In this document: positions 1-64,000 of the stretch, one piece after another
How the letters are laid out: each line of letters begins with the position of its first letter
How positions within the stretch are numbered: the first letter of the stretch is position 1
IMG/VR virus record: IMGVR_UViG_3300020179_000005
Coordinates: 124,001 to 188,000 of that record
Length of the DNA: 64,000 bases
Strand: one strand, 5' to 3'
Made by a program: the position numbers and the translations under genes
Notes under the pieces: generated by a model
Seen by the model: the letters and a program-made list of their open reading frames with translations, nothing else
Databases searched by the model: none
Told to the model about the DNA's origin: nothing

Positions 1-516
1 ACCTGCACCAAACAAAGGGGTTCCAGCTTCGACTCCAAGTGTACTTCTTAAACCACCCATCTTTAATTTTCCAGATTGCTCCAATTTATTTAAGAGTCTG
101 TGTCCTTGAGCAAAAGTGTAAATTCCAGAACCCTGTGATCCAGCGGTAAATACCGACAAAGAGTGCATCCTTGTCATTGCCCTTGGCCTCATAGTTATAT
201 TGTTTAATCTCGATGGTTTTACAAACGGATCTTTACCTGCTATATTTCTGCGTTTTCCAAAAAGAAAAGATTTTTCAGTGGCTGCAGTTGGTGACATTGC
301 TCCTTTTTGAAAAATTCCAAACTTTGACCTTGAGTTTGCAAAGCGCGTGGTGTCGTCCATGAATCCACCGCGTATGAGAGTATTTGAACCCCTAAACGAA
401 CTAAATCCAATAGATGCCGTTATACCAGGAATGTGCTCTATCATTCTTTGGGCTAAAGGAGTCTCAGTATTCAATGTCCCCATTGACTGATCGTAGTCAT
501 CGTAAGATAAAGGCAT
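1..516 (-). CDS. Hypothetical protein, runs off the left edge (MPLSYDDYDQSMGTLNTETPLAQRMIEHIPG...)
   Basis: Open frame from ATG at 516 to the window edge; directly follows the stop at 519 of the upstream minus-strand gene. Confidence 0.65.
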   Translation of the reverse strand, partial: MPLSYDDYDQSMGTLNTETPLAQRMIEHIPGITASIGFSSFRGSNTLIRGGFMDDTTRFANSRSKFGIFQKGAMSPTAATEKSFLFGKRRNIAGKDPFVKPSRLNNITMRPRAMTRMHSLSVFTAGSQGSGIYTFAQGHRLLNKLEQSGKLKMGGLRSTLGVEAGTPLFGAG

Positions 517-518
517 TT

Positions 519-1137
519 TTATCCTCTCGAATTGTGCATTCCGAGAACAATATCTCCTGATGCGTTTAGTGCTTCTGCGTTTCTCAAAGACACGTTATTG
601 TACGGGCTTTGATCATAAAATTGTCTATTTCTTTCAAGGTGACCTTTTGTGTACATAGCAGGAAAAGCAGCTGCACCTGTTACGGCACCAAGTATTGCTC
701 CTGCGGCTCTTGTTTTTGCTCCACCTATAGAAAATGCTTTACCTTCTCTTCCTATTGCTGCTACCGCATTTCCAATTGTTTTTCTGGGAGTTCTTGCCAC
801 AAGACTAGTTGCTCCGATATCCAAGTCCGCCACCAACTGCAGCACCGACTCCGGCTAATCCGGCAGCAAAACCCACGCCCCTAGCGGGATCAACCATAAA
901 TTTATCTTGTGGAGCCGAATACTGCATTGCCCCCCCAAGAGGACCACCCATTGCTGAGCCTATTAAAAATCTTGCAGAAACGTTTTTACCTAAAAATGCT
1001 GCATCTGCATTTGGATCCCCAAGTGCGGCTTCCATCGCGCCTTCCCTAACAGAAGGTCCAATCCTACTGGCCGCCCCCATGGCACCAGCTACACCTAGAG
1101 CCCCAATCATCGCTGCTCTACCAAGACCTAAAGCCAT
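519..1137 (-). CDS. Gly/Ala-rich hydrophobic hypothetical protein, split by a +1 frameshift near 815-825
   Basis: ORFs 805..1137 and 519..845 overlap and join (…GGGLG-x-GATSLV…) if one base is removed. Confidence 0.6.
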
Positions 1138-1142
1138 TTAAA

Positions 1143-4100
1143 TTACACTCCCGAATATAGATGGTTGTATTTATCATTTCCCATTCGATGATGGTTTATT
1201 CTATTTCTGTCTAAGTTTCCTACCACTCCAGCGGTGACCAGAGGGTCTCTTCTTCTTGCATTCATTGGCTGAACTCCCCTTGTTTCATCCATAGACATTC
1301 TCCCAGCGTACTGCTGTATAGGTTGTTCGTCCATTGTTTCATTATAAACGTCATTTTCACGAGTTCTTTTATACATATAGTAACCAGCTGCTGCCGCAGT
1401 CATACCTATGCCAATACCTTTTAATCCACCTTTATTTTGAATAAGACTCTCTATAAACTCATTGGCTTGCATTCCAATCATTCTTCTTTTTTGTCTCATT
1501 CTTAAGATTCTTTGAGTTGATTTTGACATACCAGATATTGCGTCGCTAATCGCTCCCATAACGCCTTTTGTTCCATCTGCTTCGCCTCTTATTCTTTTTG
1601 CTGCTTCGGCCATATCATCTGCAGCTGCTCCACTACCTTTCGTTACATTTTTACTTTCAAATCCGGTCAATACGAGCGTAGATTCATCGGCACTAGTTTT
1701 TGCGTAATGTGCCCTTAATGATCTAATGTGAACGTCGTTGTCAATTTCAATTCCAGCTGCTCTAGCTGATCTTACAAATCTTTCCGTTTCTTTTTCGCCG
1801 GCGTACGCAACTCCGATTCCGCCATCATCTATTTTTTGAGCTATTGTCTTTATTATAGTTTCTTCCGATGCTCCCCTTTCTCCCATGTTAATAATTGCTT
1901 GAAGGGATTGACGAGCCGTAGCTAATTCTTCTGTCAATGCTGTTTGAGTTGCTTTATTTCCCCTCAATAGTTCGGATCTGTCATTCATTATGTAATCGTA
2001 TAAATTTTTTGCTACCACTTCAGAACTGGATTTACCTTCTTGTTCAGCTAAATGAAAAAATACATTTAATTGGTCTTTTTTGGAAACTCTTGCAACGCTT
2101 AAACTAAAATCACCCTTACTCAGGACATCTTCGCCCAAAGCTTCCTTCACTATCTGCATGGGTACAAAAATTCTTTCAGCTATTTGTTCCGATGGAGTCA
2201 CTCCGGCTCGAAAGACGTCAATTTTTGATCCAGTTTTAAAATGAGAAACTCCGTATTCAGACATTAGGTCTTTGTTTTTTGCGTATCTAAAATAGTGAAC
2301 GTCTTGCGAAGCGGCTTTTCTAGCTGATTCCGAAATACTTATATCGGAAGAAGCGGCTATTGCTCTTTCTCTAGCGGATCTAAGCTCATCAGAAGTTGAT
2401 TGAGCAACTATGGTACTAAACATTCTACCCTGATTACTCATTTTTACATGGGGTGATCCTATGTCTATTGCTGCCTCTGCTAACTCCAACGCCGTTCTTG
2501 CAGTCGCATTATTTAAGCCCGGATTAAATTGAGCTTCTCCCTTAACCGCTTTGAAAAACGGAGTTTGACCTCCTAATAAATCGTAAGTTTTACCCATTGA
2601 CGCAATAAGTCTTTTTTCGTCTAATGCAACAGTTTCGCCAACCTGGGAGCTCAAACTACTTAAATTTCTTACTATGTTTTCAACTTCGTCAAGTTGACTC
2701 GCCTCTCTGTAGTTTATTCCTAAATCAAGTATTTTCCCAGCCCTGGTATTTATTGATACCGATTCCCCGACAGTCACTCCAGCTGGTCGGGGAAGATCGA
2801 TTGTTTCCACAAAACTTTCATCAATACTTTGATCTATAATTTCTCTTAAGTGTGTTCTTGTTAGATCTGTATCTAATTCAAAGATGTTTTCTCCAACCCT
2901 AAATACGGATTGTCCTCTTTTTTTGTCAAAACTAATTATTCCCTTTGATTCTTTTAGGTCTTCGGCAAGATCACCGCGGTGGCGTAAATAATCCTTTCCC
3001 GGTTATCTCATCCAAAGTGGATGTTATCTGTACTTCATCTATAAATTTATCCTTGACTATGTTTCTTACGGCCATAGAAAGATGAGATACGTCTGCTATG
3101 TTTGTGGTTGGAGTTAGTGCTGCTGATTGAAATACCTTTGCCTGCGCCCCCCTAACCAAACTACTGTATCCTGATCTCTCTTTTTGATCTACGATCCTTA
3201 GAGCAAATGGATCTTTCTGTTCTTGCAATCCTATGTTAATATATTTCTGCACATAACTTTGAAGCATTGCATCCGTGTCCGCCATGTGTGTTCCGCCATA
3301 AATTTTATGAAACAATTGTCTGGCTTTCTCTCCTGTTTCGCCTGCTTGTTGTGCTTCTTTTTCAATTAACTCAAGAAGATTTGTCCTCATTGCTATGGCT
3401 TCTACTGAGGCCGTTGCGGCTGATTGTCCCATTTTAGCTCGTGCTAAAAATTCAGGAGAGTATAACAATTCGTTAAATCTTTTTAGGTGAGCTGCGTCAT
3501 CGAACTTCCCCGACGCATCCAAAAAAGTTTCGCCTAGCTCATCTATCTTTTGTTGCACTAGCCTATTCATATGCACTCTTGATACCTCTAAGGTATCGAT
3601 GATAAAATTCGCTTCACGGTCTGCCATTCTTTTATGAAATTTATCTGTAGCTTCCATAGCTGCTTTATGTTCACTAAAACCTGCTTGTTGTTTTGCGGTG
3701 TTCGTCATTGCCTGAATATCAAATAATACGTTATGGCCAGAAACATGATCGGCTTCCATCAATTTTTCCATGAATCTTGCGTAATTATCTAAAAAATCTT
3801 TTCCGCCTCTTGAATCACTAATAATTCTTGCTCTACTACTTCTTGCTTGTTCAGAAAAGAACTCTGTTAAAGATTTGCTTCCGGCAACTGTTATTCCGCC
3901 CAACTGTCTACTATTGTACGTAAAATTGAAATCATCCAAAAGACGTATGTTTCCATTTATGTTTTCGCTTATTGCAAATGATCTTACTTCGGAACCCTCG
4001 AATACCCCAGTTGTTTCCACGTCAAAAGTATAAATTTTTTTACCAACTAAAGAATCTGAAAGTTCTTTATAATTCGTTGTTTGCTCCAGGGTATTAACTC

Positions 4101-4572
4101 CCATTAAATTAGATATACCCACATTAAACGCGTCCATATCTGATATTCTTGGATTTATATTAAATATTGTTCTATTTAAAAGCGTAATTATTCCGTGATT
4201 AACATTTGTTGTATCAACGTTGTATTTAGCTGCTTTCCTATAAAGGTTTGTGCTTGGAAGTTGTTGACCTGGAAGTCCAATTTCTGCAAATAACCTTGGG
4301 AGCTTTAAAACTTCATTTGTATATTCGCTTTTCATCATTGCCATACTTGCTTCGTCGAGAATAGATAAGTCTATCTTTCCACCGGCAATCAGTGTATCTA
4401 AATTAACTCTTCCTACTTTAGCTGAATTAACTTTTCCAGTCTCTAACAGTTTTATGTATTTTTCGTGAAATTCAGAATATCTTTGCAGGAATGCTTCAGG
4501 AGTTCCGTAAATTTCCTGTAATTTCGCAACGTCTAACCCTGACGGGGCGAGGCCGCTTGTGGTGTAATCCAC
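1143..4572 (-). CDS. ~1140-aa protein with a DEDDh (DnaQ-like) 3'-5' exonuclease domain, frameshifted near 2975
   Basis: Motifs FDVETTG, GHNVLFDI, IDTL, HMADTD in 2971..4572; the frame of 1143..2810 stays open up to ~2972 and joins on removing one base at CCGCGG. Confidence 0.7.
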
Positions 4573-4598
4573 CTAAATTTACCGAACTGTATATGTCA

Positions 4599-5333
4599 CT
4601 AAGAGGCATTGTCTGTTTTGTCCGTATCAATAATTTGAGATTCTATGTACTCATCGAGTTCGTATGTTCCCAATTTTTGTTTCAAAAGTTTTTCTTTTTC
4701 TATTTGGATAGATTGAACCTTGTACAATATGTCGGAGATTGCTTGAGCGCTGTCTATTTGCATCTGGCCAGCTTTGGCTTTTGCTTCTCTTGTTGCCAAG
4801 AGTTGATTTCTTAAGTCTTTTCTTCTTTTATGCAGCTTGTCTTCAAGTTCAACCGCAAGATGCAATTCTTTTTTAAGTACCGGCATTCCGTTTTCATCAA
4901 TACCAATTACGTTTTCTTGTACAAAATGTTCTTTTGCCAAAAGCTTTGTTTTTCTAAGGTATTGAACTTCTTGATCAACAAGATCTCTTATCATTGACAC
5001 CTCAATGAGATTGTCTGGATGTACATCTAATTGCTCCATATACTCCATTGTGAATTGAGAAACCATTGACATTTCTATTGGACATGGATTTCCTTTTGGG
5101 GCCAGGTTTTGCTTAAGTAAGGGACAGGTATCTGCAAATATACATTTTTGAGCTTCGCAATTCATCGGGATCGAAGAAAACATGCTGCTTCGTGTTTTTT
5201 GCGGCCTTACCAATTCAACGGCTTTTGTTTTATCTTCATCCGACCAGTTTTCGGGAAAAAATAAATCCGGTCTTAGAGATTCAAATTCTTTCAGGAATTT
5301 TTTTTTGTCGTCAAATTTTTCTATGTCAGCCAT
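4599..5333 (-). CDS. Conserved-looking phage hypothetical protein (Cys cluster plus coiled coil)
   Basis: 244-aa ORF in a tightly packed run; CxxxxCxxxxxC..CP cluster. Confidence 0.7.
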   Translation of the reverse strand: MADIEKFDDKKKFLKEFESLRPDLFFPENWSDEDKTKAVELVRPQKTRSSMFSSIPMNCEAQKCIFADTCPLLKQNLAPKGNPCPIEMSMVSQFTMEYMEQLDVHPDNLIEVSMIRDLVDQEVQYLRKTKLLAKEHFVQENVIGIDENGMPVLKKELHLAVELEDKLHKRRKDLRNQLLATREAKAKAGQMQIDSAQAISDILYKVQSIQIEKEKLLKQKLGTYELDEYIESQIIDTDKTDNAS

Positions 5334-5508
5334 TAAAATCTATCCATTCAGATTGAAATTTTTCATCATTAACAAACATTTCAGACACTGCCGATTTACA
5401 ATAAGTACAATAATAATCTTTAGATATTATAACAGCTTTGTCGCTTTTTCTTTTTTGTTTTTTTGACAAAATTAAAGATAGTTGCGATTCACATCTTGGG
5501 CAGTTCAT
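5326..5508 (-). CDS. Small zinc-ribbon protein
   Basis: CPRC and CTYC motifs; overlaps neighbouring start/stop codons. Confidence 0.6.
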   Translation of the reverse strand: MNCPRCESQLSLILSKKQKRKSDKAVIISKDYYCTYCKSAVSEMFVNDEKFQSEWIDFNG

Positions 5509-5927
5509 TAGATTTCTCCGAGAAGTTTTAGAAGACCTTTCTGAAGTTTTTCTTGCACTGCTACATCCTGGGCGGCATTCACGAAAGTACTTACTTCTCT
5601 CATTTCATCGGGAGAAAGATAAGATGAAACCCTATACCTTGCGCCCTTGCATATGTCGCAATATATTTCTTGTTCTTCTGAATAACAGTCGCATTTTTCT
5701 ATTATTTCAAAATTCTCTAGAGCCTCTGCTGTATTTAACCATTTGTTTTTAAATAGTTTTTTTGTTTGCTCTTTGTAGGCTCTCAACTTTTGAGGATCAT
5801 TAGACAGTAAAGTTCCCATATCTAAAGAATGTTTCATTAACTCATTTATACTTTTATATAAAAAATTTGCTAGTTGAAAATCACCGTTTTTATCAATATA
5901 GTTTTTCCAGTTATTCATTGGTTTCAC
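5508..5927 (-). CDS. Hypothetical protein with CxC/CxxCxG cluster
   Basis: 139-aa ORF, translationally coupled to the next gene. Confidence 0.65.
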   Translation of the reverse strand: MKPMNNWKNYIDKNGDFQLANFLYKSINELMKHSLDMGTLLSNDPQKLRAYKEQTKKLFKNKWLNTAEALENFEIIEKCDCYSEEQEIYCDICKGARYRVSSYLSPDEMREVSTFVNAAQDVAVQEKLQKGLLKLLGEI

Positions 5928-6110
5928 CTAAATATGATTCTACTTTTGCATTTATGTATTCCATATATGGCTTAACGCCAAATCCCAAAAATGCATTGGA
6001 TGGTATTCCAAAGCCCATATTAACTCCACCCAAACCACCATTAATTATATTTTCGTCTAATTCAAATTCTTGCTCTTGTTTCATTACATATCACATCTTT
6101 CTTTTTTTAT

Positions 6111-7171
6111 TTAATATCTATAGTTACTTTGTCTTCCTCTCGAAGTGCCGCCTGATCTTCTTGATTGGACAACGCTAGCAGCGGCAACTACTCCAGCTCC
6201 AATTAGTGCATTTCTTTTAAAGTTTCTACTTTTCATCAAACCTGAAAATCTACTTGCCCTTCCTGGGCCCGGATTCGGAGCTTGTCCTGAAACATCGGCT
6301 AACGGACCGGCGCCTGCTGAAGATGCTGGAGCTACTGGTCTTGTTGGTGCAGCTGTCGGCGGAGCAGCACTTATTGGAACAGGCCTACTTACCCTTGGAG
6401 TTCCTCTACCCGTTCTTCTATCAAAGGCGGCAGCATCACGAGCATGCAAATCTTCGAGTGATGGAACACGTCTAGTTACCCTTGGAGTTCCTCTACCCGT
6501 TCTTGCATCAAAGGCTTTCGCTTGGTCACCGTGCAATGTAGACCCAAAACCTTCCATATCAATTGGCAAAGAGCGGGGTGATAATCGATGCCTAAGGGCT
6601 GCCCTTCGTGAATAGCCACTCTCAAGCATTGGAATATTTTGACTGCCCCTTGGTGCGTTTTGGGGTACACCCATTCCCATATCGCCGAAACGATAATCTG
6701 CGGCTCTACTTGCTCTGCTACTTGCTCTGTTTGATACGCTAGATTTTATTCTTCCCATCGATTCCCTTGCCCTACCCATAAAGCGGGAACGGGCAGTTTG
6801 TGGTTGCATCCTTTCAAGCATTGGGATATTTTGACTGCCCCTTGGTGCGTTTTGCGGTACACCCATTCCCATATCGCCGAAACGATGAACTTGCTGCTCC
6901 GTGTAGACCCAAAGCCTTCCATGTTAATTCCAAGATTTCTACCAGCCCTCATTCTTGAAGGTCGAGCAACACGATTAATAAATGAATTACCACGTGCACC
7001 ACTCAACCTGGGTGCTCTTGCTGGATCTAAGTTTGCAGCAGTGTTGGGGGCGGTAAGACTAGAATAGGGGGTGCGACCTTGGTGTCTTCTTCCCGCATTT
7101 TGATTGATTCCGGGTCTTACTCTTACTCCATCATAATTCATACCGGGAACATCTGGAAACATGTAGGGCAT
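6111..7171 (-). CDS. Arg/Pro/Gly-rich low-complexity protein with internal repeats, frameshifted near 6890-6905
   Basis: ORFs 6746..7171 and 6111..6872 share repeats (MEGFGST x2; RFGDMGMGVPQNAPRGSQNIPMLE x2; AFDxRTGRGTPRVxR x2). Confidence 0.6.
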
Positions 7172-7181
7172 TGTTGAAATC

Positions 7182-8598
7182 CTATTCTACTATTTTTGTT
7201 TTTTTACTTGGTTTCTTTAAAGAAAAAATAAAATTATCATCATTATAATCTATATTAAAAATAGTACCTTTTGGAATGGTACTTTGAACAATTATCTTAG
7301 ATATGCCAGTTTCTATTTGGTCCCTTCTTATTTGAGCCAATCCTCTAGCCCCCTTAACTGAATCTATGCCTTTTTCTATTAAAGCATCTATCACCCTAGT
7401 GTTGTACTCGGCAAAGAATCCTTTTTTGTTTAATTTTGAAGAAACTAGCTGCATTTCTAATTCTGCTATCTTTTCGCAATCTTGTCTAGAAAGATGATTG
7501 AAGATTACGATCTTGTCAATTCTGTTTAAGAATTCAGGTCTAAAATATTTTCTTACCGCGTCAAGCGTATTTCTTTCGACTAATGACTTAAGGGGTATGG
7601 CAGATGTCGATTGAACATAGTTAATGTTTTTATTGAATCCAGTACCTTTGCCTATCAAATGATCTACCGTTTTTTCGTTACCTAAGTTTGTTGTCAGGAT
7701 AATAATTGTTCCCCTAAAATCTATTATCTTACCTTTTGCATCGGTGATGGCTCCCTCGTCAAATATTGTTAAGAATGTGTTCCAAATGTCTGGATGGGCT
7801 TTTTCAACCTCATCTATGAGAACAACTGAATTTGGATTTTTTTCAATCTGATTTACTAACTGCCCACCTTCATCATGACCAACATAACCAGGAGGAGAAC
7901 CTATCAATTTTGAGTTTTCATGCTTATGTTGAAATTCGCCGCAGTCTATTCTAACCATAGGGATATTAGGATCAAATAAATAATTATGAAGAGTCTTTGC
8001 CAAATGTGTTTTTCCTACTCCAGATGATCCAGAAAATAGAAAAACTCCCAATGGCCTATTTGAATCGTTCATGTCTGCTTGAGACCTAACTAGTGCAGCA
8101 GATACAGTTTCTATTGCCTCATCTTGTCCTATGATGTTAGATTTTAGATGTTCTTCTAAATTAGCAAATTTTACTTTTTCTATTTTCTTTATCTTTTTTA
8201 TTTTTTGAGTGGGATGAGAAGAAGGTCTATCTTTATATTTTGAGATAATATTTTTTAACTCATCAAAATTATTATCCATTACATCGTCTATGTCAAAGTT
8301 AGTATTTGTGTAGGCAATTGATATCCAGTAATCTATATCAAGACCGGGATTTAGCATTACGCATCCGCGTATACAACGCTTCTATGCATCTTTCTGCGTT
8401 TGATCTAGTCATCAAACTTAGTGCATTTGAGACTTCTGTTTTTAGGTTATAAATTACGTATTGAAGAATTTTTCTTCTACGATCTTTTTCTGTTTTTACT
8501 GTTATCTCAGAAATAAATTTTTCTATTTGTTCGGGCTCGAGCACCTTATACTTGACAAACGTATTTAAATCAGGAACATATATTTGGTAAATCTTCAC
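7182..8598 (-). CDS. ClpA/ClpB-family AAA+ ATPase (second nucleotide-binding domain only), frameshifted near 8366
   Basis: IIGQDEAI, RPLGVFLFSGSSGVGKT (Walker A), LIGSPPGYVG, LIDEVEKAHPD, FRPEFLNRID, GARGL; ORF 8338..8598 joins on removing one base. Confidence 0.9.
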
Positions 8599-8984
8599 AC
8601 CAACCCCAAATCTATTTTCATATTTTTAATAAAACATATATACTTATATAGAATATTATTAATATATATATGTATATTAGTAATATAATATATAGTATAT
8701 ATAACTGGGGGTAGGGGGTAGGGGGTGCAATTCAAGTCTAGCAGGTTTAACATCGAATGTCAATTATTCTTATTCTTTTATTTTTTCTATCTTAGGACAG
8801 TTTTCCTGACACGGTCCCGCGTATGCCCAATATCTAAGTAAATCATCGACAGTATTAAACCTATTATTGAGAAGAAATCTAGCTCTGTAAAAATCTTGAC
8901 CAATTACATTTCTATGTTGCATCATATGTCCGTTCTGTGTATACTTGTTGACACCAAGTATACCACCAAAAAACAGAGGAAACT

Positions 8985-9248
8985 ATGACAAGTCAAACAA
9001 GCAAGTTGGAAGAGAAAAACCCTCAATTATTCTACAACATCAAGATTGCCAGAATACAAAAGATGTATACTCTATTAGACAAAATAAGACGTGCTCAACT
9101 CGGAACCGACAAACAATCTAGAGTAGAATATAGGTACATGGAAAAGCAACTTCTAGTTGAAATAGATGAAGAAATTAAATTGGCTGTTAACATGACAAAA
9201 AAATATAAGATAAATTTTTCTGAGAAAGATCTAATCAAAAATGTCTAA
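8985..9248 (+). CDS. Hypothetical protein
   Basis: 87 aa, AGAGGA RBS, overlaps the recA start. Confidence 0.6.
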   Translation: MTSQTSKLEEKNPQLFYNIKIARIQKMYTLLDKIRRAQLGTDKQSRVEYRYMEKQLLVEIDEEIKLAVNMTKKYKINFSEKDLIKNV

Positions 9249-10203
9249 TGAATCTAAAGGTTTAGAACTGGCAATAGCTCAACTTGAAAGACAGTTTGGT
9301 TCTGGATCTATAATGCGTCTTGGTAATTTCAATGTTGAATCTTGGCCTTCAGTTCCAACAGGAGCTCCTTCGCTTGATGCGATTCTTGGAATTGGCGGAC
9401 TTCCAAGAGGAAGAATAGTTGAGATCTATGGTCCAGAATCTTCTGGTAAATCAACCATTGCGCTGTCTGTTGTTACCGAAGCTCAAAAATTAGGTTTACG
9501 TTGTGCGTACATAGATGCTGAACACGCGTTAGATCCAATTTATATGCAATCGTTAGGAGTAGATTTAGATAATCTTTTGTTGTCACAACCAGATTACGGT
9601 GAACAAGCTCTAGAAATAGTTGATCGTTTAATTAAAACAGGGGAAATAGGAGTTGTTGTGATTGACTCTGTTGCCTCACTAATACCCAAGGCTGAACTCG
9701 AAGGTGAAATGGAATCTGCCCAAATGGGACTACAGGCAAGATTAATGGCAAAGGCTATGCGTAAACTGGTTGGCTTAGCCTCAGAAAATAAAACTCTCTT
9801 AATTTTTATTAATCAACTTCGTAATAAAATTGGAATTATGTTTGGTAATCCAGAAACAACTCCAGGCGGCATGGCCCTAAAGTATGCTGCGTCTGTTAGA
9901 ATCGACATTCGCAAGAAAGAAGACTTAAAGGATAAGGATGGAAACTCTATAGGAGTTGCCGTTAAGGCAAAGGTCATCAAGAATAAAATGGCACCGCCGC
10001 TGAAAATGACAGAGTTTGACATACTTTATGGTAAAGGTATAGACAAGTATGGTTGTTATTTTGACATTGCCATAGAAAAAGGAATATTTTCACAACGTGG
10101 AGCCTGGGTGTATTATGGAGACGAATCATTTGCACAAGGTAGAGATAACGCAATTCAGAAACTAAAAGAAAGACAAGATATTTTAGATTTAATTAAATCA
10201 TGA
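9241..10203 (+). CDS. recA: RecA recombinase
   Basis: GGLPRGRIVEIYGPESSGKST, IDAEHALDP, VIDSVA, QARLM, FINQLR, GNPETTPGG, KNKMAPP. Confidence 0.98.
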   Translation: MSNESKGLELAIAQLERQFGSGSIMRLGNFNVESWPSVPTGAPSLDAILGIGGLPRGRIVEIYGPESSGKSTIALSVVTEAQKLGLRCAYIDAEHALDPIYMQSLGVDLDNLLLSQPDYGEQALEIVDRLIKTGEIGVVVIDSVASLIPKAELEGEMESAQMGLQARLMAKAMRKLVGLASENKTLLIFINQLRNKIGIMFGNPETTPGGMALKYAASVRIDIRKKEDLKDKDGNSIGVAVKAKVIKNKMAPPLKMTEFDILYGKGIDKYGCYFDIAIEKGIFSQRGAWVYYGDESFAQGRDNAIQKLKERQDILDLIKS

Positions 10204-10488
10204 ACACACAAAAGATAAATCCCGCTGTTTGTCCAGATTGTAGTTTTCCGCCCAATTTTGCGGTCGTAGATCTTTCGAATAAAGATGACGTGCGACAAAA
10301 GTTTTCCGTTAAATGCAGAGACTGCGGAGATGAATGGTCGGAGTATTTGGAGAAAGATGAATACTAATCTAAAAGATTTAGAAAAGGATTATGACGATTG
10401 TCCGTGCGGCCAAACCGCCGCGACGAGAAAATTTTTTAATTTAATTCAAGATACTTTTTGCGGAAATAGAGATGAGGAAGACGATTAG

Positions 10489-10819
10489 TTGAATTACTAT
10501 ATCCGTATGGGAAAAGATTCATACAAGAGATTGATGGATATCTTTGCTCGTATGATAAAAAATCAAAGATCTGAAATAGTAAACTTTGCAGACATAAACG
10601 ATCCAGATCTAGAAAAGGTAATAACCATACATCCCGACGAACAAGGCAACTTGGTTATTTCCGTATTCAGCCCGGAACAATGGATGATGGTACAAGACGT
10701 TTGCCTAATGACCCGGCAAAGAAGAATCTGAAATAGTATCAGGATTAGAAGAAGACAATCTTACCAAAAAGATGATAATAGATCCCAAAGATTATCCTAA
10801 TACCAACATTGACTTTTAA
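10489..10819 (+). CDS. Hypothetical protein, +1 frameshift at ACCCGG near 10712
   Basis: Removing one C extends ORF 10489..10731 to TAA at 10819 (…TGKEESEIVSGLEEDNL…). Confidence 0.55.
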
Positions 10820-10869
10820 ATAATAAAAATTCCCCCTCCAGCAGGAATTGGGGAGTATATTTTTATATA

Positions 10870-11082
10870 TCAGTAATCGTATCCGTAATCATCCTCATCA
10901 TAAAAATCGTTGGCACTTACCAGTTGTTTTGATGCGCCGTAGTAGGTTTTCATTGTGTAAGCATCGTCGTATTCTTCTTCTATCCACTGTAGGCAATCAG
11001 GGCATCTGATGTTGTCCTCTGAGGTTTCTTGTGAAACCATGATTTCTGAGGCACATGACGGACAGTCTATGAATGTAGGCAT
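10870..11082 (-). CDS. Small zinc-ribbon protein with acidic tail
   Basis: CPSC and CPDC motifs; AAGGAAG RBS. Confidence 0.65.
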   Translation of the reverse strand: MPTFIDCPSCASEIMVSQETSEDNIRCPDCLQWIEEEYDDAYTMKTYYGASKQLVSANDFYDEDDYGYDY

Positions 11083-11343
11083 TTGTCTTCCTTTTTTGCG
11101 GGCGATTTTATGAATATGATGTAGCCGGACTATGACTATACACCATGGAACATATTATGACAACTTTTGTGAACATTTTTTGGCAACCCATATAAAGTCA
11201 TATAAAATCCTAATACCTTAAAATAAGGAAAAATTTATAAAGGGGTAATAGTGAGTATTGTTGGAACATCAAAGCTCTAACATGCCCACCCCGGTATGGG
11301 GGTTCTTATCCACGAATACCAACAACATGAGGAGGAAAAACTC

Positions 11344-11706
11344 ATGAACGCAATACTGAAGGCAATCCAGGATGTACTCGTGTACATTCGTACAAACATG
11401 CGTGAAGATGAGCACATTTGTGCTGATCCATCGCTGTACCAACTGATCACCTTGAGTGGTCAAGTCGACATTGACATCATTGCTGGTGCACTGTACCAGC
11501 TGTATGTCTGTGAGTCACGCACTGTTATCAAGCCACATTCGCATGTGTTCATGCGTCCTGAGGTGCAAGATGCAGTGTACGCAATACTCGGGAATGACGA
11601 ACATGCAAAGAAGGCTGTTCGTTATTCCATCGAGTCAATTCAACACGAACAAATGGCTGAGAAGTGGGCTGCAGAAGGCCGCCCAGTAATCAACCTTCGT
11701 CCATAA
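11344..11706 (+). CDS. Hypothetical protein (first cassette gene)
   Basis: GAGGAGG RBS before ATG 11344. Confidence 0.7.
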   Translation: MNAILKAIQDVLVYIRTNMREDEHICADPSLYQLITLSGQVDIDIIAGALYQLYVCESRTVIKPHSHVFMRPEVQDAVYAILGNDEHAKKAVRYSIESIQHEQMAEKWAAEGRPVINLRP

Positions 11707-11766
11707 GGCGAAACCCCTGCATACCCAGGGGTCATTGTGGTGTGAGAGACCACGATCTGAAGAGCC
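11707..11766 (+). ncRNA. Hammerhead ribozyme (type II topology), copy 1
   Basis: GGC-GAAA-CCCCTG/CAGGGG-TC-ATTGTGGT/ACCACGAT-CTGAAGA-GCC: intact CUGAnGA and GAAA core, GUC site (cleavage predicted after 11733). Confidence 0.85.
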
Positions 11767-11803
11767 ATCTCATATTCCCCGGTACGGGGGTTGCCCCTCT
11801 GAT

Positions 11804-11853
11804 AACAAGGGCTGTGCTGTGCGTCTGACACCACATTAAACACGAATCAGATA
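11804..11853 (+). repeat. 50-bp repeat (second copy 12991-13040), predicted H-type pseudoknot
   Basis: Stem TGTG-ct-GTG/CAC-CACA; loop GTCTGA pairs with TCAGAT in copy 1, ATCTGG with CCAGAT in copy 2. Confidence 0.7.
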
Positions 11854-11916
11854 AAGCGAGTTACACGCTTTCAGCTTTCTATTATGTAACACTTTTCCAC
11901 AAGGAGGAAAAGAGTC

Positions 11917-12294
11917 ATGTTCAACACAATCATCATGGGAGTCAAGGAATTCTTCTTGACTTCATGCGAGCAATACGGACAGATGCTGAGCAACAAGCAG
12001 CAGTACATCGAGGTTGTGGGTAAGTACATTACCCATGATGGCAATCAGGTGTGGCTGGAGCTCAATGGATGCGATGCGTCTGACAGTCATGTGTTTCCCC
12101 ACAAGAACAACATCTTTGGATATCTCAATGAGATGTACAAGGGTAAGATTGTTCGTGTTAAGGGCGAGCGTCGTTTTGACTGGAAGACAGAAACGTGGGG
12201 TTACAGCTGGACCCTGCACTGCGTCAATGTCTGGGAACAGGGCATGGATGCAGCTCCCGCAAACATCAAGAAGATGTGCGGTACCAACTGCTGA
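11917..12294 (+). CDS. Hypothetical protein
   Basis: AAGGAGG RBS, 125 aa. Confidence 0.7.
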   Translation: MFNTIIMGVKEFFLTSCEQYGQMLSNKQQYIEVVGKYITHDGNQVWLELNGCDASDSHVFPHKNNIFGYLNEMYKGKIVRVKGERRFDWKTETWGYSWTLHCVNVWEQGMDAAPANIKKMCGTNC

Positions 12295-12304
12295 GAAGCA
12301 GTAA

Positions 12305-12364
12305 GGCGAAACCCCTGCGTACCCAGGGGTCATTGTGGTGTAAGAGACCACGATCTGAAGAGCC
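12305..12364 (+). ncRNA. Hammerhead ribozyme (type II topology), copy 2
   Basis: Near-identical to copy 1, differing only in loop positions; cleavage predicted after 12331. Confidence 0.85.
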
Positions 12365-12493
12365 ATCTTCGTCGTTGCTTGGAAAAGCGGAATGCAGCTT
12401 TAACGTTACCAAAGCTGCCAGCAGAAATGCTGACATTCAGGTTAAATGACACTTACCTTTAAAAGTATCACAAACAAACATGGAGGTAAAAAC

Positions 12494-12868
12494 ATGTTTG
12501 ATTTCATCCACATGCTGTTCACTGGGATCATCTTGATCCTTGTGGCAGCCTTCGCGGCCGTTGCAGTCGGTGTACTTGCACTGGTCGCATTTGGTCAAAT
12601 TCAGCAGGCACGCAGCGAAAAGGTGTTCGCACCAATCGCTTCACTTCTGGGCATGGTCATTCTCATGTTCGGATTGGCCGGCTTTCCCTGGATTGCTGCT
12701 TGGGCTTTTCCTGAGACGCGATGGGGAGTTGCAATTGGGTTGACCGCTTGGGTGTCAATCCTTTTCCTTGGAGCAGGCCTCATGGTCTGTGAAGAAGAAA
12801 TGACCAATGCACAAAAAAAGCGGAAGAAGGCAAAAAAGCGTTATCCGAGCTATAAAATCAACTATTAA
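12494..12868 (+). CDS. Membrane protein (about 3 TM helices, basic tail)
   Basis: GGAGG RBS; three hydrophobic stretches. Confidence 0.7.
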   Translation: MFDFIHMLFTGIILILVAAFAAVAVGVLALVAFGQIQQARSEKVFAPIASLLGMVILMFGLAGFPWIAAWAFPETRWGVAIGLTAWVSILFLGAGLMVCEEEMTNAQKKRKKAKKRYPSYKINY

Positions 12869-13087
12869 GTAAAAGAAATACACAAAAGAAATACACCCCT
12901 GGGTCAGCGGGCTCTGCTGATCCGGGGGTTTTTCTTTTATGACTAGCAGATAGATTGCTAGTTTGCTCCTCTGTTCTATGCAGAAATGCAAACAAGGGCT
13001 GTGCTGTGCATCTGGCACCACAATAAACACGAACCAGATATTCTTGTTGCCCGTTGGGGAATACCCAACAAACAAGGAGGTAAGCTC

Positions 13088-13429
13088 ATGCTTACTGCAA
13101 TCGCAATCGCAATCCTCGTGGGTGTGGCGGCTTCGGCTGTCACTGCCGCGTTCCTCCAAGCCAAGGTCGTCGGTCTGGTTCACCAGATCAAAGACCTCGT
13201 CGTCCAGATGGGTGACGAAAAGGCAAAGGCTCAAGAAATCATCTCCAAGTTGGAGAAGGATGTTGAGTCATGGAAAAGCAGCTCAAGCCGTCACCTGAAT
13301 GACTGGAGTGAGCTGTACAAAGAAAAGCGGGTATGGACTGAGGCACTTGAAAAAGCAGCCGAAGCCAAAGCCGCCAAGAAGGCCAACAAGACCAGCAAGA
13401 AGCCGGTCAAGAAGGCCAACAAGAAATAA
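13088..13429 (+). CDS. Membrane-anchored coiled-coil protein with Lys-rich tail
   Basis: AAGGAGG RBS; N-terminal TM segment; KKPVKKANKK end. Confidence 0.7.
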   Translation: MLTAIAIAILVGVAASAVTAAFLQAKVVGLVHQIKDLVVQMGDEKAKAQEIISKLEKDVESWKSSSSRHLNDWSELYKEKRVWTEALEKAAEAKAAKKANKTSKKPVKKANKK

Positions 13430-13463
13430 CCACGAATACCAACGGGCAACAATGAAAAGGATT

Positions 13464-13497
13464 ACCCCTGGGGACTTCGGTCTCCGGGGGTTTTTCT
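13464..13497 (+). terminator. Intrinsic terminator (near-identical copy at ~14628-14661)
   Basis: CCCCTGGGGAC-TTCG-GTCTCCGGGGG followed by a T tract. Confidence 0.85.
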
Positions 13498-13550
13498 TTT
13501 ATGACTAGCCATCCGGCTTGTCATCACCAACTACCTGAGGAGGTAGCGCA

Positions 13551-14609
13551 ATGAAACTTATGAATAAAATCAAGAGATTGCTCTTTATGAGCAAGACAGT
13601 AGAAACGGATATCGTCTGGGTGGCTTTCTCCACCTGGCCCAATCATGGGGAATGGCGTCTCCGTCGTCGGTACATCTGGGTAAGGAATGATCGCAAGATC
13701 GCTTTCTTTATCACTGGTGTCATCATGCTGTTTACCACACCAGTGGTAGCCAGTGTGGCGTACAATGTTCTCAGCGCAGATGAGGACACTGTGGTTGAAC
13801 AAACCACTGAAACAACTATCAACAGTGAACCTGTTGAACCCGGATACACAGAGTATTGCGAAGGCAATGTGTGGCAGTGGGATGAAGTGGTGCAAAATTG
13901 GACATGTCAAGTTGACATTGATCCTACTACCACTACAACATCAACAACACTGCCTCCTGTGCATCAGGTCCAGTATGTGTGTGATATGGCGCCATCAACC
14001 AGCAGTAACTACTTGTTCAGGACATTTACAAGTAGTAATGGCACGGTGATATCAGATGGTAGTGCAGAAGACACGCAGTACATCTTCCCATTGATCCAGG
14101 AGAGCGACATATACCTACATGTTGATATCATGGGCATTAATGAAGATCATGAATTGTGGCGTGAATTTGCAGATGTGGCAGAATATCTGTCAATTTATCT
14201 GAATAAGAACGTCACGGTTGGTATTGGTGAGGTTGATGAAGACTTCAATGGCATGGTTTTGCCAATCAGGTCTGAATTTGATCCTCGTCAATCAGGTACA
14301 AGCAATGGTGGTGGCGGTGTTGCATGGGCTGAAACGCGAGTAAGTGGCTTCTTTGGCATTTACTTTGCGGATACTGCCATATACATCCGCGAAAACTATT
14401 TGTTTGCTACTGGTGATTGGGCGAATGATCCACATCGATCATTTAAGTACACCGGGTTCAGCACCTTGATACACGAATTTGGTCATGCTATTGGCTTTGA
14501 TCATGTTCATGGCAAGGATGCAGTTATGTCATACGAAAGTGATGAATTTGTTCGTCATTACCTACCGGGTGATGATGCAGGTTATCAGGCACTAATTTGC
14601 AATAAGTAA
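13551..14609 (+). CDS. Membrane-anchored metzincin (matrixin-like) zinc metalloprotease
   Basis: HEFGHAIGFDH (HExxHxxGxxH), Met-turn AVMSY, TM segment, Thr-rich linker. Confidence 0.85.
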   Translation: MKLMNKIKRLLFMSKTVETDIVWVAFSTWPNHGEWRLRRRYIWVRNDRKIAFFITGVIMLFTTPVVASVAYNVLSADEDTVVEQTTETTINSEPVEPGYTEYCEGNVWQWDEVVQNWTCQVDIDPTTTTTSTTLPPVHQVQYVCDMAPSTSSNYLFRTFTSSNGTVISDGSAEDTQYIFPLIQESDIYLHVDIMGINEDHELWREFADVAEYLSIYLNKNVTVGIGEVDEDFNGMVLPIRSEFDPRQSGTSNGGGGVAWAETRVSGFFGIYFADTAIYIRENYLFATGDWANDPHRSFKYTGFSTLIHEFGHAIGFDHVHGKDAVMSYESDEFVRHYLPGDDAGYQALICNK

Positions 14610-14714
14610 GTAATAAGAAAAAGGATCACCCCTGGGGACTTCGGTCTCCGGGGGTTTTTCTTTTATGACTAGGCATCCGGCCTGTCATACCCAACTACCT
14701 AAGGAGGTAGCGCA

Positions 14715-15464
14715 ATGAATAACAAAATCCGAATAATCGAATCAATCAAGGAAGACCTACGCAGGGCCGGACATTCCCTTAGTGATTATCAGGCGGCTTG
14801 GAAGATGTTGCTAGATTCTGTCAAAGTCGAGGGTAATGACAGCAAGTTCAAGGTCATCAAGGTAGAGACCGAAAACAACAAGAAGATGTTTCCGCTTTTC
14901 TTGCACGACACCCTTACTGGCACAATTGACGAAGAAGAATGTTATCTTCACAACGAACTTAGCAGGTTTGAATTTGATATGACTCAAGGGTTTGTGGCTA
15001 ACGAACACGCTTACTTGTTTGCCTATGGAGAAAGCTTGATCGTTCAAGTGATTATTCGTTTTATGAGCTTTATCGGCGACAACTTTATATTTGATGATGA
15101 TGCGACAAAGTCTGGAAATCGAATCGGAGACTTTACTGCACTTGCGTGGGATTACAATAGCTACAAATACATGGTCGATCCACAAACTTATGGATCATCG
15201 CAAGACATTAATAAGGGCGGTCTTAAAGAGTTTTTCTTTCTTGATGACTCTCGTCATGGCTGGGGTCGCCAGAGTGGACTAGAAGTTCTTGCAGATGTAT
15301 TTGATGGTCATCCAGTTATTGAATCTATCTTGCAGACGAACATGCCAACTTTGTATGGCTACAAGCCTCACAATCCAAGGAATCCTTGGGACGTGTTAAT
15401 CGAGAAGCTAGACGAATACAACAAACAACTAATCGAACGAAACAACAAAAAGGAGAATCAATAA
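14715..15464 (+). CDS. Hypothetical protein
   Basis: 249 aa, AAGGAGG RBS. Confidence 0.7.
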   Translation: MNNKIRIIESIKEDLRRAGHSLSDYQAAWKMLLDSVKVEGNDSKFKVIKVETENNKKMFPLFLHDTLTGTIDEEECYLHNELSRFEFDMTQGFVANEHAYLFAYGESLIVQVIIRFMSFIGDNFIFDDDATKSGNRIGDFTALAWDYNSYKYMVDPQTYGSSQDINKGGLKEFFFLDDSRHGWGRQSGLEVLADVFDGHPVIESILQTNMPTLYGYKPHNPRNPWDVLIEKLDEYNKQLIERNNKKENQ

Positions 15465-16177
15465 TGACTAATTCACCAATGCCCAACCCAACACGCTTGG
15501 AGGCTATGCAACCAGTCTGGAACAATCTCCTAGGAGATGCGGTCTTGGTTGACATGAATAACAACAAGATTGAGTTGAAGCTCAATGAATTCAATCACGA
15601 CAAGAAGTTCTTCAAGATCAATGTCGTGGATGAAATCAAGGGTGAACAACATCTGATGGTTCCGTGTCCGATTGCCCTTGTTGAATACAATGGCGTTGAG
15701 TATCATCATAACTACTTACTTCTGTGGGGTGAATCTGCAGTTGTTCAGGTTAGGATAAATTACAGGACCAACTTTCATCCTGAATATCCTGATCACATCT
15801 GGTCGATTGATCCTTCACCGGAGACTGACTTCATGGCTTGGCTATGGAAATCAGATGCGTACGCTGCGGATGTCAAGGTTTTGTGGAACAATCGAAACCC
15901 TGAAGACAATTGCCAAGACTTTAGCCCAGATGGTCGTTTCAAGCTCATTAATTATAACGATCACTTTGAGCTTCACGAAAGGCTCTCAGGCAACTGGGTG
16001 TGGGTAGACGAATTTGTTCTCAATACGACTTTCTTGCTCGCGGATGTGTTGCTTATTCCGACACATGCTGATATGTGGAGTTGGCTTGTTTGGAGGGTAA
16101 ACACCGAGACCGACTTGTCCAATCCGGACAGCTACTTTAATACGAAGTATCACTACAACAAAAGGGAGAATCAATAA
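15464..16177 (+). CDS. Hypothetical protein, apparent paralogue of the preceding gene
   Basis: AGGAG RBS; shared segments YLFAYGESLIVQV / YLLLWGESAVVQV, DFTALAW / DFMAWLW, VLADVF / LLADVL, KKENQ / KRENQ. Confidence 0.7.
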   Translation: MTNSPMPNPTRLEAMQPVWNNLLGDAVLVDMNNNKIELKLNEFNHDKKFFKINVVDEIKGEQHLMVPCPIALVEYNGVEYHHNYLLLWGESAVVQVRINYRTNFHPEYPDHIWSIDPSPETDFMAWLWKSDAYAADVKVLWNNRNPEDNCQDFSPDGRFKLINYNDHFELHERLSGNWVWVDEFVLNTTFLLADVLLIPTHADMWSWLVWRVNTETDLSNPDSYFNTKYHYNKRENQ

Positions 16178-16485
16178 TGCGTAAGCAGAGCAGAAGAACA
16201 CTTCCGAGGTGCAATGCACAGATATGGCCGAAGAAGAAATACAAACTGAAGAACGGTTTGGAAAGAACACCTGCCATACCCGGTCAACCGAATAATCAGC
16301 GGTGCACCAGGTCAATTAGGTGTCCTCACCACAAGAATCGTAATTCAGAATGCCCAGTAATTGAAGAGGTGGGCAAGACAGTATTCCTTTCCTGGGAACA
16401 GGTCAAGGAATTAATCAACAATGGTCACAGAGAAGTGACTGGAAGAAACTACTACGAGGACAGAAAGGAGAGCAGCAATGCCTAA
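16177..16485 (+). CDS. Basic hypothetical protein with Cys/His cluster
   Basis: TAATG coupling; RCNA…RCTR..RCPHH. Confidence 0.6.
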   Translation: MRKQSRRTLPRCNAQIWPKKKYKLKNGLERTPAIPGQPNNQRCTRSIRCPHHKNRNSECPVIEEVGKTVFLSWEQVKELINNGHREVTGRNYYEDRKESSNA

Positions 16486-16645
16486 TACGCCACTAGCGGG
16501 AGAAAAGTACGGTTGTGCAAAACAACGCAGAGTCGTACATTTCGCAGTGACACTTGAACAATACGAAAGTATTGAAGATGACGCCATGATGGCAAACATG
16601 ACGGTATCTGAATACATTCGTTTCAAGTTGGAATTGAATAAATAA
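16478..16645 (+). CDS. Small ribbon-helix-helix-like DNA-binding protein
   Basis: 55 aa read by hand: RVVHFAVTLEQYESIEDDAMMANMTVSEYIRFKL; AAGGAG RBS. Confidence 0.55.
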   Translation: MPNTPLAGEKYGCAKQRRVVHFAVTLEQYESIEDDAMMANMTVSEYIRFKLELNK

Positions 16646-16697
16646 CTAATAAAAGATTGGGGGATGGCCCTTACCCTCTGGGGGCCATCCCTTTTTC

Positions 16698-16830
16698 TTT
16701 ATTGCTAGCCATCCGGTTTCTTGCTACCGGGTGGTTGGCTCTTCGTAGAGGAGATGCGTGCTGCTCTCCTCTGCGCTCCTTTGCCAGAGATGAGTACATT
16801 ACTAGTAAATCCAGTTTTTTTTATGACTAG
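16698..16830 (+). repeat. ~135-bp non-coding two-hairpin unit (second copy ~17136-17271)
   Basis: Both copies lie between two motif copies; stem GGAGA/TCTCC in one versus GGGGA/TCCCC in the other. Confidence 0.7.
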
Positions 16831-16873
16831 GAATATGGTTTCTTAGTTAAGGGTCTTAGGAGGGCCCAGAACA

Positions 16874-17086
16874 ATGAAGGACTTATTCGATTTATTTGAG
16901 GAAGAATTTGATCTCAGATTGCAATGGATAGAAATGCTGGGTAGGCAGCGGATTCTTTGGAATAGTCAGGGAAGAGGAAGAAACGATGAAGTGGACAAAG
17001 AATTTCGTAGGGTTTGCGATGAGTGCTGCAGGATTGGCATCTTGTTGGCAAGGAAGCAGACTGAATTAGAGGAATTTCAACTCTAA
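16874..17086 (+). CDS. Hypothetical protein
   Basis: AGGAGG RBS in a shared leader. Confidence 0.6.
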   Translation: MKDLFDLFEEEFDLRLQWIEMLGRQRILWNSQGRGRNDEVDKEFRRVCDECCRIGILLARKQTELEEFQL

Positions 17087-17335
17087 TTCATGTGTAAGGA
17101 AAGGATGAGTACATTACTAGTAAATTCATTTTTTCTTTATGGCTAGCCATCCGGTTTCTTGCTTTCCGGTGGTTGGCTCTTCTGAGAGGGGATGCGTTCG
17201 GCTCCCCTTTATGCTTTTCTTTGCCAGGGATGAGTACATAACTAGTAAATCCAGTTTTTTTTTATGGCTAGAGTAAAGGTCTCTGGCTAGGCAGCTCTAC
17301 TGCGCCTAAAAGATAGTAGAGGGAAGGAGCTGCTC

Positions 17336-17662
17336 ATGGCTGGCTACAGTAAGCCAGAAATGAAGCAGTGGCTTTTTGACTTGGTTCTGGAAGGTAATAA
17401 AACGCTTCCAGACTGGCAAGTTGAGATCGACACAAGTGTGTGGGCAGCCTGCACACCAGAAGGTTTCTCCTTGCAGCTCAAGCGAACCGTTGGGGATTAC
17501 TACAAAGTGATCCACCTAGGCGTTATTCGCTGGGATCAGTTGGAGACTGCAATGAGGTTTTCGTGGGTCGACCGCGAACTCGGTGTAGTAAAGCCACCCG
17601 AAGAGGTTATCAACTGGATGTTACTGGCCAGTTCAGATGCCTCCGACGATTCGGTTGAATAA
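17336..17662 (+). CDS. Hypothetical protein
   Basis: AAGGAG RBS. Confidence 0.65.
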   Translation: MAGYSKPEMKQWLFDLVLEGNKTLPDWQVEIDTSVWAACTPEGFSLQLKRTVGDYYKVIHLGVIRWDQLETAMRFSWVDRELGVVKPPEEVINWMLLASSDASDDSVE

Positions 17663-17720
17663 ACCGATTTCGTTGTGATTATGATGGCGATCACCATATC
17701 GCCTGACCAAGAGAAGAAAG

Positions 17721-17741
17721 AGGGGCTTCGGCCCCTTTTTC
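17721..17741 (+). terminator. Intrinsic terminator AGGGGC-TTCG-GCCCCT plus T tract (also ~18058, ~19890, ~24753)
   Basis: GC stem with a C(UUCG)G tetraloop followed by Ts. Confidence 0.85.
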
Positions 17742-17799
17742 TTTATGGCTAGTATTTAGGTCTCTAATCTGAGATCGCTAGTCAAGAAAGGAAAACCCA

Positions 17800-18003
17800 A
17801 TGGCACGGAAGAAGTCGGCCACCACGCAGAACCCAAAGCGTCGGCGTGGCTTGACTGGCGCTGGGTACATCAACACGTTTGAGTACCTGCCGCAGATGGA
17901 AGCCGTTCATCCGAGGAACGGCTACGGTCTGCGTGCTCCTTGGGAGTATCGCCGTAACTGGCGGCGCTTCCACAAGAACAGCAAGCCGAAAGGGAAGAAG
18001 TAA
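17800..18003 (+). CDS. Small basic hypothetical protein
   Basis: AAAGGA RBS; ends NSKPKGKK, like 19579..19851 (NSKPKGKR). Confidence 0.6.
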   Translation: MARKKSATTQNPKRRRGLTGAGYINTFEYLPQMEAVHPRNGYGLRAPWEYRRNWRRFHKNSKPKGKK

Positions 18004-18183
18004 TTCTTCCATGACACATGATGGCGATCACCATGTCGCCTGACCAAGAGAAGAAGAAGGGGCTTCGGCCCCTTTTTCTTTATGACTAGGACTTAGGTCT
18101 CTAGTTATCGTGCCAGGTATGAGCGACACACCTAATCAACAAGTGTCGCACCTTTCCCGAAAGGGAGAAAGGGGGTATCCATC

Positions 18184-18654
18184 ATGGATACTTTCCTGGT
18201 AGTAATGGCAACGCTCTTCTTGGGCGTTGTGACCCTGGTTTCGGTGATCAATGCCGAAGCCATCAACAAGCACTGGAATCTCGCAATGGAGGCGTACGCA
18301 GATCTTGCGTATTCTTTCCAGGAGTTCTGGTGGACAAGCATCAGGCCTGAAATCAGGGGTCTGATGGGCAAAAAGAACCCAGTCTGGGAACCGCCAACGG
18401 CACTTGGGTACTACTTTGGGGATATCGTCAAGCTTGACGACTCTGAGAAGTGGTACATGGTGTTGTCCAGCGGTATCTGGATGATTTCAGTGAGCTCACC
18501 GCTACTCGTCCATGAGTGCGATGACACACTGAAAGTCGTTCAGGCCAAAGGCTGGAAGTACGTGTACAACAACGAAAAAGTCGTTGAACACGTACCCGCA
18601 GATGCCGTAGAGGCATTTCTCGACAGAATGATCGAGGAGAAGATCTACGGCTGA
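18184..18654 (+). CDS. Hypothetical protein with N-terminal TM segment
   Basis: 156 aa between motif and terminator. Confidence 0.65.
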   Translation: MDTFLVVMATLFLGVVTLVSVINAEAINKHWNLAMEAYADLAYSFQEFWWTSIRPEIRGLMGKKNPVWEPPTALGYYFGDIVKLDDSEKWYMVLSSGIWMISVSSPLLVHECDDTLKVVQAKGWKYVYNNEKVVEHVPADAVEAFLDRMIEEKIYG

Positions 18655-18803
18655 ATGTAAGTAGTTGATTGGCACGAGTCAACTACCTACAGAAGAATTA
18701 GGGTGGTCCCTTACCCTCTGGGGGACCACCCTTTTTCTTTATGACTAGTTTTTAGGTTACCAAAGGTGGCCGCTAGTCAAGGGTCTTAGGAGGGCCCACA
18801 ACA

Positions 18804-19445
18804 ATGGAAGCAATGTTCATCATGCTCATGGAGTTCATGAGCAAAGTCATGAATGCTGTGGAGACACGGCATCATGACGGAAAGCGTACGAAAGGCGAAG
18901 GCTCCGGCATTCATTCTTTCGTTTCGCTTGTACGATGGATCAATCAGAACAAAGGCTTGGTCAAGGCAGCAATTGCCAATGACAGAGAAATGTTCGAGTT
19001 GATCATGAAGCAGGCAAGTCAAACGTTGAAGACATACATCAGAACCGGTGTGTGGAACACGGTGTACTGGGTTACCTCATTCGATGGTTACTTCTACCGC
19101 CACCTGTTCGTCGACGACGACACACGCTACAAAATCAATCCGAAAGTTCACTTCGTGTGGACTCCTCGGAATGGACAAAGCATGACCAAGGACGAAGACA
19201 ATCGTCTTTTTGGTAAAATAAGAAACGTTGCAAACAGTCTGGATAAGGCTGGATACGACGTGTTTTGCTATGACATCGAGTGGGAACCAATCACACTAAA
19301 CATTGGAGACGGCGCGGAAAAACGCGTCAAATACAGCTGTGGAAATGTGTTTGAGCTTCTCGAAGAGTTCCTCGACCGGCCAAGCCAAGAAATCAGTAAA
19401 CTGGTTTGGCAAGCAAAAATGGAAGACAAACTCCAGCACGAATAA
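18804..19445 (+). CDS. Hypothetical protein
   Basis: 213 aa, AGGAGG RBS. Confidence 0.7.
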   Translation: MEAMFIMLMEFMSKVMNAVETRHHDGKRTKGEGSGIHSFVSLVRWINQNKGLVKAAIANDREMFELIMKQASQTLKTYIRTGVWNTVYWVTSFDGYFYRHLFVDDDTRYKINPKVHFVWTPRNGQSMTKDEDNRLFGKIRNVANSLDKAGYDVFCYDIEWEPITLNIGDGAEKRVKYSCGNVFELLEEFLDRPSQEISKLVWQAKMEDKLQHE

Positions 19446-19578
19446 ATGAATAAATAAAGACTGAGGGTGGTTCGGGAAATCCGGCCACCCTCTTTCTTTA
19501 TGGCTAGGAATTAGGTCTGTAGTTTTAGACCGTTAGCTTTTGTGTGTGTATGTGTCAATCAAGTACCAGGAGGTACTC

Positions 19579-19851
19579 ATGTCAATACACGAAATGAACG
19601 ACGACTTCCTCGACAGGATGTTTCTCTTGCAGGAACGCCTGGAAAAGGATGATCGTCAAGGAAACAAAATCCACAAGCGACGAGGTACACACTTCGTCAG
19701 GTACTGGTATTTCCCAAACGAGGACCTGTTCATCGTTGGGAAGTGTGAATCAATGGGCAAAGTGGTGAACACCTGGAGTAAGGAAACAACGTTTCTTCTT
19801 TCCAGCGAACCACCACGCAAAAGCAATAGCAAGCCGAAAGGCAAGCGATAA
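19579..19851 (+). CDS. Hypothetical protein
   Basis: AGGAGG RBS before ATG 19579. Confidence 0.65.
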   Translation: MSIHEMNDDFLDRMFLLQERLEKDDRQGNKIHKRRGTHFVRYWYFPNEDLFIVGKCESMGKVVNTWSKETTFLLSSEPPRKSNSKPKGKR

Positions 19852-19964
19852 CAACCAACACACACACACACACAAATGAAATAAGGGAGAGGGGCTTCGG
19901 CCCCTCTTTCTTTATGACTAGGAATATGGTTTCCTGGTCAAGGGTCCAAGGAGGGCCCAAAATA

Positions 19965-20858
19965 ATGAAAAGCATTAACGACATGGAAATGAAGCGACAG
20001 AAATTGACACAACTATGCCAAGAGGTCACAAGTGATGTAATTAAGAAACATGGTTCCCTACGTAATCAATGTGGCCATGGAGCGTCTGAGCTCAGGAAAC
20101 GGGCAAGGAAATCGGGAATTAAGCTCAATCTTCAGGGTGGCTTATTTAATTATGGCACTGAGCACAACTGGTGTGTTGACCCAGAAACAAACGAGATATA
20201 CGATCCAACTGCAGAGCAGTTCATTATTGGAATCAATGGCCTACAGAATGAAGAGACCTCCAAGCTCTACTTGTCATTGAACGATGATGAAATATCTGAT
20301 TTGCAATCTCTTGCCAGGAGCAAGGGATTTATTTGGAGCTTCAGTGAGGGTGTTTCGCAAATCGTCTTTGGCTACCAAGTAAGTATCGCAAATCAGAAAA
20401 TAGTTGACAAGTTTCGGTTTTACTATCCAGACTTGACTCATGTTGTTGTTCGCAACACAAAGGATGAAGTACGGAAAGCAAAGAATGGTAACACCTATGC
20501 TGTTATCAGAAACAATGTTGTTGAGTTTCATATCGATAAAATGAACGTCAAGAAATGGAAGAATGACTTAAACGTAACAGGTCCTGAAGTGGTGAGTTAC
20601 ATTGTGTTCAAGAATCCGAACAACAGCTATTGGATCAGGGTTGTTGAACAAAGGCTGTTTGTTTCAAAGAATGGAAAGACTGGTGTTATAACCAAACTTG
20701 GTGAAGAATTGAAGAACATCAAGATCAATAAGAAAGGCAAGCTTTACAGGACAATAAAGATCGAAGACGGATGTTTTGTGAATGAAATGATTGATCAGCA
20801 TTACTTTTTGCTAATCAAGAGATTTGAAGAACTTACATCACGTAATAGTGATCAATAA
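19965..20858 (+). CDS. Protein with N-terminal transglutaminase/papain-like Cys-His-Asp domain
   Basis: NQCGHGA…EHNWCVD…IYDPTAEQF pattern. Confidence 0.6.
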   Translation: MKSINDMEMKRQKLTQLCQEVTSDVIKKHGSLRNQCGHGASELRKRARKSGIKLNLQGGLFNYGTEHNWCVDPETNEIYDPTAEQFIIGINGLQNEETSKLYLSLNDDEISDLQSLARSKGFIWSFSEGVSQIVFGYQVSIANQKIVDKFRFYYPDLTHVVVRNTKDEVRKAKNGNTYAVIRNNVVEFHIDKMNVKKWKNDLNVTGPEVVSYIVFKNPNNSYWIRVVEQRLFVSKNGKTGVITKLGEELKNIKINKKGKLYRTIKIEDGCFVNEMIDQHYFLLIKRFEELTSRNSDQ

Positions 20859-20973
20859 ATATTCTTTAGCCGATTGATATACAACTAGTAAATTTAACTA
20901 CATTATTAATCTTTTATTTTTATGACTAGTCATCCGACTTAGTCATCAAACCAAAAATGGGGAGGATAAACCC

Positions 20974-23016
20974 ATGAAAGCAATAAGGTGGATTAACAGG
21001 TTCCAAGACAACTCGTTTCAAGAGATCGAAGTTGATCTAGACAATCTGAAAGCAAAGAACACTTATCAGTTAGTAGAAATCATGCGTCAACTCAACATAA
21101 TCGAGAACAAGCTAGAAACAGGTATTGGTATTGTTGTTGATGAAAACGACCAAAAAGTGGCCGATTGGTTCACTTTCCCAAATCTCAAAGTCTTGATTTA
21201 TGATGAGATTGATGAGTTGGCTGCTAATGAACAAAATGCTGCTCGTGAATCAAAGAACATGATCAGCGGGTACAGGTTTCGGAAATTTGGAACAACGGAA
21301 GTTGGAAAGAACCTTTGGCCAGAGTCACGGTATTATTTAGCACAGATCGTCAATGCTGAGACCGGTGAAGTAGATAAGAACATGTTGGGACAATGGGGTT
21401 ACACCAAGCATGACTGGGGTCAGTGGATATGGGGCCTAGAAGTTAATCTCAATAAGAGAAAGAATGGCAAGGGGTGGACAATTCATTGTTCTTTAAGTGC
21501 GACTTATTACAACAACTATGAATCAATATCAGATGAAAGAAGCAAGAATTATGACCCCCTTTATGTCAAGCTCACAAACGCACTTGAAACAGCGGGAATT
21601 AAAATGAAGCACAAGAAAACGTGCACGACTTTCTTTCAACCAATGAAAGAAATGATCTTTGTCAATGAAACTAAGGTTGGAGTACGTTGCTTGACCACAA
21701 AAGTCGATAAAAATGGATTCAAACCATTGTGGGGGCAATCTCTTTCTCAGCAATTGAAATTCAAGTTTCTACAGGGTGAAGTACAGATTTTGGTCAATGA
21801 TGCGTATCGTTGTCTAGAAAAGGTATACAAGAAGACAGACATTTTGCCAATTTGTGAAAACCTGTCATTTGACAGAATTTTCCCAGACGAATACAATAGT
21901 TTGAGCTACCCCATGCCGACTCAACTGTATGGAATAACTCAAGATCAGTTGCGTTATCTTTCTGGTGCCAAAAACATTCACCAAGCATTAAATAATGCTT
22001 TTGGTACTCCTGTAGAGAAAATGGGCAAAGAAGAATCACGGTATATCTTTCTTGAGATTCCTATCAAAGAAAATTCTGGAATTACAAGAAGAGCATTTGG
22101 TGGGCAACAACAATTCAAGCATTGGCACCATTTGTGCTCGGCCATTCAAATGGTCAGAATGTTCAAAGCATTTGGACTTAATTTCTTTGAACAAATGAAG
22201 ATTGATTTTGTTCTGCCACCAATACCTGTAATGCACAAGGTTGAAAGACTTGGAGGCGATCAGAATTATGCGATATACCCAATAAGAACAGGGTCTAATC
22301 CGGGGAATTACCGTATATACAATGACATACAGAACATGCAAAAGTACTTCAAGACCTTTGGTGCAACAACTGCATACAAGAATCAAATCTTGCAGACTTT
22401 TACATGGGACGAAACTGATACAAAGAAGCTGGAAGAGCTCGCAAAAGAACCACATCGCACCCACGCCACCGCAGCGTGTGAGCGTCAGAATCAGATCTAT
22501 CATCTATTAAATCAAGTTGCTGACACTCTTTCTTCATTGAAGAAAATTCCTGTTGGAAATCGCAGAAAAGCGGTTATTGAACAGGTAAAGAGGCAGAAGT
22601 ATGACTTTGATCAAACTCACGATTACGTAGTTACAGAAGCAATGAAATACAAGAATGAAGCCAGGCCAACGAAAAATACCAGGTTGATCAATTCGTTCGA
22701 TGGCAAAGAAATCATTGATGGAGTAATCTTCAGGGCTCCTAAGACCACGCATGATCTTTACCTGTGGGGTACACAACAGAACAACTGCATCGGAACTTCT
22801 TGGGCAGAAGTTGTTGCCGACAGATATCAATTCATCGTTGGCTTTGAATATGCAGATACGGGTAAGTGGATTGGACATGCAAGGTTCGTACTCCTTGATT
22901 CCGGCAAAGAGCTTGAAATTCAAGAGTTTCGAGGTAAGGGTGAAGAGCCACGAGAAGATCTACGTAAAGAGCTTGTCAAGTGGATGAAGAGCAATTTGGT
23001 AAAGAAGGAAAACTAA
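20974..23016 (+). CDS. 680-aa protein with C-terminal PcfJ-like domain
   Basis: FRAPKTTHDLYLWGTQQNNCIG…IQEFRGK resembles the PcfJ motif. Confidence 0.6.
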   Translation: MKAIRWINRFQDNSFQEIEVDLDNLKAKNTYQLVEIMRQLNIIENKLETGIGIVVDENDQKVADWFTFPNLKVLIYDEIDELAANEQNAARESKNMISGYRFRKFGTTEVGKNLWPESRYYLAQIVNAETGEVDKNMLGQWGYTKHDWGQWIWGLEVNLNKRKNGKGWTIHCSLSATYYNNYESISDERSKNYDPLYVKLTNALETAGIKMKHKKTCTTFFQPMKEMIFVNETKVGVRCLTTKVDKNGFKPLWGQSLSQQLKFKFLQGEVQILVNDAYRCLEKVYKKTDILPICENLSFDRIFPDEYNSLSYPMPTQLYGITQDQLRYLSGAKNIHQALNNAFGTPVEKMGKEESRYIFLEIPIKENSGITRRAFGGQQQFKHWHHLCSAIQMVRMFKAFGLNFFEQMKIDFVLPPIPVMHKVERLGGDQNYAIYPIRTGSNPGNYRIYNDIQNMQKYFKTFGATTAYKNQILQTFTWDETDTKKLEELAKEPHRTHATAACERQNQIYHLLNQVADTLSSLKKIPVGNRRKAVIEQVKRQKYDFDQTHDYVVTEAMKYKNEARPTKNTRLINSFDGKEIIDGVIFRAPKTTHDLYLWGTQQNNCIGTSWAEVVADRYQFIVGFEYADTGKWIGHARFVLLDSGKELEIQEFRGKGEEPREDLRKELVKWMKSNLVKKEN

Positions 23017-23132
23017 TAAATATTCTTTAGCCGACTGATATAAGACTAGTATATTTAACTACATTACTAGTCTTTTTTTTTATGACTAGGAATATGGTTT
23101 CCTAGTCAAGGGTCTTAGGAGGGCCCAAAACA

Positions 23133-23672
23133 ATGAAAGCAAACCGCTACTACATCGCTGGGACTGGCTCTCGTGAGCTGATTCTGGATGTTGACAAGCG
23201 TCGTGAGGTCCGTGATTATCTTGCGGACCTTCTGACAAAGGCAAAGGAAAAGCATGGTGACAAGTTGATTGTCATCAGCGGAATGGCAGAAGGCTTTGAT
23301 GAAGCACTTGCTCGTGCTGCAATCATGGCTGATGTGTCGTTTATCGCGGCAATTCCCAGCCCTGATTACATTGAGTACTACTGGGGTAAAACCAGTATGC
23401 TCAGGCGTAACAGAATGAGTGAAGCACAGGAAATCCTGTCAAAGGCACAAGAAATCGTTTACGTGTGCCCATCAAGCCCAAGCAAACGTGGCAATGGCGT
23501 TAAGTATCCGCAAAACGGTGGTGCAAACATCGACCGAAACGAGTGGATGGTCGACCATGCAAACATTGTCTGGGTGTACAATCCAACTACTCCAGGTACC
23601 GCTAGGTGCTATGCCTACCTCAAGAAGGTTGGCAAGCCCGCATTTATCATTGACACCACTAAAAAGCTTTAA
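23133..23672 (+). CDS. SLOG-superfamily (YspA/DUF1273-like) nucleotide-binding protein
   Basis: IAGTGSR, VISGMAEGFD, AAIP, RNEWMVD, GT..C motifs. Confidence 0.75.
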   Translation: MKANRYYIAGTGSRELILDVDKRREVRDYLADLLTKAKEKHGDKLIVISGMAEGFDEALARAAIMADVSFIAAIPSPDYIEYYWGKTSMLRRNRMSEAQEILSKAQEIVYVCPSSPSKRGNGVKYPQNGGANIDRNEWMVDHANIVWVYNPTTPGTARCYAYLKKVGKPAFIIDTTKKL

Positions 23673-23795
23673 CCAGCTAATTGGTTGGTAATAAGGGATC
23701 TATATATGGCTAGTAAATTTAACTATATTACTAGTCTTTTATTTTTTATGGTTAGCCATCCGGCTACCAAAATCAACAATGGGGAGGAAAAACCC

Positions 23796-24227
23796 ATGAG
23801 TAAGCGGTTTGATCAAGAAATACAGAAGGCAATACAGAAGGGTTACGTTGAAGGACTGACCATCAAGTGCGAGCGATGTGCTGGCACTGGATTGTGGCCA
23901 ACCATCGAAGATCCGGAAGGCTTGCACCACAAGTGCTTTCGGTGCGATGGAACTGGACAAGTTCAGATAATGAGCATCGCGCAAGTTGCACTCATCAGGA
24001 AACTGATGTATGTGGACCAAGTTATTGCCAGGGAGTCCGCTTTCGGAGGCACTACCGCGCAATGGTCACGTATCGAATACAAGATGGCTGGCCATTTGGC
24101 TGGCATGCCCTATCTGTCAATGGCAGAAGGCAGAAAAATCATTGGTGAACTGATGAACTCGAAGAAGACCAAGGAAAAAGAAAGCCTTGATCAATGCGAG
24201 ATCGACTTCGGTCACATCTACGAATAA
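23796..24227 (+). CDS. Protein with DnaJ-type zinc-finger repeats
   Basis: CERCAGTG and CFRCDGTG. Confidence 0.7.
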   Translation: MSKRFDQEIQKAIQKGYVEGLTIKCERCAGTGLWPTIEDPEGLHHKCFRCDGTGQVQIMSIAQVALIRKLMYVDQVIARESAFGGTTAQWSRIEYKMAGHLAGMPYLSMAEGRKIIGELMNSKKTKEKESLDQCEIDFGHIYE

Positions 24228-24372
24228 CAAGGCAAGCAAGAAAAGAAGAAGGGGTCCAAAAGGGCCCCTTTTTCTTTATGACTAGTACTTAGACTTCAAG
24301 TATCAGTCAGGGTTGAAGTGTCGTTTCCCAAATCAAAAATGACGCAATGTACATCCATACAAGGAGGATGAC

Positions 24373-24690
24373 ATGAACAAGCAAATCAAGTGCGGTGCCT
24401 GCGGGCATACGCACCCGACCGTGGCAGAGGTATTCAGCTGCCACAACACACTGGGGGTTTTCAAACTCCAGGAAGCGGATGAACTGGCGAAAGACATGCC
24501 AAAGCGCCAGTTCGTCAAGACTCCAAAGGCACAGGAGCCCAAGACCTACCAGGTCCATGTGTTCCCGACCAAGGAGGGCGCCGAGGCATTCATTGCCAAA
24601 ACGCCAAAGACCCGACTCGGAACGACGAAAGTCAAGTACGTGGACGGACAGCCCGAGAAGACCTATCAGGTCATCGAGAGCTTGAAGTAA
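24373..24690 (+). CDS. Hypothetical protein with N-terminal CxxCxxxH..C zinc site
   Basis: AAGGAGG RBS; KCGACGHTH…SC. Confidence 0.65.
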   Translation: MNKQIKCGACGHTHPTVAEVFSCHNTLGVFKLQEADELAKDMPKRQFVKTPKAQEPKTYQVHVFPTKEGAEAFIAKTPKTRLGTTKVKYVDGQPEKTYQVIESLK

Positions 24691-24838
24691 TAACCTAGCA
24701 GGGGAAAGAAGTCACCCCTGCAAACCAAGAGTCGGGTTCAGCCGACAGTAGAAGGGGCTTCGGCCCCTTTTACTTTATGACTAGTACTTAGGTCTCTATT
24801 CTGAGGCCGCTAGTAGCTCAAGAGAAAGGAAACTCATC

Positions 24839-27481
24839 ATGAGCGCAATCAACCAAGCGGTGAAGGGCGAAATCCCGATCATCGCATTCCTGTCAGGAAA
24901 GTGGCGAATCCTGACCAACAATCCCAGGGCACACGAAAAGTCTGCTCTGGAACTGTTCAGGGATACCAAAGAGCCAATCCAAGTCCAGACACGGACTCCA
25001 CAAGGTAGGACAATTTCCAACTACCTGATGGAAATCCACAATGGAACCTGGATCTACCCTGCGTTGAGCAAGTTGAACAAAAGAGGATTCACATTCCGAC
25101 TTGGTTCAATCTCAATCAGTGACCTAAAGCATGAAATCAAGTTGAAGAGGACCAATATCGACCTGTTGGTTGATGGATCCACTTTTGCTTGGGCAAATGC
25201 GACCTATGCATTCTTCCTTTACATCGATGGAATGGATCGTGAGATCTTCAGCCTCGAGGCAATGGACATGATTGCACTGGATGCAAAGAAGACACCAAAG
25301 CGACTGCAAGAAGTTGGTCGTTCATGCCAGATGTACAAGTCTGGTAAGTTCGACGAACTGAGCTGCTTGATGTTGGTGGACCCCAGCAATGAAATCCCAG
25401 AAGCTGAACATGATCACGGACCGGGTAACTGGCCTGCTGCTCGTGAAGAAGTCACCCTGGAGATGAGCCCTGATGGCAATAATTGCAATCCGTACGACGG
25501 ACCAATCATTGTCAGTCAGAGCTTCTTGCGGGAGATGTGCTACAAGATGGAAGAAGGTCATGAAAAGCGCCGTATGATTGCAATGATCATGGGCAACAAG
25601 ATTGACCGGTTCATCTTCCGACTGAGGACTCCGTACGGACTCGTAAAGGGTTTGGGTTTGTGCAGGCCTGACAGGGTGATGTCTCATGATGTCATCTTCC
25701 ACAGCAGTGCAATCAAGCCGGAGTTCCATTCGGATGGCAACAACTATCTGGCAACGGCGTTCATTCACGAGAACATCCACACGGCGATGTGGGACATGCA
25801 GAGCACGTTCCACAATCACGATTGGTTGTTCACCGAAGAGCGTTTCGTTCAGGACTCAGAGTCATTGGTGGATGACATCACCAAATCGTTCGCAGACAAC
25901 AAAGTGCCGGACTTCATCTTGCACCAAGTAAAGTTTGCTCATGACGAAGCTGGTGTGCACCACGAAGAACCTGTAGTGGCTGGTTGGAAGACCGCTGTTG
26001 TCAGGTGGCTTGAGGCAGGGAATGATCTGTCTGCTTCTGCTTGCTTTAACAGGCTGGCGATTGGTTCTGTAGAAATGCAGATGCAATCAGCACGAGACAA
26101 CAACCGTTGGTGGCTGCCAATGAGCAATGCATTCATGGCAACCGTCAACACCTATGCTGCCTTGGAGCACATGGCGATGATGGACCTTCCGGAAGAGAAG
26201 CGCAATTGTGTCTTCTATCTGGAGAATGTTGGTGTGGTAATTCCCACCGACAGGTTCGTTGATACCGCTGTGTTGCATGACACATGGGATCAAGACGGTG
26301 ATCAAGCCAAGTTCATCTGGATCAAAATCTGGTGCAGCCAGTATGGTCGAGAGAAACTGGAGAAGCTGTATTCGGACTCGGTACTGCCAGTCAACATGAT
26401 TGTGCCAGAGACACCGGAGGAAGCCATCGACGTCTGCGTAGTGATTCGTTCACCAAACGGACCAGGTGGGTACAGCATTGAGTGGTTTGATGCAGAGACC
26501 ATGCCATGGCACAGGCGTAATGACGAGCGGGTTCCGGTCATCGACTTGAACACTGCTCCATTCGGCATGTCGACTTTGCTGGAGACCTCTGAGCGAGGAG
26601 AGATTCCTCATTCAGTGGAGTACACCAGCAGGATGATCACACGAGACAACGTCAAACGGATGATCAGGGCACAGTTGGTAAATCCCAACGTAGGTACGTA
26701 TGCCAACTTGATCATGGCTTACTCTGCAATCATGGGAGTGAGCTATCCTGAGTGGCTGCCGGCAAACAGCAACGATGTGATCGACACCAATCAACAGGAG
26801 GCGGACATCGATTCCTTCCTCTACCTGAAGTTTGGAATGTTGCACATGCAAAAGTTGATCGTGAATGAAATCATTCGCGAACAGGTGCCTGTTGACAAGT
26901 TCGTGTTCAAGACACGTCTGTCGATTGGCATGGACGAAACAGATCAGGACATGCTTGAGGACATTCTGGTGGATGGCAAATTCACCCGTATGGACAATGT
27001 GAACAAGCACACCCTGGATCAAGTCAAGAAGATGATCGTTGAAGTTTCATTCGGTCGTCGTCTGGAATCTGAAACTCGTCAGTTGGTCATGGACAAATTG
27101 TCGATAGTCAAGCCGGAACACGTCGAATGGGCAAGTGGACTCTTCAAGGAGTTCGATGTGCGCCTCAAGCGTGCAGATGCAAAGTACCACTCCTCAGTGG
27201 CCAAGGCCGGTAAACTCGGGTTCAACAGCAAGTATCTCAAGATGTTTGCCGAAACCGAGCGCAGCAGGGAAATTGGCGATATTCAATCGGACCTGTACAA
27301 CAGGATCAATTCACACACAGCACCAGAAAAGTGGGCTGTACTGCTGTACCGGTACATCGTGGATCCGAGCCTGAACTCTGGCAAGTACGGTCTCAGTGAC
27401 CGGATCATCTTCCAGAATGGCCAGGAAGGACAACCCACGGTCATGGACCTGTTGATCCAAGGTTTGGCTGACCTCAAGTAA
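24839..27481 (+). CDS. Single-chain two-barrel RNA polymerase, YonO/cellular-RdRP-like (paralogue 1)
   Basis: Motifs YDGPIIVS, FRLRTPYGLVKG, WDQDGD (DxDGD), IRSPNG, NVGTYAN, DVID. Confidence 0.75.
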   Translation: MSAINQAVKGEIPIIAFLSGKWRILTNNPRAHEKSALELFRDTKEPIQVQTRTPQGRTISNYLMEIHNGTWIYPALSKLNKRGFTFRLGSISISDLKHEIKLKRTNIDLLVDGSTFAWANATYAFFLYIDGMDREIFSLEAMDMIALDAKKTPKRLQEVGRSCQMYKSGKFDELSCLMLVDPSNEIPEAEHDHGPGNWPAAREEVTLEMSPDGNNCNPYDGPIIVSQSFLREMCYKMEEGHEKRRMIAMIMGNKIDRFIFRLRTPYGLVKGLGLCRPDRVMSHDVIFHSSAIKPEFHSDGNNYLATAFIHENIHTAMWDMQSTFHNHDWLFTEERFVQDSESLVDDITKSFADNKVPDFILHQVKFAHDEAGVHHEEPVVAGWKTAVVRWLEAGNDLSASACFNRLAIGSVEMQMQSARDNNRWWLPMSNAFMATVNTYAALEHMAMMDLPEEKRNCVFYLENVGVVIPTDRFVDTAVLHDTWDQDGDQAKFIWIKIWCSQYGREKLEKLYSDSVLPVNMIVPETPEEAIDVCVVIRSPNGPGGYSIEWFDAETMPWHRRNDERVPVIDLNTAPFGMSTLLETSERGEIPHSVEYTSRMITRDNVKRMIRAQLVNPNVGTYANLIMAYSAIMGVSYPEWLPANSNDVIDTNQQEADIDSFLYLKFGMLHMQKLIVNEIIREQVPVDKFVFKTRLSIGMDETDQDMLEDILVDGKFTRMDNVNKHTLDQVKKMIVEVSFGRRLESETRQLVMDKLSIVKPEHVEWASGLFKEFDVRLKRADAKYHSSVAKAGKLGFNSKYLKMFAETERSREIGDIQSDLYNRINSHTAPEKWAVLLYRYIVDPSLNSGKYGLSDRIIFQNGQEGQPTVMDLLIQGLADLK

Positions 27482-27739
27482 TTAATCCTTTATTGATTGT
27501 GAATACCTATGGGTATTCTAAATAGGTCTCTCTGGCTGGCTAGGCTCTAGGTTGCTTGGCTGGCTTGGGTTGTTGCGTGTTGACTCTTCTTACGGGTCTA
27601 ACGCGCAAAATAGGGGTCTTTCCCCGTTTGGCGTTGCTGAACGGGTTTGACTCTGAAAATAGGGGCTCATTCCCGAGCCTCTTCAGGCGGTCACTGCCTG
27701 CGTAAGAAAGTGGCAAAGCGGTCAAGGAGCCGCAGCAAT

Positions 27740-28252
27740 ATGAAGCAGATACTGAAGGCGCTCTACGCCAACAATGATTGGCAGGAGCGAGTGAACACCG
27801 AGACGGGCAAGCGATTCTGGCAGGTGCTAGTTGGGCCTGTTGGCTTTGATGCCGTTTCGGCGGAAGACCGTCAGGTCAACGCGTACAACTGGGCAATCAA
27901 CGAAGATGACCAGTTGACCGTGGAAGTGGACGGTGCCAAGCACTCAGTGAACCTGAAGTCCTATGTGGACGAAGTGGTTCGCAGTGCGACTGGTGGAATC
28001 AACCCGAAGGGTGTGTTGCGCGTCTTGTGCGACGACATCGTGCTGGGGAAGGCCACCGAGTTGACCTACAAGGATGGCAGCGTCCACCCGCAAATCACGG
28101 TGTACCCCGTGAACTTCGTGGTTGAGACCTACCAGCGGAGCAGGCCAGCAGCGGTGAAGATGGACAACGCAGCGTTCGCAGCGCTGAAGAGTCGGATGTC
28201 GCAGCCGACGCGGCCAGTGGTGGTCGCTGAGAGCAGTGACGCACCGTTCTGA
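27740..28252 (+). CDS. Hypothetical protein, possibly SSB-like (acidic C-terminal SSDAPF)
   Basis: AAGGAG RBS; beta-rich body; GC-rich codons; followed by a GC hairpin. Confidence 0.55.
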   Translation: MKQILKALYANNDWQERVNTETGKRFWQVLVGPVGFDAVSAEDRQVNAYNWAINEDDQLTVEVDGAKHSVNLKSYVDEVVRSATGGINPKGVLRVLCDDIVLGKATELTYKDGSVHPQITVYPVNFVVETYQRSRPAAVKMDNAAFAALKSRMSQPTRPVVVAESSDAPF

Positions 28253-28468
28253 CCGAACGGCGGAATGTGTTGGTGGGGGGGCTTCGGCCCCCCTGCCAAT
28301 AAAAAATTGGTCTAGGTATATAGGTTCTTGCTATCCCTCCTTGGGGACACCCAGTCCGGCGGTGCTATGCACTTCTCACCGTCGGGCTGGGTCGTCTTTT
28401 CGTGTGGGTGCTTGAATGGTAATACAAAAAAAATAGGGGTAACATCCAAGTCAACAGTGGAGGGCATC

Positions 28469-28675
28469 ATGCCTAAGCAATCAGTGAATCCAGTAATTCC
28501 GTTTGAAGTAATGATTCCCAAGCGGGGAGATAGGTCTCAGGTGTTGGCGGAAATCGTCAGCATCGTCGAGAACGCACCTTCTTCCAAGTGGGACAAGTAC
28601 CAAAGTGCAGAACAAGAGTTCCATCTCTTCAATGTGATGGCAGCTTCCTCAATCCCGGAGGACAATAACGTATAA
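28469..28675 (+). CDS. Hypothetical protein
   Basis: GGAGG RBS before ATG 28469. Confidence 0.55.
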   Translation: MPKQSVNPVIPFEVMIPKRGDRSQVLAEIVSIVENAPSSKWDKYQSAEQEFHLFNVMAASSIPEDNNV

Positions 28676-28679
28676 GATG

Positions 28680-29150
28680 TTTCCCTGTACAACCGTAATC
28701 ACATGCAGGGTTATGCCATCGGGCGAAGAACCGATGTTAGCGGAGAATGGTTGGATTGTCCGGGTTTATTCTGTGTCGGCCCTTAAGTGGAAGTACGTAC
28801 AGGATAGACGAAACTTATTGTGAACTGGGCTGGCCCGTCCCAAAGGATGTCGGAGTCTGTTGATATCTTCGGAGCAACAGACAGGGCGCTATTAATGGGA
28901 GATTGATGTCCCGTGGATACATCAATGGTGTAATTGCAGCATCAGACAGCTCTTGCTGACATACCAAGTAGACAAAGTGCAGTAGTATGTCACAGAATTA
29001 AAAGTGGGGAAGGCGTTCGCAACTCCCCATGGTTATGGGACTGGCTTAAATGCCGGGCCATTGACGGGTTTCGGTTCAACCGAGTAATGTCCCATCTGGC
29101 TGACCCACCTACGGCGAACCTAGTGGGTGGGGCGCAAGCCCTGCCCACTC
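28680..29150 (+). ncRNA. Candidate large structured non-coding RNA
   Basis: No convincing ORF; dense hairpins (CATCGG/CCGATG, TCTGTTG/CAACAGA, ATTGATGT/ACATCAAT, TGACATAC/GTATGTCA, TGGGGA/TCCCCA, GTGGGTGGGGC-GCAA-GCCCTGCCCAC). Confidence 0.6.
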
Positions 29151-29226
29151 GATAATAATATATAAAAAAATTTTTTATTAGCTTATAATTCTAAAAATTT
29201 ACACTAGAAAAATAGGGGGGTGTTTC

Positions 29227-30286
29227 ATGACGCAAGAATGGACAGATTTGGTGCCCAAGTGCACCATACACAATGTTCCGATGAGAGTAAAACAACTGAC
29301 ACTCACTGAAGAACGCGAAGTTCGTGATTGTGACCTGATCATTGACGACACGCGCAAACACTGGGTTTGTGATTCGTGCCGCATTGTTTGGGTTTCCATC
29401 ATTGAGAACAACGAGATGAATGTACTTGGTATTCCAAGGTCGCACTAAAAATAGGGGTAATTATGAAATATGTGTTATTGCCAGTAATGTGGAAAATAAA
29501 GAATGCTTGTTGGCGCATAGCCGTCAAATTGAGCAAACTTGAATACACGATACTTGATCGTATCGATGCAATTGATCCCCACTATGCCGATAGGCAGTGG
29601 GCTAAGAAAATATTCAACAAAAACAAAGGGGTAAAGTAATGTCATCATGGAAGTTAACCAAAGCAGTAATGCGTGCTCAACTAATCTGGATGGTCATCGC
29701 ATTTTCGGTAATGTTCATCGTCGGTTTGTTTGTGACCAAGGACAAGGTTCCAAGCAAAAGGACCAAGGATGGTTTCAAGACCGAAGAGATGCAGTCCGTC
29801 TACGATCACTATCTGAATAAGGAGATGAAGTATGGCAAGTCCTGAAAACACCAAATGGTGGAAGGAATCCGAACGCTTGAAGGAAAAAAACAAGCGTCGT
29901 TCTGCCCGCCGCAAAGCAAATCCCGGTTTCCATAATCCCAGAGCCAAAAAGAAAGAGAGTGAATAATGTACATATTCCACGAAAACCAATACGACACCGA
30001 TAGCAGCAGTATCTACGGGTTCTTTGTCTACCGCAAAGACGGAAAGTCCATGCCCAAGGGTATGATCACTTCGTTCAATGCGATGTGGTACAAAGCCTTG
30101 GATAGGTTCCCTTCTTTCAGCCAGATCGAGTTCGCCGTTCAATCACCAACTGGTGACTCGTCAGACCACTTCGACTACACGATGCCCTGTGCGAATTTCG
30201 AACAGGCAAAAGCCATTGTGGACAACTATCGTGCAGGCTTGTACGAAATGCTGGGTGAAATTCGTAAAGAGGAGTTGTACTCATGA
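29227..30286 (+). CDS. Run of small hypothetical genes (29227..29448, 29639..29845, 29966..30286 and short ORFs between)
   Basis: Overlapping start/stop codons with RBSs. Confidence 0.55.
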
Positions 30287-30631
30287 AACCGATCACTAAA
30301 ATTGGTTTGATCGTCACCACGATTGCATTCCTAATTTCTGGTGCAGCATACAAGTTCCGGCGAAAGCCGGGCTTGTAATGCTGTTACCGGGAATATTCAC
30401 GGCAATCATTCTAAATCTTATTGTCATAGTCTTGGTCGGATTGGCCAAGGTTAATGACGATAGAAAAAAATAACACTAGCCTTCCTGTTTTAAAAATTCC
30501 TAGGAAAATAGGGGTCATATTGAAGGGAGGTGATGCGTGTTTGATTGGTTGTTCGATCTAATCACTGAACTAATAGATGCAATATTCGGAACATATGAAG
30601 AATTCTAACAACAAAAGAAAGAGGTAATGTC

Positions 30632-30832
30632 ATGCGTAAGTTAGGTAAACTGTTGGGCAAGACAACCGCCCAAACAAAGAACCTCGCCAAGTCCACCAAG
30701 AGTGGTGGTAAGGCTGCGATCAGCAAGACAAAGTCAACATTGGTAACGGCCAAAGACGACTTCGTTGCTGGTTACAAGGAACAGGCTGGTGGAGAAAGTT
30801 CCTCACCAATCGTTCCTGAATCAGGCGATTGA
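30632..30832 (+). CDS. Small Lys-rich hypothetical protein
   Basis: GAGGT RBS. Confidence 0.55.
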   Translation: MRKLGKLLGKTTAQTKNLAKSTKSGGKAAISKTKSTLVTAKDDFVAGYKEQAGGESSSPIVPESGD

Positions 30833-30925
30833 AATACAAAATAGGGGATCGTTCAGCAGTGAACTTTCCTTCAGCAATACATCATATCATATCAAACAAT
30901 AAAACACAAAGGAAAAAAACATATT

Positions 30926-31963
30926 ATGTCCACACTAAGCAACAAGTTCGGTATCAAGAGCGACACATTCGCTGTTGTCACCGAGAACCCCGATGCGCTC
31001 AAGTCCCAGAGTTCAACCGTCAAGTTGATCAAGGACAAGCGCGTCAAGATCAAGGGTTCCATCAACGGCAATGCCATTGACACCTATGCGACTCTGGAGT
31101 CCGCATTCTGGACTCGTCTGACGGTTCGTGACCACGAAGTCCGCCGCCAGAACGCAGAGCCCCGTATCAGCCAAGTCTTTGGTGGCGTGTTCAAGCCAGT
31201 CAAGTTGAAGGTTGAAGTCGAACTCGGCGGTCAGGTAATGACGCTGAGTGAGTTGATCGAGACCCTCATTCTTGAGAGCGCCAAGGGCAAGAGCCTTGAT
31301 GACGTGCGTAAGATCCTCAACGACACCAACCTGATCAAGGGCCTCAGCGACGGTATGCCACTGATGTTCCAACAGATGGGTGCCAGCCAGAACGGTTTCG
31401 CCCACGCGGTGGAAATCTTCAAGGCGGCAGGTGGTATTGACGATCTGGCAACGCTGCACAAGAATCCGCGTTTCCACACCTGCTATGACATGAAAGCCAA
31501 TCAGGGTCTGGAAGTGGTTGCCTTCGAGTTGGGTTCAGCCGACCGCAAGCAATCCACCACTGGTCAGGGTTTCATTGACATCGTTGACGCGGTGTTCAGC
31601 AACCTCGTGCGTGTCATTGAACACAAGACCGCAGCGAGCATCCTGTCCAAGCAGATTCAGGAGAAGGCAGCCGAGATGTCCCAAGGGGATGTCAAACTGC
31701 ACGAAGCCAAGATCAAGAACGAACTTGACATGAGCCGTCAGTACCCAGTGATCTGGTCTGGTGCTTCTCGTCAGGTTGATGTGCAAGCCAATGGTGAGAA
31801 AGTTACCAGAGACAAGTACAACGCAACCAACGCACCGTGTGGTCGTTGGACGGTTGTGACTGCCAATGGTAACGTGGATCTGGATGTCTGGTCTAACTCG
31901 ACCAACAAGCCAGCCAACGCACCTGTCGCAGTACAGGTTGACACCACAGTTGCACCGTTCTAA
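30926..31963 (+). CDS. Hypothetical protein, probably highly expressed, C-terminal VAPF
   Basis: 345 aa, strong C/G third-position bias, AAAGGA RBS. Confidence 0.75.
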   Translation: MSTLSNKFGIKSDTFAVVTENPDALKSQSSTVKLIKDKRVKIKGSINGNAIDTYATLESAFWTRLTVRDHEVRRQNAEPRISQVFGGVFKPVKLKVEVELGGQVMTLSELIETLILESAKGKSLDDVRKILNDTNLIKGLSDGMPLMFQQMGASQNGFAHAVEIFKAAGGIDDLATLHKNPRFHTCYDMKANQGLEVVAFELGSADRKQSTTGQGFIDIVDAVFSNLVRVIEHKTAASILSKQIQEKAAEMSQGDVKLHEAKIKNELDMSRQYPVIWSGASRQVDVQANGEKVTRDKYNATNAPCGRWTVVTANGNVDLDVWSNSTNKPANAPVAVQVDTTVAPF

Positions 31964-32066
31964 GTAGAAGGTGTTGTTCCCGCCAGTTAGTTGCCATCAG
32001 AGCAAAAAGCCCATCTGGCGGGGACACCACCAATACTTATAATAATAAAAAATAATACTAGCCCTA

Positions 32067-32366
32067 ATGAAAGGTAGGCTATTTATGTACCCGATTGCCT
32101 TGGCGGTGTTCTTGGGTTTTGCTGTGGCGTTTGCCACGGATGCAATTCTCAATTATCTTCCGTTCCTGCAGAAGGTTCCATACCTAGGAAAGCCTGAAGT
32201 TCTGTTTCCAGTGTTGACCGTCTTGACGGTCTGGGCAGCAGATGTCAGCATTCTGGGAGCCTATGGATTTGGTGGAGATCAATGGTTGAATGTCGTTGGT
32301 TCGGCATTTGCCATCGTGGTCGCTACTAAAACCGTAGATGAAATCACTGACGCTTTGACGCGTTAG
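32067..32366 (+). CDS. Small 3-TM membrane protein (holin-like architecture)
   Basis: Three hydrophobic segments; function not established. Confidence 0.55.
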   Translation: MKGRLFMYPIALAVFLGFAVAFATDAILNYLPFLQKVPYLGKPEVLFPVLTVLTVWAADVSILGAYGFGGDQWLNVVGSAFAIVVATKTVDEITDALTR

Positions 32367-32451
32367 AGGTAGTAGTGGGTGGTAGTGTCCTTGCACTATC
32401 ACCCACAAACCCCTATAAAAAAAATTTTACTAATTCAAAAAGGAGCAAACA

Positions 32452-32682
32452 ATGACAAAACGCCCACCACTAACACCATGTATCATTTGTGAAAAAGCAG
32501 TAATGCACCTATGGGAAAACAACGCCACCAACCTCAATGGTGGTTGTGACATCAGGATCAGTGCTCATTATGGTAGTGAGTTTGATACCTCTAAATTTGC
32601 CGGCATTGTGTGTGACGAATGTGTAGACAACTTGGTTCAATCCAAACGACTCAGGTTTATCGGTTACAATCACGATCTATAG
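32452..32682 (+). CDS. Small zinc-binding protein
   Basis: CIIC and CDEC; AAGGAG RBS. Confidence 0.65.
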   Translation: MTKRPPLTPCIICEKAVMHLWENNATNLNGGCDIRISAHYGSEFDTSKFAGIVCDECVDNLVQSKRLRFIGYNHDL

Positions 32683-32945
32683 AACGAATGTGTACTGTCT
32701 ACTCTATAGTCTATATAAGGCTATAGGGTAGCAGTAACAAAAAATATTTCTAGTCTTCTGGGTACCGAAAAAATTCGGTCCTTTACGGTAATAAATATTT
32801 TTATTTTTATTAGTCCTCTGGTCACCGAATTTTTCGGGGGGCCCCAGAAAAAAGTTCTTTTAGGTGTTGCATCTAAAAAAGAATATATGCTATAGTATAT
32901 TCAGCAAGCAATACCAAAATTATTCAAACTTACAAGGAGCAATGT

Positions 32946-33176
32946 ATGCCAAAGCAACATCAATCCAAAGCCATCAAAGAAGTCTTTCGGGAGCTGAGAA
33001 GACTTGGCTTTGTAGTAGAACAGAAGAAATCAGGCGCATACCGGATTGTCCCCCCTTCAACAATTCCGGGCCCGATATATACAACTCACGGCACAGAATC
33101 AGCGTTACACCCAATACGCCGTGACTTTAAAAAATATTATAACATAACTCTTCAATCTACTCTTAAAGTCAAATAA
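32946..33176 (+). CDS. HicA-like small protein
   Basis: Size and pattern ELRRLGFVVEQKKSGAYRI resemble the HicA dsRBD fold; the canonical GSH His is absent. Confidence 0.45.
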   Translation: MPKQHQSKAIKEVFRELRRLGFVVEQKKSGAYRIVPPSTIPGPIYTTHGTESALHPIRRDFKKYYNITLQSTLKVK

Positions 33177-33670
33177 CAAGGAAAAGTTTGTTAGAGCTAC
33201 GAGGTTAAATATGCCCCTATATTGTGACCTCGTAGCTCGATTTAATTAAAAGGACTTTTTATTATTAAACTTAAATAAATATCAGTATTAGAATAAAATG
33301 TTATCAAAAGTAAAATTAAAGGCTCTCTCGGGCCTGAACCCATTATACTTTTATTATATTTTGTATTATCAACATACTATATCAATATCAAAGGCGGTAG
33401 TGTCATGGCTAAATTGCCCAACAAATGGAATGATCAGGATCGCAAAGACTTCAAAAATGGAGTACGCCTACGTGCTGTTACCATACAGGATAAAAAAAAG
33501 ACGTGGAACAAAAAGGCTTGTAGAATAAAAATACCCTTGGATCACAACTTCGACTAACTTCCAGTGGGTTGCAGTGGTGAACAGTGGGGATATCTTTATA
33601 TTCCTACAAGCATATACTCTATCCCTATTAGCATATACGTAAAAATTATAAAAATTTTTGCGGGCGGCCT

Positions 33671-33743
33671 GCCCTGGTAGCTCAGTGGATAGAGCAACGG
33701 ACTTCTAATCCGCAGGTCGTAGGTTCGACTCCTACTCAGGGCG
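33671..33743 (+). tRNA. tRNA-Arg(TCT)
   Basis: GCCCTGG acceptor, anticodon loop CTTCTAA, GGTTCGACTCC. Confidence 0.95.
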
Positions 33744-33932
33744 CAAAATGGAAACTAAAAGGATTGGCTGTTGCGTCAGCCAATTCGGTATAGTTTCTGG
33801 GCACATAACAAAAATGTGTGGATGAAGACCAACCTTGTAGGATTCCCTCCATTTATCCTAACATGTTCCCGATTCCTACTCCCCCTGTGAATCGCCAGAA
33901 CTATATCCAACTTAAGAAAGGTTCATTGCCAT

Positions 33933-34391
33933 ATGTCAACGCAGCTCATGGATTCTAAACGCTTACCAATGACAGATGACCCTAAGATAGTTTCTATTCT
34001 TAGAGTTCATCATGCATTATGGAATAGGGAATCTTTTATTGAGCGGGGCGGCCAGAAGTACACGCCTTTTGTACCAGCTCATGATGGTTACATATCCGTC
34101 GTACTGCCAAACGAACAGGGTTATAACTTATTATGGATTACTCAGAATCTGAATAAATCCACTTCAGGATCTTTAGAGATTAAAAAAGCCCGTTCGTTGG
34201 GTAACGACAAAAGAATTACATGGATCGTAGACAATTCAAACTCTAAGTTTTTGTACCTTGGTTCGGTCCATACTTGCAATTATTTTGACGGCCAAGAAGA
34301 TATAATCATTGAGCGTTATTACCAAGATGAACCCACTCAAGTCCTATGGACTAACATGCCTTTTTACTTGCCTGTCAAGTCTAAATATTAG
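33933..34391 (+). CDS. Hypothetical protein
   Basis: 152-aa ORF. Confidence 0.65.
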   Translation: MSTQLMDSKRLPMTDDPKIVSILRVHHALWNRESFIERGGQKYTPFVPAHDGYISVVLPNEQGYNLLWITQNLNKSTSGSLEIKKARSLGNDKRITWIVDNSNSKFLYLGSVHTCNYFDGQEDIIIERYYQDEPTQVLWTNMPFYLPVKSKY

Positions 34392-34557
34392 AAATTGTTA
34401 ATGGGTCAAATTTATATAGGTTTGTTCTCAACCATACTATATATATATTAATATGTTGTAATTCAAATAAAATAAATTTCAACAAAACTTGCATATTTTA
34501 CCCTTCTACACTATAATATTTATACACCTTTATACACCTTAAACGGAGAGTACCATA

Positions 34558-34764
34558 ATGGCTAAGCCATCAAAAACACCACAAATTGAACAATTCATCA
34601 ACACACACGTCAACAATACTTTTTCAACAAAAGAGATGTGCGAACAAATCGGAGTGAGCCTTCCAACTTTGTTGAATTATATTAGAGCCAATCAAAACAG
34701 ATTTCAGCTTGTATCCTACGGTACTTACACCATAGTTCAAGCTTCAACATCTGCTAATTCTTAA
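34558..34764 (+). CDS. Small helix-turn-helix protein
   Basis: FSTKEMCEQIGVSLPTLLNYIR. Confidence 0.7.
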   Translation: MAKPSKTPQIEQFINTHVNNTFSTKEMCEQIGVSLPTLLNYIRANQNRFQLVSYGTYTIVQASTSANS

Positions 34765-34955
34765 CTTTATTATTAGATAAGGTTACTATACAAGGATATA
34801 ATGCCCGTTCCCAGCGGGCAGGGAAAAGATCCCTAACATAACAGAGCAATACTGTGAAGTCGGAGATAGGCAACCTGCCATCTGTGACGGGCATTTCGTT
34901 TTTGTCCGCACATCTTCGGGTTCGCAACCTGCGTTATACTAATGACAATTGTTAA

Positions 34956-35639
34956 TTGATTGTCAGACTAGACGATAAGGAGCGAAAACGCATGCTAGTA
35001 CAAAACGCGATAAAATATTTTGTAGTAACCTTACTTACCTTTGTTAACTTTACTGGACTGTTTGTAGTCAATCAGTTACATGAAGAAACAAAGCAAGTTA
35101 AGGAGCCCCCTAGTACCCTTGTGGTACAAACACATCACACCGTACAACAACATAACAATCTTTATTCATTAAATGAAACTAAAGATATTGGTTCTAATAT
35201 AAATAGCGTTCAGCATTACGGACTAACATTTAAACATGGTGATATTTCTTGGTTACCATACCTTGCTGCTCAAGCAGGTTGGCCAGAACACACATGGAAT
35301 AAGTTAGGCCAGATAATCTTACGCGAGTCAGGCGGTTGTCCCAACCGTCGTGGCGGTGATGTCGTAAATTCTAATTGTGTCATAACCAGAGTTTCTGAAT
35401 GGAACCACCGTTCAGACACAGGCTTGTTACAGATCAACGGAGTCAATTACAACACTAAGCGCAACAAGTGGGCAGCAGTATGCAATAGAATGTCTGTCTG
35501 CACACAAGAGCCTTTGTTGGATCCATTGACCAATCTTAAAGCCGGTAAACTTCTTTATGATATAGCAGGATGGTCACCATGGAATCCCTGCACATGGGAT
35601 ATTTCCAAGTGTCCAAAAAAGGTATCGACATCTGACTAA
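34956..35639 (+). CDS. Membrane-anchored lytic transglycosylase (SLT/lysozyme-like); start probably ATG 34992
   Basis: RESGG catalytic Glu, DTGLLQIN, NLKAGKLLY..GWSPW; N-terminal TM segment. Confidence 0.8.
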   Translation: MIVRLDDKERKRMLVQNAIKYFVVTLLTFVNFTGLFVVNQLHEETKQVKEPPSTLVVQTHHTVQQHNNLYSLNETKDIGSNINSVQHYGLTFKHGDISWLPYLAAQAGWPEHTWNKLGQIILRESGGCPNRRGGDVVNSNCVITRVSEWNHRSDTGLLQINGVNYNTKRNKWAAVCNRMSVCTQEPLLDPLTNLKAGKLLYDIAGWSPWNPCTWDISKCPKKVSTSD

Positions 35640-35712
35640 AATAGGGGATCTTATTCCCTTTATTTTAATTCAAAATATGGCATAAACATCTAACTAAAGA
35701 AAGGCTAGTTGT

Positions 35713-36126
35713 ATGTTCCTTACTATGATGATCGTTCTTGGTTTATCATCATTTATCGTAGAAATGATGCTCGCAGTGAATATTCCGTGGTGGAGACAAA
35801 ATGCTCATCGGTTGAAATGGTTTAACATGATCATTTCAATCACTTTGTCATCAGTACTTGGCTTTCTATTTGGAGCCGCAGGTCTTGTCGTTATGGGCGC
35901 TGCTTTGTTTGGTACTGTTTTATCTATTCCGGGTTATGCATTCTTGCACTGGAATTATGATTCAGAGCAAGCAGCCCGCTATGGTGGCAACATGCTTTCC
36001 CATATTCGCGGAAAATGGGTTCAAGCATTCAAAGATCTTGCTAAAGTAATTTATACAGTAATAAAAGTAATTACATTTCCCGTCTGGGGATTGAGATGGG
36101 TAGCAAACAAAATAAACAATAGATAG
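35713..36126 (+). CDS. Membrane protein
   Basis: Multiple hydrophobic segments. Confidence 0.65.
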   Translation: MFLTMMIVLGLSSFIVEMMLAVNIPWWRQNAHRLKWFNMIISITLSSVLGFLFGAAGLVVMGAALFGTVLSIPGYAFLHWNYDSEQAARYGGNMLSHIRGKWVQAFKDLAKVIYTVIKVITFPVWGLRWVANKINNR

Positions 36127-36173
36127 TATATTTATAGCCATATCAACGCAACTATGGAGAAAATGGAGATTAT

Positions 36174-38759
36174 ATGACATTGTCCTATCGACCAAGAGTT
36201 CGGCTCAACGCAGAAATATACGGTCCTTTGCGTAGCATGAACGATTACCAGTTCGGCTTCTATGACACAGGCTTTCTGCGTCAAGCCGTACAGGCACTTT
36301 CTGAGCAGCATTCTACGGAAAAACCTGTGTCGTTTAGAATGGCCACTCTACCAATACCTCAGACACCATCCGAATTACGGATAGCAGAAGCCATCGTTCG
36401 CCATCCACAGATTTCTTATGCAATCGTGGACAAGGACAAAATGGCCTTCGTTATCATCGAGGGGTGTCCAGGTTGGCTAGAGGCATTCAAGCGTCTTGGT
36501 TACGAAGTTTACGCCGGAGACAAGACTGCGAAACGACTCAAGACTTTTCACCGTCCTGCACTGTTGAACGCAACGTTTGCCAAGGACGAGTTGAACGTAA
36601 TGATCGTAGATCCCACTCAATATTCAGAATACAATTTCAATGATCCCGAAATGTTAGCTTCTTTGTCACAAGACTATCCCGGTGTAGATTTCAAGGACCC
36701 AAAAGTTCTTGCTCGCTTGTTGGACGGTGGTTTTGTCGTATCTTCAAAGTTGATACAGCGTGCTGTAGCCAACTTGCCGGTATACGAACCCTCAAAGACC
36801 ACCGACACCAAAGAGTATTATTACGATTGGCGGATTCGCAAGAAGCTGGTACGCAATCTCTTGAAGCAGAAAGTATACAATGCCCGCATCGTTTTCGATA
36901 AGGGTTTCCTCAAGGGTAATTGCATAGTTTCTGACAACCTACCTGAGGGAGTTGATATCATCACTTCCCAGGATAACATCAAGTCAGAAATCAAGTATGA
37001 AAACGGATTCAAATTCATTGCAGAGCCGCAAGGTTCCCACGAACGAGTAATCACCGACGACCAAACGCTCATCAACCTTCCAAATCTGTTTCGCCAGTCA
37101 GACATGGAGTTCTGGCTAGACGAAGAGTACAAGAAAATGTTTGATGATGCGGTCAACTGTCGTCTGCTTACGAACTGGCGTGAAATCTACAAACGACAGT
37201 TCCGTAACCTCGCAGACGCAGAAGACGAAGAGGCCAACTCTAGAATGTCGTACGTTGGTTACCGATGGGTATCCTCTGGAATGAAGATAACCGATTCACC
37301 TTGGCTCTTTGAAACATTGGCAACCAGCCACGCAAAACCATACCAGTCTCGGGTTCCCATTCCTTGTTCTGTCTACGAACAGGTGATACCAGAGTCGTTG
37401 GCACATATGGCTGGCTATGAGCTGAGCGTACAGGTGGAACAGGGTCAAATCATTCGTATCAACGAGATAGGCGTTCACGTCGTCAACGACGCTGATTGGC
37501 TCGAGATGTACGAGTCGCACGGCGGCCACGACGAGGACGATTATTTCAAGCTGTTCTACCGCACCATGGAAGGCGGGAAATTTGACGGACAAAAAGTCGT
37601 CATCGTATGCCGTTCACCAAACGGTATCGGTGAGTACTCGATCTTTCGGTATGTAGAGGGCCAATGGTCACCCACTTGGCACAAAGCAGATGGCACTCCG
37701 ATCAAGTTCCCCACCGTTTCCGGGCGCGGATGGCCAAAACGACTCAGTGAATGTATTCGTGATAAAGAAGTACGTTATACTGGATTTCCATCCGAACACG
37801 TTAAGAAGTCCAAGAAAACCGGCTTGTATACACAAGACGACGTCATTTCAGATATCAAAGTCGCCATGACCGGCGGCAATGTCGGAGGTTACGTCAATGC
37901 CGCAATGGTTCATTCTTTGATCATTCACAAACATCGTCCAGTCCAACTTTGTTCTATGGAAAAGGCAATTGACAAGTGCATCAACCCCGACTTTGCAGAG
38001 GATGTACTTGCGATTGACGAAGAAGCCAAGAAGATCGTCAGAGAGATCATCGATTCCGCACAACCAATAGACACGAATGTTTGGCTGAAACGAGGTTTCA
38101 AACGTTATCTGAAGGACGGAGAAGAGATCGTACTGCACGACGGTAAGATAACACAAATGAATCTACTTTGTTCACAAAAGTATTCGGAGTATTGCCAGAA
38201 AGTACGCAATTGGGCGCAGCTAAACGCTAAGCCACCGCAGATCGTACATGATCTCGCCCAACGCCTCTACTTTCAGGCACTTTCCACGGTAAAGGACTTT
38301 CGTAGCAAGATCTATCAGGTCAATATTTCTGAAACCACGCAATCAACTGGCAACATAGTCAGAGGATCATGGGAGTCAATGTACACTGAGATTGTTAATA
38401 TCATTAATTCTTTCCAGCGTATAGAAGACAAGCATGATTTTGTGTTGTCCATGTATTCGGTTTCTTTGAACGTTCCCACATCTGCAGGTAAGGTTACGGA
38501 TCAGATCGTAATGAATCGATTCGTTTATCCTTATTTGGAGTCTGCATTACAGTTTTACGGTATTGCAAGCACCGTCTTTTTCACCCCGAAAGCGGACGGC
38601 GATGTGGACGTAAACACGTTCAAGAGCGACAAATGGCAGTACGACAAGCACATCTATCACGACCCGATGTCTTTCCAAGAAGCACATCGTCAGGACACGG
38701 AAGTTGTGTTCACACCCACGATCAAGTTCACCAGAACTTCCAGCGTATCAAGATATTAA
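36174..38759 (+). CDS. Single-chain two-barrel RNA polymerase-like protein (paralogue 2), variant catalytic loop GGHDEDD
   Basis: LLDGGFVVS, NARIVFDKGFLKG, HGGHDEDDY, VCRSPNG, NVGGYVN, KAID, collinear with 24839..27481. Confidence 0.7.
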   Translation: MTLSYRPRVRLNAEIYGPLRSMNDYQFGFYDTGFLRQAVQALSEQHSTEKPVSFRMATLPIPQTPSELRIAEAIVRHPQISYAIVDKDKMAFVIIEGCPGWLEAFKRLGYEVYAGDKTAKRLKTFHRPALLNATFAKDELNVMIVDPTQYSEYNFNDPEMLASLSQDYPGVDFKDPKVLARLLDGGFVVSSKLIQRAVANLPVYEPSKTTDTKEYYYDWRIRKKLVRNLLKQKVYNARIVFDKGFLKGNCIVSDNLPEGVDIITSQDNIKSEIKYENGFKFIAEPQGSHERVITDDQTLINLPNLFRQSDMEFWLDEEYKKMFDDAVNCRLLTNWREIYKRQFRNLADAEDEEANSRMSYVGYRWVSSGMKITDSPWLFETLATSHAKPYQSRVPIPCSVYEQVIPESLAHMAGYELSVQVEQGQIIRINEIGVHVVNDADWLEMYESHGGHDEDDYFKLFYRTMEGGKFDGQKVVIVCRSPNGIGEYSIFRYVEGQWSPTWHKADGTPIKFPTVSGRGWPKRLSECIRDKEVRYTGFPSEHVKKSKKTGLYTQDDVISDIKVAMTGGNVGGYVNAAMVHSLIIHKHRPVQLCSMEKAIDKCINPDFAEDVLAIDEEAKKIVREIIDSAQPIDTNVWLKRGFKRYLKDGEEIVLHDGKITQMNLLCSQKYSEYCQKVRNWAQLNAKPPQIVHDLAQRLYFQALSTVKDFRSKIYQVNISETTQSTGNIVRGSWESMYTEIVNIINSFQRIEDKHDFVLSMYSVSLNVPTSAGKVTDQIVMNRFVYPYLESALQFYGIASTVFFTPKADGDVDVNTFKSDKWQYDKHIYHDPMSFQEAHRQDTEVVFTPTIKFTRTSSVSRY

Positions 38760-38791
38760 TAACAACAATATATGAAAGGTAAGTATATTAT

Positions 38792-39718
38792 ATGAATAAA
38801 GATACAGAGATTCAAATGCAGCAAGATGAAATTGGTTCTGATTTGGAGATCAACGTTCCTTTGTGGAGAAATTTCGTGAAGGACGTTCGCAAGATGACTT
38901 ATCCCGAAGATCCTCACACTGTTCGGGAATTGGTCAAGGCCTATTATCGACTGCAGGATGCACGCATTGCGATTGCAGCCCAGTCCAGAGAATTGGCCAA
39001 ACGCGAAAAGCCGAATCAAATGAACGAACACATGGCTATCAACATGAAGTACATGGAGCAGTCGTTGGTTGATCCATTCAAGCACTTCAGTGGCAAGTAC
39101 TTGGCCGGACGATGGGCACTTTCCCAGTACGGCATAGGTCCGGTAATCACCGCTGGATTGTTGTCCAACATTGACATTTCCAAGGCCCATACTGCTGGTA
39201 GCATTTGGCGTTTCGCTGGAATGGATCCCACGGTTGTTTGGCAGAAGGGCGAAAAGCGCCCTTATAACGCAGATCTAAAGACTCTCGTTTGGAAAATTGG
39301 ACAGAGTTTCATGAAGTTCTCTGGTCGCGACCAGTGCTTTTATGGCAAGTTGTATCTGCAGGACAAAGCACGTCGTGTACAGTTGAACGAATCTGGAACA
39401 TATTCCGAAAGAGCCAAGTCAATCTTGGAGCAGAAACAATGGAAGAAGAACAATCCTACCCGTCGCAGACTGCAGGAAGGTTATTTACCTGACGGTCAGA
39501 TAGATGGTCAGGCACGTCGCTTTGCTGCCAAGATCTTTTTGTCTCATTTCCATACGGTGTGGTACGAAGATTACCACACTAATCTTCAGGGTACTCCCGT
39601 ACGCGCACCCCGACCTTATGTCATTCAGCATGGCGGTCATTCTCATATGATCGAAGTGCCGAATTATCATCAAGCAGTGGACGGTGTTTCTTCCGGATAC
39701 ATCATTTTGGACAAATAA
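38792..39718 (+). CDS. tasA: Nop-domain/IS110-related RNA-binding protein without nuclease domain (TasA-like)
   Basis: YYRLQDARIA coiled coil, YGIGPVITAGLL, SIWRFAGMDP, YNADLKTLVW, ARRFAAKIFLSHF; only ~45 aa precede the coil, so no RuvC/HNH; TIGR-like array 0.6 kb downstream. Confidence 0.8.
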   Translation: MNKDTEIQMQQDEIGSDLEINVPLWRNFVKDVRKMTYPEDPHTVRELVKAYYRLQDARIAIAAQSRELAKREKPNQMNEHMAINMKYMEQSLVDPFKHFSGKYLAGRWALSQYGIGPVITAGLLSNIDISKAHTAGSIWRFAGMDPTVVWQKGEKRPYNADLKTLVWKIGQSFMKFSGRDQCFYGKLYLQDKARRVQLNESGTYSERAKSILEQKQWKKNNPTRRRLQEGYLPDGQIDGQARRFAAKIFLSHFHTVWYEDYHTNLQGTPVRAPRPYVIQHGGHSHMIEVPNYHQAVDGVSSGYIILDK

Positions 39719-39757
39719 ATAACTTCTTTGTTTTGACCCAAAATACCGGAGGATAAT

Positions 39758-40291
39758 ATGACACAAATGTTAACGAAAATACATTCTGATGTAGTGAGTA
39801 CAATCGTAAGTTATTTCGACGAACATCTTGATCCACTATTGGTTACCGATGTATCTAGATATGCGCCTGGACGCAGAAGATTGTGGCTTCAGTACGAAGC
39901 GCCTCTTACTGCATCTAGACCATGGTTACCCGGACATAGAGACCAAAGAATATGGACTTATATACAGTCGATATGTCGACCTCATAAGTTCAGCCCTGAC
40001 TTTGGTTTGGTGTCAAAGGGTGGTCAGATAGGCCCACATAGAGATGCATCAGCTTTGTGCGCCCATGCAATAAGTATTAACTTGGGTAGAGTTACTTGGT
40101 GCATGGGGGAAAAAGAACAGGTCGAAAAGATCGATCTTGTTGGAGGAGAGGTATTTTCCTTCAACAGTAAAAATGTTCATTGGGTTGAGAACGTAGATCC
40201 GCAACGTTGGGCTATCAACCTTTGGAATGTGTCCAATATTGAGACCCAGCGGTATCAGCAGATCAAGATTCAATACCCGTTATCTGAATAA
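39758..40291 (+). CDS. 2OG-Fe(II) dioxygenase (AlkB-like double-stranded beta-helix)
   Basis: IGPHRD (HxD), ISINLG, GEVFSF, distal H (NVHWV), RWAIN. Confidence 0.75.
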   Translation: MTQMLTKIHSDVVSTIVSYFDEHLDPLLVTDVSRYAPGRRRLWLQYEAPLTASRPWLPGHRDQRIWTYIQSICRPHKFSPDFGLVSKGGQIGPHRDASALCAHAISINLGRVTWCMGEKEQVEKIDLVGGEVFSFNSKNVHWVENVDPQRWAINLWNVSNIETQRYQQIKIQYPLSE

Positions 40292-40329
40292 TATTTTTAA
40301 CCGTAGCCTGAAGAGAGTGCCGTTCACCG

Positions 40330-40671
40330 GAGTGAATCATTGATTTCAATTTGTAACAAGATCTATGAATGAATCATCATTTGGGATTAGTATCATGTCT
40401 GAGGAATGAATCACAAACATTTAATGGTAACATGTAAAGCGAATGAATCATTTTCGCCGATTTGTAACAAACGCAGTAAATGAATCACTAACAACGATTT
40501 TGAACATGATGCACGAATGAATTATAGTCATTGATTTGTAACAATTACTGGGAATGAATCATCAGGATGAATTCGTAGCAAACCACCTGAATGAATCACA
40601 CATCGAAACATGTATCATTAGGTAGAAATGAATCAACACCTTTGATTGTAACACGTACGAAAAATGAACCA
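40330..40671 (+). ncRNA. TIGR-like dual-repeat guide array: 9 units of 37 nt (last 36) plus a terminal edge repeat
   Basis: Edge RAATGAATCA at 40330, 40367, 40404, 40441, 40478, 40515, 40552, 40589, 40626, 40662, alternating with loop ATTTGTAACA-like repeats; unique 8-9 nt spacers between them. Confidence 0.9.
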
Positions 40672-40746
40672 TTTCAAATAAAAGGATCGGAACGAGTGGA
40701 CCCATACCACCCATTCCGACCCTACCAACCACAAAGGAGTCACAAA

Positions 40747-41127
40747 GTGACGACTACAGTATACACCAAAACATCCGACGTTGACAAAATGTTGGACGTT
40801 TTGCGGACTTTAATTTCTTCACCTAGAGTTGAGCCAACTATTATTGACTATCATCCTGAGTCACGTAAGGGAATAGTTTATAAGATTGGTAAATACACCA
40901 AAAAGACCGTAAACTACGTGAAAAGAACAGAGTCAAAAACAGGCGTTCTTGTTGCTACATGGGTAGTAGAAAGCATCGCTTATGCATTGACGTTCTTGGT
41001 ATTGTTGTCTTCCGGTGCAGTAGTTACTGCTGCATTGTGGACAGCTTTGTATGTTTATATTACTTATGCTTTCTTTGACATGCTCAAAGATTCTGTCGTA
41101 TTCAATAGTATAATCAAAGGATCGTAG
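40747..41127 (+). CDS. Membrane protein (2 TM segments); start GTG 40747
   Basis: AAGGAG RBS; the longer track ORF begins inside the array. Confidence 0.6.
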   Translation: MTTTVYTKTSDVDKMLDVLRTLISSPRVEPTIIDYHPESRKGIVYKIGKYTKKTVNYVKRTESKTGVLVATWVVESIAYALTFLVLLSSGAVVTAALWTALYVYITYAFFDMLKDSVVFNSIIKGS

Positions 41128-41135
41128 AAAATATT

Positions 41136-41741
41136 ATGGCGATTAAGTATCCTTCTTTACAAGACTATGTAAATAGTCCAGAAGAAGAAATAAAAAATAT
41201 CACTAGTTCTTTTAGTGACCACGTTAAGCTAACTAACAATGCTGCTTATCGCCCTAGATTGGTATTTTTCGATTTCTTTGGAGACAAGATTTTTGGTATT
41301 GTGGCCAGATCTTATGTAGATGAAACGGATTTCAAGTCTTGCATTGCAGAGATGATGTATTCTTACAGTGCTGTGCATGCAGAAGCATGTGTGCTTGTGC
41401 TTGATTCTACGTATAAATCTAAAGATTCTAAAGATGTTAACAATTGTTTGCATTGTTATTTTGTGGGTGACAAATCGGCCGGCGTAGTCTTTCTTCCTTA
41501 CACTTTGAACGACAAAGAAGTAGTTTGGGACACTGCCCAACAAAGTTCAAAGGAGATAGATCTAAAGGATCACGACGGAGTTACTCAGGAGATGATAGAA
41601 TTGCTTTATGCTTATACACATCTTGATAAACCTCCGTTCAGTATAAATGATTTGTTATCGTACTATACATCAATGCATTATCAATTTAGATCATTTAAGA
41701 ATATGAATATAACGTATATTGATTACAGTAAGAGTAAATGA
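41136..41741 (+). CDS. Hypothetical protein
   Basis: 201-aa ORF. Confidence 0.65.
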   Translation: MAIKYPSLQDYVNSPEEEIKNITSSFSDHVKLTNNAAYRPRLVFFDFFGDKIFGIVARSYVDETDFKSCIAEMMYSYSAVHAEACVLVLDSTYKSKDSKDVNNCLHCYFVGDKSAGVVFLPYTLNDKEVVWDTAQQSSKEIDLKDHDGVTQEMIELLYAYTHLDKPPFSINDLLSYYTSMHYQFRSFKNMNITYIDYSKSK

Positions 41742-41914
41742 AAATATGCAAAAAAACAAACAAAATATAAAAACAGAAAAAGAATATATAACATTAAAAG
41801 ACAAAACCGTAGTTTATTATGTTAAGATCGACACTGTTTCTGACGAACAAGTAGAAGACATGATGACCGAGTCTGTGTCGTACGAATATCAAGAGTCATA
41901 TAGTTAGGAGAGTT

Positions 41915-43603
41915 GTGACTATACAACTTAGACCATATCAACAGGAAGCGCTAGATGCAATAGTCAATAATATTGACAAGAATATTTTTAGACAGCTGAT
42001 AGTTCTTCCGACTGGTTCAGGTAAAACAGTTGTATTTAGTCATCTACCCCAAACTATACCCGATGCTTTACCGATGCTCGTTCTTGCCCACAGAGGTGAA
42101 CTTCTAGAACAGGCCAAGGACAAAATTTTATGGTCCAATCCTGATCTGGATGTTCAAACAGAAAAAGCAGAACAAACTGCAGAACTCTGTGACGTTGTAG
42201 TTGCTTCTGTGCAAACTCTTGGTAGGTCAGATTCTAACAGAATAAATAAATTTTCTAAAAATTATTTTAAGACTATAGTCGTGGACGAAGCACATCATGC
42301 TGCAGCCACAACGTACAGAAGAATATTGGATTATTTTGATCCCAATCTTCTTTTGGGCGTTACCGCTACACCACAACGAAGTGATTCGGTAAGATTGACA
42401 GATGTTTTCGACGAGATAGTTTACTATAAAAATATTCTTGATTTAATTCAAGAAGGATATCTTTGTAGGTTAGTAGGTTATAGAATAAACACAGACACTG
42501 ACATTTCGGAAGTGGAGACAACAAATGGCGATTATATCGCGTCTCAATTGGAAGATACTATCAATAATCCTTACCGTAACAATCTTGTTGTTAAGTCTTA
42601 TCTGGAGATTGCAAAAGATAAAAAAGCCCTCGTATTTGCCGCTGGAGTACAGCACGCAAAAGACCTGGCCGCATCCTTTGCGAGACAAGGGACACCTGTA
42701 CGAGTAGTTCTTGGCGACACTCCAGACGAACAAAGACAATCTACTTTCAATGATTTTCGTTCTGGAAAAATAAAAGTAGTCGTCAATGTGGGTGTATTAA
42801 CCGAGGGCTTTGACGAGCCTTCTGTAGAGGTCGTTATATTGGCTAGACCAACACGATCATCATTGTTGTACACTCAGATAGTCGGTCGTGGAACCCGTCT
42901 ATTTGAGGGAAAAAACAATTGCATGATCATAGACGTAGCCGATACCACGAAAGGCAAAAAGCCTTTGGGTCTCCCCACATTGTTGGGCATGCCGCCAGAT
43001 TTTGACCTGCAAGGTCAAGATTTGGTCGATGTTGCCAACAAGTACAAGGAACTGGAAGCCTACTGCCCAGGAGAGGCCGTTAGGGTGCTTAAACCACAGG
43101 ACATTGATTTAGCGTACAAGAGAATTGATTTGTTCATGCCGCCACCACCTAATCAGTTCATATTACAATATTCAACTTTTGTTTGGGCTGAAACTGCACA
43201 GGATGAATACAGATTGGGCATTGGAAACAACGAATCTTTAAAGATACACACAGACACTCTTGGAAGATTGTCTGTTGTGCACATACAAAAAGTTGGGTTC
43301 AATACTGTTCCTAATGAGACCGTATTAGGATACCCAGCTGATATTAGGGAAGCTTTTGCAAGAAGCGACAGGTGGGTCATAAACAATAGATCTTCCAGCG
43401 TAAATTTAATTGATAATCAATCTGTTTGGAGACATGATGAACCAACTGACAAGCAGAAAAGGTTGCTCAAAAGAATTGGTGTACCTTTGACTGCAGATAT
43501 GACCAAAGGTATTGCAAGCAACATCATAACAAAGTATTATGAAGCTAATCCCAAACCGAAATGGCTTGAAAACAAAATAGCTTCAAATAAGAAATGGAAG
43601 TAA
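41915..43603 (+). CDS. Superfamily 2 DEAH helicase (ResIII/Irc3-like)
   Basis: LRPYQ, LPTGSGKT, VVDEAHH, GVTATP, VLTEGFD, QIVGRGTR. Confidence 0.95.
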   Translation: MTIQLRPYQQEALDAIVNNIDKNIFRQLIVLPTGSGKTVVFSHLPQTIPDALPMLVLAHRGELLEQAKDKILWSNPDLDVQTEKAEQTAELCDVVVASVQTLGRSDSNRINKFSKNYFKTIVVDEAHHAAATTYRRILDYFDPNLLLGVTATPQRSDSVRLTDVFDEIVYYKNILDLIQEGYLCRLVGYRINTDTDISEVETTNGDYIASQLEDTINNPYRNNLVVKSYLEIAKDKKALVFAAGVQHAKDLAASFARQGTPVRVVLGDTPDEQRQSTFNDFRSGKIKVVVNVGVLTEGFDEPSVEVVILARPTRSSLLYTQIVGRGTRLFEGKNNCMIIDVADTTKGKKPLGLPTLLGMPPDFDLQGQDLVDVANKYKELEAYCPGEAVRVLKPQDIDLAYKRIDLFMPPPPNQFILQYSTFVWAETAQDEYRLGIGNNESLKIHTDTLGRLSVVHIQKVGFNTVPNETVLGYPADIREAFARSDRWVINNRSSSVNLIDNQSVWRHDEPTDKQKRLLKRIGVPLTADMTKGIASNIITKYYEANPKPKWLENKIASNKKWK

Positions 43604-43613
43604 ATATGCTATA

Positions 43614-44087
43614 ATGGTTATTACTATGTATGTTTCAAAATATTTAGTAAACCATTTCAGCATTACTCCAGAAAATTTTCCGTCTGTAAAAAAAGACGCT
43701 GAACGAAGAATAAAGTCTTTGTACATACCTGTTGGTTCAAAAGAACCAAAGATATGTTTTAATACCCCCGATGGTGTCAAATCGGAGGTATTTAAACAGC
43801 AAGTTTCTTCTCTTTTGTTGATACCATTGCACCCATATTATCATATGTATGTTGTTACTGATTTTGCGGTTCATCATCATAATGTAAATTTTGTTGCAAC
43901 GTGTTTGTACAGATCATGCACTTTGGCGATGCTTGGATTTCTTTCTACTAACGTGATATCTGGTGATGTGCTTGTATTCGGTTCAGCAAGTGCTCTTGAT
44001 CAGCAGAATCATGAGGTAGATTATTCTGTTCCATACGAGCTTGTTGAACAAATATCAAGATACTACGACCAGAAAATGATAGTATGA
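43614..44087 (+). CDS. Hypothetical protein
   Basis: 157-aa ORF. Confidence 0.55.
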   Translation: MVITMYVSKYLVNHFSITPENFPSVKKDAERRIKSLYIPVGSKEPKICFNTPDGVKSEVFKQQVSSLLLIPLHPYYHMYVVTDFAVHHHNVNFVATCLYRSCTLAMLGFLSTNVISGDVLVFGSASALDQQNHEVDYSVPYELVEQISRYYDQKMIV

Positions 44088-44254
44088 AGTCCAAATATTC
44101 GCCACCTTCTAAATTGAAATGTTATGATTGCAACGTTTATTCTAATCAAGTAAGTTATAAGAAAAAGTTTGATCTTAAACTTTGCGTTTCCTGTTATATT
44201 AACAGAGAAATAAAAAGTTTGGGCAATAAATAAGGTTATACAGAAAGGATATAT

Positions 44255-44485
44255 ATGTCATTAAGTATTATGATTGGTTCAGAAGCAGAAGATTATAAGA
44301 ATATTAAGAATACTATAGTTTTTCTGGAAGCCGTCAAGGAATTGAAACCTCTTGGGCTTATAGATGACGAACGGTTCGAAGAATTGGAATATCTGATTAC
44401 TTGGTACCAGTCTATGTACGACGTCTTGACCAATCCCTTGGTTTCGTCTGAACAGCTTTACGATCCAAGTGAGTTGGTCAAATAG
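44255..44485 (+). CDS. Hypothetical protein
   Basis: AAGGA RBS. Confidence 0.6.
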   Translation: MSLSIMIGSEAEDYKNIKNTIVFLEAVKELKPLGLIDDERFEELEYLITWYQSMYDVLTNPLVSSEQLYDPSELVK

Positions 44486-44491
44486 TTCTAT

Positions 44492-44577
44492 GCCCAGGTG
44501 GCGGAACAGGCAGACGCAAGGGGCTTAAACCCCCTCGACTAGAGATAGTCGTACGGGTTCAATTCCCGTCTTGGGCA
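44492..44577 (+). tRNA. tRNA-Leu(TAA)
   Basis: Anticodon loop CTTAAAC, long variable arm, GGTTCAATTCC. Confidence 0.95.
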
Positions 44578-44598
44578 CATATTGGTTAGGGAGGTGTT

Positions 44599-44925
44599 AT
44601 GCCAGAAACGTTTGATCAAGATTATTCTTGGATAGAAAGTGCAGCATGCAAAGGCATGACACACTTATTTTTTGGGCATGTATCTGAGCGTCCACAAGCT
44701 GCTCATAGGCGCGAAGAAAAGGCTCGTAAAATATGCAATAACTGCGATGTTTTTGAGCAGTGCAGAAACTATGCCCGCTCGAACAGAGAGCATGGTTTTT
44801 GGGCTGGCGAAAATGAATACGACAGATCTTTACTTGGATTTGGTCCACCGAACATAAAGCTCCGTCGTTCAACTGTTTATCGCAGAGCAGCCAACACCAT
44901 TGAAGGTGAAGATATTGGCGAGTAG
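44599..44925 (+). CDS. whiB: WhiB-family Fe-S transcription regulator
   Basis: W..AACKG, LFF, ARKICNNC.V..QC, HGFWAG. Confidence 0.92.
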   Translation: MPETFDQDYSWIESAACKGMTHLFFGHVSERPQAAHRREEKARKICNNCDVFEQCRNYARSNREHGFWAGENEYDRSLLGFGPPNIKLRRSTVYRRAANTIEGEDIGE

Positions 44926-44988
44926 CTCAGTTGGCAGAGCAAGGGACTGTTAATCCCTGGGTCGCAGGTTCGAGCCCTGCCTCGCCAG
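44916..44988 (+). tRNA. tRNA-Asn(GTT)
   Basis: TGGCGAG/CTCGCCA acceptor, loop CTGTTAA. Confidence 0.95.
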
Positions 44989-45025
44989 CACGGTTTATAC
45001 GCATAATATTTATGAAAGGAATATT

Positions 45026-46438
45026 ATGAAGAAGATTTTTATTTCACTTATTGTTTTGGCATTAATGCCTTTGTTTGTTTTTTCGAACACAACAAGTGTC
45101 AAAGCAGATACATTACAGGCGTTAGGGCCAGTTAAGTTCAGAATGAATCTTACAAGAAGTTTGTCGCAGATTGGTGCTGTCAAGGCTCATCAGAATCTAC
45201 ACAAAGGCAATGGGTCTTTTGTGGTCGTTATAGATTCAGGCGTAGATGTTCAATCTTCATTTTTGTCCAACAAGGTGGCGTTGGAAGCATGTTTTGCAGT
45301 AGCCTGTCCAAATGGTACAACCAAAATGATTGGACAGGGAGCCGCAAAGCCGGTTCACTGGCATGGTACTCATGTGGCAGGAATCGTCGCCGGTTCCAAC
45401 GCCAACATGTCAGGAGTCGCACCAGAAGCAAAGATAATTGCAGTAAATATCTTTGACAGATACGGATCTACGTTTGACGGCAATATCATTGCTGCATTGC
45501 GGTGGGTTGATTCGATATCATCCGAATACAACATTGCTGCAGTAAACATGTCTCTTGGCACGACGATGGTATTTAAATCATCTTGCAATAGCTATATTCC
45601 AGATCTTACAAGTATTATCTCTAAACTTAAGTCAAAAAATATTGCCACAGTTGTGTCAGCAGGAAACGCTTATTCTCACGGAATGAGTTCTCCTGCATGC
45701 ATAACCGACACTATCAGTGTAGCTGCAACCTATTATAATAGGGACGAAGTAACTAAGTTTTCCAATGTTCATGAAGATACAGATTTTTCCGCTCCTGGAG
45801 ATAATATATATTCTTCAGAATTGAACGGTTCTTACAGAACTGCTTCAGGTACTTCCATGGCAGCTCCTCACGTTGCTGGTGCTTACGCAGTATACAGATC
45901 CAAGTACGGAGTACAGTCTGTAGACAAAGTAACACAAGACTTTAAGGATAGTTCAATGCCTGCAATAGATGATTTTACATCCATCGTCACAAAAAGAATA
46001 GACCTTGGATATTTGTTTGGTGACGGTCAAATGCCTTCACCCACAACTACAACAACAACGGTTTTGCGTCCGCCAGTAACCACTATCAAGCCTCCTGTTA
46101 CAACTACAACGGTTGTTGCGCCGGCTCCTCCTGAAGGAGACACTGAGTTTGTTTTGACCGTTCCTGAAATATTGGGCATATACAAAGATGTACACGGAAA
46201 AGATTATCTGTATCTTGATTTCAAGTATACTGGTAAAACAGATCTTCTTTCTGCATACTTATTTGATTGTTCATATTCTGGGTCAAACAATGTTTCAAGA
46301 TCTATTCGTAATAGAGGTCATAGATTAAATTATTTTTACGTTGCTATACCAGTATCTAACATTGATTCATGCAGAATTGCTGCTGTTTCAAAGTCTGGTG
46401 TTGTAGGTCAGTATACTGATTATTTCAAGTTAAAATAA
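45026..46438 (+). CDS. Secreted S8 subtilisin-like serine protease
   Basis: Signal peptide; VIDSG, HGTHVAG, SAGN, SGTSMAAPHVAG. Confidence 0.95.
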   Translation: MKKIFISLIVLALMPLFVFSNTTSVKADTLQALGPVKFRMNLTRSLSQIGAVKAHQNLHKGNGSFVVVIDSGVDVQSSFLSNKVALEACFAVACPNGTTKMIGQGAAKPVHWHGTHVAGIVAGSNANMSGVAPEAKIIAVNIFDRYGSTFDGNIIAALRWVDSISSEYNIAAVNMSLGTTMVFKSSCNSYIPDLTSIISKLKSKNIATVVSAGNAYSHGMSSPACITDTISVAATYYNRDEVTKFSNVHEDTDFSAPGDNIYSSELNGSYRTASGTSMAAPHVAGAYAVYRSKYGVQSVDKVTQDFKDSSMPAIDDFTSIVTKRIDLGYLFGDGQMPSPTTTTTTVLRPPVTTIKPPVTTTTVVAPAPPEGDTEFVLTVPEILGIYKDVHGKDYLYLDFKYTGKTDLLSAYLFDCSYSGSNNVSRSIRNRGHRLNYFYVAIPVSNIDSCRIAAVSKSGVVGQYTDYFKLK

Positions 46439-46469
46439 TGCCTTATCTCATCAAGAAAGGAAATATAAA

Positions 46470-47126
46470 ATGAAAGCAATTATTAATGGAATTGAGTTTG
46501 AAGGAACTCCTGAAGAATTTGTCAAGCTTATTGGCAAACATGATTCTTCAGTTTCTTCAAAGGGTTCTGAGGTTTATGTTTTTGATCCCAAAAGATTGAA
46601 CGGGAGTTCAAAGCCAAAGAGCAAAGATGATGCCAAGAGTGAATCCAAGGTAGTCGCAGAAGTAATGGAGACGTACTTAAGCGGCACTGCAGAGTTCCTT
46701 GCGGCACTTTATCGTTATCGTCCAAAGTTCGGTGGCGCATCCTATGCATTCCAGTTGTTTGCAACCGGTAAAGCATTTACCGTCAGATCTTTGGCTCAGA
46801 AGGCCGGTGTATCTTACGACGCGGTTTATGAGGTATTGCAAAGATCATTCAATGCAGGATGCAAAATCGGCATTGACAACAACCATGTTGCACCAGGTAC
46901 ACTACAAAGATCAAAAAAGACTTTGTCTGTTTCCGGTAGCAAAGATGATACAATTTCAATTGCTTTGGAAACCAAGATTAGGTTGGTTTCTTTGGGTACG
47001 GTAGAACAAGCAAAAGTTGCCGCTGACAATACGCGTGTTGCTTTTCGAAAGAACAAAGACTCTAAGACCAAGGCAGTCGTTGTTTCAACAGGTTCACCAC
47101 CCGTAACCAAGATAGTCTACAACTGA
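46470..47126 (+). CDS. Hypothetical protein with HTH-like segment
   Basis: FTVRSLAQKAGVSYDAVYEVL. Confidence 0.6.
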   Translation: MKAIINGIEFEGTPEEFVKLIGKHDSSVSSKGSEVYVFDPKRLNGSSKPKSKDDAKSESKVVAEVMETYLSGTAEFLAALYRYRPKFGGASYAFQLFATGKAFTVRSLAQKAGVSYDAVYEVLQRSFNAGCKIGIDNNHVAPGTLQRSKKTLSVSGSKDDTISIALETKIRLVSLGTVEQAKVAADNTRVAFRKNKDSKTKAVVVSTGSPPVTKIVYN

Positions 47127-47133
47127 TTAGATC

Positions 47134-47206
47134 GCGCCTTTAGCTCAGTTGGTAGAGTAACGGACTTTTAATCCGCTGGTCGCGGGTTCGATCCCCGCAG
47201 GGCGCA
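47134..47206 (+). tRNA. tRNA-Lys(TTT)
   Basis: Loop CTTTTAA, GGTTCGATCCC. Confidence 0.95.
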
Positions 47207-47294
47207 CGGTCCAGCATTAAAAAGTTTGTTTGAAATAAAAGTATGCAGTGACGTACATTTCAAACTAATCAAACAAAAAGTAGGAGGAATTTTT

Positions 47295-47994
47295 ATGCCA
47301 CCATTGAAGAAGAATAAGGTCGTCAAGGAAGAAAAAACGACTTTGGAACAAAAGGTACAAGCAGCAATAAATTCCAGTAGTTATTGTATGATTCCCCATC
47401 TGTATGCAGATTATGTCACCGTTCGTAATCCAATTACCGGAAAGGATCATCATCTGAAGACAGACAGTGAAGTTTTTCTTGAAATGGTTTGGGATTTGAC
47501 CCAAAGAGGGATGAAAGAAAAGATTTTAAAGGATCTTACGGCTTTTTCTGATTTGTATGATCCTAAATGGACAAAGATCATAGATCTTGTAAATGGTTAT
47601 ATCAAAGGCAAGGAAACTGCTAATGTCGAAAAAGTCGAAAGCACTTAGACCTTTTGTAGAGTCCGGCTCTATGAGCGACGTATTGTTGCATTTCATTTAT
47701 ATGTATAGTAGGACCACTGCGTATACAGATCCTACGTCTAGTGAGCTCTATACAATAAATGCTGCAAGATATAAAAAGAAAGACAATTTAGAAAGAGCTC
47801 TGTCTAGATTGTTAAAAATGAAACTAGTGAACTTCTATTCTCACGCTGACGGTAAACGATATTTCATTACCGATCGTGGTATAGATTGCGTGTATAGACT
47901 TGCGGCTCTTAGAAAAAGAAGAGAGATTAAACATAAGCGGGATGCTGGTATAAACAGCACTAATTTTAAGTATGGTTATGATGAACTTTTATAG
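47295..47994 (+). CDS. Two overlapping hypothetical genes (47295..47648; 47623..47994, winged-helix-like)
   Basis: AGGAGG RBS; LSRLLKMKLV…YFITDRG. Confidence 0.6.
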
Positions 47995-48066
47995 GGGCCG
48001 GTAGCTCAGTGGCAGAGTGTCACCTTTACATGGTGAGTGTCGGGGGTTCGATTCCCTCTCGGCTCA
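47995..48066 (+). tRNA. tRNA-Val(TAC)
   Basis: TCACC-TTTACAT-GGTGA anticodon arm. Confidence 0.93.
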
Positions 48067-48074
48067 CGACATAC

Positions 48075-48147
48075 GGGCCGTTAGCTCAGTGGTTAGAGCG
48101 TGGCACTCATAATGCCTTGGTCGTAGGTTCGATCCCTACACGGCCCA
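48075..48147 (+). tRNA. tRNA with CAT anticodon (Ile2 or elongator Met)
   Basis: GGGCCGT/ACGGCCC acceptor, loop CTCATAA; lacks initiator features. Confidence 0.9.
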
Positions 48148-48324
48148 CCGAAACAGTAGCGTTAAGTATCCCGAAACGGTAGTGTTAAATATGACAGATA
48201 TGATTATCAGCAACATAGGTTATGGTTTATTTGTATGTTTGCTTGCGATTAGAATTTATGTAGGTATTAATTTTCTTGATAAAGAATCAAGAACATGTGA
48301 AGTTTGCGGAGTTGATCATGATTC

Positions 48325-51300
48325 ATGAACCATATTAGACAAGGAGTGCAAATAATGGCGAAAGCAAAGAAGCGCAAGGCCAAAGCAAGACCCCGCGCTA
48401 AACGCGCAAAGACGACGAGTGGGGAGCGGTTCCGCGCCAAAATCGCTGCGCTTTGTAAGAACTATTTGATTGACGAAGATGGCGATGGACAAATTATTAT
48501 CTACACGGGTTTGATGGACGATGGAAATGACAACTATGTGTTGTTTGATGATGAGTCGGAGATGGCTTGGAAAGATGGCGCTCAATACTGGCCTGGTTCG
48601 TGACGTTTCTTAAAAGACAGCAAATGAGTATGTTTGATACATGATTCATCAGATTACAAGGAGTACCATGGAAATGCCAATGAAAAACGAATATAAATAT
48701 GTTAAAAAGTATCGTACATTTGGAAAGTACTTGTTAGCAAGTGGTGTAGTATTGTACTTTATATTTATGGGTGCTTTCTTTAGTTCTTGCATAGGCAATA
48801 ACCTATGATGCATGATCCTTCAGATTACAAAGCGTCAATAGTTTTGACATATCAGCAGATGTGGGAAGTGTCTAAGGCCATATCCGCTCGGATAGCTGAT
48901 TGGGTAGGGGCTGGAGTTTTGTCTGAAAAAGATTTAGAAATAGGTTGGTTGACTCAAGTCCAACAAATTTTAGAACCACATATCAGCTATGCGGTGGACC
49001 AATGGGAAAGCGAATTAGTTGATAGAGAAATTTTTGATTTGGATCAAGCTATAAATAAAATGTTAGAAGAAGACGGCAGTGATAGCTGATCATCATAATA
49101 TATTAGACACCACGGGAATAGATATATTTTTTGTGGTAACGATTATATTATGCGCTATAATAGGATTTTATGTTAAGCGTTTAATAGACAAGGAGGATCA
49201 ATAATGATCGTTGAATCTATTTTTGGTTTGATAATTCTTGTTCTTCTTGGTCTAATGTTTGCTATAACCGTAAAATCATATGTTCAGGAAGAGAAAGATG
49301 AAAGAGATTACAAATGAACAATCATGCACATCATCCAATAGTTTGGGATCACGAGCTTGGTGCTTATGTTTACAAGGGTGAGTCGTACAGTGGTCCAAGC
49401 ACAAAGAAGAATCAAAGAGTTGCCTCTGCCTATTCTTTGGAGCATTATAAGGTTCGTCAGTTAGAACTTATAGCCCAAGCTTTAGAGGGCCAAAAGGTCG
49501 TAAATGACTTAATGAGAAAACAATTAACTATACAGAATTATCGAACAGCTTATTTTGCTGAATGAAAGGCCGTATCATGACAAGTAGGGACACCCATGAC
49601 ATAGAAGAGTACGAACGGGAACGGAAAACTACCAATGTCCAACCAGCCCTAATGGTTAAATTAATGATGGAATCTGAACCTTGTTTGTTTGCCAACAAGA
49701 ACAAACCTGTAGTTGTCCCTTACAAAATGCCGTATAATTTAATGGTGATTAGGGACAGAATGCTTGACATTAGTCGTTGGCATGCTCAGCTACAGGTTTC
49801 TTTTGAGCGTATTCTTCGTAGAGAGTCTTTTTATTCTGCCGGTTCGTTGTATATCAAATAGTTGTAAAGGAGTTACGTTATGGACAGTCAAGATATAATT
49901 AATCAGTACAGAATGGCTTTGCGTTTTTGTGCCGAGAACGAATTGCCTATTGGTGTTCACGATTTATTGGATGGTTTGGCCATTGCTGGTTTGAAGCTTT
50001 GTGATTTGAATGACGACGAATATGATGAAGAGGGTGTAAGTTTAACTTCCAAAGCTTACATGTATTCTGTTGTTGAGAATATAGAGACATCTCATCATAG
50101 AAATAAAGAAGTTGATGATTTTGATTCGGATATTGATGATGATCTTGATATTGAGGATTTTTATTCGGTAGATCCGTCTGACGAAACAGAGGTTTAGAAT
50201 GGCAGATATTATAGGTCCAGATGGAATAGCAATACCAAGAAACAACGTTTTTTGTTTACCTTTAAGCCCTGATAATTATTATGGAAGAGCTTCTACGATG
50301 GAAGAAATATCTAGAATGCCCGTACAGCCCACCTTTTACATTGGTCAGAGTAGAGACACACGAGAGTATGTTGGCATATCTTATTCATTGTTGGAAGATG
50401 GTACATATCATTTTTTTGTAAAGAGGAAGGAACGCGGTTCACTTTCTTATAGTGATTATGTTTTGGTTGGCACAAAATATACGAGAGTGAATCTTAAAAA
50501 TGAGTCTCGCTAAGTCTCGCAAAGTTTCCAAAGGTCCTAAAAAGCCTCCCACACCACCACCACCGCCACCGGCGGACGTCCCCAAGGAGAAATAACTATG
50601 GGAATGGATGTATACGGTAAAAATCCGAAAAATAAAAAGGGTGAGTATTTTCGGAATAGCGTATGGTGGTGGCATCCTTTATGGCATTACTGCGAAACTG
50701 TGCACAATGACATTGCACAAAAGGTAGAGGACGGTCATAGCAATAGTGGCTATGGCTTAGATTCAACTGACGCATATAAGCTTGGAATAAAACTTAGACA
50801 GGATTGCGTATCCGGACTTGCTTCGGAGTACGAAAGAAGATACATGGCAGAGTTGAGTCAATTGCCAAAAGAAAAATGCCATCTTTGCCGTGGTACAGGT
50901 ATCATTGTGAAAGAAAATGAATTTTACGTTTCAGCTGATGCAGAATCCGTATCAGGCAGTAAAGTTTGCCATGTTTGTTCTGGAGAAGGATTTACTGATT
51001 CTTTTAGTAAGAATTATCCTTTCTCTGCAGAAAATCTTAGAGATTTTGCTGAGTTTTGTATACATTCCGGTGGATTTAGTATACATTGATATTATTTATT
51101 TTTATTATTGGAGATTACGATGGACAAAGATATTGATGAAATCTTTAATAGTGTAACTAAAAATTTTAACGATAGAGTCAGTCAGCTTAATGCGATGATT
51201 TTAGAAGTTCAGGATCTTTTTCCTCGTTATCGCGAATTGTCTAAATTGATTGTTGAAATATATTCTACTCCATCTCCGGATGAAAATAAGATTACAGAAC

Positions 51301-52186
51301 TTAAAGAAAATTTTTATAGATTGGTAAAGAATTTGAACTCTATTAATAAAGAAATATATACGATAATATTTGAGTCAGATTTTACCAATGATCAAAGTCA
51401 AAACAATGACTAGAAAGGTTGATTATGTCTGAGTTTTCGCGTCAGAATGACGATGATTTGTTTGATTACGATCCGTCTAAGGATAAACCAAAGGTATCAC
51501 ACGATTATATTTCTTCTTCTTCTAATTCAAAAGTATCTAATGAAGTTTATGATCAGATTACAAAAAGCATTGAAGAAAACGACGATGAAAATTATTTGAA
51601 GATCAACGGTTTGCGGATAAAATTTTCTCAGGCTATTTTGAATTCTTATGATTATTGGATATCGCCAATCGGCGCCATCTCGTCTTTTGTTACTATATCA
51701 CAAGTTCTTGATCAGTTAACTGGTGGAAGATTTTCCAGTTTATACCTTTACAATTATTTGGAAACCAGTATACTTAGACGCAAACATATTATATATCTTT
51801 TGAGTCAAACATTTGATCAAGTTTCTCGGAACAAAGACGACGACGATTCTTTTAGAGAGTTTTTGGCCAGACTTGATGTGAAGGTTTCTGATTCTTATCT
51901 TCCTACTTACGTAGGTACATTGGTAAGAATTTCCTCTCACATTCTTGCCAAGGACCGCGCAATGTATATCACATTGGCAAATAAACTTGATATTGTACCC
52001 AATGCGTCTGTACTAGAGTCTGTTTCTTCACCTAGCGAAGTGTACAACAATTCTCAACAGAACGTCAAAGCGGCTTCGGATTGTTTGTTGCAGGAAACAT
52101 TCAATAAATCAGTTGACATGGCTTTTGCTGAGAAGTTGAATAATTTGAATGGCACTCAAGTAGATTATCAGCTGCGTAGCATATGA
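48325..52186 (+). CDS. Run of small hypothetical genes, including 50598..51089 with CxxCxGxG repeats and 51419..52186
   Basis: Densely packed + strand ORFs with RBSs. Confidence 0.6.
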
Positions 52187-52614
52187 TAAAGTCTGTTGCC
52201 ATTCTTATTGTAACGGCAGTAGCAACAGCGGCTATAAATTATGCCTTGATGCCTACACCATTTGTGTTTTTTATAATACTTGTTCTTTTGGCTCATGAAT
52301 TTGGACATTATTTTATATCTTTATTGAACAGAGCAAGTCCTGACTTACCCTATATTATACCGTTACCATTAATTGCAATAGGAATAACAAGAGTACATAA
52401 TTTTCAAGAGCTCAAGCCAAATTCCCAAAAGTCCATACTTTTTGGTGGGCCTTTGTTTGGCGTAATTACAGCTATAAGTATATTTATATATCTCCTTACA
52501 AATCCAATCATTTCCCCACTTTATATGCTGATAATAGCATTGCTTGAGATCATTTTAAATTATTTCGGTTCTGACGGTTCAAGATACCGCAGAATATCTA
52601 ACAAGGAGTTATGA
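52183..52614 (+). CDS. Minimal M50/site-2-protease-like membrane metalloprotease
   Basis: HEFGH after a TM segment, GGP, LNYFGSDG (NxxPxxxxDG-like). Confidence 0.7.
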   Translation: MIKSVAILIVTAVATAAINYALMPTPFVFFIILVLLAHEFGHYFISLLNRASPDLPYIIPLPLIAIGITRVHNFQELKPNSQKSILFGGPLFGVITAISIFIYLLTNPIISPLYMLIIALLEIILNYFGSDGSRYRRISNKEL

Positions 52615-53321
52615 TGTACGCTATTTTTATTCCTATTTTGATAACTGGTTTGGTTTTAAGGATTTATAACAATAAACTTAAACATATGATCAACGTTCAA
52701 GAGGAACAAAATGACACAGTTAAACAGACAACAGAAGATAGACAGAATACAACAGTATCTTAATGATTGTTGTTTTGACATACAAGGAATTTCGAGTTCT
52801 CAATCTTTGATGAACACCGCTGAAGCACAGCTTGCAAGAATACTTACCAAAATAGTGGTCGGTGGTGCTTCTATTTGGTGGAGTGTTATGGAGTTGAGAC
52901 AGTTTTTGAAAATCAGAAAAACGCAGAAAGGGTTATAATGTCGTCTAACATAGAAAGTTTCAATTTTTCTTTTGCCATGGCTGCAAAAGCCAAGGATTCT
53001 TTGGAGGAGCAAGTTTCTAGCGTAGAGTCTAGGATAGAAAAGATAGTCGATCATTTTACGATAAATGACGCACCGATATTGAAGTTCATTCTCAATATGA
53101 ATCCTACCAGAGAAGACCTTAAAAAATTATCTAAAGCTTTAGATCGTTTGTCTGATTTGGTAGAAATTTATAATACATTGGATTCAAAGTTGTCGGTTAT
53201 CAATGCCGCAGAAAAGGATCCGAATTGGTTTGCTTTGGCTTTTGGTGATTTCAAAGAAGACATAGACAAAGGTATTGAGCAAATTCTAACAGAAGAATAA
53301 TTATAGATTGGATATAACATC

Positions 53322-54401
53322 ATGGACAAAGTGTCTTACTCATTTGTAAAGCAAGAAGATAGCATTGTCTTTCGTTCCAAGGTACAGGCATTCAACCTTG
53401 ATCATGTAACGGACAAAGACATTCGTTCTTTTTATTTGCAGTTTTCACAGTATGCTGCCTTTGATACTGGTTTGTTACCGTTGGACGGAACTGGTTTGCT
53501 TTGTGTTCGCAAAGCAGGCGAATACACACAGGTTGCCTACCAGTACAAACCAGGTAGTTATTATGTTAACTGGGGGACATACGAAAAGGATCCTGAAGCC
53601 AAAAAGTATCTTTTGGCGCAACCTTATCGAGTGGTTATAATAGATTTTAAGTCCAACAATTTGTTGGGTGCTAGAACGTTTTACACCACTACCCCTGTTA
53701 CGCATCCAGATGTCCAGTTGTATCATGTTAATCTTCCCAACATAAATTGCAGAGGGTACCGCGGCAATGGCGTTGGATGGATTTGTTTGTATCATAATAC
53801 CGATTGGAGTAGTCTGACGTTTAATGAGCGTTTGGCGCTTGCTTTGGAGCGTTGTTCCGGTTCTGAAGCATACAACGACAACAATATGTCGGAAACTGAC
53901 GGTCCGAGATTCTATCGAGACATGTACCAGAACGATGCTTCTTTTTCCTACATGTGGAATCCCAGCGTTTGGCAGAACAAAACATCTCAGGACGGTTATG
54001 AGTGGACTTTGTTTGCCCCGTGGATTCCTGTTGTAGTTGAGGGTCTCGACCGGCAGGCAGCACATTCAACTTCTTCTGAAGCTGTTCCGCTTACATTTTC
54101 AATGGCTTTGACTGGTACATACAAATCTTATTACACTGATAAGATGCCATTGAAACCCATAAATGCATTGCAGCGCAATGGAGAGAGCGTAATTACCGAT
54201 ATTACCAACTATTTTGTACAGTCTTACAATAATTCTTCAACACAGTATGTTGGTAGGGACATAATGGAGGATAGTAAGAAGTTTAGAGACTCTAGAAAAG
54301 AAGTTAACCAAGGTCAGTTGTTTGAAGAGTCTGAGTCCGAAGAAGATGAAGATCATGATGATGACGACCATGATCAAGGGGGAGAAGAAGGTCCTTTTTA
54401 G
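53322..54401 (+). CDS. Prokaryotic E2-like protein (E2 family D / PRTRC protein B-like)
   Basis: LAQPYRVVI…LYHVNLPNI…GWICL; context next to JAB/E1/Ubl. Confidence 0.65.
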   Translation: MDKVSYSFVKQEDSIVFRSKVQAFNLDHVTDKDIRSFYLQFSQYAAFDTGLLPLDGTGLLCVRKAGEYTQVAYQYKPGSYYVNWGTYEKDPEAKKYLLAQPYRVVIIDFKSNNLLGARTFYTTTPVTHPDVQLYHVNLPNINCRGYRGNGVGWICLYHNTDWSSLTFNERLALALERCSGSEAYNDNNMSETDGPRFYRDMYQNDASFSYMWNPSVWQNKTSQDGYEWTLFAPWIPVVVEGLDRQAAHSTSSEAVPLTFSMALTGTYKSYYTDKMPLKPINALQRNGESVITDITNYFVQSYNNSSTQYVGRDIMEDSKKFRDSRKEVNQGQLFEESESEEDEDHDDDDHDQGGEEGPF

Positions 54402-54502
54402 ATATAAATTCTAAAGAGACTTTCGATGGTGTACCACTTACAATACTGGCTCAAGACTACATAACTGGCAGTATTGATACTGTTGATTTTGACAATACTA
54501 CA

Positions 54503-55288
54503 TTGGTCTATTCCAATACTACTGGATTTTGGTATTCTAAAGATGGGGATTACTTGGCTGTTTGTTCAAATTGCGGTCAAGTACATTTTTGTTTTGAAGA
54601 AAATTATAATAAGTCTAATCCGTATGAAAGTTTTAATATTTGGTACCAAAATCAAGAGGCTTTCAATAATTTTTCTGATATGCCTGTTGTTATTTGTAGT
54701 ACTTGTAAAAAAGATTACATAGATGATATTTCAAAATGTAAATTATGTCTTGTTGATATACCTCCAAAAGAACATTATTCTCATGTTCACGAATTTAAAG
54801 ATACTAATCATTGTAAACATCTTATTTGTAATTCTTGTTCTAGTACTCATTGGTATCACCCTATGATGTGTCTGTGTGGCGAAGCAGTTTCAGAAGTTGA
54901 CATGTATCAAATCAAACCGATAGTTATAGATGAAATAACTAGCACGCATCATTCAGACGCATTCTTTGCTTTGAAGGATAGGCTTCAACTAGAGCATACC
55001 GATAGTGTTTATCTTTATGCTACTAAGATTTGTTCTTCTTGTTATTCAGAAAATCCATTTGATTATAATAAATTTATAAATAAGATATCAACTAATATTA
55101 ATATAGAAAGTTTGTCTTGTGTTGCTGATTCTTTGGGTGATATCGAGACAAAATATATACAATTGGTTGAGACTTACTACAAAAAGCCTACAGACGATGA
55201 TGTTGAAGTGTTAGTGCCTGCAATTTATTTACAGGCTCAAATCAAAAGTCACGGCTATGTAGGATATTTCTCTAAAGAAATAGTTTAA
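54503..55288 (+). CDS. Cys-rich multi-zinc-finger protein
   Basis: Several CxxC pairs; start uncertain. Confidence 0.6.
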   Translation: MVYSNTTGFWYSKDGDYLAVCSNCGQVHFCFEENYNKSNPYESFNIWYQNQEAFNNFSDMPVVICSTCKKDYIDDISKCKLCLVDIPPKEHYSHVHEFKDTNHCKHLICNSCSSTHWYHPMMCLCGEAVSEVDMYQIKPIVIDEITSTHHSDAFFALKDRLQLEHTDSVYLYATKICSSCYSENPFDYNKFINKISTNINIESLSCVADSLGDIETKYIQLVETYYKKPTDDDVEVLVPAIYLQAQIKSHGYVGYFSKEIV

Positions 55289-55316
55289 TTAAATAACAAA
55301 TTGAGGAGGATATGAT

Positions 55317-57089
55317 ATGACAGTACCACAACTGAATGACCTGAAGCATTTTTGGATGCCTTCAGGTGTTCCATGTTTTATCGCAGATCGTCAAGACATA
55401 TGCGATGTCGTGGAGAATATGGGTTTTCAAATATATTATTTGCTTTCGAACCACAAAACCGAAACCAAGTCGGTCACAAATAGTACTCCTTCTGCGTCGC
55501 CGCATAATTATGGTTATACCACTTATGGAAATTCAACCGTTACGTCGATAAAGATAGAAAAGAAGCCTAGACTTTTCAAGGTCGTAAACAATTACGTAGG
55601 TAGGGTAGTTGCGGTAAGTAATGACGAGTTTCCTGCTGAATTCATTGACATTGAAGACGAATGTACTTATAGCATGCCCCTCATTCCCATTGATGTTGTC
55701 AATAAGCTGGATGAGTTCTTTAGGCTTGTACACTCACAGCACGGTACGGAATCAATCGTTATACTTACATACGATACTACCAAGACCGGACCAGCAGGTT
55801 GGGGTGTTCTGGTTCCGGAACAAACAAACACCGCAGCCCATTGCAAGTATGATGCCGACAGCATCGTTGCATTAAAGCCCGAGAACGTCATGATTGTTGG
55901 TTCGGTACATTCGCACCCGGATATGCCTGCCTATGCTTCAGGCACAGATCATGACGATCAAGCTGATTTTGATGGTTTACACATAACCTATGGTTGGCAA
56001 AAGAATGTAAACAATGGTGCCACACAGTATTATGCCGAGTTACAAATGGCAGGCACAGGATACAAACTTGACATGGAAGATGTTTTTGAAACTGTAACGG
56101 TGCAGAAAGATCCTGATCCTGAAGTTGTGGAGTGGTCCACTAAAGTAAAAAAAGCCTACCCCCCCTACCAGGGGGGATACAACACCATTCAAAATGGTCG
56201 GCACACGCAAACAACTCAAACGACGACACCACAACAGCAGCCTGGGCTTCAGACTGGGAAGGCGGTTGGGGGATCTAGAACTCCTTTGAAGCAGGCCAGA
56301 TTTCTGGAAAAGTACGAGGATATGCTGGCAGCTTATCATATGCCGTACAACGCCGTTCTGGCTATTGAGGCAGAGCTTGATGAGCGGAACAGAGGACATT
56401 GTCTTGTGTGCGAAACCGAGATTAATATCTCCGATGTAAGAATCGGTTTGTGTCCCACATGCGAAGTTCCCCTTGTTCATCCAGAAGACCATATGTCTAC
56501 GATTGTTGAAAAGGTAGAGTCTTATTTGATCGACAATTATTTGCCGTATACTACTCCCGTTTATTTGTATTCGTTTACGGATGATAATCTTCCAAGCATA
56601 ATGAATATCAGTGACGAATTGAGATATTATACGGGTACGGCAATGAAGCCTATCGTTCAGAATTCTACCGTCAAAAAGGCGGATGTTTCTGACCTGTCTG
56701 ATTATGTTCATTTGCCAACACATACAGAGGACGTAATACCCATAGACAGTGCTTTCAGCTCTGGACATACTGCTTGTTGTGGTGTAAGGATAGAGAATGC
56801 TGAAGCTGATTGCGTTTGTGCCGTGAGACTGATGCCCGATGATGTTGTGGATTTTGATAGTTATTTGGCTGAAAATGCTGATATATATGTTCCGAATTCT
56901 CCATGCCATGATTGTACCCATTTTTATTCCATCAAATGCCCTGCGTTTAGAGAGCTTTTGACAGAATGGGTAAGGTCTAAAGATAGTTTCAACATTATTC
57001 TTTACACACATTCCGTCAATGGTTGCAGCAATTATGAACATTATGCAAATTCTTTTGCTGAAATTCAATATAATGACGAAATTAGATAG
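55317..57089 (+). CDS. JAB/MPN+ metallo-isopeptidase with Cys-rich C-terminal region
   Basis: GTES (Glu), VHSHPDMPAYASGTD (HxH-x7-S-x2-D). Confidence 0.85.
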   Translation: MTVPQLNDLKHFWMPSGVPCFIADRQDICDVVENMGFQIYYLLSNHKTETKSVTNSTPSASPHNYGYTTYGNSTVTSIKIEKKPRLFKVVNNYVGRVVAVSNDEFPAEFIDIEDECTYSMPLIPIDVVNKLDEFFRLVHSQHGTESIVILTYDTTKTGPAGWGVLVPEQTNTAAHCKYDADSIVALKPENVMIVGSVHSHPDMPAYASGTDHDDQADFDGLHITYGWQKNVNNGATQYYAELQMAGTGYKLDMEDVFETVTVQKDPDPEVVEWSTKVKKAYPPYQGGYNTIQNGRHTQTTQTTTPQQQPGLQTGKAVGGSRTPLKQARFLEKYEDMLAAYHMPYNAVLAIEAELDERNRGHCLVCETEINISDVRIGLCPTCEVPLVHPEDHMSTIVEKVESYLIDNYLPYTTPVYLYSFTDDNLPSIMNISDELRYYTGTAMKPIVQNSTVKKADVSDLSDYVHLPTHTEDVIPIDSAFSSGHTACCGVRIENAEADCVCAVRLMPDDVVDFDSYLAENADIYVPNSPCHDCTHFYSIKCPAFRELLTEWVRSKDSFNIILYTHSVNGCSNYEHYANSFAEIQYNDEIR

Positions 57090-57092
57090 AAG

Positions 57093-57860
57093 GTGGATAA
57101 AATGCAATCAAAAAGATTTGTTATCGTAGGTACAGGCGGCATAGGCACGTGGCTTGCTGCTGGTCTTGTACGTCTTTTGGAATGGAAAATGCCTGGTTCT
57201 GGTTTGATTCTCGTAGACGGAGACAACTACGAAGAGAAGAACAAGGAGCGCCAGGATTTTACAAAGTTAGGCAACAAGGCTGTTGTGAAAGCGGCCGAGT
57301 TGACGCCTCAGTTTCCCAAGACCACGATCATACCGGTACCAAAGTGGGTCGTGTCTGACGACAACACTGGAGTTTCCGCTGATAGTGATTCTCCCAGAAT
57401 TAAGGCTTCCGACTTGTTGATTGACGGCGACGTTGTTTTTGCTGTCGTCGATAATTTTGCTGCTCGCAAGATACTTTTCGACGCCGCTGCAAAACTTATA
57501 AACGTCGATGTATTCACAGGCGGTAACGACGATGCTTTGTTCGGTTCCATCTATCATTACCAAAGAAGAGATGGCAAGAACATAACTGAACATCCTGTCG
57601 TTTTTCATCCTGAATATGAAAATCCTCCTGACAAAAATCCAGGCGAACTTTCTTGTCAGGAAAGATCTAAGCTTGAGGGCGGTACGCAATTATTGGCTAC
57701 CAATATGGCGGTGGCCGCATTCATACTTGGTAGGGTTCATAAGACCATTGTTCTAGATCAAAGTCCCGAAGAAACCGAAATCTATTTTGATTTGGGTTTG
57801 GGAAAATCTGAGCCCTACAACAGAATGGTTTCGCAGGTCAATCAACCTGCGATGGTATAA
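57093..57860 (+). CDS. ThiF/E1-like activating enzyme
   Basis: VGTGGIG, DGDNYEEKNKERQ, VDNFAARK, SCQE catalytic Cys, LATN. Confidence 0.9.
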   Translation: MDKMQSKRFVIVGTGGIGTWLAAGLVRLLEWKMPGSGLILVDGDNYEEKNKERQDFTKLGNKAVVKAAELTPQFPKTTIIPVPKWVVSDDNTGVSADSDSPRIKASDLLIDGDVVFAVVDNFAARKILFDAAAKLINVDVFTGGNDDALFGSIYHYQRRDGKNITEHPVVFHPEYENPPDKNPGELSCQERSKLEGGTQLLATNMAVAAFILGRVHKTIVLDQSPEETEIYFDLGLGKSEPYNRMVSQVNQPAMV

Positions 57861-57885
57861 AACAACAACACAATAGGAGAATAAA

Positions 57886-58137
57886 ATGGATCAGTCAGCA
57901 TCGCAGAATCAACCTTCTGCATCGCAAGGTATTGCCAATGTTCGCTTTGGTGTATACAATCAGCCAAGCAACATTGGAGGTAAAACAGTTTCTCAGGCAA
58001 GAGAGCAGTTTTCTCGACTGTGGGGCATTCCCACGGACGCTGTTGCCTACAAAGGCAAGGACAAACTTGATGAAAACTATGTCATCCAGCCAGGCGACAA
58101 CGTGGAGTTCCACCGTCGCGCAGGCGAGAAGGGCTGA
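57886..58137 (+). CDS. Ubiquitin-like (beta-grasp) protein ending GEKG
   Basis: GKTVSQAR…IP…YVIQPGDNVEF…AGEKG; directly follows E1. Confidence 0.8.
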   Translation: MDQSASQNQPSASQGIANVRFGVYNQPSNIGGKTVSQAREQFSRLWGIPTDAVAYKGKDKLDENYVIQPGDNVEFHRRAGEKG

Positions 58138-58236
58138 TATAGTTCAAGGTTTGAGTGGGGGGGACCATAACCTTTCAAATGGTTTCCCCCACTCTTATAT
58201 AAAGGCGATATTTAATACAATAGAAAGCAGTATTTT

Positions 58237-59835
58237 ATGTTAAACGAAATAAAGATTGGTTATCCTGCTTTATGGATAAAAACCACTGAGTATTCTAGGG
58301 TTATTAGTAATATCGTGTCTTTTGATTTCAGAGACTATTATATGATAGATCCACAGCAAGGGTTTTCCAAGTACGTTGATTCAGATTGGAAACCGGTGCT
58401 CGTAGAATTTACTGACGAATCAGGCACAGTCGCTCATGTTCACACTTATGATTTATCTATTGCCGTAAATCATATAAAGAATAATACCGTTTCTGGAGGC
58501 AAGGCGCCTACGTTTTTGCTTCCCATACATGGCAAGCCAGAGGTTAATTTGTTTAGGTACGTGCCTATGGTGTATCAACTTGTTGAAAAGTATCGCAAGT
58601 CCTTTTGGACCGACACCATGTATGAAGAAATGCAGTTCATATTTCTTTCCGCTTTCGATGTGCCTGTTGATTATCCCAACCTTTTCAAAGTCATAGGTCA
58701 TGGAGTTCCCACTTCCGAAGAGTTGTTCCACATTGTGGATCATATTAATGTGTCTTCACATGGTCGTTTTGTTAATCCAGAAACCGTAAAAGATCTCGTA
58801 AAATCTGGCATTGGTCTAACGGAAACTGATTTCATCGATTATTGTTTGACTTCAATAGTCGACAACGGTCTTTTGGATCCAAAGTACATATACGAGAGAA
58901 AGATGGCCACCGTTAAACAAAAGGGCATTCTTGAGATCATAAAGCCTCGGTTGACATTTGCCGAAATCGGTGGTCTTGATAACATCAAGAACATAATCAA
59001 ACGTACCGCTTTCCTTAGGAACAATAGACAGAAAGCTGAGTCTTTTGGTGTGTCTCCAATCAGAAGAATATTGATGGTTGGTGTCCCCGGCACTGGCAAG
59101 TCGGCCATCTGTCAAGCTACCGCTAGTGAACTTGGGCTTGATCTTGCCAGAACCGGCATCAGCCAAGTCATGAATTCTTTTGTTGGTCAGTCAGAAGCCA
59201 ACATGCGTGCGGTGTTTAATCAGATTAGAGCTATGACGCCTTTGTGCGTTTGGATTGACGAGTTTGGTCGTGATCTTTCTGGTGGTTCGAGTTCGTCACA
59301 AGTTGACGCCGGTACCACAGATCGTGTCCATGGCGAGTTCTTAACTGGATTACAGGAATTACCAGAAGATACATTTTTGATGTGTGCCGCAAATCAACTT
59401 GATAATTTGCGACCAGAGATGCTTCGCGCTGATCGTTTCGACAAGATAGTGTTCGTTGGTTTGCCATCTTACAGTGAGCGTGTAGAGATACTAAAGATAT
59501 ATTTGTCTGGTATAGATACCGATCACGAGTACGATTATGATGCCCTTGCAAGAGTAACCGAAAATTTCACCGGTGCAGAGATTTCTGCTTTGATTAAAGA
59601 AGTCAAGTTCTTTGTTGTTGCCGATGAATTTCGTGCAATCAACACCCAGGACATTATGGCTCATGCCCCTAATGTTAAGAACATAATTTGGAATAAACAT
59701 AGAGATATGATAAAATCAATGTACAGTTATGCCTTGGCACAATGGGATTGGGCTTCTTCTGAACAACAGATCGATGCACAAAACGTACTATCTGGTCGTA
59801 CCGTTGATCAGCCGCAGGTTACTTGGAAAATATAA
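58237..59835 (+). CDS. AAA+ ATPase (Ycf46/CDC48-like)
   Basis: IGGLDNIK, GVPGTGKS, WIDEF, AAN, PEMLRADRFD, FTGAEI. Confidence 0.9.
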   Translation: MLNEIKIGYPALWIKTTEYSRVISNIVSFDFRDYYMIDPQQGFSKYVDSDWKPVLVEFTDESGTVAHVHTYDLSIAVNHIKNNTVSGGKAPTFLLPIHGKPEVNLFRYVPMVYQLVEKYRKSFWTDTMYEEMQFIFLSAFDVPVDYPNLFKVIGHGVPTSEELFHIVDHINVSSHGRFVNPETVKDLVKSGIGLTETDFIDYCLTSIVDNGLLDPKYIYERKMATVKQKGILEIIKPRLTFAEIGGLDNIKNIIKRTAFLRNNRQKAESFGVSPIRRILMVGVPGTGKSAICQATASELGLDLARTGISQVMNSFVGQSEANMRAVFNQIRAMTPLCVWIDEFGRDLSGGSSSSQVDAGTTDRVHGEFLTGLQELPEDTFLMCAANQLDNLRPEMLRADRFDKIVFVGLPSYSERVEILKIYLSGIDTDHEYDYDALARVTENFTGAEISALIKEVKFFVVADEFRAINTQDIMAHAPNVKNIIWNKHRDMIKSMYSYALAQWDWASSEQQIDAQNVLSGRTVDQPQVTWKI

Positions 59836-59843
59836 GGAGACAT

Positions 59844-62800
59844 ATGTCAGACATGGATCAAATAGAATATCAGATGTCTCAGACTGCTGAGCCTGTTGTA
59901 TCTGATATCTTACAGAAAGATTACGAGAAAGATCTTTACAAGAAATGGTTTAGGTCTAAAACTCAAAGTGGATTTTTGTCCATAAGGCCTTGGTATCAAG
60001 GTCTTAAGTTTAAGCTGGACATAGGTAAAACTTCGCCCGATGGCAAACTCATTTCTAGCACGATGGTATATTTAGATGCCATAGATTTTTCTGGTTATTT
60101 AAATTCTATTGCTATTGGTATAGGAAGCATAAATTTTCCCGCAAACAGCAAAACCGGTATTCCAACCGATGAAGGTTTTGTTTCTTACGGTGGAGGCATA
60201 ATAGAGTCAAAACCTATTTCTAGGATTTTCAAGTCTCATTATTGGCAGAATTCCGATAATAGTTTTGATTCTTCTGCGTTTGTTTGGAAGTGCGGTCATT
60301 TTGCTGCTAGAAAAACTGAGTCAGGTGCATTCATCCCGGACATGAAATCTTCTTTGTCCGTTGATAGCATAAAGGTTACTAGATCAGAAATAGTCAGCAT
60401 CTCTCATATGTTGAATCTTTCGTTGATATCTCACGTGGCAAACAAATCAGATTGGTATGCCGTATGACCGAACAGGGAAATTATGATACTGACTTTTCTA
60501 CCATACAAATTGCAATTGATAATATGTTGAACGTTCTCGCCAAAGAAGTCACTTCGGTTCAAAAGGATATCGAACAGAGAGTAGAAGCAGTCGAAAAACA
60601 GATTGCTACTTTAGTTTTGGCGTACGGCGAACAGGCTGTTTTTATGGAAGCTTTGATAGGTCAGATAGCTTTTTCTACCGTTGAAGCCCAAAAGTCTTTT
60701 CGTGATACTTTGAAAGAGGCAAGAAAGTCTATGTTGGAGGTAATGCAGGATGGAACACAATCTTTTGTGGCAGACGGCGACAAAAAAATTGGACAAGCCA
60801 TTGCAGACGTGGTTGCAGAAAAGCTATCTGACCTTGGTCAATGATCACGAATGCGTACTGTTTCTAGATAGATACAATCACGTTTTGTTAAATCATTTAA
60901 GTTATCTTTCTGAAATATACGCTTGTGTTAAAACTGTTTATCCGGAGTTTAGATCTTTGCATTTGGCTAATACTTCGTTTTTAGATTATCTTAAATCTCA
61001 AAAAATCGAACTTTATTCATTGGAGGCGTTATGATGGATATACATTCTCATATTAAGTCAGTTGATCATTTTGATCAAGTTTGGAATAAGAAGGTATCTT
61101 TGTTTAGTAAACATTTTGAGAATCGACCCGTTGTTGCTTGTCTTTATGATTTCAACATTACTTTCTTTTTGCGGGCTTTGGCTGATTCAATGATTGGTGT
61201 ATCTGATCAGATACCTCAGTCTGATATAAATACACACGAAGCATATTGTAAAATGAATTTAGAAGCTTTTATGAATTGTCGTGATGTTGCGTTTAATTTT
61301 TACATGAGGTATCAACCAAGAAAGAAACCTGTTACTCAAAAGCGGTTAGATGCTTTTAATGTTTCGTATCAATCTCTTACTGCCGCGCAGAAGAAGGCTG
61401 TGGTTTTACCTTATTTTTTCAATGATTTTTTTAATATTATTTTTGGTTCTTTTTATCCTTCGGTTCGTATTTCTTTGTTAAGTTTTATGTTTAAGAATAA
61501 AATAATTGTTCCGGATAAGTCGAATAAGTTTGTAACAATTGTTCCTTACGATCCGAGTAACGAGCATATATTCACCATGAATAAATCTTCTACTTCCCTT
61601 GCGTATGACACGATGCTTTCTGATTCTAAAGATGTTTTTGATGTACTTAAGTCCATGCAGTCATACATTGAGAACCTAATTAAGGATAACAATTTTGTTC
61701 AAAACAGTTACGAATCTTTGTTGAAAAAAATGGAATTGCAAGATAAACAGGGAATTAATGGTTATTTAATGACTTGGCATTAAGGAGAATGTTATGGATA
61801 ACGATAGCAGTGTTGCCGAAGCAAGTTTATTGGATTACGCTTTTATAGGTAAACCTCAGATAAATTTAGATGAGGTGACTTATTTGAAACTGGAGATTCC
61901 TTGTTCTCCCAGTGTCGATACAGGAGAACCGGCGGGGAACTTGCTTATACAATTAAATTCTGTTATGAATTTTTATGTGTATCCAATAAATCCTAATTAT
62001 GTTAATAGTGCCGCGGAGTTGGATGAGGGTCATTCTATTGACGAAATTATCATATTTGATTTATTTAATACCGGTAGTTTTTATATTTCCAAAGCTAATA
62101 TAATGAATGGAATTAAGTCTAATTCATTACCTTTGTATGTCCATATCAATAATGTTTGGAAATCTTCTCCGTTGATTAACACTGAATATCCACATGGATT
62201 TGTATACGCAGTCCAGATATCTTTTAGTGATCCATTTCAGGCTGATTATACGTTGAATTTTAAGCGTCACATATCTGAATTTTATGATGGCTGGGAAATT
62301 ATGATAGGGCATATGTTTTATGTAGGCTCTATGAAAAATTTTGTCGTATCCAGTGATCAATCTAAGAATTTATCAGATAAACTTAGTAATGATATTGAGA
62401 AACTCACTAAGGCAATCAAGAAGATGAAGACAACAAATTTGTCGCCGAATAAGACTAAAGGTCATGAAGCATTTAGTGTTTTTAATAGTAAGGGTCAAAG
62501 TAACGCACCAATATTTCATACCGATATAATATTAGAGGAGGAAGAGTCCATGTCGCAGTTTTCAATATGTTCTTATTTTAGCTTGAAAACTCAAAACGTA
62601 GATATAGTCAGCAAGGATTATGCTTATGCAAATCGTCCGGAAAACATTTGCATTTGTACGCATTCTGCTTTATCTAAGCCTGACAAAGCATCTTATTGTG
62701 GCTTTGGTTTGACTCCAAACCAAACTATCTGTCCTTATTATAAGTCTAGTTCTGTGCTACGAAAGAAGTACACTTCTAAGGGTAAAGGATCATTATCTTT

Positions 62801-63059
62801 TGATCTTTATGAGCATACAGATTACAAGGGAAATAAGGTTTTTAATTTGATCAATCCTGAAAATGATCAGGTGTCTTATACTTTGGTTCCTCCCGTAGAC
62901 GCACCTTATGATCAAGTAGTTTCTGAAATTGATTCTGTGGTCAATGAGGTTGTTTCTTCTTGTCCAGAGGAAGTGTCTTCCACGTTGGTTTCTCTTGAAG
63001 TGCCTCCTTCTACTGAGACACCCGTTGAGAAGAAAAGCTTTATATTGTCTCTTATATAG
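59844..63059 (+). CDS. Run of hypothetical genes (~59844..60467, ~60464..60844, 61031..61783, 61794..63059)
   Basis: Contiguous + strand ORFs. Confidence 0.6.
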
Positions 63060-63073
63060 TGAGAGGAGTTTTT

Positions 63074-64000
63074 ATGCCAGGCGTGTATAATATAGTGCAG
63101 TATTCACCTGACAATTCTAATTGGTTTCAGGTAAGGAACACATCAATAACTGGTTATTATTCTTGCGTAAGAGCAGCAAGTGAATTATTTCCAGAAGACA
63201 GTTTTGATTTTCTCGTTCAGTCATTAGTGTCTCTACAGTATGTTGTTCCTACTGAGCTGATTTACGATCAGCAGGACTATAATTTACAGATGCGTTCGAA
63301 ACGGCATATACTGCCTATGGCAGTTAGATACGTAGACAAGTCTCAGTCTTATTATATTGAACGCCCACCATGCAGAATTAATGTTAAATACAAAAATGCG
63401 AGAGCGTCGCACAGCGCTCCGGAAGTTGAAGATTTGTTTATATGGGTACCTTGGACAATAACAATAATGCCAGTTACGTTCATAAATAAATATGATCCAG
63501 GCGATGTAAGGATTTATTATTCTCATTCTGCGTTGTCTTCTTCTACTCAAATGTATATTAATTCTTTGTTTCCCAATACGCATTCAGATGCAAGAATATG
63601 TTGGTCTGGTTCTTTTTCAAATTTATTGACTCATGTAAAAGATCAGTCCGACTTTAATACTTTTGATTATAGATACTGGCATTCTATGATTTTTAATGAT
63701 TACATGTTAGGTGGATGGAACAATGACCTGATATCAAGACCATTGTATGCTTTGTCTGGTAGAACTAACGTGGGAGAAGCTGGGATAGTTAATCAGATCT
63801 TAGAAGGAGATTATAAATCTAAGTATCCTTTGGTAGATATGTACAGAAATCCTCAATCTTATCCTGAGTTTTACGATAGGTTGGTTTCTGTTGTAATTAA
63901 CAAGTTTAATTTTTCTAGATCCAAGGCATTGGATGTTGTTTCAAATGCACAATATGATTCCTATATCAGTAATTACGATTACGTAAAATTATTGTCTTTT
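63074..64000 (+). CDS. Second prokaryotic E2-like protein, runs off the right edge
   Basis: Read by hand from ATG 63074 (GAGGAG RBS): IERPP…IWVPWTI…LFPNTHSDARICW…GWNNDL. Confidence 0.6.
   Translation, partial: MPGVYNIVQYSPDNSNWFQVRNTSITGYYSCVRAASELFPEDSFDFLVQSLVSLQYVVPTELIYDQQDYNLQMRSKRHILPMAVRYVDKSQSYYIERPPCRINVKYKNARASHSAPEVEDLFIWVPWTITIMPVTFINKYDPGDVRIYYSHSALSSSTQMYINSLFPNTHSDARICWSGSFSNLLTHVKDQSDFNTFDYRYWHSMIFNDYMLGGWNNDLISRPLYALSGRTNVGEAGIVNQILEGDYKSKYPLVDMYRNPQSYPEFYDRLVSVVINKFNFSRSKALDVVSNAQYDSYISNYDYVKLLSF

What the first reader, a model, noticed from the sequence alone, without database searches (positions are those of the whole stretch)
11707..12364. Twin hammerhead ribozymes used in place of terminators
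Seen: two 60-nt copies with a complete hammerhead core, one immediately after the stop at 11706 and one 10 nt after the stop at 12294. They differ only in loop bases. These first two cassette genes lack the hairpin-T terminator that later cassettes have. Inference: self-cleavage at 11733 and 12331 releases a ~598-nt monocistronic RNA with 5'-OH and 2',3'-cyclic phosphate ends, which an RtcB-type ligase could circularise (retrozyme-like arrangement).
Basis: partly seen in the sequence, partly recalled or inferred. Interest (0 to 1): 0.78.

Follow-up and report, generated by a model that had tools for sequence, protein, structure and literature searches.

The report
Two hammerhead ribozymes behind phage genes
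Two nearly identical self-cutting RNA motifs (type II hammerhead ribozymes) sit right behind the stop codons of two small genes of a large lake-water phage. This layout is already known from many phages and most likely cuts a multi-gene transcript into single-gene messages.

Summary
[quoted passage not shown] Both match Rfam RF02276 over its full length at 32.6 and 31 bits, just under the gathering score of 37. A relaxed descriptor finds exactly these two sites against 0.01 per shuffled window. A third difference lies just outside the 60 nt. Together with the loop I difference it is a compensatory change in the loop I/3'-tail pseudoknot typical of type II hammerheads.

The kind is known. Perreault et al. 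2011 described type II hammerheads with short stem II and this pseudoknot, several flanking genes in prophages, and showed cleavage. In viral contigs I found 244 further matches in 131 loci, up to about 10 per contig. Three quarters of a 132-site sample start within 10 nt of an upstream stop codon.

Related lake phages keep this hammerhead at 92-100% identity while the neighbouring genes are swapped, deleted or only 50% identical. ORF2 homologues carry only the 3' copy, so the pair is not conserved. Most likely role: intercistronic cleavage. The circular-RNA (retrozyme-like) idea has no support. Cleavage itself is untested.

The parts
11180..11208 (+). Sigma-70-like promoter candidate (TTGGCA, 17-nt spacer, TAAAAT) in the divergent region upstream of ORF1. 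It is the inferred start of the ORF1-ORF2-ORF3 transcript.
   Evidence: Consensus scan, 10 of 12 matches. It is a pattern match only. The number of such matches in the region is not above the shuffles.
11289..11301 (+). Leader hairpin CCCCGGUAUGGGG. It marks the right edge of a conserved upstream module (11185-11304).
   Evidence: The module boundary at about 11304/11305 is seen in L132, L133, L135, L138 and L139.
11344..11706 (+). ORF1, 120 aa, of unknown function. The RBS GAGGAGG lies at 11329-11335.
   Evidence: No Pfam or PHROG family matched. The L141 homologue is 81% aa identical.
11707..11773 (+). Hammerhead 1 (type II).
- Stem II: GGC 11707-11709 with GCC 11764-11766.
- GAAA: 11710-11713.
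- Stem III: 11713-11719 with 11726-11732.
- Cleavage: after C11733.
- Stem I: 11734-11741 with 11749-11756.
- CUGAAGA: 11757-11763.
- Pseudoknot: loop I 11744-11747 with tail 11768-11771, extendable to 11742-11747 with 11768-11773.
   Evidence: RF02276 at 32.6 bits, E 1.7e-4, full-length. Model R1 scores 91.6 bits. The minimum-free-energy fold equals the hammerhead fold at -24.0 kcal/mol.
11777..11906 (+). Conserved structured leader upstream of ORF2. It consists of hairpin 11777-11789, then two conserved hairpins. Its first part, 11804-11853, is repeated at 12991-13040 upstream of ORF4.
   Evidence: family D15. It is 82-88% identical upstream of ORF2 homologues whose coding sequence is 67-88% identical. 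Three pairs show compensatory changes.
11917..12294 (+). ORF2, 125 aa, of unknown function, with a weak lead towards an OB fold. The RBS AAGGAGG lies at 11901-11907. This is the gene between the two ribozymes.
   Evidence: Only two homologue clusters were found, at 88% and 49% identity. The Atlas structure lead has a TM-score of about 0.5.
12305..12369 (+). Hammerhead 2 (type II), with the same anatomy shifted by 598 nt. Cleavage is after C12331. The pseudoknot pairs AAGA 12342-12345 with UCUU 12366-12369.
   Evidence: RF02276 at 31 bits, E 4.5e-4. Model R1 scores 88.6 bits. The compensatory change G-C to A-U lies in pseudoknot pair 41/69. A competing hairpin folds at -26.1 against -24.0 kcal/mol for the hammerhead fold.
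12494..12868 (+). ORF3, 124 aa, hydrophobic. It is the last gene of the inferred transcription unit.
   Evidence: No family matched.
12895..12929 (+). The first strong intrinsic-terminator-like hairpin with a T run, followed by the recurring TTTTTCTTTTATGACTAG motif.
   Evidence: 16 pairs, 10 of them G-C; families D1 and D6.

Best explanation
The two elements are type II hammerhead self-cleaving ribozymes, each encoded directly behind the stop codon of a small gene. The genes lie in the rightward small-gene region of a 209.7-kb lake-water phage.

ORF1, ORF2 and ORF3 are most likely transcribed together, from about 11180 to the terminator at 12895-12929. As each ribozyme is made it folds into stem III, stem I, a 3-bp stem II and a 4-6-bp pseudoknot between loop I and the 3' tail. 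It then cuts after C11733 or C12331.

This turns the three-gene transcript into single-gene RNAs. Each upstream message ends 27 nt (ORF1) or 37 nt (ORF2) after its stop codon, in the stem III hairpin with a 2',3'-cyclic phosphate. Each downstream message starts with a 5'-OH and the stem I hairpin. The fates of neighbouring messages (stability, translation) are thereby uncoupled.

The ribozyme belongs to the upstream gene as its 3' module. The pairing around ORF2 is a consequence of two such gene-plus-ribozyme units lying in tandem.

Shown here: the motif, its family membership by sequence and structure, its conservation and its placement. Inferred: co-transcription, cleavage in the cell, and the effect on message fate.
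For: - **Core and layout.** All core positions are canonical (C3 U4 G5 A6 N7 G8 A9, G12 A13 A14, A15.1-U16.1, C17). Standard pairs lie next to the core, and the layout is type II.
- **Model and chance.** Rfam RF02276 matches full-length. The descriptor finds 2 sites against 0.01 in shuffles.
- **Pseudoknot.** It sits in the register described for type II hammerheads, with a compensatory G-C to A-U change between the copies.
- **Family covariation.** In 150 viral relatives, 98.2% of cells are paired, 16 of 18 pairs show double changes, and 0 of 500 shuffles reach the observed values.
- **Stem III swap.** L138:1633-1727 keeps the same stem I, core and tail but has a wholly different stem III.
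- **Placement.** 75% of 132 viral type II hammerheads start within 10 nt of the stop of an upstream same-strand open frame of at least 50 codons, against 7% of random positions. The window copies lie at 0 and 10 nt.
- **Conservation.** The ribozyme is 92-100% identical in relatives whose flanking genes are replaced, absent or about 50% aa identical.
- **No terminator.** No terminator-like site lies between the genes; the first is at 12895.
- **Precedent.** Perreault et al. 2011 (PMC3088659) reported multiple hammerheads flanking genes in prophages. These cleaved in vitro and in E. coli and were proposed to process long phage transcripts into gene-length mRNAs. Three type II hammerheads of Desulfovibrio vulgaris were shown to cleave in vivo (PMC8782182).
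Against: - There is no RNA evidence for this phage. No true RNA run holding it could be listed, and the two 'RNA' runs are probably DNA and only carry relatives' contigs.
- The Rfam scores are below the gathering threshold.
- Nearest-neighbour folding in 370-nt context does not predict the 3-bp stem II (probability 0.0), although it cannot model the pseudoknot.
- Hammerhead 2 has a competing hairpin that is 2 kcal/mol more stable than the hammerhead fold.
- Co-transcription rests on a weak promoter pattern and on the absence of terminators. The conserved leader 11777-11906 could hold a promoter of its own.
- Most relatives carry an extra base in the core (CUGAAUGA or CUGAGUGA), a kind of insertion reported to lower activity. 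High cleavage speed may therefore not be what is selected.
Confidence: 0.72

Rival explanations
1. DNA-level module. The ribozyme sequence, like the conserved leader, mainly serves as a shared joint at which related phages exchange, gain or lose small gene cassettes by homologous recombination. Its near-identity across phages would then reflect recent exchange rather than selection on RNA cleavage. This can coexist with the best explanation.
For: - L141 has ORF1, one hammerhead and then window 12369 onwards, so exactly one 598-nt unit is missing.
- L133 and L135 are 96% identical to the window up to 11305, then carry a different gene, then the hammerhead at 100% identity.
- L138 joins leader 11251-11304 directly to 11777-12362.
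- Wastewater contigs carry the hammerhead and the leader with other flanks.
- The ribozyme is 92-97% identical where the adjacent coding sequence is 69% identical.
Against: - Within the ribozyme, changes respect its structure: U-A to U-G in stem I, a compensatory pseudoknot change, variation at N7, and a full stem III swap with pairing kept. Conservation of a mere recombination joint would not predict this.
- The wider family shows strong covariation and a fixed position after stop codons.
Confidence: 0.15
2. Retrozyme-like circle. The 598-nt RNA released by both cuts is joined end to end by an RtcB-type ligase, or by the ribozyme itself. The product would be a circular RNA carrying ORF2.
For: Cleavage would leave the 5'-OH and 2',3'-cyclic phosphate ends that RtcB joins (established chemistry; cites Tanaka and Shuman 2011). 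The two half-ribozymes at the ends of the unit could reassemble into one hammerhead. The 598-nt unit folds more stably than shuffles (z = -4.6).
Against: - The pair is not conserved. ORF2 homologues in L142 and L144 have only the 3' copy (filters off), and L141 has a single copy.
- The ends of a type II ribozyme are held together only by a 3-bp stem II, and the predicted fold shows no end-to-end helix.
- No RtcB or reverse transcriptase was found among the 31 window ORFs scanned with Pfam, which include all ORFs of 300 aa or more.
- Perreault et al. 2011 could not detect circular or spliced products from comparable arrays.
- The unit is coding and has its own RBS, unlike retrozymes.
Confidence: 0.06
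3. Translation-gated switch. Because the ribozyme starts at or next to the stop codon, a ribosome terminating on the upstream gene covers stem II and the 5' strand of stem III. Cleavage would then depend on how heavily the upstream gene is translated.
For: The 0-10 nt spacing to the stop codon holds here and in 75% of 132 viral examples. In relatives the junction TAA-GGCGAAAC is kept while the upstream genes differ.
Against: This is purely positional evidence. Close packing of genes and 3' elements is expected in phages anyway. Hammerhead 2 lies 10 nt from its stop and L138's second copy lies 4 nt away, so the register is not fixed.
Confidence: 0.04
4. Inactive relics or a chance resemblance.
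For: The Rfam scores are below the gathering cut-off. Hammerhead 2 has a competing fold. No activity data exist.
Against: The core is complete. The descriptor expectation is 0.01 per window. Sequence is conserved and structure-respecting variation is seen across phages.
Confidence: 0.03

Closest known systems
Type II hammerhead ribozymes of bacteria and phages (Rfam RF02276; Perreault et al. 2011, PMC3088659), including the arrays that flank genes in prophages of Agrobacterium tumefaciens, Azorhizobium caulinodans and Clostridium scindens
   Same: Same core, same permuted layout with an open and very short stem II, and same pseudoknot between loop I and the 3' tail. It lies on the same strand as small phage genes, with several copies spaced one gene apart. 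The proposed role is the same: cutting long phage transcripts into gene-length mRNAs.
   Different: The sequence subfamily is new. It comes from a 209.7-kb uncultured lake phage and its relatives, and no DNA match was found in the phage record collection. It scores just under Rfam's gathering cut-off. The pseudoknot sequence is GAGA/UCUC instead of the consensus GGC-type. Cleavage has not been tested.
Retrozymes and viroid-like circular RNAs with hammerheads (Cervera et al. 2016; de la Pena and Cervera 2017, PMC5680766)
   Same: Two direct hammerhead copies bound a unit of about 600 nt, and cleavage leaves ligatable ends.
   Different: Those carry type III hammerheads inside long repeats in eukaryotic genomes, have a non-coding body with primer-binding and polypurine tracts, and produce circular RNA and spread by reverse transcription. 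Here the ribozyme is type II in a DNA phage, the body is a gene with its own RBS, the pair is not conserved in relatives, and no reverse transcriptase was seen.
Promoter-early stem-loop (PeSL) cassettes of T4-type phages (Arbiol et al. 2010; recalled from memory, not checked here)
   Same: Short conserved non-coding modules bound small, variable early genes and mark the joints at which related phages differ by whole cassettes.
   Different: PeSLs are promoter-plus-terminator DNA or RNA hairpins, not ribozymes. The comparison concerns genome plasticity only and was not tested beyond the indel pattern.
Haloarchaeal virus HF1/HF2 hammerhead upstream of the helicase gene (Perreault et al. 2011)
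   Same: A hammerhead within an early polycistronic viral transcript, with a mapped 5' end close to the cleavage site.
   Different: That one is a core variant placed 13 nt upstream of a start codon, in an archaeal virus. The ones here are canonical and abut stop codons.

Membership tests
Hammerhead ribozyme, type II (RF02276) | Conserved core: C3 U4 G5 A6 N7 G8 A9, G12 A13 A14, A15.1-U16.1, H17 | tested here: met
   Both copies read CUGAAGA, GAAA and GUC with C17, and no core position deviates.
Hammerhead ribozyme, type II (RF02276) | Three helices around the core with standard pairs next to it; stems I and III closed by loops and stem II open | tested here: met
   Stem I has 8 bp, stem III has 7 bp including A15.1-U16.1, and stem II has 3 bp (GGC/GCC) with G10.1-C11.1. 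For copy 1 the minimum-free-energy fold of the isolated 72-mer equals this structure.
Hammerhead ribozyme, type II (RF02276) | Pseudoknot of 4 or more pairs between loop I and the nucleotides just 3' of stem II | tested here: met
   GAGA:UCUC in copy 1 (extendable to 6 pairs) and AAGA:UCUU in copy 2. This is one compensatory change, and it starts one base after stem II as in many viral members.
Hammerhead ribozyme, type II (RF02276) | Score at or above Rfam's gathering threshold (37 bits) | tested here: not met
   32.6 and 31 bits, full-length, with E 1.7e-4 and 4.5e-4 in a 1.1-kb scan. The shortfall lies in the loop, tail and stem II columns, not in the core.
Hammerhead ribozyme, type II (RF02276) | Covariation of the stems among relatives | tested here: met
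   In 150 viral matches to model R1, 98.2% of cells are paired, 16 of 18 pairs have double changes and 0 of 500 shuffles reach this. The alignment was fitted to the model. L138's second copy has a swapped stem III.
Hammerhead ribozyme, type II (RF02276) | Site-specific self-cleavage giving a 2',3'-cyclic phosphate and a 5'-OH | not testable with these tools
   No RNA data could be obtained for this phage.
Retrozyme / viroid-like circular RNA | Type III hammerheads within long direct repeats bounding a non-coding unit | tested here: not met
   Type II ribozymes, 67-nt repeats, and a unit that encodes ORF2 with its own RBS.
Retrozyme / viroid-like circular RNA | The two-ribozyme unit is the conserved entity | tested here: not met
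   ORF2 homologues in L142 and L144 have only the 3' copy, and L141 lacks the unit.
Retrozyme / viroid-like circular RNA | A circular RNA product | not testable with these tools
   No RNA reads were available. Perreault et al. 2011 found none in comparable prophage arrays.
Intrinsic (Rho-independent) terminator | A G+C-rich hairpin directly followed by a T run | tested here: not met
   No such site lies at 11707-11916 or 12295-12493. Stem III is followed by CAUUG.

The most novel reading that the evidence does not exclude
The conserved unit is a three-part cassette: a structured leader (11777-11906), a small gene, and a type II hammerhead at its stop codon. These lake phages shuffle such cassettes as whole units. 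The ribozyme would be both the maker of the message's 3' end and the DNA joint for cassette exchange. Its near-universal position within 10 nt of a stop codon in phages would reflect coupling of cleavage to translation termination.
Probability: 0.15. Interest if true: 0.55.

Novelty: new member of a known kind. Interest (0 to 1): 0.3.

Why it matters
The biological purpose of the hundreds of hammerheads in bacteria and phages is still open (reviewed in PMC6765202). This locus offers a clean, small natural test case.

- It has two canonical copies, one gene between them and no terminators.
- Natural relatives differ by one cassette, by a swapped stem III, or by a one-base core insertion.
- Two comparative observations made here could guide experiments on what these ribozymes do for phage gene expression. 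First, three quarters of a 132-site sample of phage type II hammerheads start within 10 nt of a stop codon. Second, the ribozyme is better conserved than the genes it follows.

It does not change what is known about the ribozyme class itself.

Tried and rejected
- **Rfam whole-window scans.** Scans at the gathering threshold and at E<=1 found only tRNAs. The hammerheads appeared only when 1.1 kb was scanned, so those negatives reflect the filters.
- **Phage record collection.** A DNA search found no match.
- **Protein-based locus search.** Searches with ORF1 and ORF2 in viral contigs returned only the same phage, as did a scan specific to stem I.
- **RNA evidence.**
  - No RNA run was listed.
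  - With kind 'any', 18 lake or freshwater DNA runs hold the stretch, and two wastewater 'RNA' runs hold 4-5% of the words.
  - On laying, the wastewater runs proved to be probably DNA. They carry relatives' contigs with the hammerhead and the leader but other flanks.
  - No pile-ups of ends and no 12331-to-11734 joint were seen.
- **Other hammerheads in the window.** Model R1 with filters off found none. A type I/III descriptor gave one minimal-stem match near 38751 on the minus strand, antisense in a coding region. I take it as chance.
- **Folding in context.** The 3-bp stem II is not predicted. I do not count this against the ribozyme, because the method ignores the pseudoknot.
- **Fold of the 598-nt unit.** It shows no end-closing helix.
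- **Gene function.**
  - Pfam and PHROG scans of ORF1 and ORF2 gave nothing.
  - The homologue search for ORF2 found two clusters only.
  - The Atlas search gave a weak OB-fold lead for ORF2 and nothing for ORF1.
- **Literature.** A search for a described link between hammerheads and stop codons found nothing specific.
Full report
**1. The observation**

The sequence is as described.
- ORF1 (11344-11706, 120 aa) ends with TAA at 11704-11706, and the motif begins at G11707.
- ORF2 (11917-12294, 125 aa) ends with TGA at 12292-12294, and the second motif begins at G12305.

The repeat finder reports two 67-nt copies, 11704-11770 and 12302-12368, at 97% identity and 598 nt apart (family D11).

Read 5' to 3', each copy contains:
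- GGC, the 3' strand of stem II;
- GAAA;
- a 7-bp hairpin (stem III, ACCCCUG/CAGGGGU) ending in GUC;
- an 8-bp hairpin (stem I, AUUGUGGU/ACCACGAU);
- CUGAAGA;
- GCC, the 5' strand of stem II.

This is a hammerhead in the circularly permuted type II layout, with every core position canonical. Cleavage would fall after C11733 and C12331.

**2. Is it more than chance?**

- Rfam's Hammerhead_II model (RF02276) matches both copies over its full length at 32.6 and 31 bits (E 1.7e-4 and 4.5e-4 for the 1.1 kb scanned).
- These scores are under the curated cut-off of 37 bits. The matches were lost by the speed filters when the whole window was scanned.
- A relaxed type II descriptor of my own required the core, at least 4 bp in stems I and III, and 2 bp in stem II. 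It finds exactly these two sites in 64 kb, against a mean of 0.01 in 100 dinucleotide-preserving shuffles.
- The isolated 72-mer of copy 1 folds into exactly the hammerhead secondary structure as its minimum-energy fold (-24.0 kcal/mol, z = -2.5).

**3. The pseudoknot**

One base beyond the repeat there is a third difference, 11771/12369 (C to U).
- Loop I GAGA (11744-11747) pairs with tail UCUC (11768-11771) in copy 1.
- Loop I AAGA pairs with tail UCUU in copy 2.

The two changes are therefore compensatory. The relatives L134 and L141 have the downstream flank of copy 2 but the GAGA/UCUC version, so both changes arose together on this phage's copy 2.

A pseudoknot of four or more pairs between loop I and the nucleotides just after stem II is the tertiary contact described for type II hammerheads. 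It was shown by mutation and rescue to be needed for fast cleavage (PMC3088659).

The same paper reports stem II of two pairs as common and one pair as active, and that lengthening stem II lowers activity. Nearest-neighbour folding in native context does not predict stem II, but it cannot see the pseudoknot.

Copy 2 has a competing hairpin (UGAAGA/UCUUCG) that is 2 kcal/mol more stable than the hammerhead fold. I record this as a caveat.

**4. Where the window comes from**

ORF1 and ORF2 occur at 100% identity in three IMG/VR contigs, the longest of 209,701 nt. The same contig is Ga0194134_10000025. Eighteen lake-water or freshwater DNA runs hold the stretch.

The window encodes:
- RecA (9241-10203);
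- a ClpX-like AAA protein (7182-8357, minus strand);
- a helicase (41915-43603);
- a subtilase (45026-46438);
- an AAA ATPase (58237-59835);
- a JAB/ThiF pair (55317-57860);
- six tRNAs.

Most ORFs match no family. It has no DNA match among deposited phage records. It is a large uncultured freshwater phage of unknown host.

**5. The family in other viruses**

- Of 165 matches, 135 form both stems, although the pattern did not ask for pairing.
- A covariance model built from eight sequences (R1) finds 176 matches in 100 of these loci and 68 in a further 31 loci, 14 of them in the lake-phage loci of section 6. Some contigs have up to about ten.
- On the 150 best matches, 98.2% of cells pair, 16 of 18 pairs show changes on both sides, and no shuffle reaches the observed values. 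The alignment was fitted to the model.
- Even with the narrow pattern, 18 of 104 locus-strands carry two to five copies 240-2750 nt apart.

The 'twin' layout is therefore a small instance of a common phage architecture.

I also measured placement. In 132 viral examples, 75% start within 10 nt after the stop of an upstream same-strand open frame of at least 50 codons, or overlap it by one base. Only 7% of random positions do so. The window's copies lie at 0 and 10 nt.

**6. Close relatives**

A scan of metagenome contigs for the 5' half of this particular ribozyme gave eleven loci. Homologues of ORF2 gave five more.

The ribozyme is 92-100% identical in all of them (83% in L138's first copy), while the surroundings differ:
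- **L133 and L135** are 96% identical to the window from 7496 to 11305. They then carry a different gene and rejoin at the ribozyme (100% identity).
- **L141** is 78% identical over 4.7 kb. It has the ORF1 homologue (81% aa), one ribozyme, and then continues as window 12369 onwards at 97% identity. Exactly one 598-nt unit is missing.
- **L138** joins the upstream leader (11251-11304) directly to 11777-12362, with no ORF1 unit. Its second ribozyme (1633-1727) has the same stem I, core and tail but a quite different, longer stem III, and lies 4 nt after a TAG stop.
- **L132, L136, L139 and L140** have the ribozyme followed by an RBS and a start codon about 21 nt later.
- **L142** has an ORF2 homologue of about 50% aa and 69% nt identity. 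It keeps the leader (86% identity) and the 3' ribozyme (97% to copy 1), but has no ribozyme upstream. L144, which encodes the 88%-identical ORF2 homologue P0001, also has none upstream (filters off).

Two conclusions follow. First, the conserved unit is a gene plus its 3' ribozyme, not a gene between two ribozymes. Second, the non-coding modules are better conserved than the genes, and cassette differences among phages fall at these modules.

Changes inside the ribozyme respect its structure:
- U-A becomes U-G in stem I;
- the pseudoknot pair changes on both sides;
- the non-conserved N7 varies.

Most relatives read CUGAAUGA or CUGAGUGA, a one-base insertion in the core. An insertion after A6 was reported as a low-activity natural variant. 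The window's two copies, and those of L133 and L135, have the canonical seven bases.

**7. Mechanism**

- No terminator-like site lies between ORF1, ORF2 and ORF3; the first is at 12895-12929.
- A sigma-70-like pattern lies at 11180-11208 in the divergent region upstream of ORF1 (pattern match only).
- I infer one transcript covering the three genes, cut co-transcriptionally at both ribozymes.
- The upstream product keeps its stop codon plus 27 nt (ORF1) or 37 nt (ORF2), ending in the stem III hairpin with a cyclic phosphate.
- The downstream product begins with a 5'-OH and the stem I hairpin.
- Products of a type II ribozyme are held together only by the 3-bp stem II, so release should be fast and religation unlikely.
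- The likely effect is to uncouple the stability and translation of neighbouring messages. This is the role suggested for bacterial and phage ribozymes in the literature, and it has not been proven for any of them.
- The ribozyme does not replace a terminator in the sense of stopping the polymerase.

**8. The circular-RNA idea**

The end chemistry fits RtcB, and the two half-ribozymes could reassemble. However:
- the pair is not conserved (section 6);
- I found no RtcB or reverse transcriptase among the 31 window ORFs scanned with Pfam, which include all ORFs of 300 aa or more;
- the fold of the unit shows no end-closing helix;
- Perreault et al. looked for circles and spliced products in comparable arrays without success;
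- retrozymes differ in ribozyme type, host, repeat length and in being non-coding.

I could not test for a junction, because no usable RNA data exist in the runs served.

**9. Verdict**

The identification as hammerheads is right, and the kind and the arrangement are already known. This is a new sequence subfamily in an uncultured lake phage.

The points of some interest are comparative:
- placement at stop codons;
- conservation above that of the flanking genes;
- cassette differences that fall at the ribozyme and the leader.

Cleavage in vitro and in vivo remains to be shown.

Noticed in passing
window 12929-23766 (12 copies, e.g. 13491-13519, 14655-14683, 17129-17157, 20912-20940): The motif TTTTTCTTTATGACTAG recurs directly behind terminator hairpins, often followed by CCATCCGG. 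It marks the boundaries of at least a dozen small-gene cassettes. It may be a phage-specific promoter joined to the terminator.
   Followed up: no
window 11777-11906 and 12991-13040; L142:518-657, L143:31-170, L144:1716-1855, L138:39-176, L132:426-565 (minus): A conserved leader lies upstream of ORF2, with its first 50 nt also upstream of ORF4. It is 82-88% identical in relatives, including L142, whose ORF2 coding sequence is only 69% identical. Two of its hairpins keep pairing through three double changes. Its function is unknown; it could be a promoter, a stabiliser or a regulator.
   Followed up: partly
L131, L132, L134, L136, L139-L143, L145, L146 (e.g. L141:10170-10248): Most relatives' copies of this ribozyme read CUGAAUGA or CUGAGUGA, which is one extra base in the catalytic core. 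The window, L133 and L135 have the canonical CUGAAGA. An insertion after A6 is reported to give low activity.
   Followed up: partly
L138:1633-1727: This ribozyme has the same stem I, core and tail as the window's, but a wholly different and longer stem III (CUUCUCU/AGAGAAG with a 20-nt loop). It lies 4 nt after a TAG stop and 21 nt before the next start codon.
   Followed up: yes
window 55317-57089 and 57093-57860: Adjacent genes encode a JAB-domain protein and a ThiF/E1-like protein. This pair recalls ubiquitin-like conjugation modules and is unusual for a phage.
   Followed up: no
window 33671-48149: Six tRNA genes (Arg-TCT, Leu-TAA, Asn-GTT, Lys-TTT, Val-TAC, Met-CAT) are scattered among replication-type genes.
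   Followed up: no
window 12357-12372: In hammerhead 2 the tail change C12369U also creates a hairpin, UGAAGA/UCUUCG, that sequesters core bases. It is 2 kcal/mol more stable than the hammerhead fold in a model that ignores the pseudoknot.
   Followed up: partly
window 17681-17766 and 18018-18103: An 86-nt repeat (93% identity) spans the end of a small ORF, a GGGGCTTCGGCCCC terminator and the cassette motif. It suggests a recent cassette duplication.
   Followed up: no
window about 38670-38751, minus strand: This is the single match to a loose type III hammerhead descriptor. It is antisense inside ORF 36174-38759 and has minimal stems, so I take it as chance.
   Followed up: partly
window 11917-12294: The ORF2 product has a weak structural resemblance to OB-fold nucleic-acid-binding domains (TM-score about 0.5, model pLDDT 0.61). 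This is a lead only.
   Followed up: partly

What the first reader, a model, noticed from the sequence alone, without database searches (positions are those of the whole stretch)
11804..13040. Repeated 50-nt pseudoknot with a compensatory base change in two 5' leaders
Seen: copies at 11804-11853 and 12991-13040. Loop GTCTGA pairs with TCAGAT in the first and ATCTGG with CCAGAT in the second (A-U to G-C covariation), joined by an A-rich linker. Both lie 50-65 nt upstream of a start codon. Inference: a riboswitch-like element, an exonuclease-blocking structure protecting the ribozyme-cut 5' end, or a translation enhancer.
Basis: partly seen in the sequence, partly recalled or inferred. Interest (0 to 1): 0.62.

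Follow-up and report, generated by a model that had tools for sequence, protein, structure and literature searches.

The report
Portable pseudoknot leader in phage mRNAs
The repeated 50-base stretch is real and is the core of an undescribed folded RNA module (a pseudoknot) that a group of lake-water giant phages place in front of several unrelated small genes; what it does there is still unknown.

Summary
Observation confirmed. The two 50-nt copies (11804-11853, 12991-13040) are 46/50 identical, have unrelated flanks, and are the only copies in the 209.7-kb phage genome. Thirteen sequence variants came from related lake phages. Twelve keep all 13 base pairs of the proposed H-type pseudoknot (P1 7 bp with a bulged U, 1-nt L1, P2 6 bp, 11-nt A-rich L3). 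Each helix has one compensatory pair, and one variant carries a 38-nt insert in L3. A closing helix P0 (GCYC/GRGC) extends the motif upstream. There is no Rfam match and no paper.

The module is portable. It precedes at least five unrelated ORFan families, sits after a sigma70-like promoter or a terminator/TATGRCTAG cassette, and swaps with another structured leader. Only copy 1 here lies behind a hammerhead, so the link to a ribozyme-cut end is not general. Nearly invariant helices, no constant expression platform and incoherent cargo argue against a riboswitch.

My best guess (about 0.3) is a docking site for a macromolecule that controls mRNA fate. Put-like antitermination and a decay roadblock remain open. 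Function is untested.

The parts
11180..11208 (+). Sigma70-like promoter (TTGGCA-17-TAAAAT) heading the type-1 leader
   Evidence: Consensus scan, 10 of 12 matches. The same A/T-rich stretch is conserved upstream of the leader in L044 and other relatives. The transcription start is not mapped.
11260..11301 (+). Leader hairpins Ha (11260-11281) and Hb copy 1 (CCCCGGTATGGGG, 11289-11301)
   Evidence: Both are present in all type-1 leaders of relatives. Ha keeps its pairing through C-G to U.G changes.
11706..11774 (+). Hammerhead type II ribozyme HH1; predicted cut between 11733 and 11734
   Evidence: Rfam RF02276 scores 32.6 bits, E 2.3e-4, below the gathering score of 37. The core CUGANGA, GAAA and GUC are all present.
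11777..11789 (+). Hb copy 2 (CCCCGGTACGGGG)
   Evidence: It duplicates the hairpin at 11289-11301. ORF136 plus HH1 lie between the two copies.
11793..11853 (+). PK-A copy 1. P0 is 11793-11796 with 11809-11812. P1 is 11813-11816 plus 11819-11821 with 11829-11835. P2 is 11823-11828 with 11847-11852. L3 is 11836-11846.
11854..11890 (+). PK-B, a second H-type pseudoknot. Stem 1 is 11854-11858 with 11866-11870. Loop bases 11860-11865 pair with 11885-11890.
   Evidence: Of 11 pairs, 8 change on both sides; 95.9% of cells are paired; 0 of 500 shuffles reach the observed values.
11892..11912 (+). Hairpin CUUUUCC/GGAAAAG holding the Shine-Dalgarno AAGGAGG (11901-11907)
   Evidence: Read from the sequence and seen in the MFE fold. 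It is present only in gene A-type leaders.
11917..12294 (+). Gene A, 125 aa, a probable OB-fold protein
   Evidence: No Pfam, PHROG or PADLOC match. AF2 model pLDDT 77. The best structural neighbours are SSB, RPA and aaRS OB folds, but the scores are weak.
12304..12372 (+). Hammerhead type II ribozyme HH2; predicted cut between 12331 and 12332
   Evidence: RF02276 scores 31 bits, E 6e-4. The homologous ribozyme follows the cargo gene in L037, L040, L042, L043, L044 and L046.
12895..12962 (+). Intrinsic terminator (12895-12937), TATGACTAG motif (12938-12946) and hairpin ACTAGCA/TGCTAGT (12942-12962)
   Evidence: This is the first of 16 such cassettes on the + strand.
12965..13040 (+). PK-A copy 2. 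P0 is 12965-12968 with 12996-12999. An inserted hairpin UGCA-GAAA-UGCA lies at 12979-12990. P1 is 13000-13003 plus 13006-13008 with 13016-13022. P2 is 13010-13015 with 13034-13039.
13041..13429 (+). Copy-2 sub-leader (hairpin 13053-13069, SD 13074-13080) and gene C (13088-13429), a 113-aa protein with an N-terminal TM helix and a coiled coil
   Evidence: In L047 the same sub-leader and gene follow a different leader module.

Best explanation
The 50-nt repeat is the core of a 60-75-nt RNA module in the 5' untranslated leaders of phage mRNAs. It consists of a 4-bp closing helix P0 stacked on an H-type pseudoknot: P1 of 7 bp with a bulged U, a 1-nt loop 1, P2 of 6 bp, and an 11-nt A-rich loop 3 that should lie in the P1 minor groove. 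The module is self-contained and does not depend on its cargo gene. I think it most likely works as a docking site for a macromolecule, most probably a phage RNA-binding protein. Binding would then set the fate (translation or stability) of the mRNA that carries it, in the way the phage T4 gene 32 leader pseudoknot does. The two copies would define a small regulon. In this genome the candidate ligand is the probable OB-fold product of gene A, which is encoded directly behind copy 1. What is shown: the repeat itself, pairing kept by compensatory changes, portability, and a promoter-proximal position. What is inferred: that anything binds, what binds, and the effect.
For: Structure: all 13 pairs are kept in 12 of 13 variants, with double-sided changes at 10:32 (UA/CG) and 25:44 (GC/AU/GU); 2 of 500 shuffles reach the observed values, and slid controls collapse. 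L057 carries a 38-nt insert (predicted hairpin) inside L3 and keeps P2. RNAalifold finds P0 independently, with its third pair as CG 5, UG 3, UA 2. Sequence-specific recognition: 10 of 13 PK-A pairs never vary, whereas in the same loci 8 of 11 PK-B pairs covary. L1 is always 1 nt, and L3 is 11 nt in every variant except L057. Modularity: the module has sharp borders, other lake contigs match only 12992-13037, and it precedes five unrelated gene families. It occupies the same slot as another structured leader in front of the same sub-leader and gene C. Precedent: the T4 gene 32 pseudoknot lies 67 nt upstream of its start codon and binds an OB-fold protein (PMC3014915); here the distances are 63 and 47 nt. 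Gene A's model has the strand-helix-strand order typical of an OB fold, and its best structural neighbours are SSB and RPA. Gene A is the cargo in most type-1 leaders.
Against: There is no RNA or binding data of any kind; no RNA run holds the locus. The spacing and sequence between PK-A and the ribosome site are not conserved: PK-B, or one of two unrelated hairpin leaders, fills the gap. Simple occlusion of the ribosome site is therefore unlikely. The same type-1 leader carries cargo unrelated to gene A in L043 and L044, and I could not check whether those phages have gene A elsewhere. The OB-fold assignment is weak (Foldseek E 0.016 at best, Z 5-5.8). All variants come from closely related phages, so the invariant helices could partly reflect recent spread. 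One variant (L067) breaks a P2 pair.
Confidence: 0.3

Rival explanations
1. A put/nut-like antitermination signal. The nascent pseudoknot would bind the transcribing RNA polymerase, alone or with a factor, and let it read through the many intrinsic terminators downstream.
For: There are two similar copies per genome in promoter-proximal leaders, as with HK022 putL and putR (about 70 nt, with a minor-groove triplex; PMC9378689). Copy 1 follows the only good sigma70-like promoter of the region (11180-11208), and copy 2 sits right after the first of 16 same-strand terminators spread over about 12 kb. No sigma70-type promoters lie at the cassettes, and no phage RNA polymerase or sigma was detected. 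The module works independently of what follows it, and its helices are sequence-constrained.
Against: PK-A also occurs in the middle of arrays and in two consecutive cassettes (L047, L048). Each PK-led gene is followed at once by a terminator or a hammerhead, which suggests monocistronic units. The conserved TATGRCTAG motif with a covarying hairpin starting just after it looks like a phage-specific promoter; phiKZ late promoters are TATG with G as +1 (PMC4666361). The put RNA itself has no pseudoknot.
Confidence: 0.2
2. A passive stabiliser. The compact pseudoknots PK-A and PK-B would block 5'-end-dependent decay (RNase J exonuclease, or RNase E scanning) and so protect the downstream ORF, as an xrRNA does. 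Together with the 2',3'-cyclic phosphate end left by the 3' hammerhead, this would give a long-lived monocistronic mRNA.
For: Two tandem pseudoknots lie between the 5' end and the ORF. In this genome copy 1 lies 70 nt behind a hammerhead cut. The usual layout is leader, cargo gene, hammerhead. The function would be independent of cargo.
Against: A roadblock needs structure rather than fixed helix sequence, yet the PK-A helices are almost invariant while those of PK-B vary. Most copies are not behind a ribozyme, and all are preceded by other hairpins (Ha and Hb, or the cassette hairpin) that could already protect the end. The host and its RNases are unknown.
Confidence: 0.2
3. A small-molecule riboswitch with an H-type pseudoknot aptamer.
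For: The size, the fixed loop lengths and the conserved unpaired bases (ACAAG, bulged U, AAAC in L3) resemble pseudoknot aptamers. In type-1 leaders the upstream UCUGRU is complementary to the P2 3' strand and covaries with it (A-U, G-C, G.U), which could be an alternative pairing.
Against: No Rfam family matches at E up to 10, even in 140-nt searches. There are three unrelated downstream sub-leaders and no shared terminator or SD-sequestering partner. The cargo genes are unrelated phage ORFans. The alternative pairing is absent in 8 of 12 variants.
Confidence: 0.1
4. No RNA function of its own. The element would be a conserved junction of mobile regulatory cassettes, kept similar by recombination, or a DNA-level site.
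For: Cargo genes are exchanged between a conserved leader and a conserved hammerhead or terminator. ORF136 plus HH1 sit between duplicated hairpins. All carriers are close relatives.
Against: Variable sites avoid paired positions (5 of 26 paired positions vary against 10 of 24 unpaired). Every change at a paired position keeps the pairing, including two double changes. A hairpin-shaped insertion falls exactly in L3. No sigma70-like promoter lies in the motif. The adjacent PK-B covaries strongly at the RNA level.
Confidence: 0.07

Closest known systems
Phage T2/T4 gene 32 autoregulatory leader pseudoknot
   Same: Both are H-type pseudoknots with coaxial stems and a 1-nt loop 1, placed in a phage mRNA leader about 65 nt upstream of the start codon (PMC3014915). 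The gene behind copy 1 is predicted to be an OB-fold protein, as gp32 is.
   Different: The sequences are unrelated. Here the element occurs twice per genome and precedes unrelated genes. A structured region, not an unstructured A/U tract, follows it. Binding has not been tested.
HK022 put RNAs (putL, putR)
   Same: Both have two similar copies per phage genome, are promoter-proximal and self-contained, are 50-75 nt long, and have a likely minor-groove triplex (PMC9378689). Many terminators lie downstream.
   Different: put is two stem-loops without a pseudoknot, and there is no sequence similarity. Antitermination has not been tested here.
H-type pseudoknot riboswitch aptamers (preQ1-I, SAM-II, SAM-V)
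   Same: The topology and the A-rich loop 3 are shared.
   Different: No covariance-model match, no expression platform, and no metabolic gene context.
Exoribonuclease-resistant RNAs (xrRNA) of flaviviruses and plant viruses
   Same: Both are compact pseudoknotted folds placed upstream of the RNA that would be protected.
   Different: xrRNAs are known only against eukaryotic Xrn1. No ring-like fold can be inferred here, and most copies are not near a processed 5' end.
Hammerhead ribozymes flanking single genes in prophages (Perreault et al. 2011, PMC3088659)
   Same: The context matches: type II hammerheads bracket gene A and follow the cargo gene in relatives.
   Different: That work does not describe a pseudoknotted 5' leader partnered with the ribozymes.

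Membership tests
H-type RNA pseudoknot (structural class) | The hairpin loop pairs with a downstream strand, and both helices are kept across relatives. | tested here: met
   All 13 pairs are 100% paired in 11 aligned variants, with one compensatory pair per helix; 2 of 500 shuffles reach the observed values, and slid controls give 23-50% paired. A twelfth variant with an L3 insertion also keeps all pairs.
preQ1-I riboswitch (RF00522) | Match to the family covariance model. | tested here: not met
   No hit at E up to 10 in searches of 1.5 kb and about 140 nt.
preQ1-I, SAM-II and SAM-V riboswitches | Location upstream of queuosine or methionine/SAM genes. | tested here: not met
   The downstream genes are ORFans with no Pfam, PHROG or PADLOC family.
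Riboswitch (general) | A conserved expression platform coupled to the aptamer. | tested here: not met
   Three unrelated sequences follow PK-A: PK-B, the W2 hairpin leader, and the L048 copy-1 leader.
T4 gene 32-type autoregulatory pseudoknot | The pseudoknot lies in the leader of the gene for the nucleic-acid-binding protein that binds it. | tested here: inconclusive
   Gene A is probably an OB fold, but the scores are weak, and other cargo (110-aa, 153-aa and 208-aa families, gene C) is unrelated.
T4 gene 32-type autoregulatory pseudoknot | An unstructured A/U-rich tract runs from the pseudoknot to the ribosome site. | tested here: not met
   PK-B or stable hairpins occupy this interval.
HK022 put | Two stem-loops in a V shape with no pseudoknot, and sequence similarity to put. 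| tested here: not met
   The structure here is a pseudoknot and the sequence is unrelated.
HK022 put | Promotes read-through of downstream terminators. | not testable with these tools
   Terminators are present downstream, but there are no transcription data.
xrRNA | Stalls a 5'-3' exoribonuclease. | not testable with these tools
   No Rfam xrRNA family matched. This needs an enzymatic assay.
Type III antitoxin RNA (ToxI-like) | Tandem direct repeats immediately upstream of an endoribonuclease toxin gene. | tested here: not met
   The copies are single and 1.2 kb apart, and no toxin family was found downstream.
Pistol and other small self-cleaving ribozymes | Match to the family model. | tested here: not met
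   The only ribozyme hits are the two hammerheads, and nothing falls on PK-A.
Hammerhead type II (context elements) | Catalytic core plus three stems, with the Rfam gathering score reached. | tested here: inconclusive
   The core is intact and E is 2e-4 to 6e-4, but 32.6 and 31 bits fall below the gathering score of 37. Cleavage is not tested.

The most novel reading that the evidence does not exclude
PK-A is a factor-independent RNA that acts directly on host machinery. It would be either a pseudoknotted, put-like antiterminator that carries RNA polymerase through an array of 16 terminators, or the first bacterial or phage exoribonuclease-resistant RNA. It would be used by giant phages as a plug-in leader for swappable accessory genes, together with a 3' hammerhead.
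Probability: 0.15. Interest if true: 0.8.

Novelty: new variant of a known kind. Interest (0 to 1): 0.58.

Why it matters
Very few structured regulatory RNAs are known in phage mRNAs; the gene 32 pseudoknot, put and nut are the classic cases. This locus offers a compact, covariation-supported tandem-pseudoknot leader. It is portable between genes, is paired with hammerhead ribozymes at the other end of the cargo gene, and can be exchanged for a second structured leader. If it controls mRNA stability, translation or terminator read-through, it would be a new regulatory part. It would also show how giant phages express and shuffle accessory ORFans. The element is only about 60 nt long, so it is easy to test.

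Tried and rejected
1. Rfam: a gathering-score scan of the whole window and three E-value scans found nothing on PK-A.
2. BLASTN of the locus against 50,697 phage records found no match.
3. Exact and degenerate pattern scans of IMG/VR found only the same phage species. The 15-mer hits L007-L034 are chance matches. L006 is a chance match inside a coding region on the other strand.
4. A scan of GTDB genomes found no match.
5. RNA-seq evidence: no RNA run holds the locus. Laying DNA contigs showed only that PK-A occurs with other flanks.
6. A promoter inside the motif: no sigma70-like site. CUGACA/CAGAUA is a poor match, and position 25 covaries with position 44, which a promoter would not explain.
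7. Coding potential: copy 1 contains stops. The open frame through copy 2 is not conserved in relatives.
8. Thermodynamic z-scores of nested folds are unremarkable (0 to -1.1, and -3 for the copy-2 leader). This is expected for pseudoknots and is not informative.
9. Circularisation of the 598-nt RNA between the two hammerheads: no RtcB or RNA ligase was found in the phage, and relatives have only the downstream ribozyme.
10. Checking whether relatives that carry PK-A also carry gene A: their records are not held.
11. A literature search by sequence words found only unrelated primer hits.
12. The search of protein representatives, complex prediction and alternative genetic codes were not used.

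Full report
**Setting.** The window is bases 124001-188000 of a 209,701-bp IMG/VR phage record with direct terminal repeats. The record was assembled from lake-water metagenomes. The region encodes RecA (9241-10203), a ClpX-like ATPase, helicases, six tRNAs and many ORFans. Pfam models detected no phage RNA polymerase, sigma factor, RtcB or RNA ligase.

**Observation.** They are 46/50 identical, and the similarity ends abruptly on both sides. A Hamming scan of the genome finds no third copy. A covariance model confirms this: 80.3 and 78.1 bits, against 11.3 bits for the next hit. The four differences are at motif positions 20, 25, 33 and 44.

**Relatives.**
- DNA pattern scans of IMG/VR found only the same phage species. 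GTDB genomes gave nothing.
- Homologues of the downstream protein gene A (P0001 at 88% identity, P0002 at 49%) led to Logan and ENA contigs that carry the element.
- One JGI metagenome scan added four more contigs.
- Homologues of a 208-aa cargo protein and of gene C added further contigs.
- In total there are 13 distinct sequence variants.

**Structure of PK-A.**
- Layout: P1 is positions 10-13 and 16-18 paired with 26-32, with a bulge in which U15 is invariant. L1 is one base. P2 is positions 20-25 paired with 44-49. L3 is 11 nt (WWAAACRYGMA).
- Eleven aligned variants form a standard pair in 100% of 143 cells.
- Pair 10:32 occurs as UA (9) or CG (2). Pair 25:44 occurs as GC (6), AU (3) or GU (2). 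Pair 20:49 occurs as GU (10) or AU (1).
- Only 2 of 500 shuffles reach the observed pairing, and sliding the 3' partner drops pairing to 23-50%.
- A twelfth variant (L057) carries a 38-nt insert, predicted to form a hairpin, exactly inside L3. It keeps every pair and again has C10-G32.
- Variable columns avoid paired positions: 5 of 26 paired positions vary, against 10 of 24 unpaired.
- RNAalifold independently adds a closing helix P0. Upstream GCYC pairs with motif positions 6-9 (GRGC). Its third pair is C-G in 5 variants, U.G in 3 and U-A in 2. Its apical loop is either short or holds a small covarying hairpin: UGCAAU/AUUGCA, UGCAGU/ACUGCA or UGCA/UGCA.
- One variant (L067) has C-to-A and G-to-T changes at otherwise invariant positions, and one of them breaks a P2 pair. 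It looks degenerate or error-ridden.

**A second pseudoknot.** Directly 3' of copy 1, and of most copies in relatives, lies PK-B (11854-11890). Its stem is AAGCG/CGCUU. Its loop GUUACA pairs with UGUAAC 14 nt downstream. Relatives have GGACG/CGUCU and AAGUG/CACUU for the stem, and AUCACA/UGUGAU and ACCGUA/UACGG for the loop pairing. Eight of 11 pairs change on both sides, 95.9% of cells are paired, and 0 of 500 shuffles reach this. The leader is therefore a structured RNA. In the same loci the PK-B helices drift freely, while 10 of 13 PK-A pairs never vary. This points to sequence-specific recognition of PK-A.

**Context.** PK-A is a portable module.
- Type-1 context (copy 1, L037-L046): a sigma70-like promoter (window 11180-11208), then hairpins Ha and Hb, then GCCCCUCUG, PK-A, PK-B, the Shine-Dalgarno sequence and the cargo gene. 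A type II hammerhead follows right after the stop codon.
- The cargo at this one locus differs between phages: gene A, a 110-aa protein, or a 208-aa protein.
- In the window phage, ORF136 and hammerhead HH1 are inserted between two copies of Hb. This is why copy 1 lies 70 nt behind a ribozyme cut. Relatives lack that upstream ribozyme.
- Type-2 context (copy 2, L047, L048, L057, L067-L069): an intrinsic terminator, then the motif TTTATGRCTAG, then a covarying hairpin, then GCYCCUCUG and PK-A.
- That terminator-motif cassette occurs 16 times on the + strand between 12.9 and 24.8 kb. Copy 2 is in the first cassette.
- No sigma70-like promoter lies at these cassettes. TATG with G as +1 is the phiKZ late promoter (PMC4666361), so a phage-specific promoter is possible but not shown.
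- Other contigs from the same lakes match only 12992-13037 and have foreign flanks.
- In L047, a different structured leader takes PK-A's place in front of the same sub-leader and gene C. This leader has three hairpins with a conserved loop UUAACGUUACCA. It also occurs at window 12370-12436.

**Cargo.** None of the cargo proteins matches Pfam, PHROGs or PADLOC. Gene A is probably an OB fold. Its AF2 model has pLDDT 77 and pTM 0.70, and its neighbours are almost all SSB, RPA or aaRS OB domains. The scores are weak, however: Foldseek E 0.016 at best and Z 5-5.8. The 208-aa family models well (pLDDT 84) as two repeated alpha/beta domains, with only faint similarity to the RnlA N-terminal domains.

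**Known families.** No Rfam family matches PK-A or PK-B, even in 140-nt searches at E up to 10. No paper contains the sequence. Hammerheads flanking single genes in prophages are known (PMC3088659).

**Mechanism.**
- The data show a compact, sequence-constrained, cargo-independent, promoter-proximal pseudoknot.
- A riboswitch is unlikely: there is no constant expression platform, the cargo is incoherent, and the helices are invariant.
- Protection of a ribozyme-cut end is not general.
- The options that remain are: a docking site for an RNA-binding protein that controls translation or stability (my choice, about 0.3, with gene A's product as the candidate); put-like antitermination (about 0.2); and a passive decay roadblock (about 0.2).
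- In type-1 leaders only, the upstream UCUGRU can pair with the P2 3' strand and covaries with it (A-U, G-C, G.U). Eight of 12 variants lack this pairing, so a switch is not established.
- None of these functions can be tested without RNA or biochemical data, and no RNA run holds the locus.

Noticed in passing
window 11706-11774 and 12304-12372: These are the only two hammerhead (type II) matches in the 209.7-kb genome, and they bracket gene A. Cuts at 11733/34 and 12331/32 would release a 598-nt RNA with 5'-OH and 2',3'-cP ends that holds PK-A, PK-B and gene A. No RtcB or RNA ligase is encoded, and relatives keep only the downstream ribozyme.
   Followed up: partly
window 12370-12436; also L044:955-1008, L047 (reverse strand), L060, L061: A second undescribed structured leader. 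It has CGUCG, a variable covarying hairpin, a hairpin with the conserved loop UUAACGUUACCA, and CAGCA-GMAA-UGCUG. It follows hammerheads or TATGRCTAG cassettes and can replace PK-A in front of the same gene.
   Followed up: partly
window 12895-24800: Sixteen same-strand cassettes, each with a strong intrinsic terminator, then TTTATGRCTAG, then a covarying hairpin (GACUAG..CUAGUC), then a small ORFan. They resemble mobile promoter/terminator cassettes of T4-type phages (from memory, not checked). No sigma70-like promoters lie at them.
   Followed up: partly
window 11289-11301 and 11777-11789: The hairpin CCCCGGTAYGGGG is duplicated on either side of ORF136 (11296-11706) plus HH1. This suggests that the block was inserted by recombination into a leader that is uninterrupted in relatives. 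ORF136 starts inside the first hairpin and has no obvious Shine-Dalgarno sequence.
   Followed up: partly
window 11917-12294: Gene A (125 aa, with conserved Cys and His) is predicted to be an OB-fold protein. The support is weak but consistent.
   Followed up: yes
L044:262-885 and homologues P0003-P0021: The 208-aa cargo family models confidently as two repeated alpha/beta domains. Its faint Foldseek similarity (E about 1e-3, low TM) is to the N-terminal domains of the E. coli toxin RnlA. The same family is found behind PK-A, behind the other leader, or behind a tRNA gene.
   Followed up: partly
L067:3072-3127: A PK-A copy with C-to-A and G-to-T changes at four otherwise invariant positions, one of which breaks the central P2 pair. 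It may be a decaying copy, or it may reflect sequencing errors.
   Followed up: no
L037:557-614, L040, L042, L043, L044: The hammerheads of relatives read CUGAAUGAG where the window has CUGAAGAG, which is a one-base insertion in the catalytic core. All hammerheads are followed by the conserved CCAUCUC, which can pair with the stem I loop UGAGAG as a tertiary pseudoknot.
   Followed up: no
window 13551-14609 and L046:567-1631: A 352-aa protein with a weak Matrixin/M10 zinc-protease motif (HEFGHAIGFDH) lies in the next cassette.
   Followed up: no

What the first reader, a model, noticed from the sequence alone, without database searches (positions are those of the whole stretch)
12936..24784. 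17-copy TTTATGRCTAG motif: candidate phage-specific promoter fused to each terminator
Seen: almost every intergenic gap over 12 kb reads terminator hairpin (or an ACTAGTAAAT-type AT block), T tract, TTTATGRCTAG, leader, RBS. The last copy sits directly upstream of polymerase 1, and I saw no copy outside this interval. It does not resemble a sigma70 -35/-10 pair. Inference: it is the promoter for a virion-packaged or phage-encoded polymerase, or alternatively a recombination or processing site.
Basis: partly seen in the sequence, partly recalled or inferred. Interest (0 to 1): 0.8.

Follow-up and report, generated by a model that had tools for sequence, protein, structure and literature searches.

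The report
Phage early promoter–terminator cassettes
An uncultured ~210-kb lake phage puts the same conserved signal (terminator hairpin, T-run, TTTATGRCTAG, then a stem-loop) in front of each early transcription unit up to its first RNA-polymerase gene; it is most likely a promoter read by a phage polymerase rather than the host's, which makes this untested polymerase family directly testable.

Summary
There are 15 exact and 2 one-mismatch copies of TTTATGRCTAG, all on the + strand, all between genes, all within 12936-24784 (0.07 expected by chance). The conserved unit is longer: pyrimidine/T-run, TTTATG-R-CTAG, N3, three non-G bases, RRYY. Eleven copies abut a GC-rich hairpin plus T-run terminator. 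Six follow an AT-rich ACTAGTA block.

The same cassette, with lineage variants (GCCTAG, GGGTAG), recurs upstream of the polymerase-1 gene in related metagenomic phages whose polymerase is only 33-67% identical.

The new point is that GRCTAG is the 5' arm of a hairpin that begins at the TG of TTTATG. It shows compensatory and G·U changes and is more stable on the + strand, which points to RNA. My best reading (0.6) is a promoter for a non-host polymerase that starts at that G, giving transcripts with a protective 5' stem-loop.

Polymerase 1 and polymerase 2 both model as two-barrel RNA polymerases (QDE-1/RDR2-like and P23-45 gp64-like). A second motif, AAAATAGGGG (8 copies), starts right after polymerase 1 and leads the operon holding polymerase 2, which suggests a cascade.

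No RNA data were available, so the start site and the reading polymerase are inferred. I rate it a new member of a known kind.

The parts
12930..12963 (+). Cassette 1: T-run, TTTATGACTAG (12936-12946), 5' hairpin to 12963
13492..13523 (+). Cassette 2: T-run, TTTATGACTAG (13498-13508), hairpin 13502-13523. Heads the 352-aa metalloprotease-like gene 13551-14609.
14656..14687 (+). Cassette 3: TTTATGACTAG (14662-14672), hairpin 14666-14687. Heads the operon 14715-16645. 90% identical to cassette 2 over 105 nt.
16692..16739 (+). Cassette 4: one-mismatch copy TTTATTGCTAG (16698-16708), 14-bp hairpin 16704-16739. Heads an ORF-less structured RNA unit.
16814..16849 (+). Cassette 5: TTTATGACTAG (16820-16830), hairpin 16824-16849. 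Gene 16874-17086.
17130..17177 (+). Cassette 6: TTTATGGCTAG (17136-17146), hairpin 17142-17177. Heads the second ORF-less structured RNA unit.
17255..17289 (+). Cassette 7: TTTATGGCTAG (17261-17271), hairpin 17265-17289. Gene 17336-17662.
17736..17784 (+). Cassette 8: TTTATGGCTAG (17742-17752), two-tier hairpin 17746-17784. Gene 17800-18003.
18073..18107 (+). Cassette 9: TTTATGACTAG (18079-18089), hairpin 18083-18107. Gene 18184-18654.
18732..18779 (+). Cassette 10: TTTATGACTAG (18738-18748), two-tier hairpin 18742-18779. Gene 18804-19445.
19491..19538 (+). Cassette 11: TTTATGGCTAG (19497-19507), hairpin 19502-19538. Gene 19579-19851.
19905..19940 (+). Cassette 12: TTTATGACTAG (19911-19921), hairpin 19915-19940. 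Gene 19965-20858.
20913..20945 (+). Cassette 13: TTTATGACTAG (20919-20929), hairpin 20923-20945. 680-aa PcfJ-like gene 20974-23016.
23073..23108 (+). Cassette 14: TTTATGACTAG (23079-23089), hairpin 23083-23108. Gene 23133-23672.
23739..23769 (+). Cassette 15: one-mismatch copy TTTATGGTTAG (23745-23755), hairpin 23749-23769. Gene 23796-24227.
24269..24309 (+). Cassette 16: TTTATGACTAG (24275-24285), hairpin 24279-24309. Gene 24373-24690.
24768..24814 (+). Cassette 17: TTTATGACTAG (24774-24784), two-tier hairpin 24780-24814. Heads the polymerase-1 gene.
12895..12929 (+). Intrinsic-terminator-like hairpin (16 pairs) plus T-run, abutting cassette 1. It closes the upstream + strand block that begins with the RecA gene.
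13464..13491 (+). Terminator-like hairpin (12 pairs) plus T-run before cassette 2
14628..14655 (+). Terminator-like hairpin (12 pairs) plus T-run before cassette 3
16659..16693 (+). Terminator-like hairpin (15 pairs) plus T-run before cassette 4
17721..17736 (+). GGGGCTTCGGCCCC-type hairpin with an A-tract upstream and T-run downstream (looks bidirectional), before cassette 8
18057..18074 (+). Same hairpin type before cassette 9
18700..18732 (+). Terminator-like hairpin (14 pairs) plus T-run before cassette 10
19463..19492 (+). Terminator-like hairpin plus T-run before cassette 11 (stem limits read by eye from the fold)
19888..19907 (+). Terminator-like hairpin before cassette 12
24251..24268 (+). 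Terminator-like hairpin before cassette 16 (stem limits read by eye from the fold)
24754..24767 (+). Terminator-like hairpin before cassette 17 (stem limits read by eye from the fold)
23039..23078 (+). AT block before cassette 14: a degenerate motif copy (TATAAGACTAG), an AU-rich 8-bp hairpin on ACTAGTA/TACTAGT, and a T-run. Weak terminator or decoy.
23703..23744 (+). AT block before cassette 15: TATATGGCTAG (one mismatch), a 9-bp AU-rich hairpin, and a T-run
20872..20918 (+). AT block before cassette 13 (ACTAGTAAATTTAACTAC... weak hairpin, T-run)
16703..16819 (+). ORF-less unit 1: three-hairpin RNA, MFE -51.3 kcal/mol, z-score -6.05. It ends in an ACTAGTAAAT block plus T-run.
17141..17260 (+). 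ORF-less unit 2: paralog of unit 1 (85% identical) with compensatory changes in the second hairpin
24839..27481 (+). Polymerase 1, 880 aa, last gene of the motif-1 cluster. Two-barrel fold like QDE-1/RDR2. Invariant H480 and D484-x-D486-G-D488.
27607..35647 (+). Context: eight exact AAAATAGGGG copies (27607, 27656, 28430, 29209, 29448, 30505, 30838, 35638). Candidate second promoter class.
36174..38759 (+). Context: polymerase 2, 861 aa. Two-barrel fold like P23-45 gp64 and P74-26 gp62. Invariant H449, D453-x-D455-D456. Second gene of the operon led by the AAAATAGGGG copy at 35638.

Best explanation
The 17 copies are composite terminator-promoter cassettes that split the early region of an uncultured ~210-kb freshwater phage into one- to four-gene transcription units. 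The last unit encodes polymerase 1.

Each cassette reads, in order:
- the terminator of the preceding unit (a GC-rich hairpin, or an AU-rich ACTAGTA hairpin, followed by a T-run);
- an AT-rich promoter core made of that T-run plus TTTAT;
- a start at or next to the G of TTTATG (inferred);
- a transcribed GRCUAG that pairs with a downstream CUAGYC-type complement, so the RNA begins with a stem-loop;
- a leader with a ribosome-binding site.

The promoter is not a sigma-70 type. Its near-invariance within the genome and across distant relatives fits recognition by a phage-specified polymerase. The most likely candidate is one brought in with the virion: polymerase 2, or another polymerase encoded outside the window. 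The known parallels are phiKZ, AR9, N4 and P23-45.

Polymerase 1, made from the last cassette, would then read the AAAATAGGGG class that starts right after its gene and leads to polymerase 2.

Shown here: the motif statistics, its placement, its conservation, the + strand hairpin with covariation, the polymerase folds, and the order of the two motif classes. Inferred: that the motif is a promoter, the start position, which polymerase reads it, and that the 5' stem-loop stabilises the mRNA.
For: - Statistics and placement. 15 exact copies against 0.07 expected, all on the + strand. All 17 are intergenic, 51-105 nt upstream of start codons or heading ORF-less RNA units.
- Terminators. 11 of 17 copies directly abut canonical hairpin plus T-run terminators. 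The first copy follows a 16-pair terminator that closes the preceding block, so each unit needs its own start signal.
- Extended pattern not imposed by my selection. Positions -7 to -1 are pyrimidine only. Positions 14-16 are almost never G. Positions 17-18 are purines in 99-100% of 78 copies, and 19-20 are pyrimidines in 97-99%.
- Conservation. The same cassette, in the same order and strand, lies upstream of the polymerase-1 gene in relatives at 67%, 46%, 43%, 35% and 33% polymerase identity. Variants are TTTATG[ACG]CTAG and TTTATGGGTAG.
- Hairpin. GRCTAG is paired as the base of a hairpin in 64 of 78 copies, against 25% of shuffles. With upstream bases offered to the fold, the helix starts at T4 or G5 in 45 of the 67 copies where the CTAG is paired.
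- Strand asymmetry. The fold of positions 5-45 averages -11.5 against -6.0 kcal/mol for shuffles (p = 3e-14). The + strand is favoured over the - strand beyond what composition explains (p = 9e-8). Both effects largely vanish if folding starts at position 17.
- Mismatch types. G·T 40 against A·C 13.
- Covariation in the 23-nt hairpin class. 88.9% of cells pair, with 15 double changes against 3.9 in shuffles (0 of 500 reach it). G·U is the commonest pair at two positions.
- ORF-less units. Both keep a 13-14-bp helix with several G·U pairs that needs motif positions 6-19 to be in the RNA.
- Polymerases. Polymerase 1 matches QDE-1/RDR2 (E down to 6e-8) with an invariant DxDGD. Polymerase 2 matches P23-45 gp64 (E 3e-5 to 6e-5).
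- Second motif class. AAAATAGGGG occurs 8 times against 0.10 expected, starts 126 nt after the polymerase-1 stop, and its last copy leads the polymerase-2 operon. That arrangement is kept in L148 and L149.
- Precedents from the literature. P23-45 vRNAP reads AT-rich promoters that include the nvRNAP gene (PMC10770324). Jumbo-phage early promoters are ~10-nt AT-rich conserved motifs, and phiKZ late promoters are T(-3)ATG(+1) (PMC7598289).
Against: - No transcript 5' end is mapped. No RNA run was listed for this phage.
- No polymerase is tied to the motif, and no virion polymerase is identified in the window.
- The purine-purine-pyrimidine-pyrimidine block at fixed positions 17-20 is conserved whatever its role in the hairpin (loop, 5' arm or 3' arm). 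An AT-rich stretch precedes it. That fits a T7-like -17 to +6 geometry with the start at position 17 at least as naturally as a start at position 5.
- Several hairpin tests used copies chosen or delimited by the + strand fold, which leans toward the structure.
- The most distant relatives carry both polymerase genes but show few or no cassettes in the 10 kb upstream of polymerase 1.
Confidence: 0.6

Rival explanations
1. It is a promoter, but with a T7-like geometry. TTTATGRCTAG is the -17 to -7 recognition block, the AT-rich positions 13-16 are the melting region, and transcription starts at the purines at positions 17-18. The hairpin would then be a DNA-level or incidental feature.
For: Positions 17-18 are purines in 99-100% and 19-20 pyrimidines in 97-99% of 78 copies, at fixed distance, whatever their structural role. 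Positions 14-16 almost never hold G. The conserved span from 0 to 22 is 23 nt, like T7-family promoters (from memory). Jumbo-phage early motifs are centred near -10 from the start (PMC7598289). In the two-tier copies an inner stem begins exactly at position 17.
Against: Folding from position 17 loses most of the excess stability and the strand asymmetry. G·U pairs and compensatory changes involve positions 5-13, which would not be transcribed. The two ORF-less RNAs would lose half of their conserved 14-bp helix. The ccatcc-type copies have a GC-rich stretch, not an AT-rich one, just before position 17. Neither polymerase is T7-like.
Confidence: 0.15
2. It is an RNA processing and stability module, not a promoter. 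Long early transcripts would be cut in the single-stranded U-rich linker (UUUUUCUUUAU) between two hairpins, by RNase E or a phage nuclease. The upstream RNA would keep a 3' hairpin and the downstream RNA a 5' hairpin, as RNase III does in the T7 early region.
For: The structure is RNA-type and strand-specific. An AU-rich single-stranded segment flanked by stem-loops is the classical RNase E context (from memory). The motif would lie inside the RNA.
Against: The upstream hairpins are canonical terminators whose T-run abuts the stem, so read-through would have to be the rule at 11 sites. The first copy already sits behind a 16-pair terminator that ends another gene block. The near-invariance of TTTATG plus the fixed block at 17-20 is tighter than host RNase sites usually are (from memory). 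Nothing else in the 12-kb cluster looks like a promoter.
Confidence: 0.1
3. It is a promoter for the host RNA polymerase, either with a host-phylum-specific consensus or with a phage-supplied sigma-like factor.
For: Many phages use the host enzyme for early genes. The terminators are of the bacterial intrinsic type. The host is unknown. A relative encodes a WhiB-like protein, which hints at an actinobacterial host.
Against: There is no -35/-10 pair, and sigma-70-like sites are at chance level. Eleven of 11 core positions are nearly invariant across 17 copies and across phages at 33-67% polymerase identity that probably differ in host. That is the signature of phage-polymerase promoters, not host ones. 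The genome encodes two RNA polymerases of its own.
Confidence: 0.07
4. It is primarily a recombination substrate or mobile regulatory cassette (like the PeSLs of T4-type phages), or the operator of a DNA-binding regulator, with no promoter activity of its own.
For: Identical terminator, motif and leader blocks precede unrelated genes: no pair of early proteins matches at E < 1e-3, yet cassettes 2 and 3 are 90% identical over 105 nt, and four copies share the GGGTCTTAGGAGGGCCC leader. Metagenome contigs break and cross-map at the cassettes. PeSLs show that such composite elements mediate shuffling (PMC2839356, PMC4122927). GACTAG...CTAGTC is an inverted repeat.
Against: PeSLs are promoters as well, so this is an added role rather than a rival. 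The spacing of the inverted halves varies from about 4 to 25 nt, and G·T changes preserve pairing on one strand only, which does not fit a dimeric protein site. The joints have about 30-nt sides, the size expected from k-mer contig ends at repeats, so they do not show recombination.
Confidence: 0.05

Closest known systems
Pre-early/early promoter cascade of Thermus phage P23-45 (vRNAP gp96, nvRNAP gp64; PMC10770324)
   Same: Two paralogous two-barrel single-subunit RNA polymerases and two unrelated motif classes. A strongly conserved AT-rich class heads the first genes, including the gene of the second polymerase. Conserved elements also occur at the terminators. Polymerase 2 here matches the gp64 and gp62 structures.
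   Different: The motif sequences are unrelated as far as the text allows a comparison. Here both polymerases are free-standing ~870-aa proteins in a ~210-kb genome, and no tape-measure fusion was seen in the window. Polymerase 1 is closer to QDE-1/RDR2 than to gp64. The promoter is fused to an RNA 5' hairpin. Nothing here is tested experimentally.
Early (vRNAP) and late (nvRNAP) promoters of jumbo phages phiKZ and AR9 (PMC7598289)
   Same: A ~10-nt AT-rich, highly conserved, phage-specific motif lies upstream of early operons and can be found by sequence alone. phiKZ late promoters are T(-3)ATG(+1) with the downstream region important, which matches a start at the G of TTTATG here.
   Different: Those polymerases are multisubunit beta/beta'-like enzymes. 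Here they are single-chain members of the QDE-1/gp64 clade. The conserved transcribed GRCTAG, the hairpin and the fixed RRYY block have no described counterpart there.
PeSL composite terminator/promoter cassettes of T4-type phages (PMC2839356, PMC4122927)
   Same: A stem-loop terminator is fused to an early promoter, repeated between small early genes of unknown function. Cassettes are shared in front of unrelated genes.
   Different: PeSL promoters are host sigma-70 early promoters, and this motif is not. Recombination between cassettes is documented for PeSLs and not shown here.
T7 class III promoters with the phi10 5' stem-loop leader (from memory)
   Same: A ~23-nt near-invariant phage promoter, a G start after an AT-rich stretch, transcripts that begin with a stabilising stem-loop, and the polymerase gene as the last early gene.
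   Different: The polymerase family is unrelated: no Pfam RNA_pol hit, and a two-barrel fold. In T7 the early genes are read by the host enzyme from sigma-70 promoters.
Hairpin promoters of coliphage N4 virion RNA polymerase (PMC4496689; hairpin details from memory)
   Same: Early promoters of a virion-delivered polymerase combine a conserved sequence with an inverted repeat.
   Different: N4 hairpins are small (5-7 bp stem, 3-nt loop), lie upstream of the start and form on the template strand. Here stems are 6-14 bp, loops 4-13 nt, and the structure is favoured on the non-template/RNA strand.

Membership tests
Phage-polymerase-specific early promoter (phiKZ/AR9/N4/P23-45 type) | A conserved motif confined to intergenic DNA, co-oriented with the genes, clustered in one block of small genes | tested here: met
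   17 of 17 copies are on the + strand and intergenic, within 12936-24784
Phage-polymerase-specific early promoter (phiKZ/AR9/N4/P23-45 type) | The genome encodes a non-host RNA polymerase | tested here: met
   Polymerase 1 matches QDE-1/RDR2 and has DxDGD. Polymerase 2 matches P23-45 gp64.
Phage-polymerase-specific early promoter (phiKZ/AR9/N4/P23-45 type) | The motif is conserved, with lineage variants, in related phages at the same genomic place | tested here: met
   L001/L011, L003/L004, L005, L012, L013, L017. It is weak or absent in the most distant group.
Phage-polymerase-specific early promoter (phiKZ/AR9/N4/P23-45 type) | Primary transcript 5' ends at a fixed offset, and initiation by the phage enzyme in vitro or in the presence of rifampicin | not testable with these tools
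   No RNA run was listed, and the phage is uncultured
Sigma-70-type bacterial promoter | -35 and -10 hexamers 16-18 nt apart | tested here: not met
   The scan is at chance level (32 against 26.7 +/- 4.8) and no site coincides with the motif
T7-family (single-subunit, Pol I-like) promoter | A cognate T7-like RNA polymerase (Pfam RNA_pol) | tested here: not met
   No Pfam hit, and the folds are two-barrel. This covers only the 64-kb window.
N4-type hairpin promoter | A small hairpin (5-7 bp stem, 3-nt loop) on the template strand upstream of the start | tested here: not met
   Stems are 6-14 bp and loops 4-13 nt. The + strand is favoured and G·T exceeds A·C.
PeSL composite terminator-promoter cassette | A stem-loop terminator directly fused to an early promoter, repeated between small early ORFs | tested here: met
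   11 of 17 copies have a GC hairpin plus T-run abutting the motif
PeSL composite terminator-promoter cassette | The promoter part is a host sigma-70 early promoter | tested here: not met
PeSL composite terminator-promoter cassette | Cassette-bounded insertions, deletions or gene swaps between close relatives | tested here: inconclusive
   Shared cassettes precede unrelated genes. The contig joints have ~30-nt sides and may be assembly artefacts.
Intrinsic (rho-independent) terminator | A GC-rich stem-loop immediately followed by a T-run | tested here: met
   Met for 11 of 17 upstream elements. The six AT blocks are weak or doubtful.
Intercistronic RNA processing site (T7 RNase III / RNase E type) | 5'-monophosphate ends produced from a longer precursor | not testable with these tools
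   No RNA data. The sequence context is compatible with it.

The most novel reading that the evidence does not exclude
The hairpin may be part of the start signal itself rather than just an mRNA cap-like stabiliser. Polymerases of the QDE-1 clade prefer single-stranded templates; crAss-like gp66 was assayed on denatured DNA (bioRxiv 10.1101/2020.03.07.982082). The cassette could be a structure-dependent promoter in which the extruded or transiently single-stranded hairpin presents the conserved WWW-RR loop or junction to the enzyme. Alternatively, the RdRP-like enzyme could recognise the GRCUAG stem-loop in RNA and copy or extend RNA. Either would be a start mechanism evolved independently of N4.
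Probability: 0.1. Interest if true: 0.85.

Novelty: new member of a known kind. Interest (0 to 1): 0.55.

Why it matters
Promoter recognition by the QDE-1/gp64 clade of two-barrel RNA polymerases is almost unknown. No early motif was found for crAss-like gp66, and only P23-45 has mapped motifs.

This window offers two sharply defined, comparatively validated candidate promoter classes next to the genes of two compact (~870-aa) polymerases. Simple in vitro pairing experiments could therefore assign specificity. They could also define a new orthogonal polymerase-promoter-terminator set and show how a jumbo phage without multisubunit polymerases runs its temporal programme.

The cassettes also give a marker for annotating early regions in this widespread group of freshwater phages. 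They may explain how early genes are shuffled in front of shared regulatory blocks.

Tried and rejected
- Near-identity search of 12-30 kb against deposited phage genomes: no match.
- Pfam and PHROGs on the early genes and both polymerases: almost nothing. The exceptions are PcfJ-like, a marginal matrixin hit, and downstream a helicase, a subtilase and AAA proteins.
- Sequence search of polymerase 1 against PDB: nothing. Only the fold search worked.
- Rfam at gathering threshold: only six tRNAs, and no family for the ORF-less units.
- RNA runs: none was listed. The DNA holders are lake and freshwater metagenomes.
- Laying metagenome contigs on 14600-20500 to look for cassette-bounded rearrangements. 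It gave joints and loose ends at the cassettes, but with ~30-nt sides and clear cross-mapping between paralogous leaders, so I do not count it as evidence of recombination.
- Collection-wide scan for the T-run plus motif.
- Literature search for the motif strings: only unrelated primer or plasmid hits. The 'moraphage' lineage paper reports no RNA polymerase genes, and I could not link it to this phage.
- A template-strand (N4-like) hairpin: rejected on strand asymmetry.
- CTAG avoidance outside the cluster: not seen. Observed/expected is 0.84 outside and 1.85 inside.
Distant relatives keep both polymerases even where the cassette is not detectable, so this says nothing.

Full report
**1. The observation**

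An exact search for TTTATGRCTAG finds 15 copies. All are on the + strand and all lie between 12936 and 24784. Dinucleotide-preserving shuffles give 0.07 copies, and none of 100 shuffles reaches 15.

Allowing mismatches adds two copies that share the whole context: 16698 (TTTATTGCTAG) and 23745 (TTTATGGTTAG). The other near-matches in the window lack the context.

An alignment of the 17 copies shows a longer conserved unit:
- a T-run at -6 to -1;
- the 11-mer;
- a conserved T at position 14;
- G at position 17 in 17 of 17 copies, and G at position 18 in 14 of 17;
- then YYTC.

Eleven copies abut a GC-rich hairpin whose T-run runs straight into the motif. Six follow an AT-rich ACTAGTA-type block.

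A start codon with a Shine-Dalgarno sequence follows the motif start at 51-105 nt for 14 copies. Copy 12936 has only a weak ORF call. Two copies head ORF-less units.

Sigma-70-like sites in the region are at chance level.

**2. What the genome is**

The window has no close match among deposited phages. It is held nearly letter for letter by lake and freshwater metagenomes and by IMG/VR contigs of up to 209,701 bp. The source is therefore an uncultured freshwater jumbo phage.

Polymerase 1 is the 880-aa ORF 24839-27481.
- It has no Pfam or PDB sequence match.
- A language-model search pointed to eukaryotic-type RdRPs.
- In 24 homologs, H480 and D484-x-D486-G-D488 are invariant.
- The AlphaFold model (pLDDT 86) matches maize and Arabidopsis RDR2 and Neurospora QDE-1, with E from 6e-8 to 1e-5.

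Polymerase 2 is the 861-aa ORF 36174-38759.
- It is a distant paralog of polymerase 1 (E 6e-11 over 200 residues).
- It keeps an invariant H449 and an unusual D453-x-D455-D456.
- Its model (pLDDT 83) matches the non-virion RNA polymerase gp64 of P23-45 and gp62 of P74-26.

Both are thus two-barrel single-chain RNA polymerases of the clade that holds QDE-1, crAss-like gp66 and the P23-45 enzymes (PMC10770324).

**3. Comparative evidence**

Relatives were fetched through polymerase-1 homologs. They carry the same cassette, on the same strand, in the same place upstream of the polymerase gene:

| Locus | Polymerase-1 identity | Motif form | Copies |
|---|---|---|---|
| L003/L004 | 67% | TTTATGACTAG | 1 directly upstream (contigs end there) |
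| L005 | 46% | mostly [TC]TTATGACTAG | about 11-13 |
| L001/L011 | 43% | TTTATG[ACG]CTAG | 12-14 |
| L012, L013 | 35-36% | TTTATGGGTAG | 7-8 |
| L017 | 33% | TTTATGACTAG | 7 |

I pooled 78 non-redundant copies. Positions that I did not select on are still strongly constrained:
- -7 to -1 are pyrimidines only;
- 14-16 almost never hold G;
- 17-18 are purines in 99-100% of copies;
- 19-20 are pyrimidines in 97-99%.

The most distant group (L014-L016, L019, L021-L023) keeps both polymerase genes. It shows few terminators and few or no cassettes in the 10 kb upstream. One element there again reads terminator, TTTATG, then a hairpin that starts at the G, but with a different stem.

**4. The hairpin, which changes the anatomy**

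- In 64 of 78 copies, five or six of the six bases GRCTAG pair with a downstream complement as the base of a hairpin. In shuffles this happens in 25%.
- With six upstream bases offered to the fold, the helix begins at T4 or G5 in 45 of the 67 copies in which the CTAG is paired.
- In a fixed window (positions 5-45) the + strand folds at -11.5 kcal/mol on average, against -6.0 for shuffles (p = 3e-14).
- The + strand beats the - strand by 3.4 kcal/mol, against 1.2 for shuffles of the same composition (p = 9e-8). Both effects largely disappear if folding starts at position 17.
- With placement by Watson-Crick matches only, the mismatches are G·T 40 against A·C 13. Shuffles give 19.7 against 12.6.
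- For the 18 copies with a 23-nt hairpin, 88.9% of cells pair. Double changes number 15 against 3.9 +/- 1.5 in shuffles (0 of 500 reach it). Slid controls pair at 50% or less.
- In that set, pair 7-27 runs through A-U, G-C and C-G, and G·U is the commonest pair at two positions. This subset was picked by its predicted fold, which leans toward the structure.
- The lineage change from CTAG to GTAG is matched by a downstream CTATCC in L012.

The hairpins come in three registers: compact, two-tier with an inner GGYCTC stem, and a ccatcc-loop type. The 5' base of the stem stays fixed in all three.

The two ORF-less units (16703-16819 and 17141-17260) are 85% identical paralogs. Each keeps a 13-14-bp helix with several G·U pairs that uses motif positions 6-19, and a second hairpin with compensatory changes. 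Their z-scores are -6.05 and -2.23.

Taken together, the structure forms in + strand RNA that includes the G of TTTATG. The RNA 5' end therefore lies at or just before that G.

**5. Mechanism**

Each unit is closed by a canonical terminator, and the first cassette sits behind a 16-pair terminator. The simplest reading is one start signal per unit.

I therefore read the T-run plus TTTAT as an AT-rich promoter core and the G as the start. The known analogy is T(-3)ATG(+1) of phiKZ late promoters, where downstream sequence also matters (PMC7598289). GRCUAG and its partner would form a 5'-terminal stem-loop, as in the T7 phi10 leader (from memory).

Near-invariance within and between genomes, and the lack of any -35/-10 pair, point to a phage-specified polymerase.

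A second motif class supports a cascade:
- AAAATAGGGG occurs 8 times exactly, all on the + strand, against 0.10 expected.
- It begins 126 nt after the polymerase-1 stop.
- Its last copy (35638) leads a two-gene operon whose second gene is polymerase 2.
- Copies at nearly the same distance, about 525-590 nt before the polymerase-2 gene, occur in L148 and L149.

This is the layout of P23-45, where a virion polymerase reads AT-rich promoters that include the gene of a second polymerase with its own promoter class (PMC10770324). By analogy with phiKZ and P23-45, the enzyme that reads TTTATGRCTAG would arrive with the virion. It could be polymerase 2, which is made later and is far more conserved and widespread than polymerase 1 (52-84% identity over the 120 listed of 253 hits). 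It could also be an enzyme encoded outside the window. This assignment is inference only.

**6. Open point on the start site**

The fixed RRYY block at positions 17-20, preceded by an AT-rich stretch, is conserved whatever its place in the hairpin. The span from 0 to 22 is 23 nt. That is the geometry of a T7-type promoter with the start at position 17.

I rank this second because it leaves the RNA-type covariation of positions 5-13 and the helices of the ORF-less RNAs unexplained. Only 5'-end mapping can settle it.

**7. Other rivals**

- A processing site between two hairpins fits the RNA evidence. It would need read-through of 11 canonical terminators and a promoter that I cannot find.
- A host promoter is unlikely, given the lack of hexamers and the conservation across phages that probably have different hosts.
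- A role in recombination is plausible as an addition. Identical cassette and leader blocks precede unrelated genes, as with PeSLs (PMC2839356, PMC4122927). The metagenome contigs gave only ambiguous joints at repeats.
- An N4-type template-strand hairpin is contradicted by the strand asymmetry.

**8. Verdict**

The feature is real and highly non-random, it is conserved, and a phage-specific early promoter fused to terminators explains it best. The start lies inside the motif and the transcript carries a 5' stem-loop.

It is a new member of a known kind. The specific interest is that it belongs to an uncharacterised pair of two-barrel polymerases whose promoter recognition is otherwise nearly unknown. 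For crAss-like gp66, no early motif was found (bioRxiv 10.1101/2020.03.07.982082).

Noticed in passing
window 27607-35647 (+): A second motif, AAAATAGGGG, occurs 8 times exactly (0.10 expected), all on the + strand. It starts 126 nt after the polymerase-1 stop, and its last copy leads the operon that holds polymerase 2. In some copies the G-run sits only 5-8 nt before the ATG. It is conserved in relatives (L003, L005, L012, L013, L148, L149) and is replaced by AAAAGGGGG(G) in L001/L011.
   Followed up: partly
window 36174-38759 (+): Polymerase 2 carries an invariant HGGHDxDD, a DxDD that is one residue shorter than the DxDGD of polymerase 1, and models like P23-45 gp64. It is far more conserved and widespread (253 hits, the 120 listed at 52-84% identity) than polymerase 1 (56 hits, mostly 33-70%).
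   Followed up: partly
window 16703-16819 and 17141-17260 (+): Two paralogous ORF-less units of about 115 nt. Each runs from a motif copy to an ACTAGTAAAT block plus T-run and folds into three hairpins with compensatory changes. They are candidate phage small RNAs and match no Rfam family.
   Followed up: partly
window 40330-40671 (+): Ten copies of RAATGAATCA at an exact 37-bp period (one gap of 36). They lie in the gap after ORF 39758-40291 and run into the start of ORF 40591-41127. This is an iteron-like array and a possible replication origin or protein-binding array.
   Followed up: no
window 19538-19556 and 19856-19874: A (GT)n-like run just upstream and an (AC)n run just downstream of the small gene 19579-19851. 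They are inverted with respect to each other and could pair over about 300 nt.
   Followed up: no
window 20955-20976, 23777-23798, and the leaders at 16846-16876, 18776-18806, 19937-19967, 23105-23135: Two leader types present the Shine-Dalgarno sequence in a hairpin loop: ATGGGGAGGAWAAACCCATG and GGGTCYWAGGAGGGCCC. Unrelated genes share them. The first type also precedes the polymerase-1 gene in distant relatives (L014-L017, L021-L023).
   Followed up: partly
proteins P0003 and P0004 (loci L003, L004): In some relatives the polymerase-1 homolog is 1041-1062 aa and carries a NADAR domain (PF08719) fused to it.
   Followed up: no
L001 14478-14741: A relative (43% polymerase identity, ~214-kb contig) encodes a WhiB-like protein downstream of polymerase 1. 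This hints at an actinobacterial host for that lineage. None was found in the window ORFs I scanned.
   Followed up: partly
window 17716-17741, 18053-18078, 19885-19910, 24748-24773: Four GGGGCTTCGGCCCC-type terminators have an A-rich tract upstream that mirrors the T-run, so they look bidirectional. The scan flagged three of them (those at 17.7, 18.1 and 19.9 kb) on the - strand as well.
   Followed up: no
window 33671-48149 (+); 9241-10203 (+); 7182-8357 (-): Six tRNA genes (Arg-TCT, Leu-TAA, Asn-GTT, Lys-TTT, Val-TAC, Met-CAT), a full RecA homolog just upstream of the early cluster, and a ClpX/ClpB-type AAA protein on the opposite strand. Gene orientation switches near 8.4-9.2 kb.
   Followed up: no
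window 14600-20500, runs X1, X15, X18, X19: Metagenome contigs from four lake samples break, cross-map and show strain-level substitutions at the cassettes and shared leaders. For example, loose ends at 17782 continue into the polymerase-1 leader. This shows the cassettes share stretches long enough to confound assembly and, potentially, to recombine.
   Followed up: partly

What the first reader, a model, noticed from the sequence alone, without database searches (positions are those of the whole stretch)
13464..24838. Mix-and-match cassette architecture: interchangeable terminators and leaders joined at the motif
Seen: a few terminator types recur (CCCCTGGGGACTTCGG x2; GG.CCCTTACCCTCTGGGGG x2; AGGGGCTTCGGCCCCT x4). 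A few leader types also recur (GAATATGGTTTC…AGGAGGGCCC at ~16831, 19922, 23090; CATCCGG…CTACCT.AGGAGGTAGCGCAATG at ~13510, 14674; …GGGGAGGA.AAACCCATG at ~20958, 23780; TA.TTAGGTCTCT… at ~17753, 24785). They appear in different combinations around unrelated ORFs. Known analogue: PeSL regulatory cassettes that shuffle early genes in T4-type phages. Inference: an integron-like variable gene array rearranged by recombination at these repeats, possibly using the phage RecA.
Basis: partly seen in the sequence, partly recalled or inferred. Interest (0 to 1): 0.72.

Follow-up and report, generated by a model that had tools for sequence, protein, structure and literature searches.

The report
Phage gene cassettes shuffled at promoters
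A 210-kb uncultured lake phage carries a 12-kb row of small accessory genes, each bracketed by the same terminator-plus-promoter-like module, and related phages have gained, lost and reordered these genes exactly at those modules, as known for T4-type phages but here with a different, non-standard promoter motif.

Summary
TTTATGRCTAG occurs 15 times in the 209.7-kb genome (17 with near-variants). All copies are on the + strand and lie in window 12936-24784, against 0.07 expected by chance. Almost every copy follows a terminator hairpin and T tract. A leader and start codon follow 40-141 nt downstream. Five terminator types and four leader types pair in different combinations.

The array lies between recA and an 880-aa QDE-1/YonO-like RNA polymerase gene. 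Relatives support cassette shuffling at the modules:
- A phage with 97.5% identical polymerase lacks one cassette, with the junction inside the shared core. It also has an extra cassette flanked by two copies of a 93-nt module, and two units in swapped order.
- In a second lineage, a 935-nt cassette indel is flanked by a 44-nt module repeat. That cassette is 88-92% identical to one in a third lineage whose flanks are only 71-77% identical.

The T4 PeSL analogy therefore holds. "Integron-like" does not: the genome has no integrase, and every cassette has its own promoter-like motif. Promoter function is inferred. The motif is not sigma-70-like, and which polymerase reads it is unresolved. I rate this a new variant of a known kind, of moderate interest.

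The parts
9241..10203 (+). recA, a conserved left-flank gene
   Evidence: PF00154 E 9e-119. It is 80-85% aa identical in lineages G001 and G006.
12895..12946 (+). Module 1: terminator hairpin, T tract and core TTTATGACTAG. This is the first unit of the array.
13088..13429 (+). Cassette A ORF (113 aa, Lys-rich)
   Evidence: 48% identical homologue in the G001 array
13464..13508 (+). Module 2: terminator type T1 plus core, followed by leader type L1
13551..14609 (+). Cassette B ORF, an M10/matrixin-like metalloprotease (HEFGHAIGFDH)
   Evidence: PF00413 E 2.4e-5
14628..14672 (+). Module 3: T1 plus core, followed by L1. The 108 nt at 14612-14719 are 92% identical to 13448-13555.
   Evidence: (repeat family D9)
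14715..16645 (+). Cassette C: a four-gene operon with no internal core (ORFs 14715-15464, 15464-16177, 16177-16485, 16478-16645). The last ORF is RHH/NikA-like.
16659..16708 (+). Module 4: terminator T2 plus variant core TTTATTGCTAG
16709..16819 (+). ORF-less structured unit, copy 1 (candidate small RNA or long leader)
   Evidence: Fold -42.1 kcal/mol, z -4.5. 85% identical to copy 2. No Rfam match.
16788..16830 (+). Module 5: AT-rich element T3 plus core, followed by leader L3
16874..17086 (+). Cassette E ORF (70 aa)
   Evidence: Homologues in L114 (96%), G006 and L158
17103..17146 (+). Module 6: T3 plus core
17147..17260 (+). ORF-less structured unit, copy 2
   Evidence: L114 has three copies.
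17228..17271 (+). Module 7: T3 plus core
17336..17662 (+). Cassette G ORF (108 aa)
   Evidence: In L114 it lies before cassette E, the opposite order
17721..17752 (+). Module 8: terminator T4 (AGGGGCTTCGGCCCCT) plus core, followed by leader L4
   Evidence: hairpin -19.5 kcal/mol
17800..18003 (+). Cassette H ORF (67 aa)
   Evidence: Family also in L114, L128 and G006
18058..18089 (+). Module 9: T4 plus core. The 86 nt at 18018-18103 are 93% identical to 17681-17766.
   Evidence: repeat family D5
18184..18654 (+). Cassette I ORF (156 aa)
18700..18748 (+). Module 10: T2 plus core. Its leader is a hybrid: a unique 5' part joined to the 3' part of L3.
   Evidence: (D4, D12)
18804..19445 (+). Cassette J ORF (213 aa)
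19464..19507 (+). Module 11: unique terminator plus core
19579..19851 (+). Cassette K ORF (90 aa), flanked by (TG)n and (CA)n runs
19888..19921 (+). Module 12: T4 plus core, followed by L3. This is the left junction of the cassette-L indel.
19965..20858 (+). Cassette L ORF (297 aa). It is absent from the close relative L114 but 91% nt identical in the distant lineage L126/L127.
20878..20929 (+). Module 13: AT-rich hairpin T5 plus core, followed by L1-type leader. This is the right junction of the cassette-L indel.
20974..23016 (+). Cassette M ORF (680 aa, PcfJ-like C-terminal part)
   Evidence: PF14284 E 8e-6. The family is present in most arrays, at varying positions.
23044..23138 (+). Module 14: T5, core and L3 leader up to the ATG. 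In L114 this 93-nt module is duplicated on both sides of an extra 542-aa cassette.
   Evidence: hairpin z -4.5
23133..23672 (+). Cassette N ORF (179 aa, DUF1273 / phrog_289-like)
   Evidence: phrog_289 E 6e-12. 88% nt identical in L126/L127. 0305phi8-36 ORF097, annotated as the same family, lies two genes from that phage's RNAP.
23706..23755 (+). Module 15: T5 plus variant core TTTATGGTTAG (TTTATGGCTAG in G004 and L114)
23796..24227 (+). Cassette O ORF (143 aa, CxxC zinc-finger)
   Evidence: Weak PF00684 match. Its order relative to cassette M differs in G001.
24251..24285 (+). Module 16: T4-like terminator plus core
24373..24690 (+). Cassette P ORF (105 aa)
24751..24784 (+). Module 17: T4 plus core, followed by leader L4. 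It lies directly upstream of the polymerase gene.
   Evidence: (D3)
24839..27481 (+). 880-aa two-barrel RNA polymerase candidate (QDE-1/RDR/YonO-like). In all 22 arrays mapped it is the gene at the downstream end.
   Evidence: HDTWDxDGD is invariant in 11 homologues. AF2 model with pLDDT 69.5. The top 16 Foldseek PDB hits are RDR2/QDE-1, prob 0.94-1.0. ESM Atlas neighbours carry PF05183. Array maps.

Best explanation
Window 12.9-24.8 kb is the hyperplastic accessory-gene array of an uncultured freshwater jumbo phage. By its terminase the phage is a distant relative of Bacillus phage 0305phi8-36. The array lies between recA and a QDE-1/YonO-like RNA polymerase gene.

The array holds 17 same-strand units. 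Each unit begins with a composite module. An intrinsic-terminator hairpin and T tract close the previous unit. This is fused to an invariant core TTTATGRCTAG and a downstream WWAGGYCTC box. I infer that the core and box are a compact, phage-specific, non-sigma-70 promoter and initiation region. After the module comes one of a few leader types, each presenting the Shine-Dalgarno sequence in a hairpin.

The same core, often with 40-95 nt of flanking module, is repeated 17 times in direct orientation. Homology-driven recombination between copies, within one genome or between co-infecting relatives, would then delete, insert, duplicate and reorder whole transcription units. It would also re-pair terminators with leaders, which is the mix-and-match pattern seen.

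Shown here: the anatomy; its restriction to this region; conservation of the module in divergent relatives; and three clean cassette indels, one order swap and two between-lineage cassette transfers whose limits lie at the modules.

Inferred, not shown: that the core is a promoter; which polymerase reads it; and which recombination system acts (phage RecA is one candidate).
For: Motif statistics and location:
- 15 exact copies against 0.07 expected, all on the + strand, all in the array and none elsewhere in the genome.
- Each copy lies 40-141 nt upstream of a start codon or of an ORF-less unit.

Terminators:
- Terminator-like sites number 31 against 10.2 expected in the array, and 11 against 10 in the flank.
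- Of 167 distinct sites in 22 loci, 80% have a hairpin of -12 kcal/mol or better just upstream, against 14% of random controls.

Conservation:
- The consensus from 128 and 50 distinct sites spans about 30 nt.
- It is kept in lineages whose polymerase is only 33-46% identical.

Variable content:
- Flank genes are 70-85% aa identical between lineages, while array content is mostly unshared.
- The 22 array maps show a common pool of cassette families in different orders.

Breakpoints:
- Window versus L114 (polymerase 97.5% identical): cassette L is missing with the junction inside the shared core; an extra cassette is flanked by a duplicated 93-nt module; units E and G are in opposite order.
- L123 versus L125 (97-98% nt identity): a 935-nt indel is flanked by a 44-nt module repeat.
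- That cassette is 88-92% nt identical between G001 and G006, against 71-77% for their flanks. Its left limit lies at the terminator hairpin.

Other:
- GC3 of the cassette ORFs ranges from 0.39 to 0.75.
- Independent assemblies give the same order for the window phage (L018 and L019, 100% and 99.98% identical).
Against: - No RNA data could be obtained; no RNA run was listed. Promoter and terminator activity are therefore inferred from position and conservation only.
- The core has no sigma-70 -35/-10 pattern. Sigma-70-like sites are not enriched (19 against 18.4), and none lies at a core.
- The shared core at some junctions is only 11-17 nt, which is short for RecA-type recombination.
- Two between-lineage transfers have their homology limits at ORF edges and not at the motif.
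- Breakpoints in intergenic modules could partly reflect selection for intact units and not the recombination mechanism.
- L114 and L125 are each a single metagenome assembly.
Confidence: 0.75

Rival explanations
1. Integron-like array. Cassettes would be captured and excised by a site-specific recombinase acting on the repeated motif as an att-type site.
For: The array consists of directly repeated, oriented short sites between unrelated ORFs, and its content varies among relatives.
Against: The whole genome has no tyrosine integrase. Pfam and PHROGs scans of the array ORFs found no recombinase. Each cassette has its own promoter-like core and terminator, whereas integron cassettes are mostly promoterless behind one Pc. 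Junctions show variable lengths of flanking homology (11 to 93 nt), which fits homologous exchange and not cleavage at one fixed point.
Confidence: 0.03
2. The modules are purely regulatory and play no mechanistic part in shuffling. Illegitimate recombination happens anywhere, and selection keeps only products with intact units, so breakpoints merely appear to sit at the modules.
For: Two transfers between distant lineages have homology limits at ORF edges, about 30 nt inside the start and about 10 nt before the stop, and do not include the modules.
Against: Three indels have their junctions inside identical module sequence, or are flanked by direct repeats of the module (44 and 93 nt). That is the signature of homology-driven exchange. 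Hybrid leaders such as the one at 18738 also indicate crossovers inside repeated regulatory sequence.
Confidence: 0.12
3. The conserved core is an RNA-level signal, for example a cleavage site for a phage or host endoribonuclease. A long transcript would be cut into stable monocistronic mRNAs, and the hairpins would serve as 3' stabilisers and not as terminators.
For: The core is strand-specific and always lies between a 3' hairpin and a 5' leader hairpin. It is unlike a sigma-70 promoter. The polymerase family also exists in a 97%-complete relative with no copy of the motif.
Against: The hairpins are followed by conserved T tracts typical of intrinsic terminators, which a stabiliser would not need. 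With 12-16-bp GC stems after every unit, a read-through transcript is unlikely. The conserved block of about 30 nt with an AGG box at a fixed distance resembles compact phage-polymerase promoters (the comparison itself is from my own knowledge).
Confidence: 0.1
4. Assembly artefact. The differences in cassette order and content between contigs would be chimeras made by metagenome assemblers at the repeats.
For: Logan contigs of four lake runs break at the repeated modules, and the 'joints' there have only about 30 nt on the shorter side. The modules are shorter than a read pair.
Against: Independent assemblies give the identical order for the window phage. The same holds for the G001/G002 pair and the G005/G006 pair. 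The variants carry genes that are absent from the other genome altogether, not just reorderings.
Confidence: 0.05

Closest known systems
PeSL (promoter-early stem-loop) cassettes of T4-type phages (Arbiol et al. 2010, PMC2839356; Comeau et al. 2014, PMC4122927)
   Same: Both are composite stem-loop terminator plus promoter modules. Both are repeated many times in hyperplastic regions, mostly upstream of ORFans. In both, indels and replacements between related phages have their junctions in the modules, and homologous recombination is the proposed mechanism.
   Different: PeSL promoters match the sigma-70 -35/-10 consensus, and this core does not. This phage is not T4-type by its terminase, whose nearest isolates are Moorella phage MTATph1 and the Bacillus 0305phi8-36 group. 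Here the terminator sits at a fixed place immediately 5' of the core, whereas PeSLs have five stem-loop placements. PeSL promoter and terminator activities and mini-circles were shown experimentally; none of that is shown here.
Phage-specific promoter candidates and the monocistronic 'host-takeover' region of Bacillus phage 0305phi8-36 (Hardies et al. 2007, PMC2147016)
   Same: Both are jumbo phages with a Pfam05183-type (RdRP-like) polymerase gene and no sigma factor. Both have a run of small, separately transcribed ORFs beside the polymerase gene, including a DUF1273 gene. Both have a conserved phage-specific motif in the noncoding gaps. In the 0305phi8-36 sequence the motif is likewise a hairpin followed by a T tract and TGTA/TATGTA.
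   Different: The motif sequences differ: CGTTCGCACG hairpin plus TTTTGTA there, a variable hairpin plus TTTATGRCTAG here. The two polymerases show no detectable sequence similarity. In 0305phi8-36 the polymerase gene lies at the upstream end of the small-ORF run; here it lies at the downstream end. Cassette shuffling at the motif was not described for 0305phi8-36.
Morons of lambdoid and other phages (as described in PMC2147016)
   Same: Each is an autonomous gene unit with its own promoter and terminator, set between other genes, with a patchy distribution.
   Different: Morons are scattered single insertions with unrelated regulatory sequences. Here 17 units form one array and share one module.
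Integrons
   Same: Both are arrays of oriented cassettes separated by short repeated sites, with content that varies among relatives.
   Different: There is no integrase, I saw no attC-type sites, the cassettes are not promoterless, and the junctions look like homologous exchange.
YonO of prophage SPbeta and QDE-1/RDR polymerases (Forrest et al. 2017, PMC5467207), as comparators for the 880-aa protein
   Same: All are single-chain proteins with a DxDGD metal-binding motif, and the predicted fold matches QDE-1/RDR2. The YonO promoter sequence was still undefined in that 2017 paper.
   Different: No sequence-level match to Pfam PF05183 or to any PDB chain. The TM-scores are only 0.34-0.38.

Membership tests
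PeSL regulatory cassettes (T4-type phages) | Composite intergenic module of a stem-loop terminator/attenuator plus a promoter | tested here: inconclusive
   A hairpin and T tract lie upstream of 80% of 167 sites. A promoter is inferred from position and conservation only, because no RNA data could be obtained.
PeSL regulatory cassettes (T4-type phages) | The promoter matches the sigma-70 -35/-10 consensus | tested here: not met
   No sigma-70-like site at any core, and 19 sites found against 18.4 expected. The information lies in TTTATGRCTAG and an AGG box, with no conserved -10 hexamer.
PeSL regulatory cassettes (T4-type phages) | Concentrated in hyperplastic regions, mostly upstream of ORFans | tested here: met
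   All copies lie in one 12-kb region. Most ORFs have no Pfam or PHROG family. Content is mostly unshared between lineages.
PeSL regulatory cassettes (T4-type phages) | Indel or replacement junctions between related phages lie in the modules | tested here: met
   Three indels and one order swap. A transferred cassette has its left limit at the terminator.
PeSL regulatory cassettes (T4-type phages) | Formation of excised mini-circles | not testable with these tools
   Only Logan contigs were available, and their 'goes back' joints at repeats are ambiguous.
PeSL regulatory cassettes (T4-type phages) | The host genome is a T4-type myovirus | tested here: not met
   The nearest isolates by terminase are Moorella phage MTATph1 and the Bacillus 0305phi8-36 group at 28-38% identity. 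The replicative polymerase is DnaE-type.
Integron | Adjacent IntI tyrosine recombinase | tested here: not met
   PF00589 has no match in the 209.7-kb genome, while the controls rang in 14 of 14.
Integron | Promoterless cassettes ending in attC sites, expressed from one Pc | tested here: not met
   Every unit has its own promoter-like core and a terminator.
0305phi8-36-type transcription layout | RdRP-family (two-barrel) polymerase gene and no sigma factor | tested here: met
   for the polymerase. PF04542 is absent from the genome.
0305phi8-36-type transcription layout | A phage-specific conserved motif in the noncoding gaps of a run of small ORFs next to the polymerase gene | tested here: met
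   for this phage. The motif sequence differs from that of 0305phi8-36.
Two-barrel QDE-1/RDR/YonO-like polymerases (880-aa protein) | DxDGD catalytic aspartate motif | tested here: met
   HDTWDQDGD, with D484, D486, G487 and D488 invariant in 11 homologues.
Two-barrel QDE-1/RDR/YonO-like polymerases (880-aa protein) | Fold similarity to solved QDE-1/RDR2 structures | tested here: met
   The top 16 Foldseek PDB hits are all RDR2 or QDE-1, with E from 5e-4 and prob 0.94-1.0, but TM only 0.27-0.38. Model pLDDT is 69.5.
Two-barrel QDE-1/RDR/YonO-like polymerases (880-aa protein) | Sequence match to Pfam PF05183 | tested here: not met
   No Pfam family at E <= 0.01. Only ESM Atlas feature and structure neighbours carry PF05183.
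Two-barrel QDE-1/RDR/YonO-like polymerases (880-aa protein) | DNA-dependent RNA synthesis | not testable with these tools
   This needs a biochemical assay.

The most novel reading that the evidence does not exclude
The conserved block of about 30 nt (T tract, TTTATG-NN-TAG, then WWAGGYC at +4 to +10 after the TAG) is the promoter of the phage's own single-chain two-barrel (QDE-1/YonO-like) RNA polymerase. The array, polymerase gene included, would then be a self-amplifying regulon. The variable dinucleotide, NC in two polymerase clades and NG in a third, would set polymerase specificity.

This would be the first promoter consensus for that polymerase family, supported by about 180 natural variants.

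For:
- The genome has no sigma factor and no beta-prime-type (multisubunit) polymerase.
- The motif is compact and not sigma-70-like.
- Phage 0305phi8-36 shows a parallel layout (PMC2147016).

Against:
- The polymerase gene itself sits behind the motif.
- The motif is absent upstream of all other genes.
- A 97%-complete relative has the polymerase but no copy of the motif.
- Polymerase clade 2b mixes phages with and without the motif.
Probability: 0.25. Interest if true: 0.8.

Novelty: new variant of a known kind. Interest (0 to 1): 0.58.

Why it matters
Promoter/terminator-mediated modular shuffling has so far been documented in T4-type phages with sigma-70 promoters. This array suggests it is a more general way for large phages to build and trade accessory-gene arrays. 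It appears here in an unrelated, uncultured freshwater jumbo-phage group, with a different promoter-like signal.

The finding also provides:
- A pool of more than 50 cassette gene families that co-occurring phage lineages exchange. These are candidates for host-takeover or anti-defence functions.
- A well-defined signal of about 30 nt, with about 180 natural variants, that can be tested as the recognition site of a poorly understood polymerase family or of a redirected host polymerase.
- A ready-made set of natural junctions for studying short-homology recombination in phages.

Tried and rejected
- Megablast of the array against isolated phages found no match. tblastn of the polymerase against isolated phages also found none, so no cultured close relative or host was found.
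- RNA-seq runs: none was listed, so transcript ends could not be mapped.
- Read laying on four lake DNA runs returned only Logan contigs, and these break at the repeats. Most 'joints' have about 30 nt on the shorter side, or come from paralogous modules mapping at 85-90% identity. I did not count them as recombinants or circles. A few loose ends suggest further variants but are hints only: at 16708 (exactly the 3' end of a core, continuing into a different leader), 16637, 19456 and 19913.
- Sigma-70 reading of the core: I tried -35/-10 alignments by eye and with the scanner. None gave a conserved -10, so I rejected it.
- T7-type polymerase (PF00940): no match, but the control genomes did not ring either, so this shows nothing. 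The beta-prime domain PF00623 is absent, with valid controls.
- Co-variation of polymerase clade with motif dinucleotide: clade 1 is all NC and clade 2a is all NG, but clade 2b is mixed. Kinship alone could explain this, so I did not use it as evidence for who reads the motif.
- Rfam found no family for the ORF-less units or the leaders.
- The 15-mer scan of IMG/VR returned mostly single chance hits. Only contigs with several copies were kept.
- Using polymerase identity as the 'core' baseline for detecting transfers was dropped, because the polymerase evolves much faster than RecA. Flank nucleotide identity was used instead.

Full report
**Source.** The window is bases 124001-188000 of a 209,701-bp IMG/VR phage genome with direct terminal repeats, from lake-water metagenomes. 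Genes up to about 133 kb run on the minus strand. They include a terminase, a DnaE-type polymerase and a class II ribonucleotide reductase. The remaining genes run mostly on the plus strand. The nearest cultured phages by terminase are Moorella phage MTATph1 and the Bacillus 0305phi8-36 group, at 28-38% identity.

**Observation.**
- The joining motif TTTATGRCTAG has 15 exact copies, all on the plus strand and all within window 12936-24784. Shuffles give 0.07 copies, and there are none elsewhere in the genome. Two near-variants, at 16698 and 23745, make 17 sites.
- Each site has the same anatomy. A hairpin and T tract run straight into the core. The hairpin is GC-rich, or an AT-rich ACTAGTA...TACTAGT stem. 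Next comes a semi-conserved nnnTnnGGTYTC box, then a leader and a start codon 40-141 nt downstream.
- Terminator-like sites number 31 in the array against 10.2 +/- 3.8 in shuffles. The left flank shows no excess, with 11 against 10.
- Upstream and downstream halves, clustered separately, give five terminator classes and four leader classes whose memberships do not coincide. One leader type follows four terminator types. The mix-and-match description is therefore correct.

**Surroundings.**
- A true recA lies at 9241-10203.
- Directly after the last module lies an 880-aa ORF (24839-27481) with an invariant HDTWDxDGD motif.
- Its AlphaFold model (pLDDT 69.5) has plant RDR2 or fungal QDE-1 as its 16 best PDB matches, with probability 0.94-1.0 but TM only 0.27-0.38. 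ESM Atlas neighbours carry PF05183. It is most likely a single-chain two-barrel RNA polymerase of the YonO/QDE-1 kind.
- The genome has no sigma-70-family factor, no beta-prime domain and no tyrosine integrase.
- The array ORFs are mostly ORFans. Exceptions are an M10-like metalloprotease, a PcfJ-like protein, a DUF1273-like protein, a zinc-finger protein and an RHH protein. Their GC3 ranges from 0.39 to 0.75.

**Relatives.** Searches with the polymerase and with the motif recovered about 60 loci.
- Independent assemblies of the window phage have the identical array.
- In lineages G001 and G006 the flank genes are 70-85% identical in protein, but the arrays share few genes. The same terminator-core-box module is nevertheless present 12 and 7 times.
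- Maps of 22 arrays show the polymerase gene always last. Before it comes a common pool of cassette families in different numbers and orders, nearly always separated by the core.
- Over 128 distinct NC-type and 50 NG-type sites the conserved block spans about 30 nt. Of 167 distinct sites, 80% have a strong hairpin just upstream, against 14% of controls.

1. L114, whose polymerase is 97.5% identical, lacks cassette L (window 19922-20918). Its sequence equals the window's left side up to the core at 19911-19921, then continues with the right side from the core at 20919-20929. The crossover therefore lies inside the shared core.
2. L114 has an extra 542-aa PcfJ-like cassette between M and N, flanked by two copies of the 93-nt terminator-core-leader module.
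3. Units E and G, each preceded by a copy of a roughly 120-nt ORF-less repeat, are in opposite order in the two phages. L114 also has a third such pair with a new gene.
4. L123 and L125 are 97-98% identical in nucleotides. They differ by a 935-nt cassette flanked by two copies of a 44-nt terminator-core module.
5. That same cassette is 88-92% identical between G001 and G006, whose flanks are only 71-77% identical. Similarity begins exactly at the terminator hairpin and ends at the stop codon. G001 also has an extra terminator-core module of about 100 nt between the cassette's two genes.
6. Cassette L and N ORFs are 91% and 88% nt identical to ORFs in L126/L127, whose polymerase is 43% identical. 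Here the homology limits are at the ORF edges.

**Mechanism.** The best reading is a row of autonomous transcription units. Their shared terminator-promoter modules also serve as portable homology for recombination, as in the PeSLs of T4-type phages (PMC2839356, PMC4122927).
- Promoter function is inferred from four things: strand, position after strong terminators, restriction to one gene set, and conservation across lineages whose proteins have diverged greatly.
- The core has no sigma-70 pattern.
- Who reads the core is open.
  - The phage polymerase is a candidate. There is no sigma factor, the motif is compact, and 0305phi8-36 offers a parallel. That phage has an RdRP-family polymerase, no sigma factor, and 14 phage-specific promoter candidates that in its sequence are a hairpin plus T tract plus TGTA (PMC2147016).
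  - Three facts count against the phage polymerase. Its own gene lies behind the motif. The motif is absent from the rest of the genome. A 97%-complete relative has the polymerase but no motif copy, and polymerase clade 2b mixes phages with and without the motif.
- The role of RecA is untested.

**Rivals.**
- An integron-type mechanism is rejected: there is no integrase, and the cassettes are not promoterless.
- Selection alone could bias breakpoints towards intergenic DNA. It does not explain junctions inside identical module sequence or flanking module repeats.
- An RNA-processing role for the core cannot be excluded without RNA data, but it fits poorly with the T tracts.
- Assembly chimeras are unlikely, because replicate assemblies agree and the variants carry genes unique to them.

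**Novelty.** The principle is known from PeSLs and morons. Three things are new: the phage group, the non-sigma-70 module with the terminator fixed immediately 5' of the core, and the breadth of cassette exchange among co-occurring lake lineages.

**Verdict.** This is a new variant of a known kind, of moderate interest.

Noticed in passing
window 16709-16819 and 17147-17260; L114 at about 755-868, 1362-1476 and 1793-1907: ORF-less, core-to-core units of about 115 nt, 85% identical to each other. There are two copies here and three in L114, and each precedes a gene cassette. The predicted structure has a 5' hairpin (CCAUCCGG/CCGGGUGG) and a central hairpin in which GAGGAG/CUCCUC becomes GAGGGG/CCCCUC, a compensatory change. 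No Rfam family matches. They may be a phage small RNA or a regulated long leader. They also act as long repeats around the E/G order swap.
   Followed up: partly
window 24839-27481: An 880-aa protein with invariant HDTWDxDGD and a predicted fold closest to QDE-1/RDR2. It is probably a YonO-like single-chain RNA polymerase, with no Pfam or PDB sequence match. It evolves fast: 33-46% identity between lineages whose RecA is about 80% identical.
   Followed up: partly
loci L099, L100, L129-L134, L139 (upstream of the polymerase gene); L142: Sister lineages use TTTATGGGTAG (or AGTAG) in place of TTTATGRCTAG in the same terminator-core architecture. L142 uses TTAATGACTAG. Lineages L101/L102 and L145/L150/L137/L156 have no such module. 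Their early genes are packed, with GTAATCATG stop-start junctions in L101/L102.
   Followed up: partly
window 16845-16873, 13531-13553, 20955-20976, 23777-23798: The leader types each place the Shine-Dalgarno sequence in or at the loop of a small hairpin: GGGUCUUAGGAGGGCCC, CUACCUGAGGAGGUAG and AUGGGGAGGAUAAACCCAU, the last including the start codon. The last type also precedes the polymerase gene in the distant lineage L101.
   Followed up: no
window 19541-19556 and 19859-19875: A (TG)n run upstream and a (CA)n run downstream flank cassette K as an inverted pair. The read-laying tool flagged 19847-19885 as a repeat where contigs are cut.
   Followed up: no
window 23745-23755: The variant core TTTATGGTTAG is TTTATGGCTAG in the 99.98%-identical contig G004 and in L114. 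A single-base polymorphism therefore restores the consensus.
   Followed up: no
window 13551-14609: Cassette B encodes an M10/matrixin-like zinc metalloprotease (HEFGHAIGFDH) with an N-terminal hydrophobic segment. The same family is the first cassette in the NG-type lineages L129, L130 and L139.
   Followed up: no
window 8600-9240 (genome about 132.6-133.2 kb): A very AT-rich divergent intergenic region between the minus-strand arm and the plus-strand arm that starts with recA. It contains (CCCCCTA)n-like and TATATA runs and a copy of ACTATATA, an octamer found upstream of about 8 genes on both strands. It may hold an origin or a second promoter class.
   Followed up: partly
L167 (Bacillus phage 0305phi8-36, record 170000-218948): The repeated element of 0305phi8-36 has 16 copies of CGTTCGCACG in this stretch. 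It is a hairpin followed by TTTTGTA or TTATGTA, the same hairpin, T-tract and (T)ATG/TGTA layout as here. The published '21-bp promoter' may therefore also be a terminator-promoter composite.
   Followed up: partly
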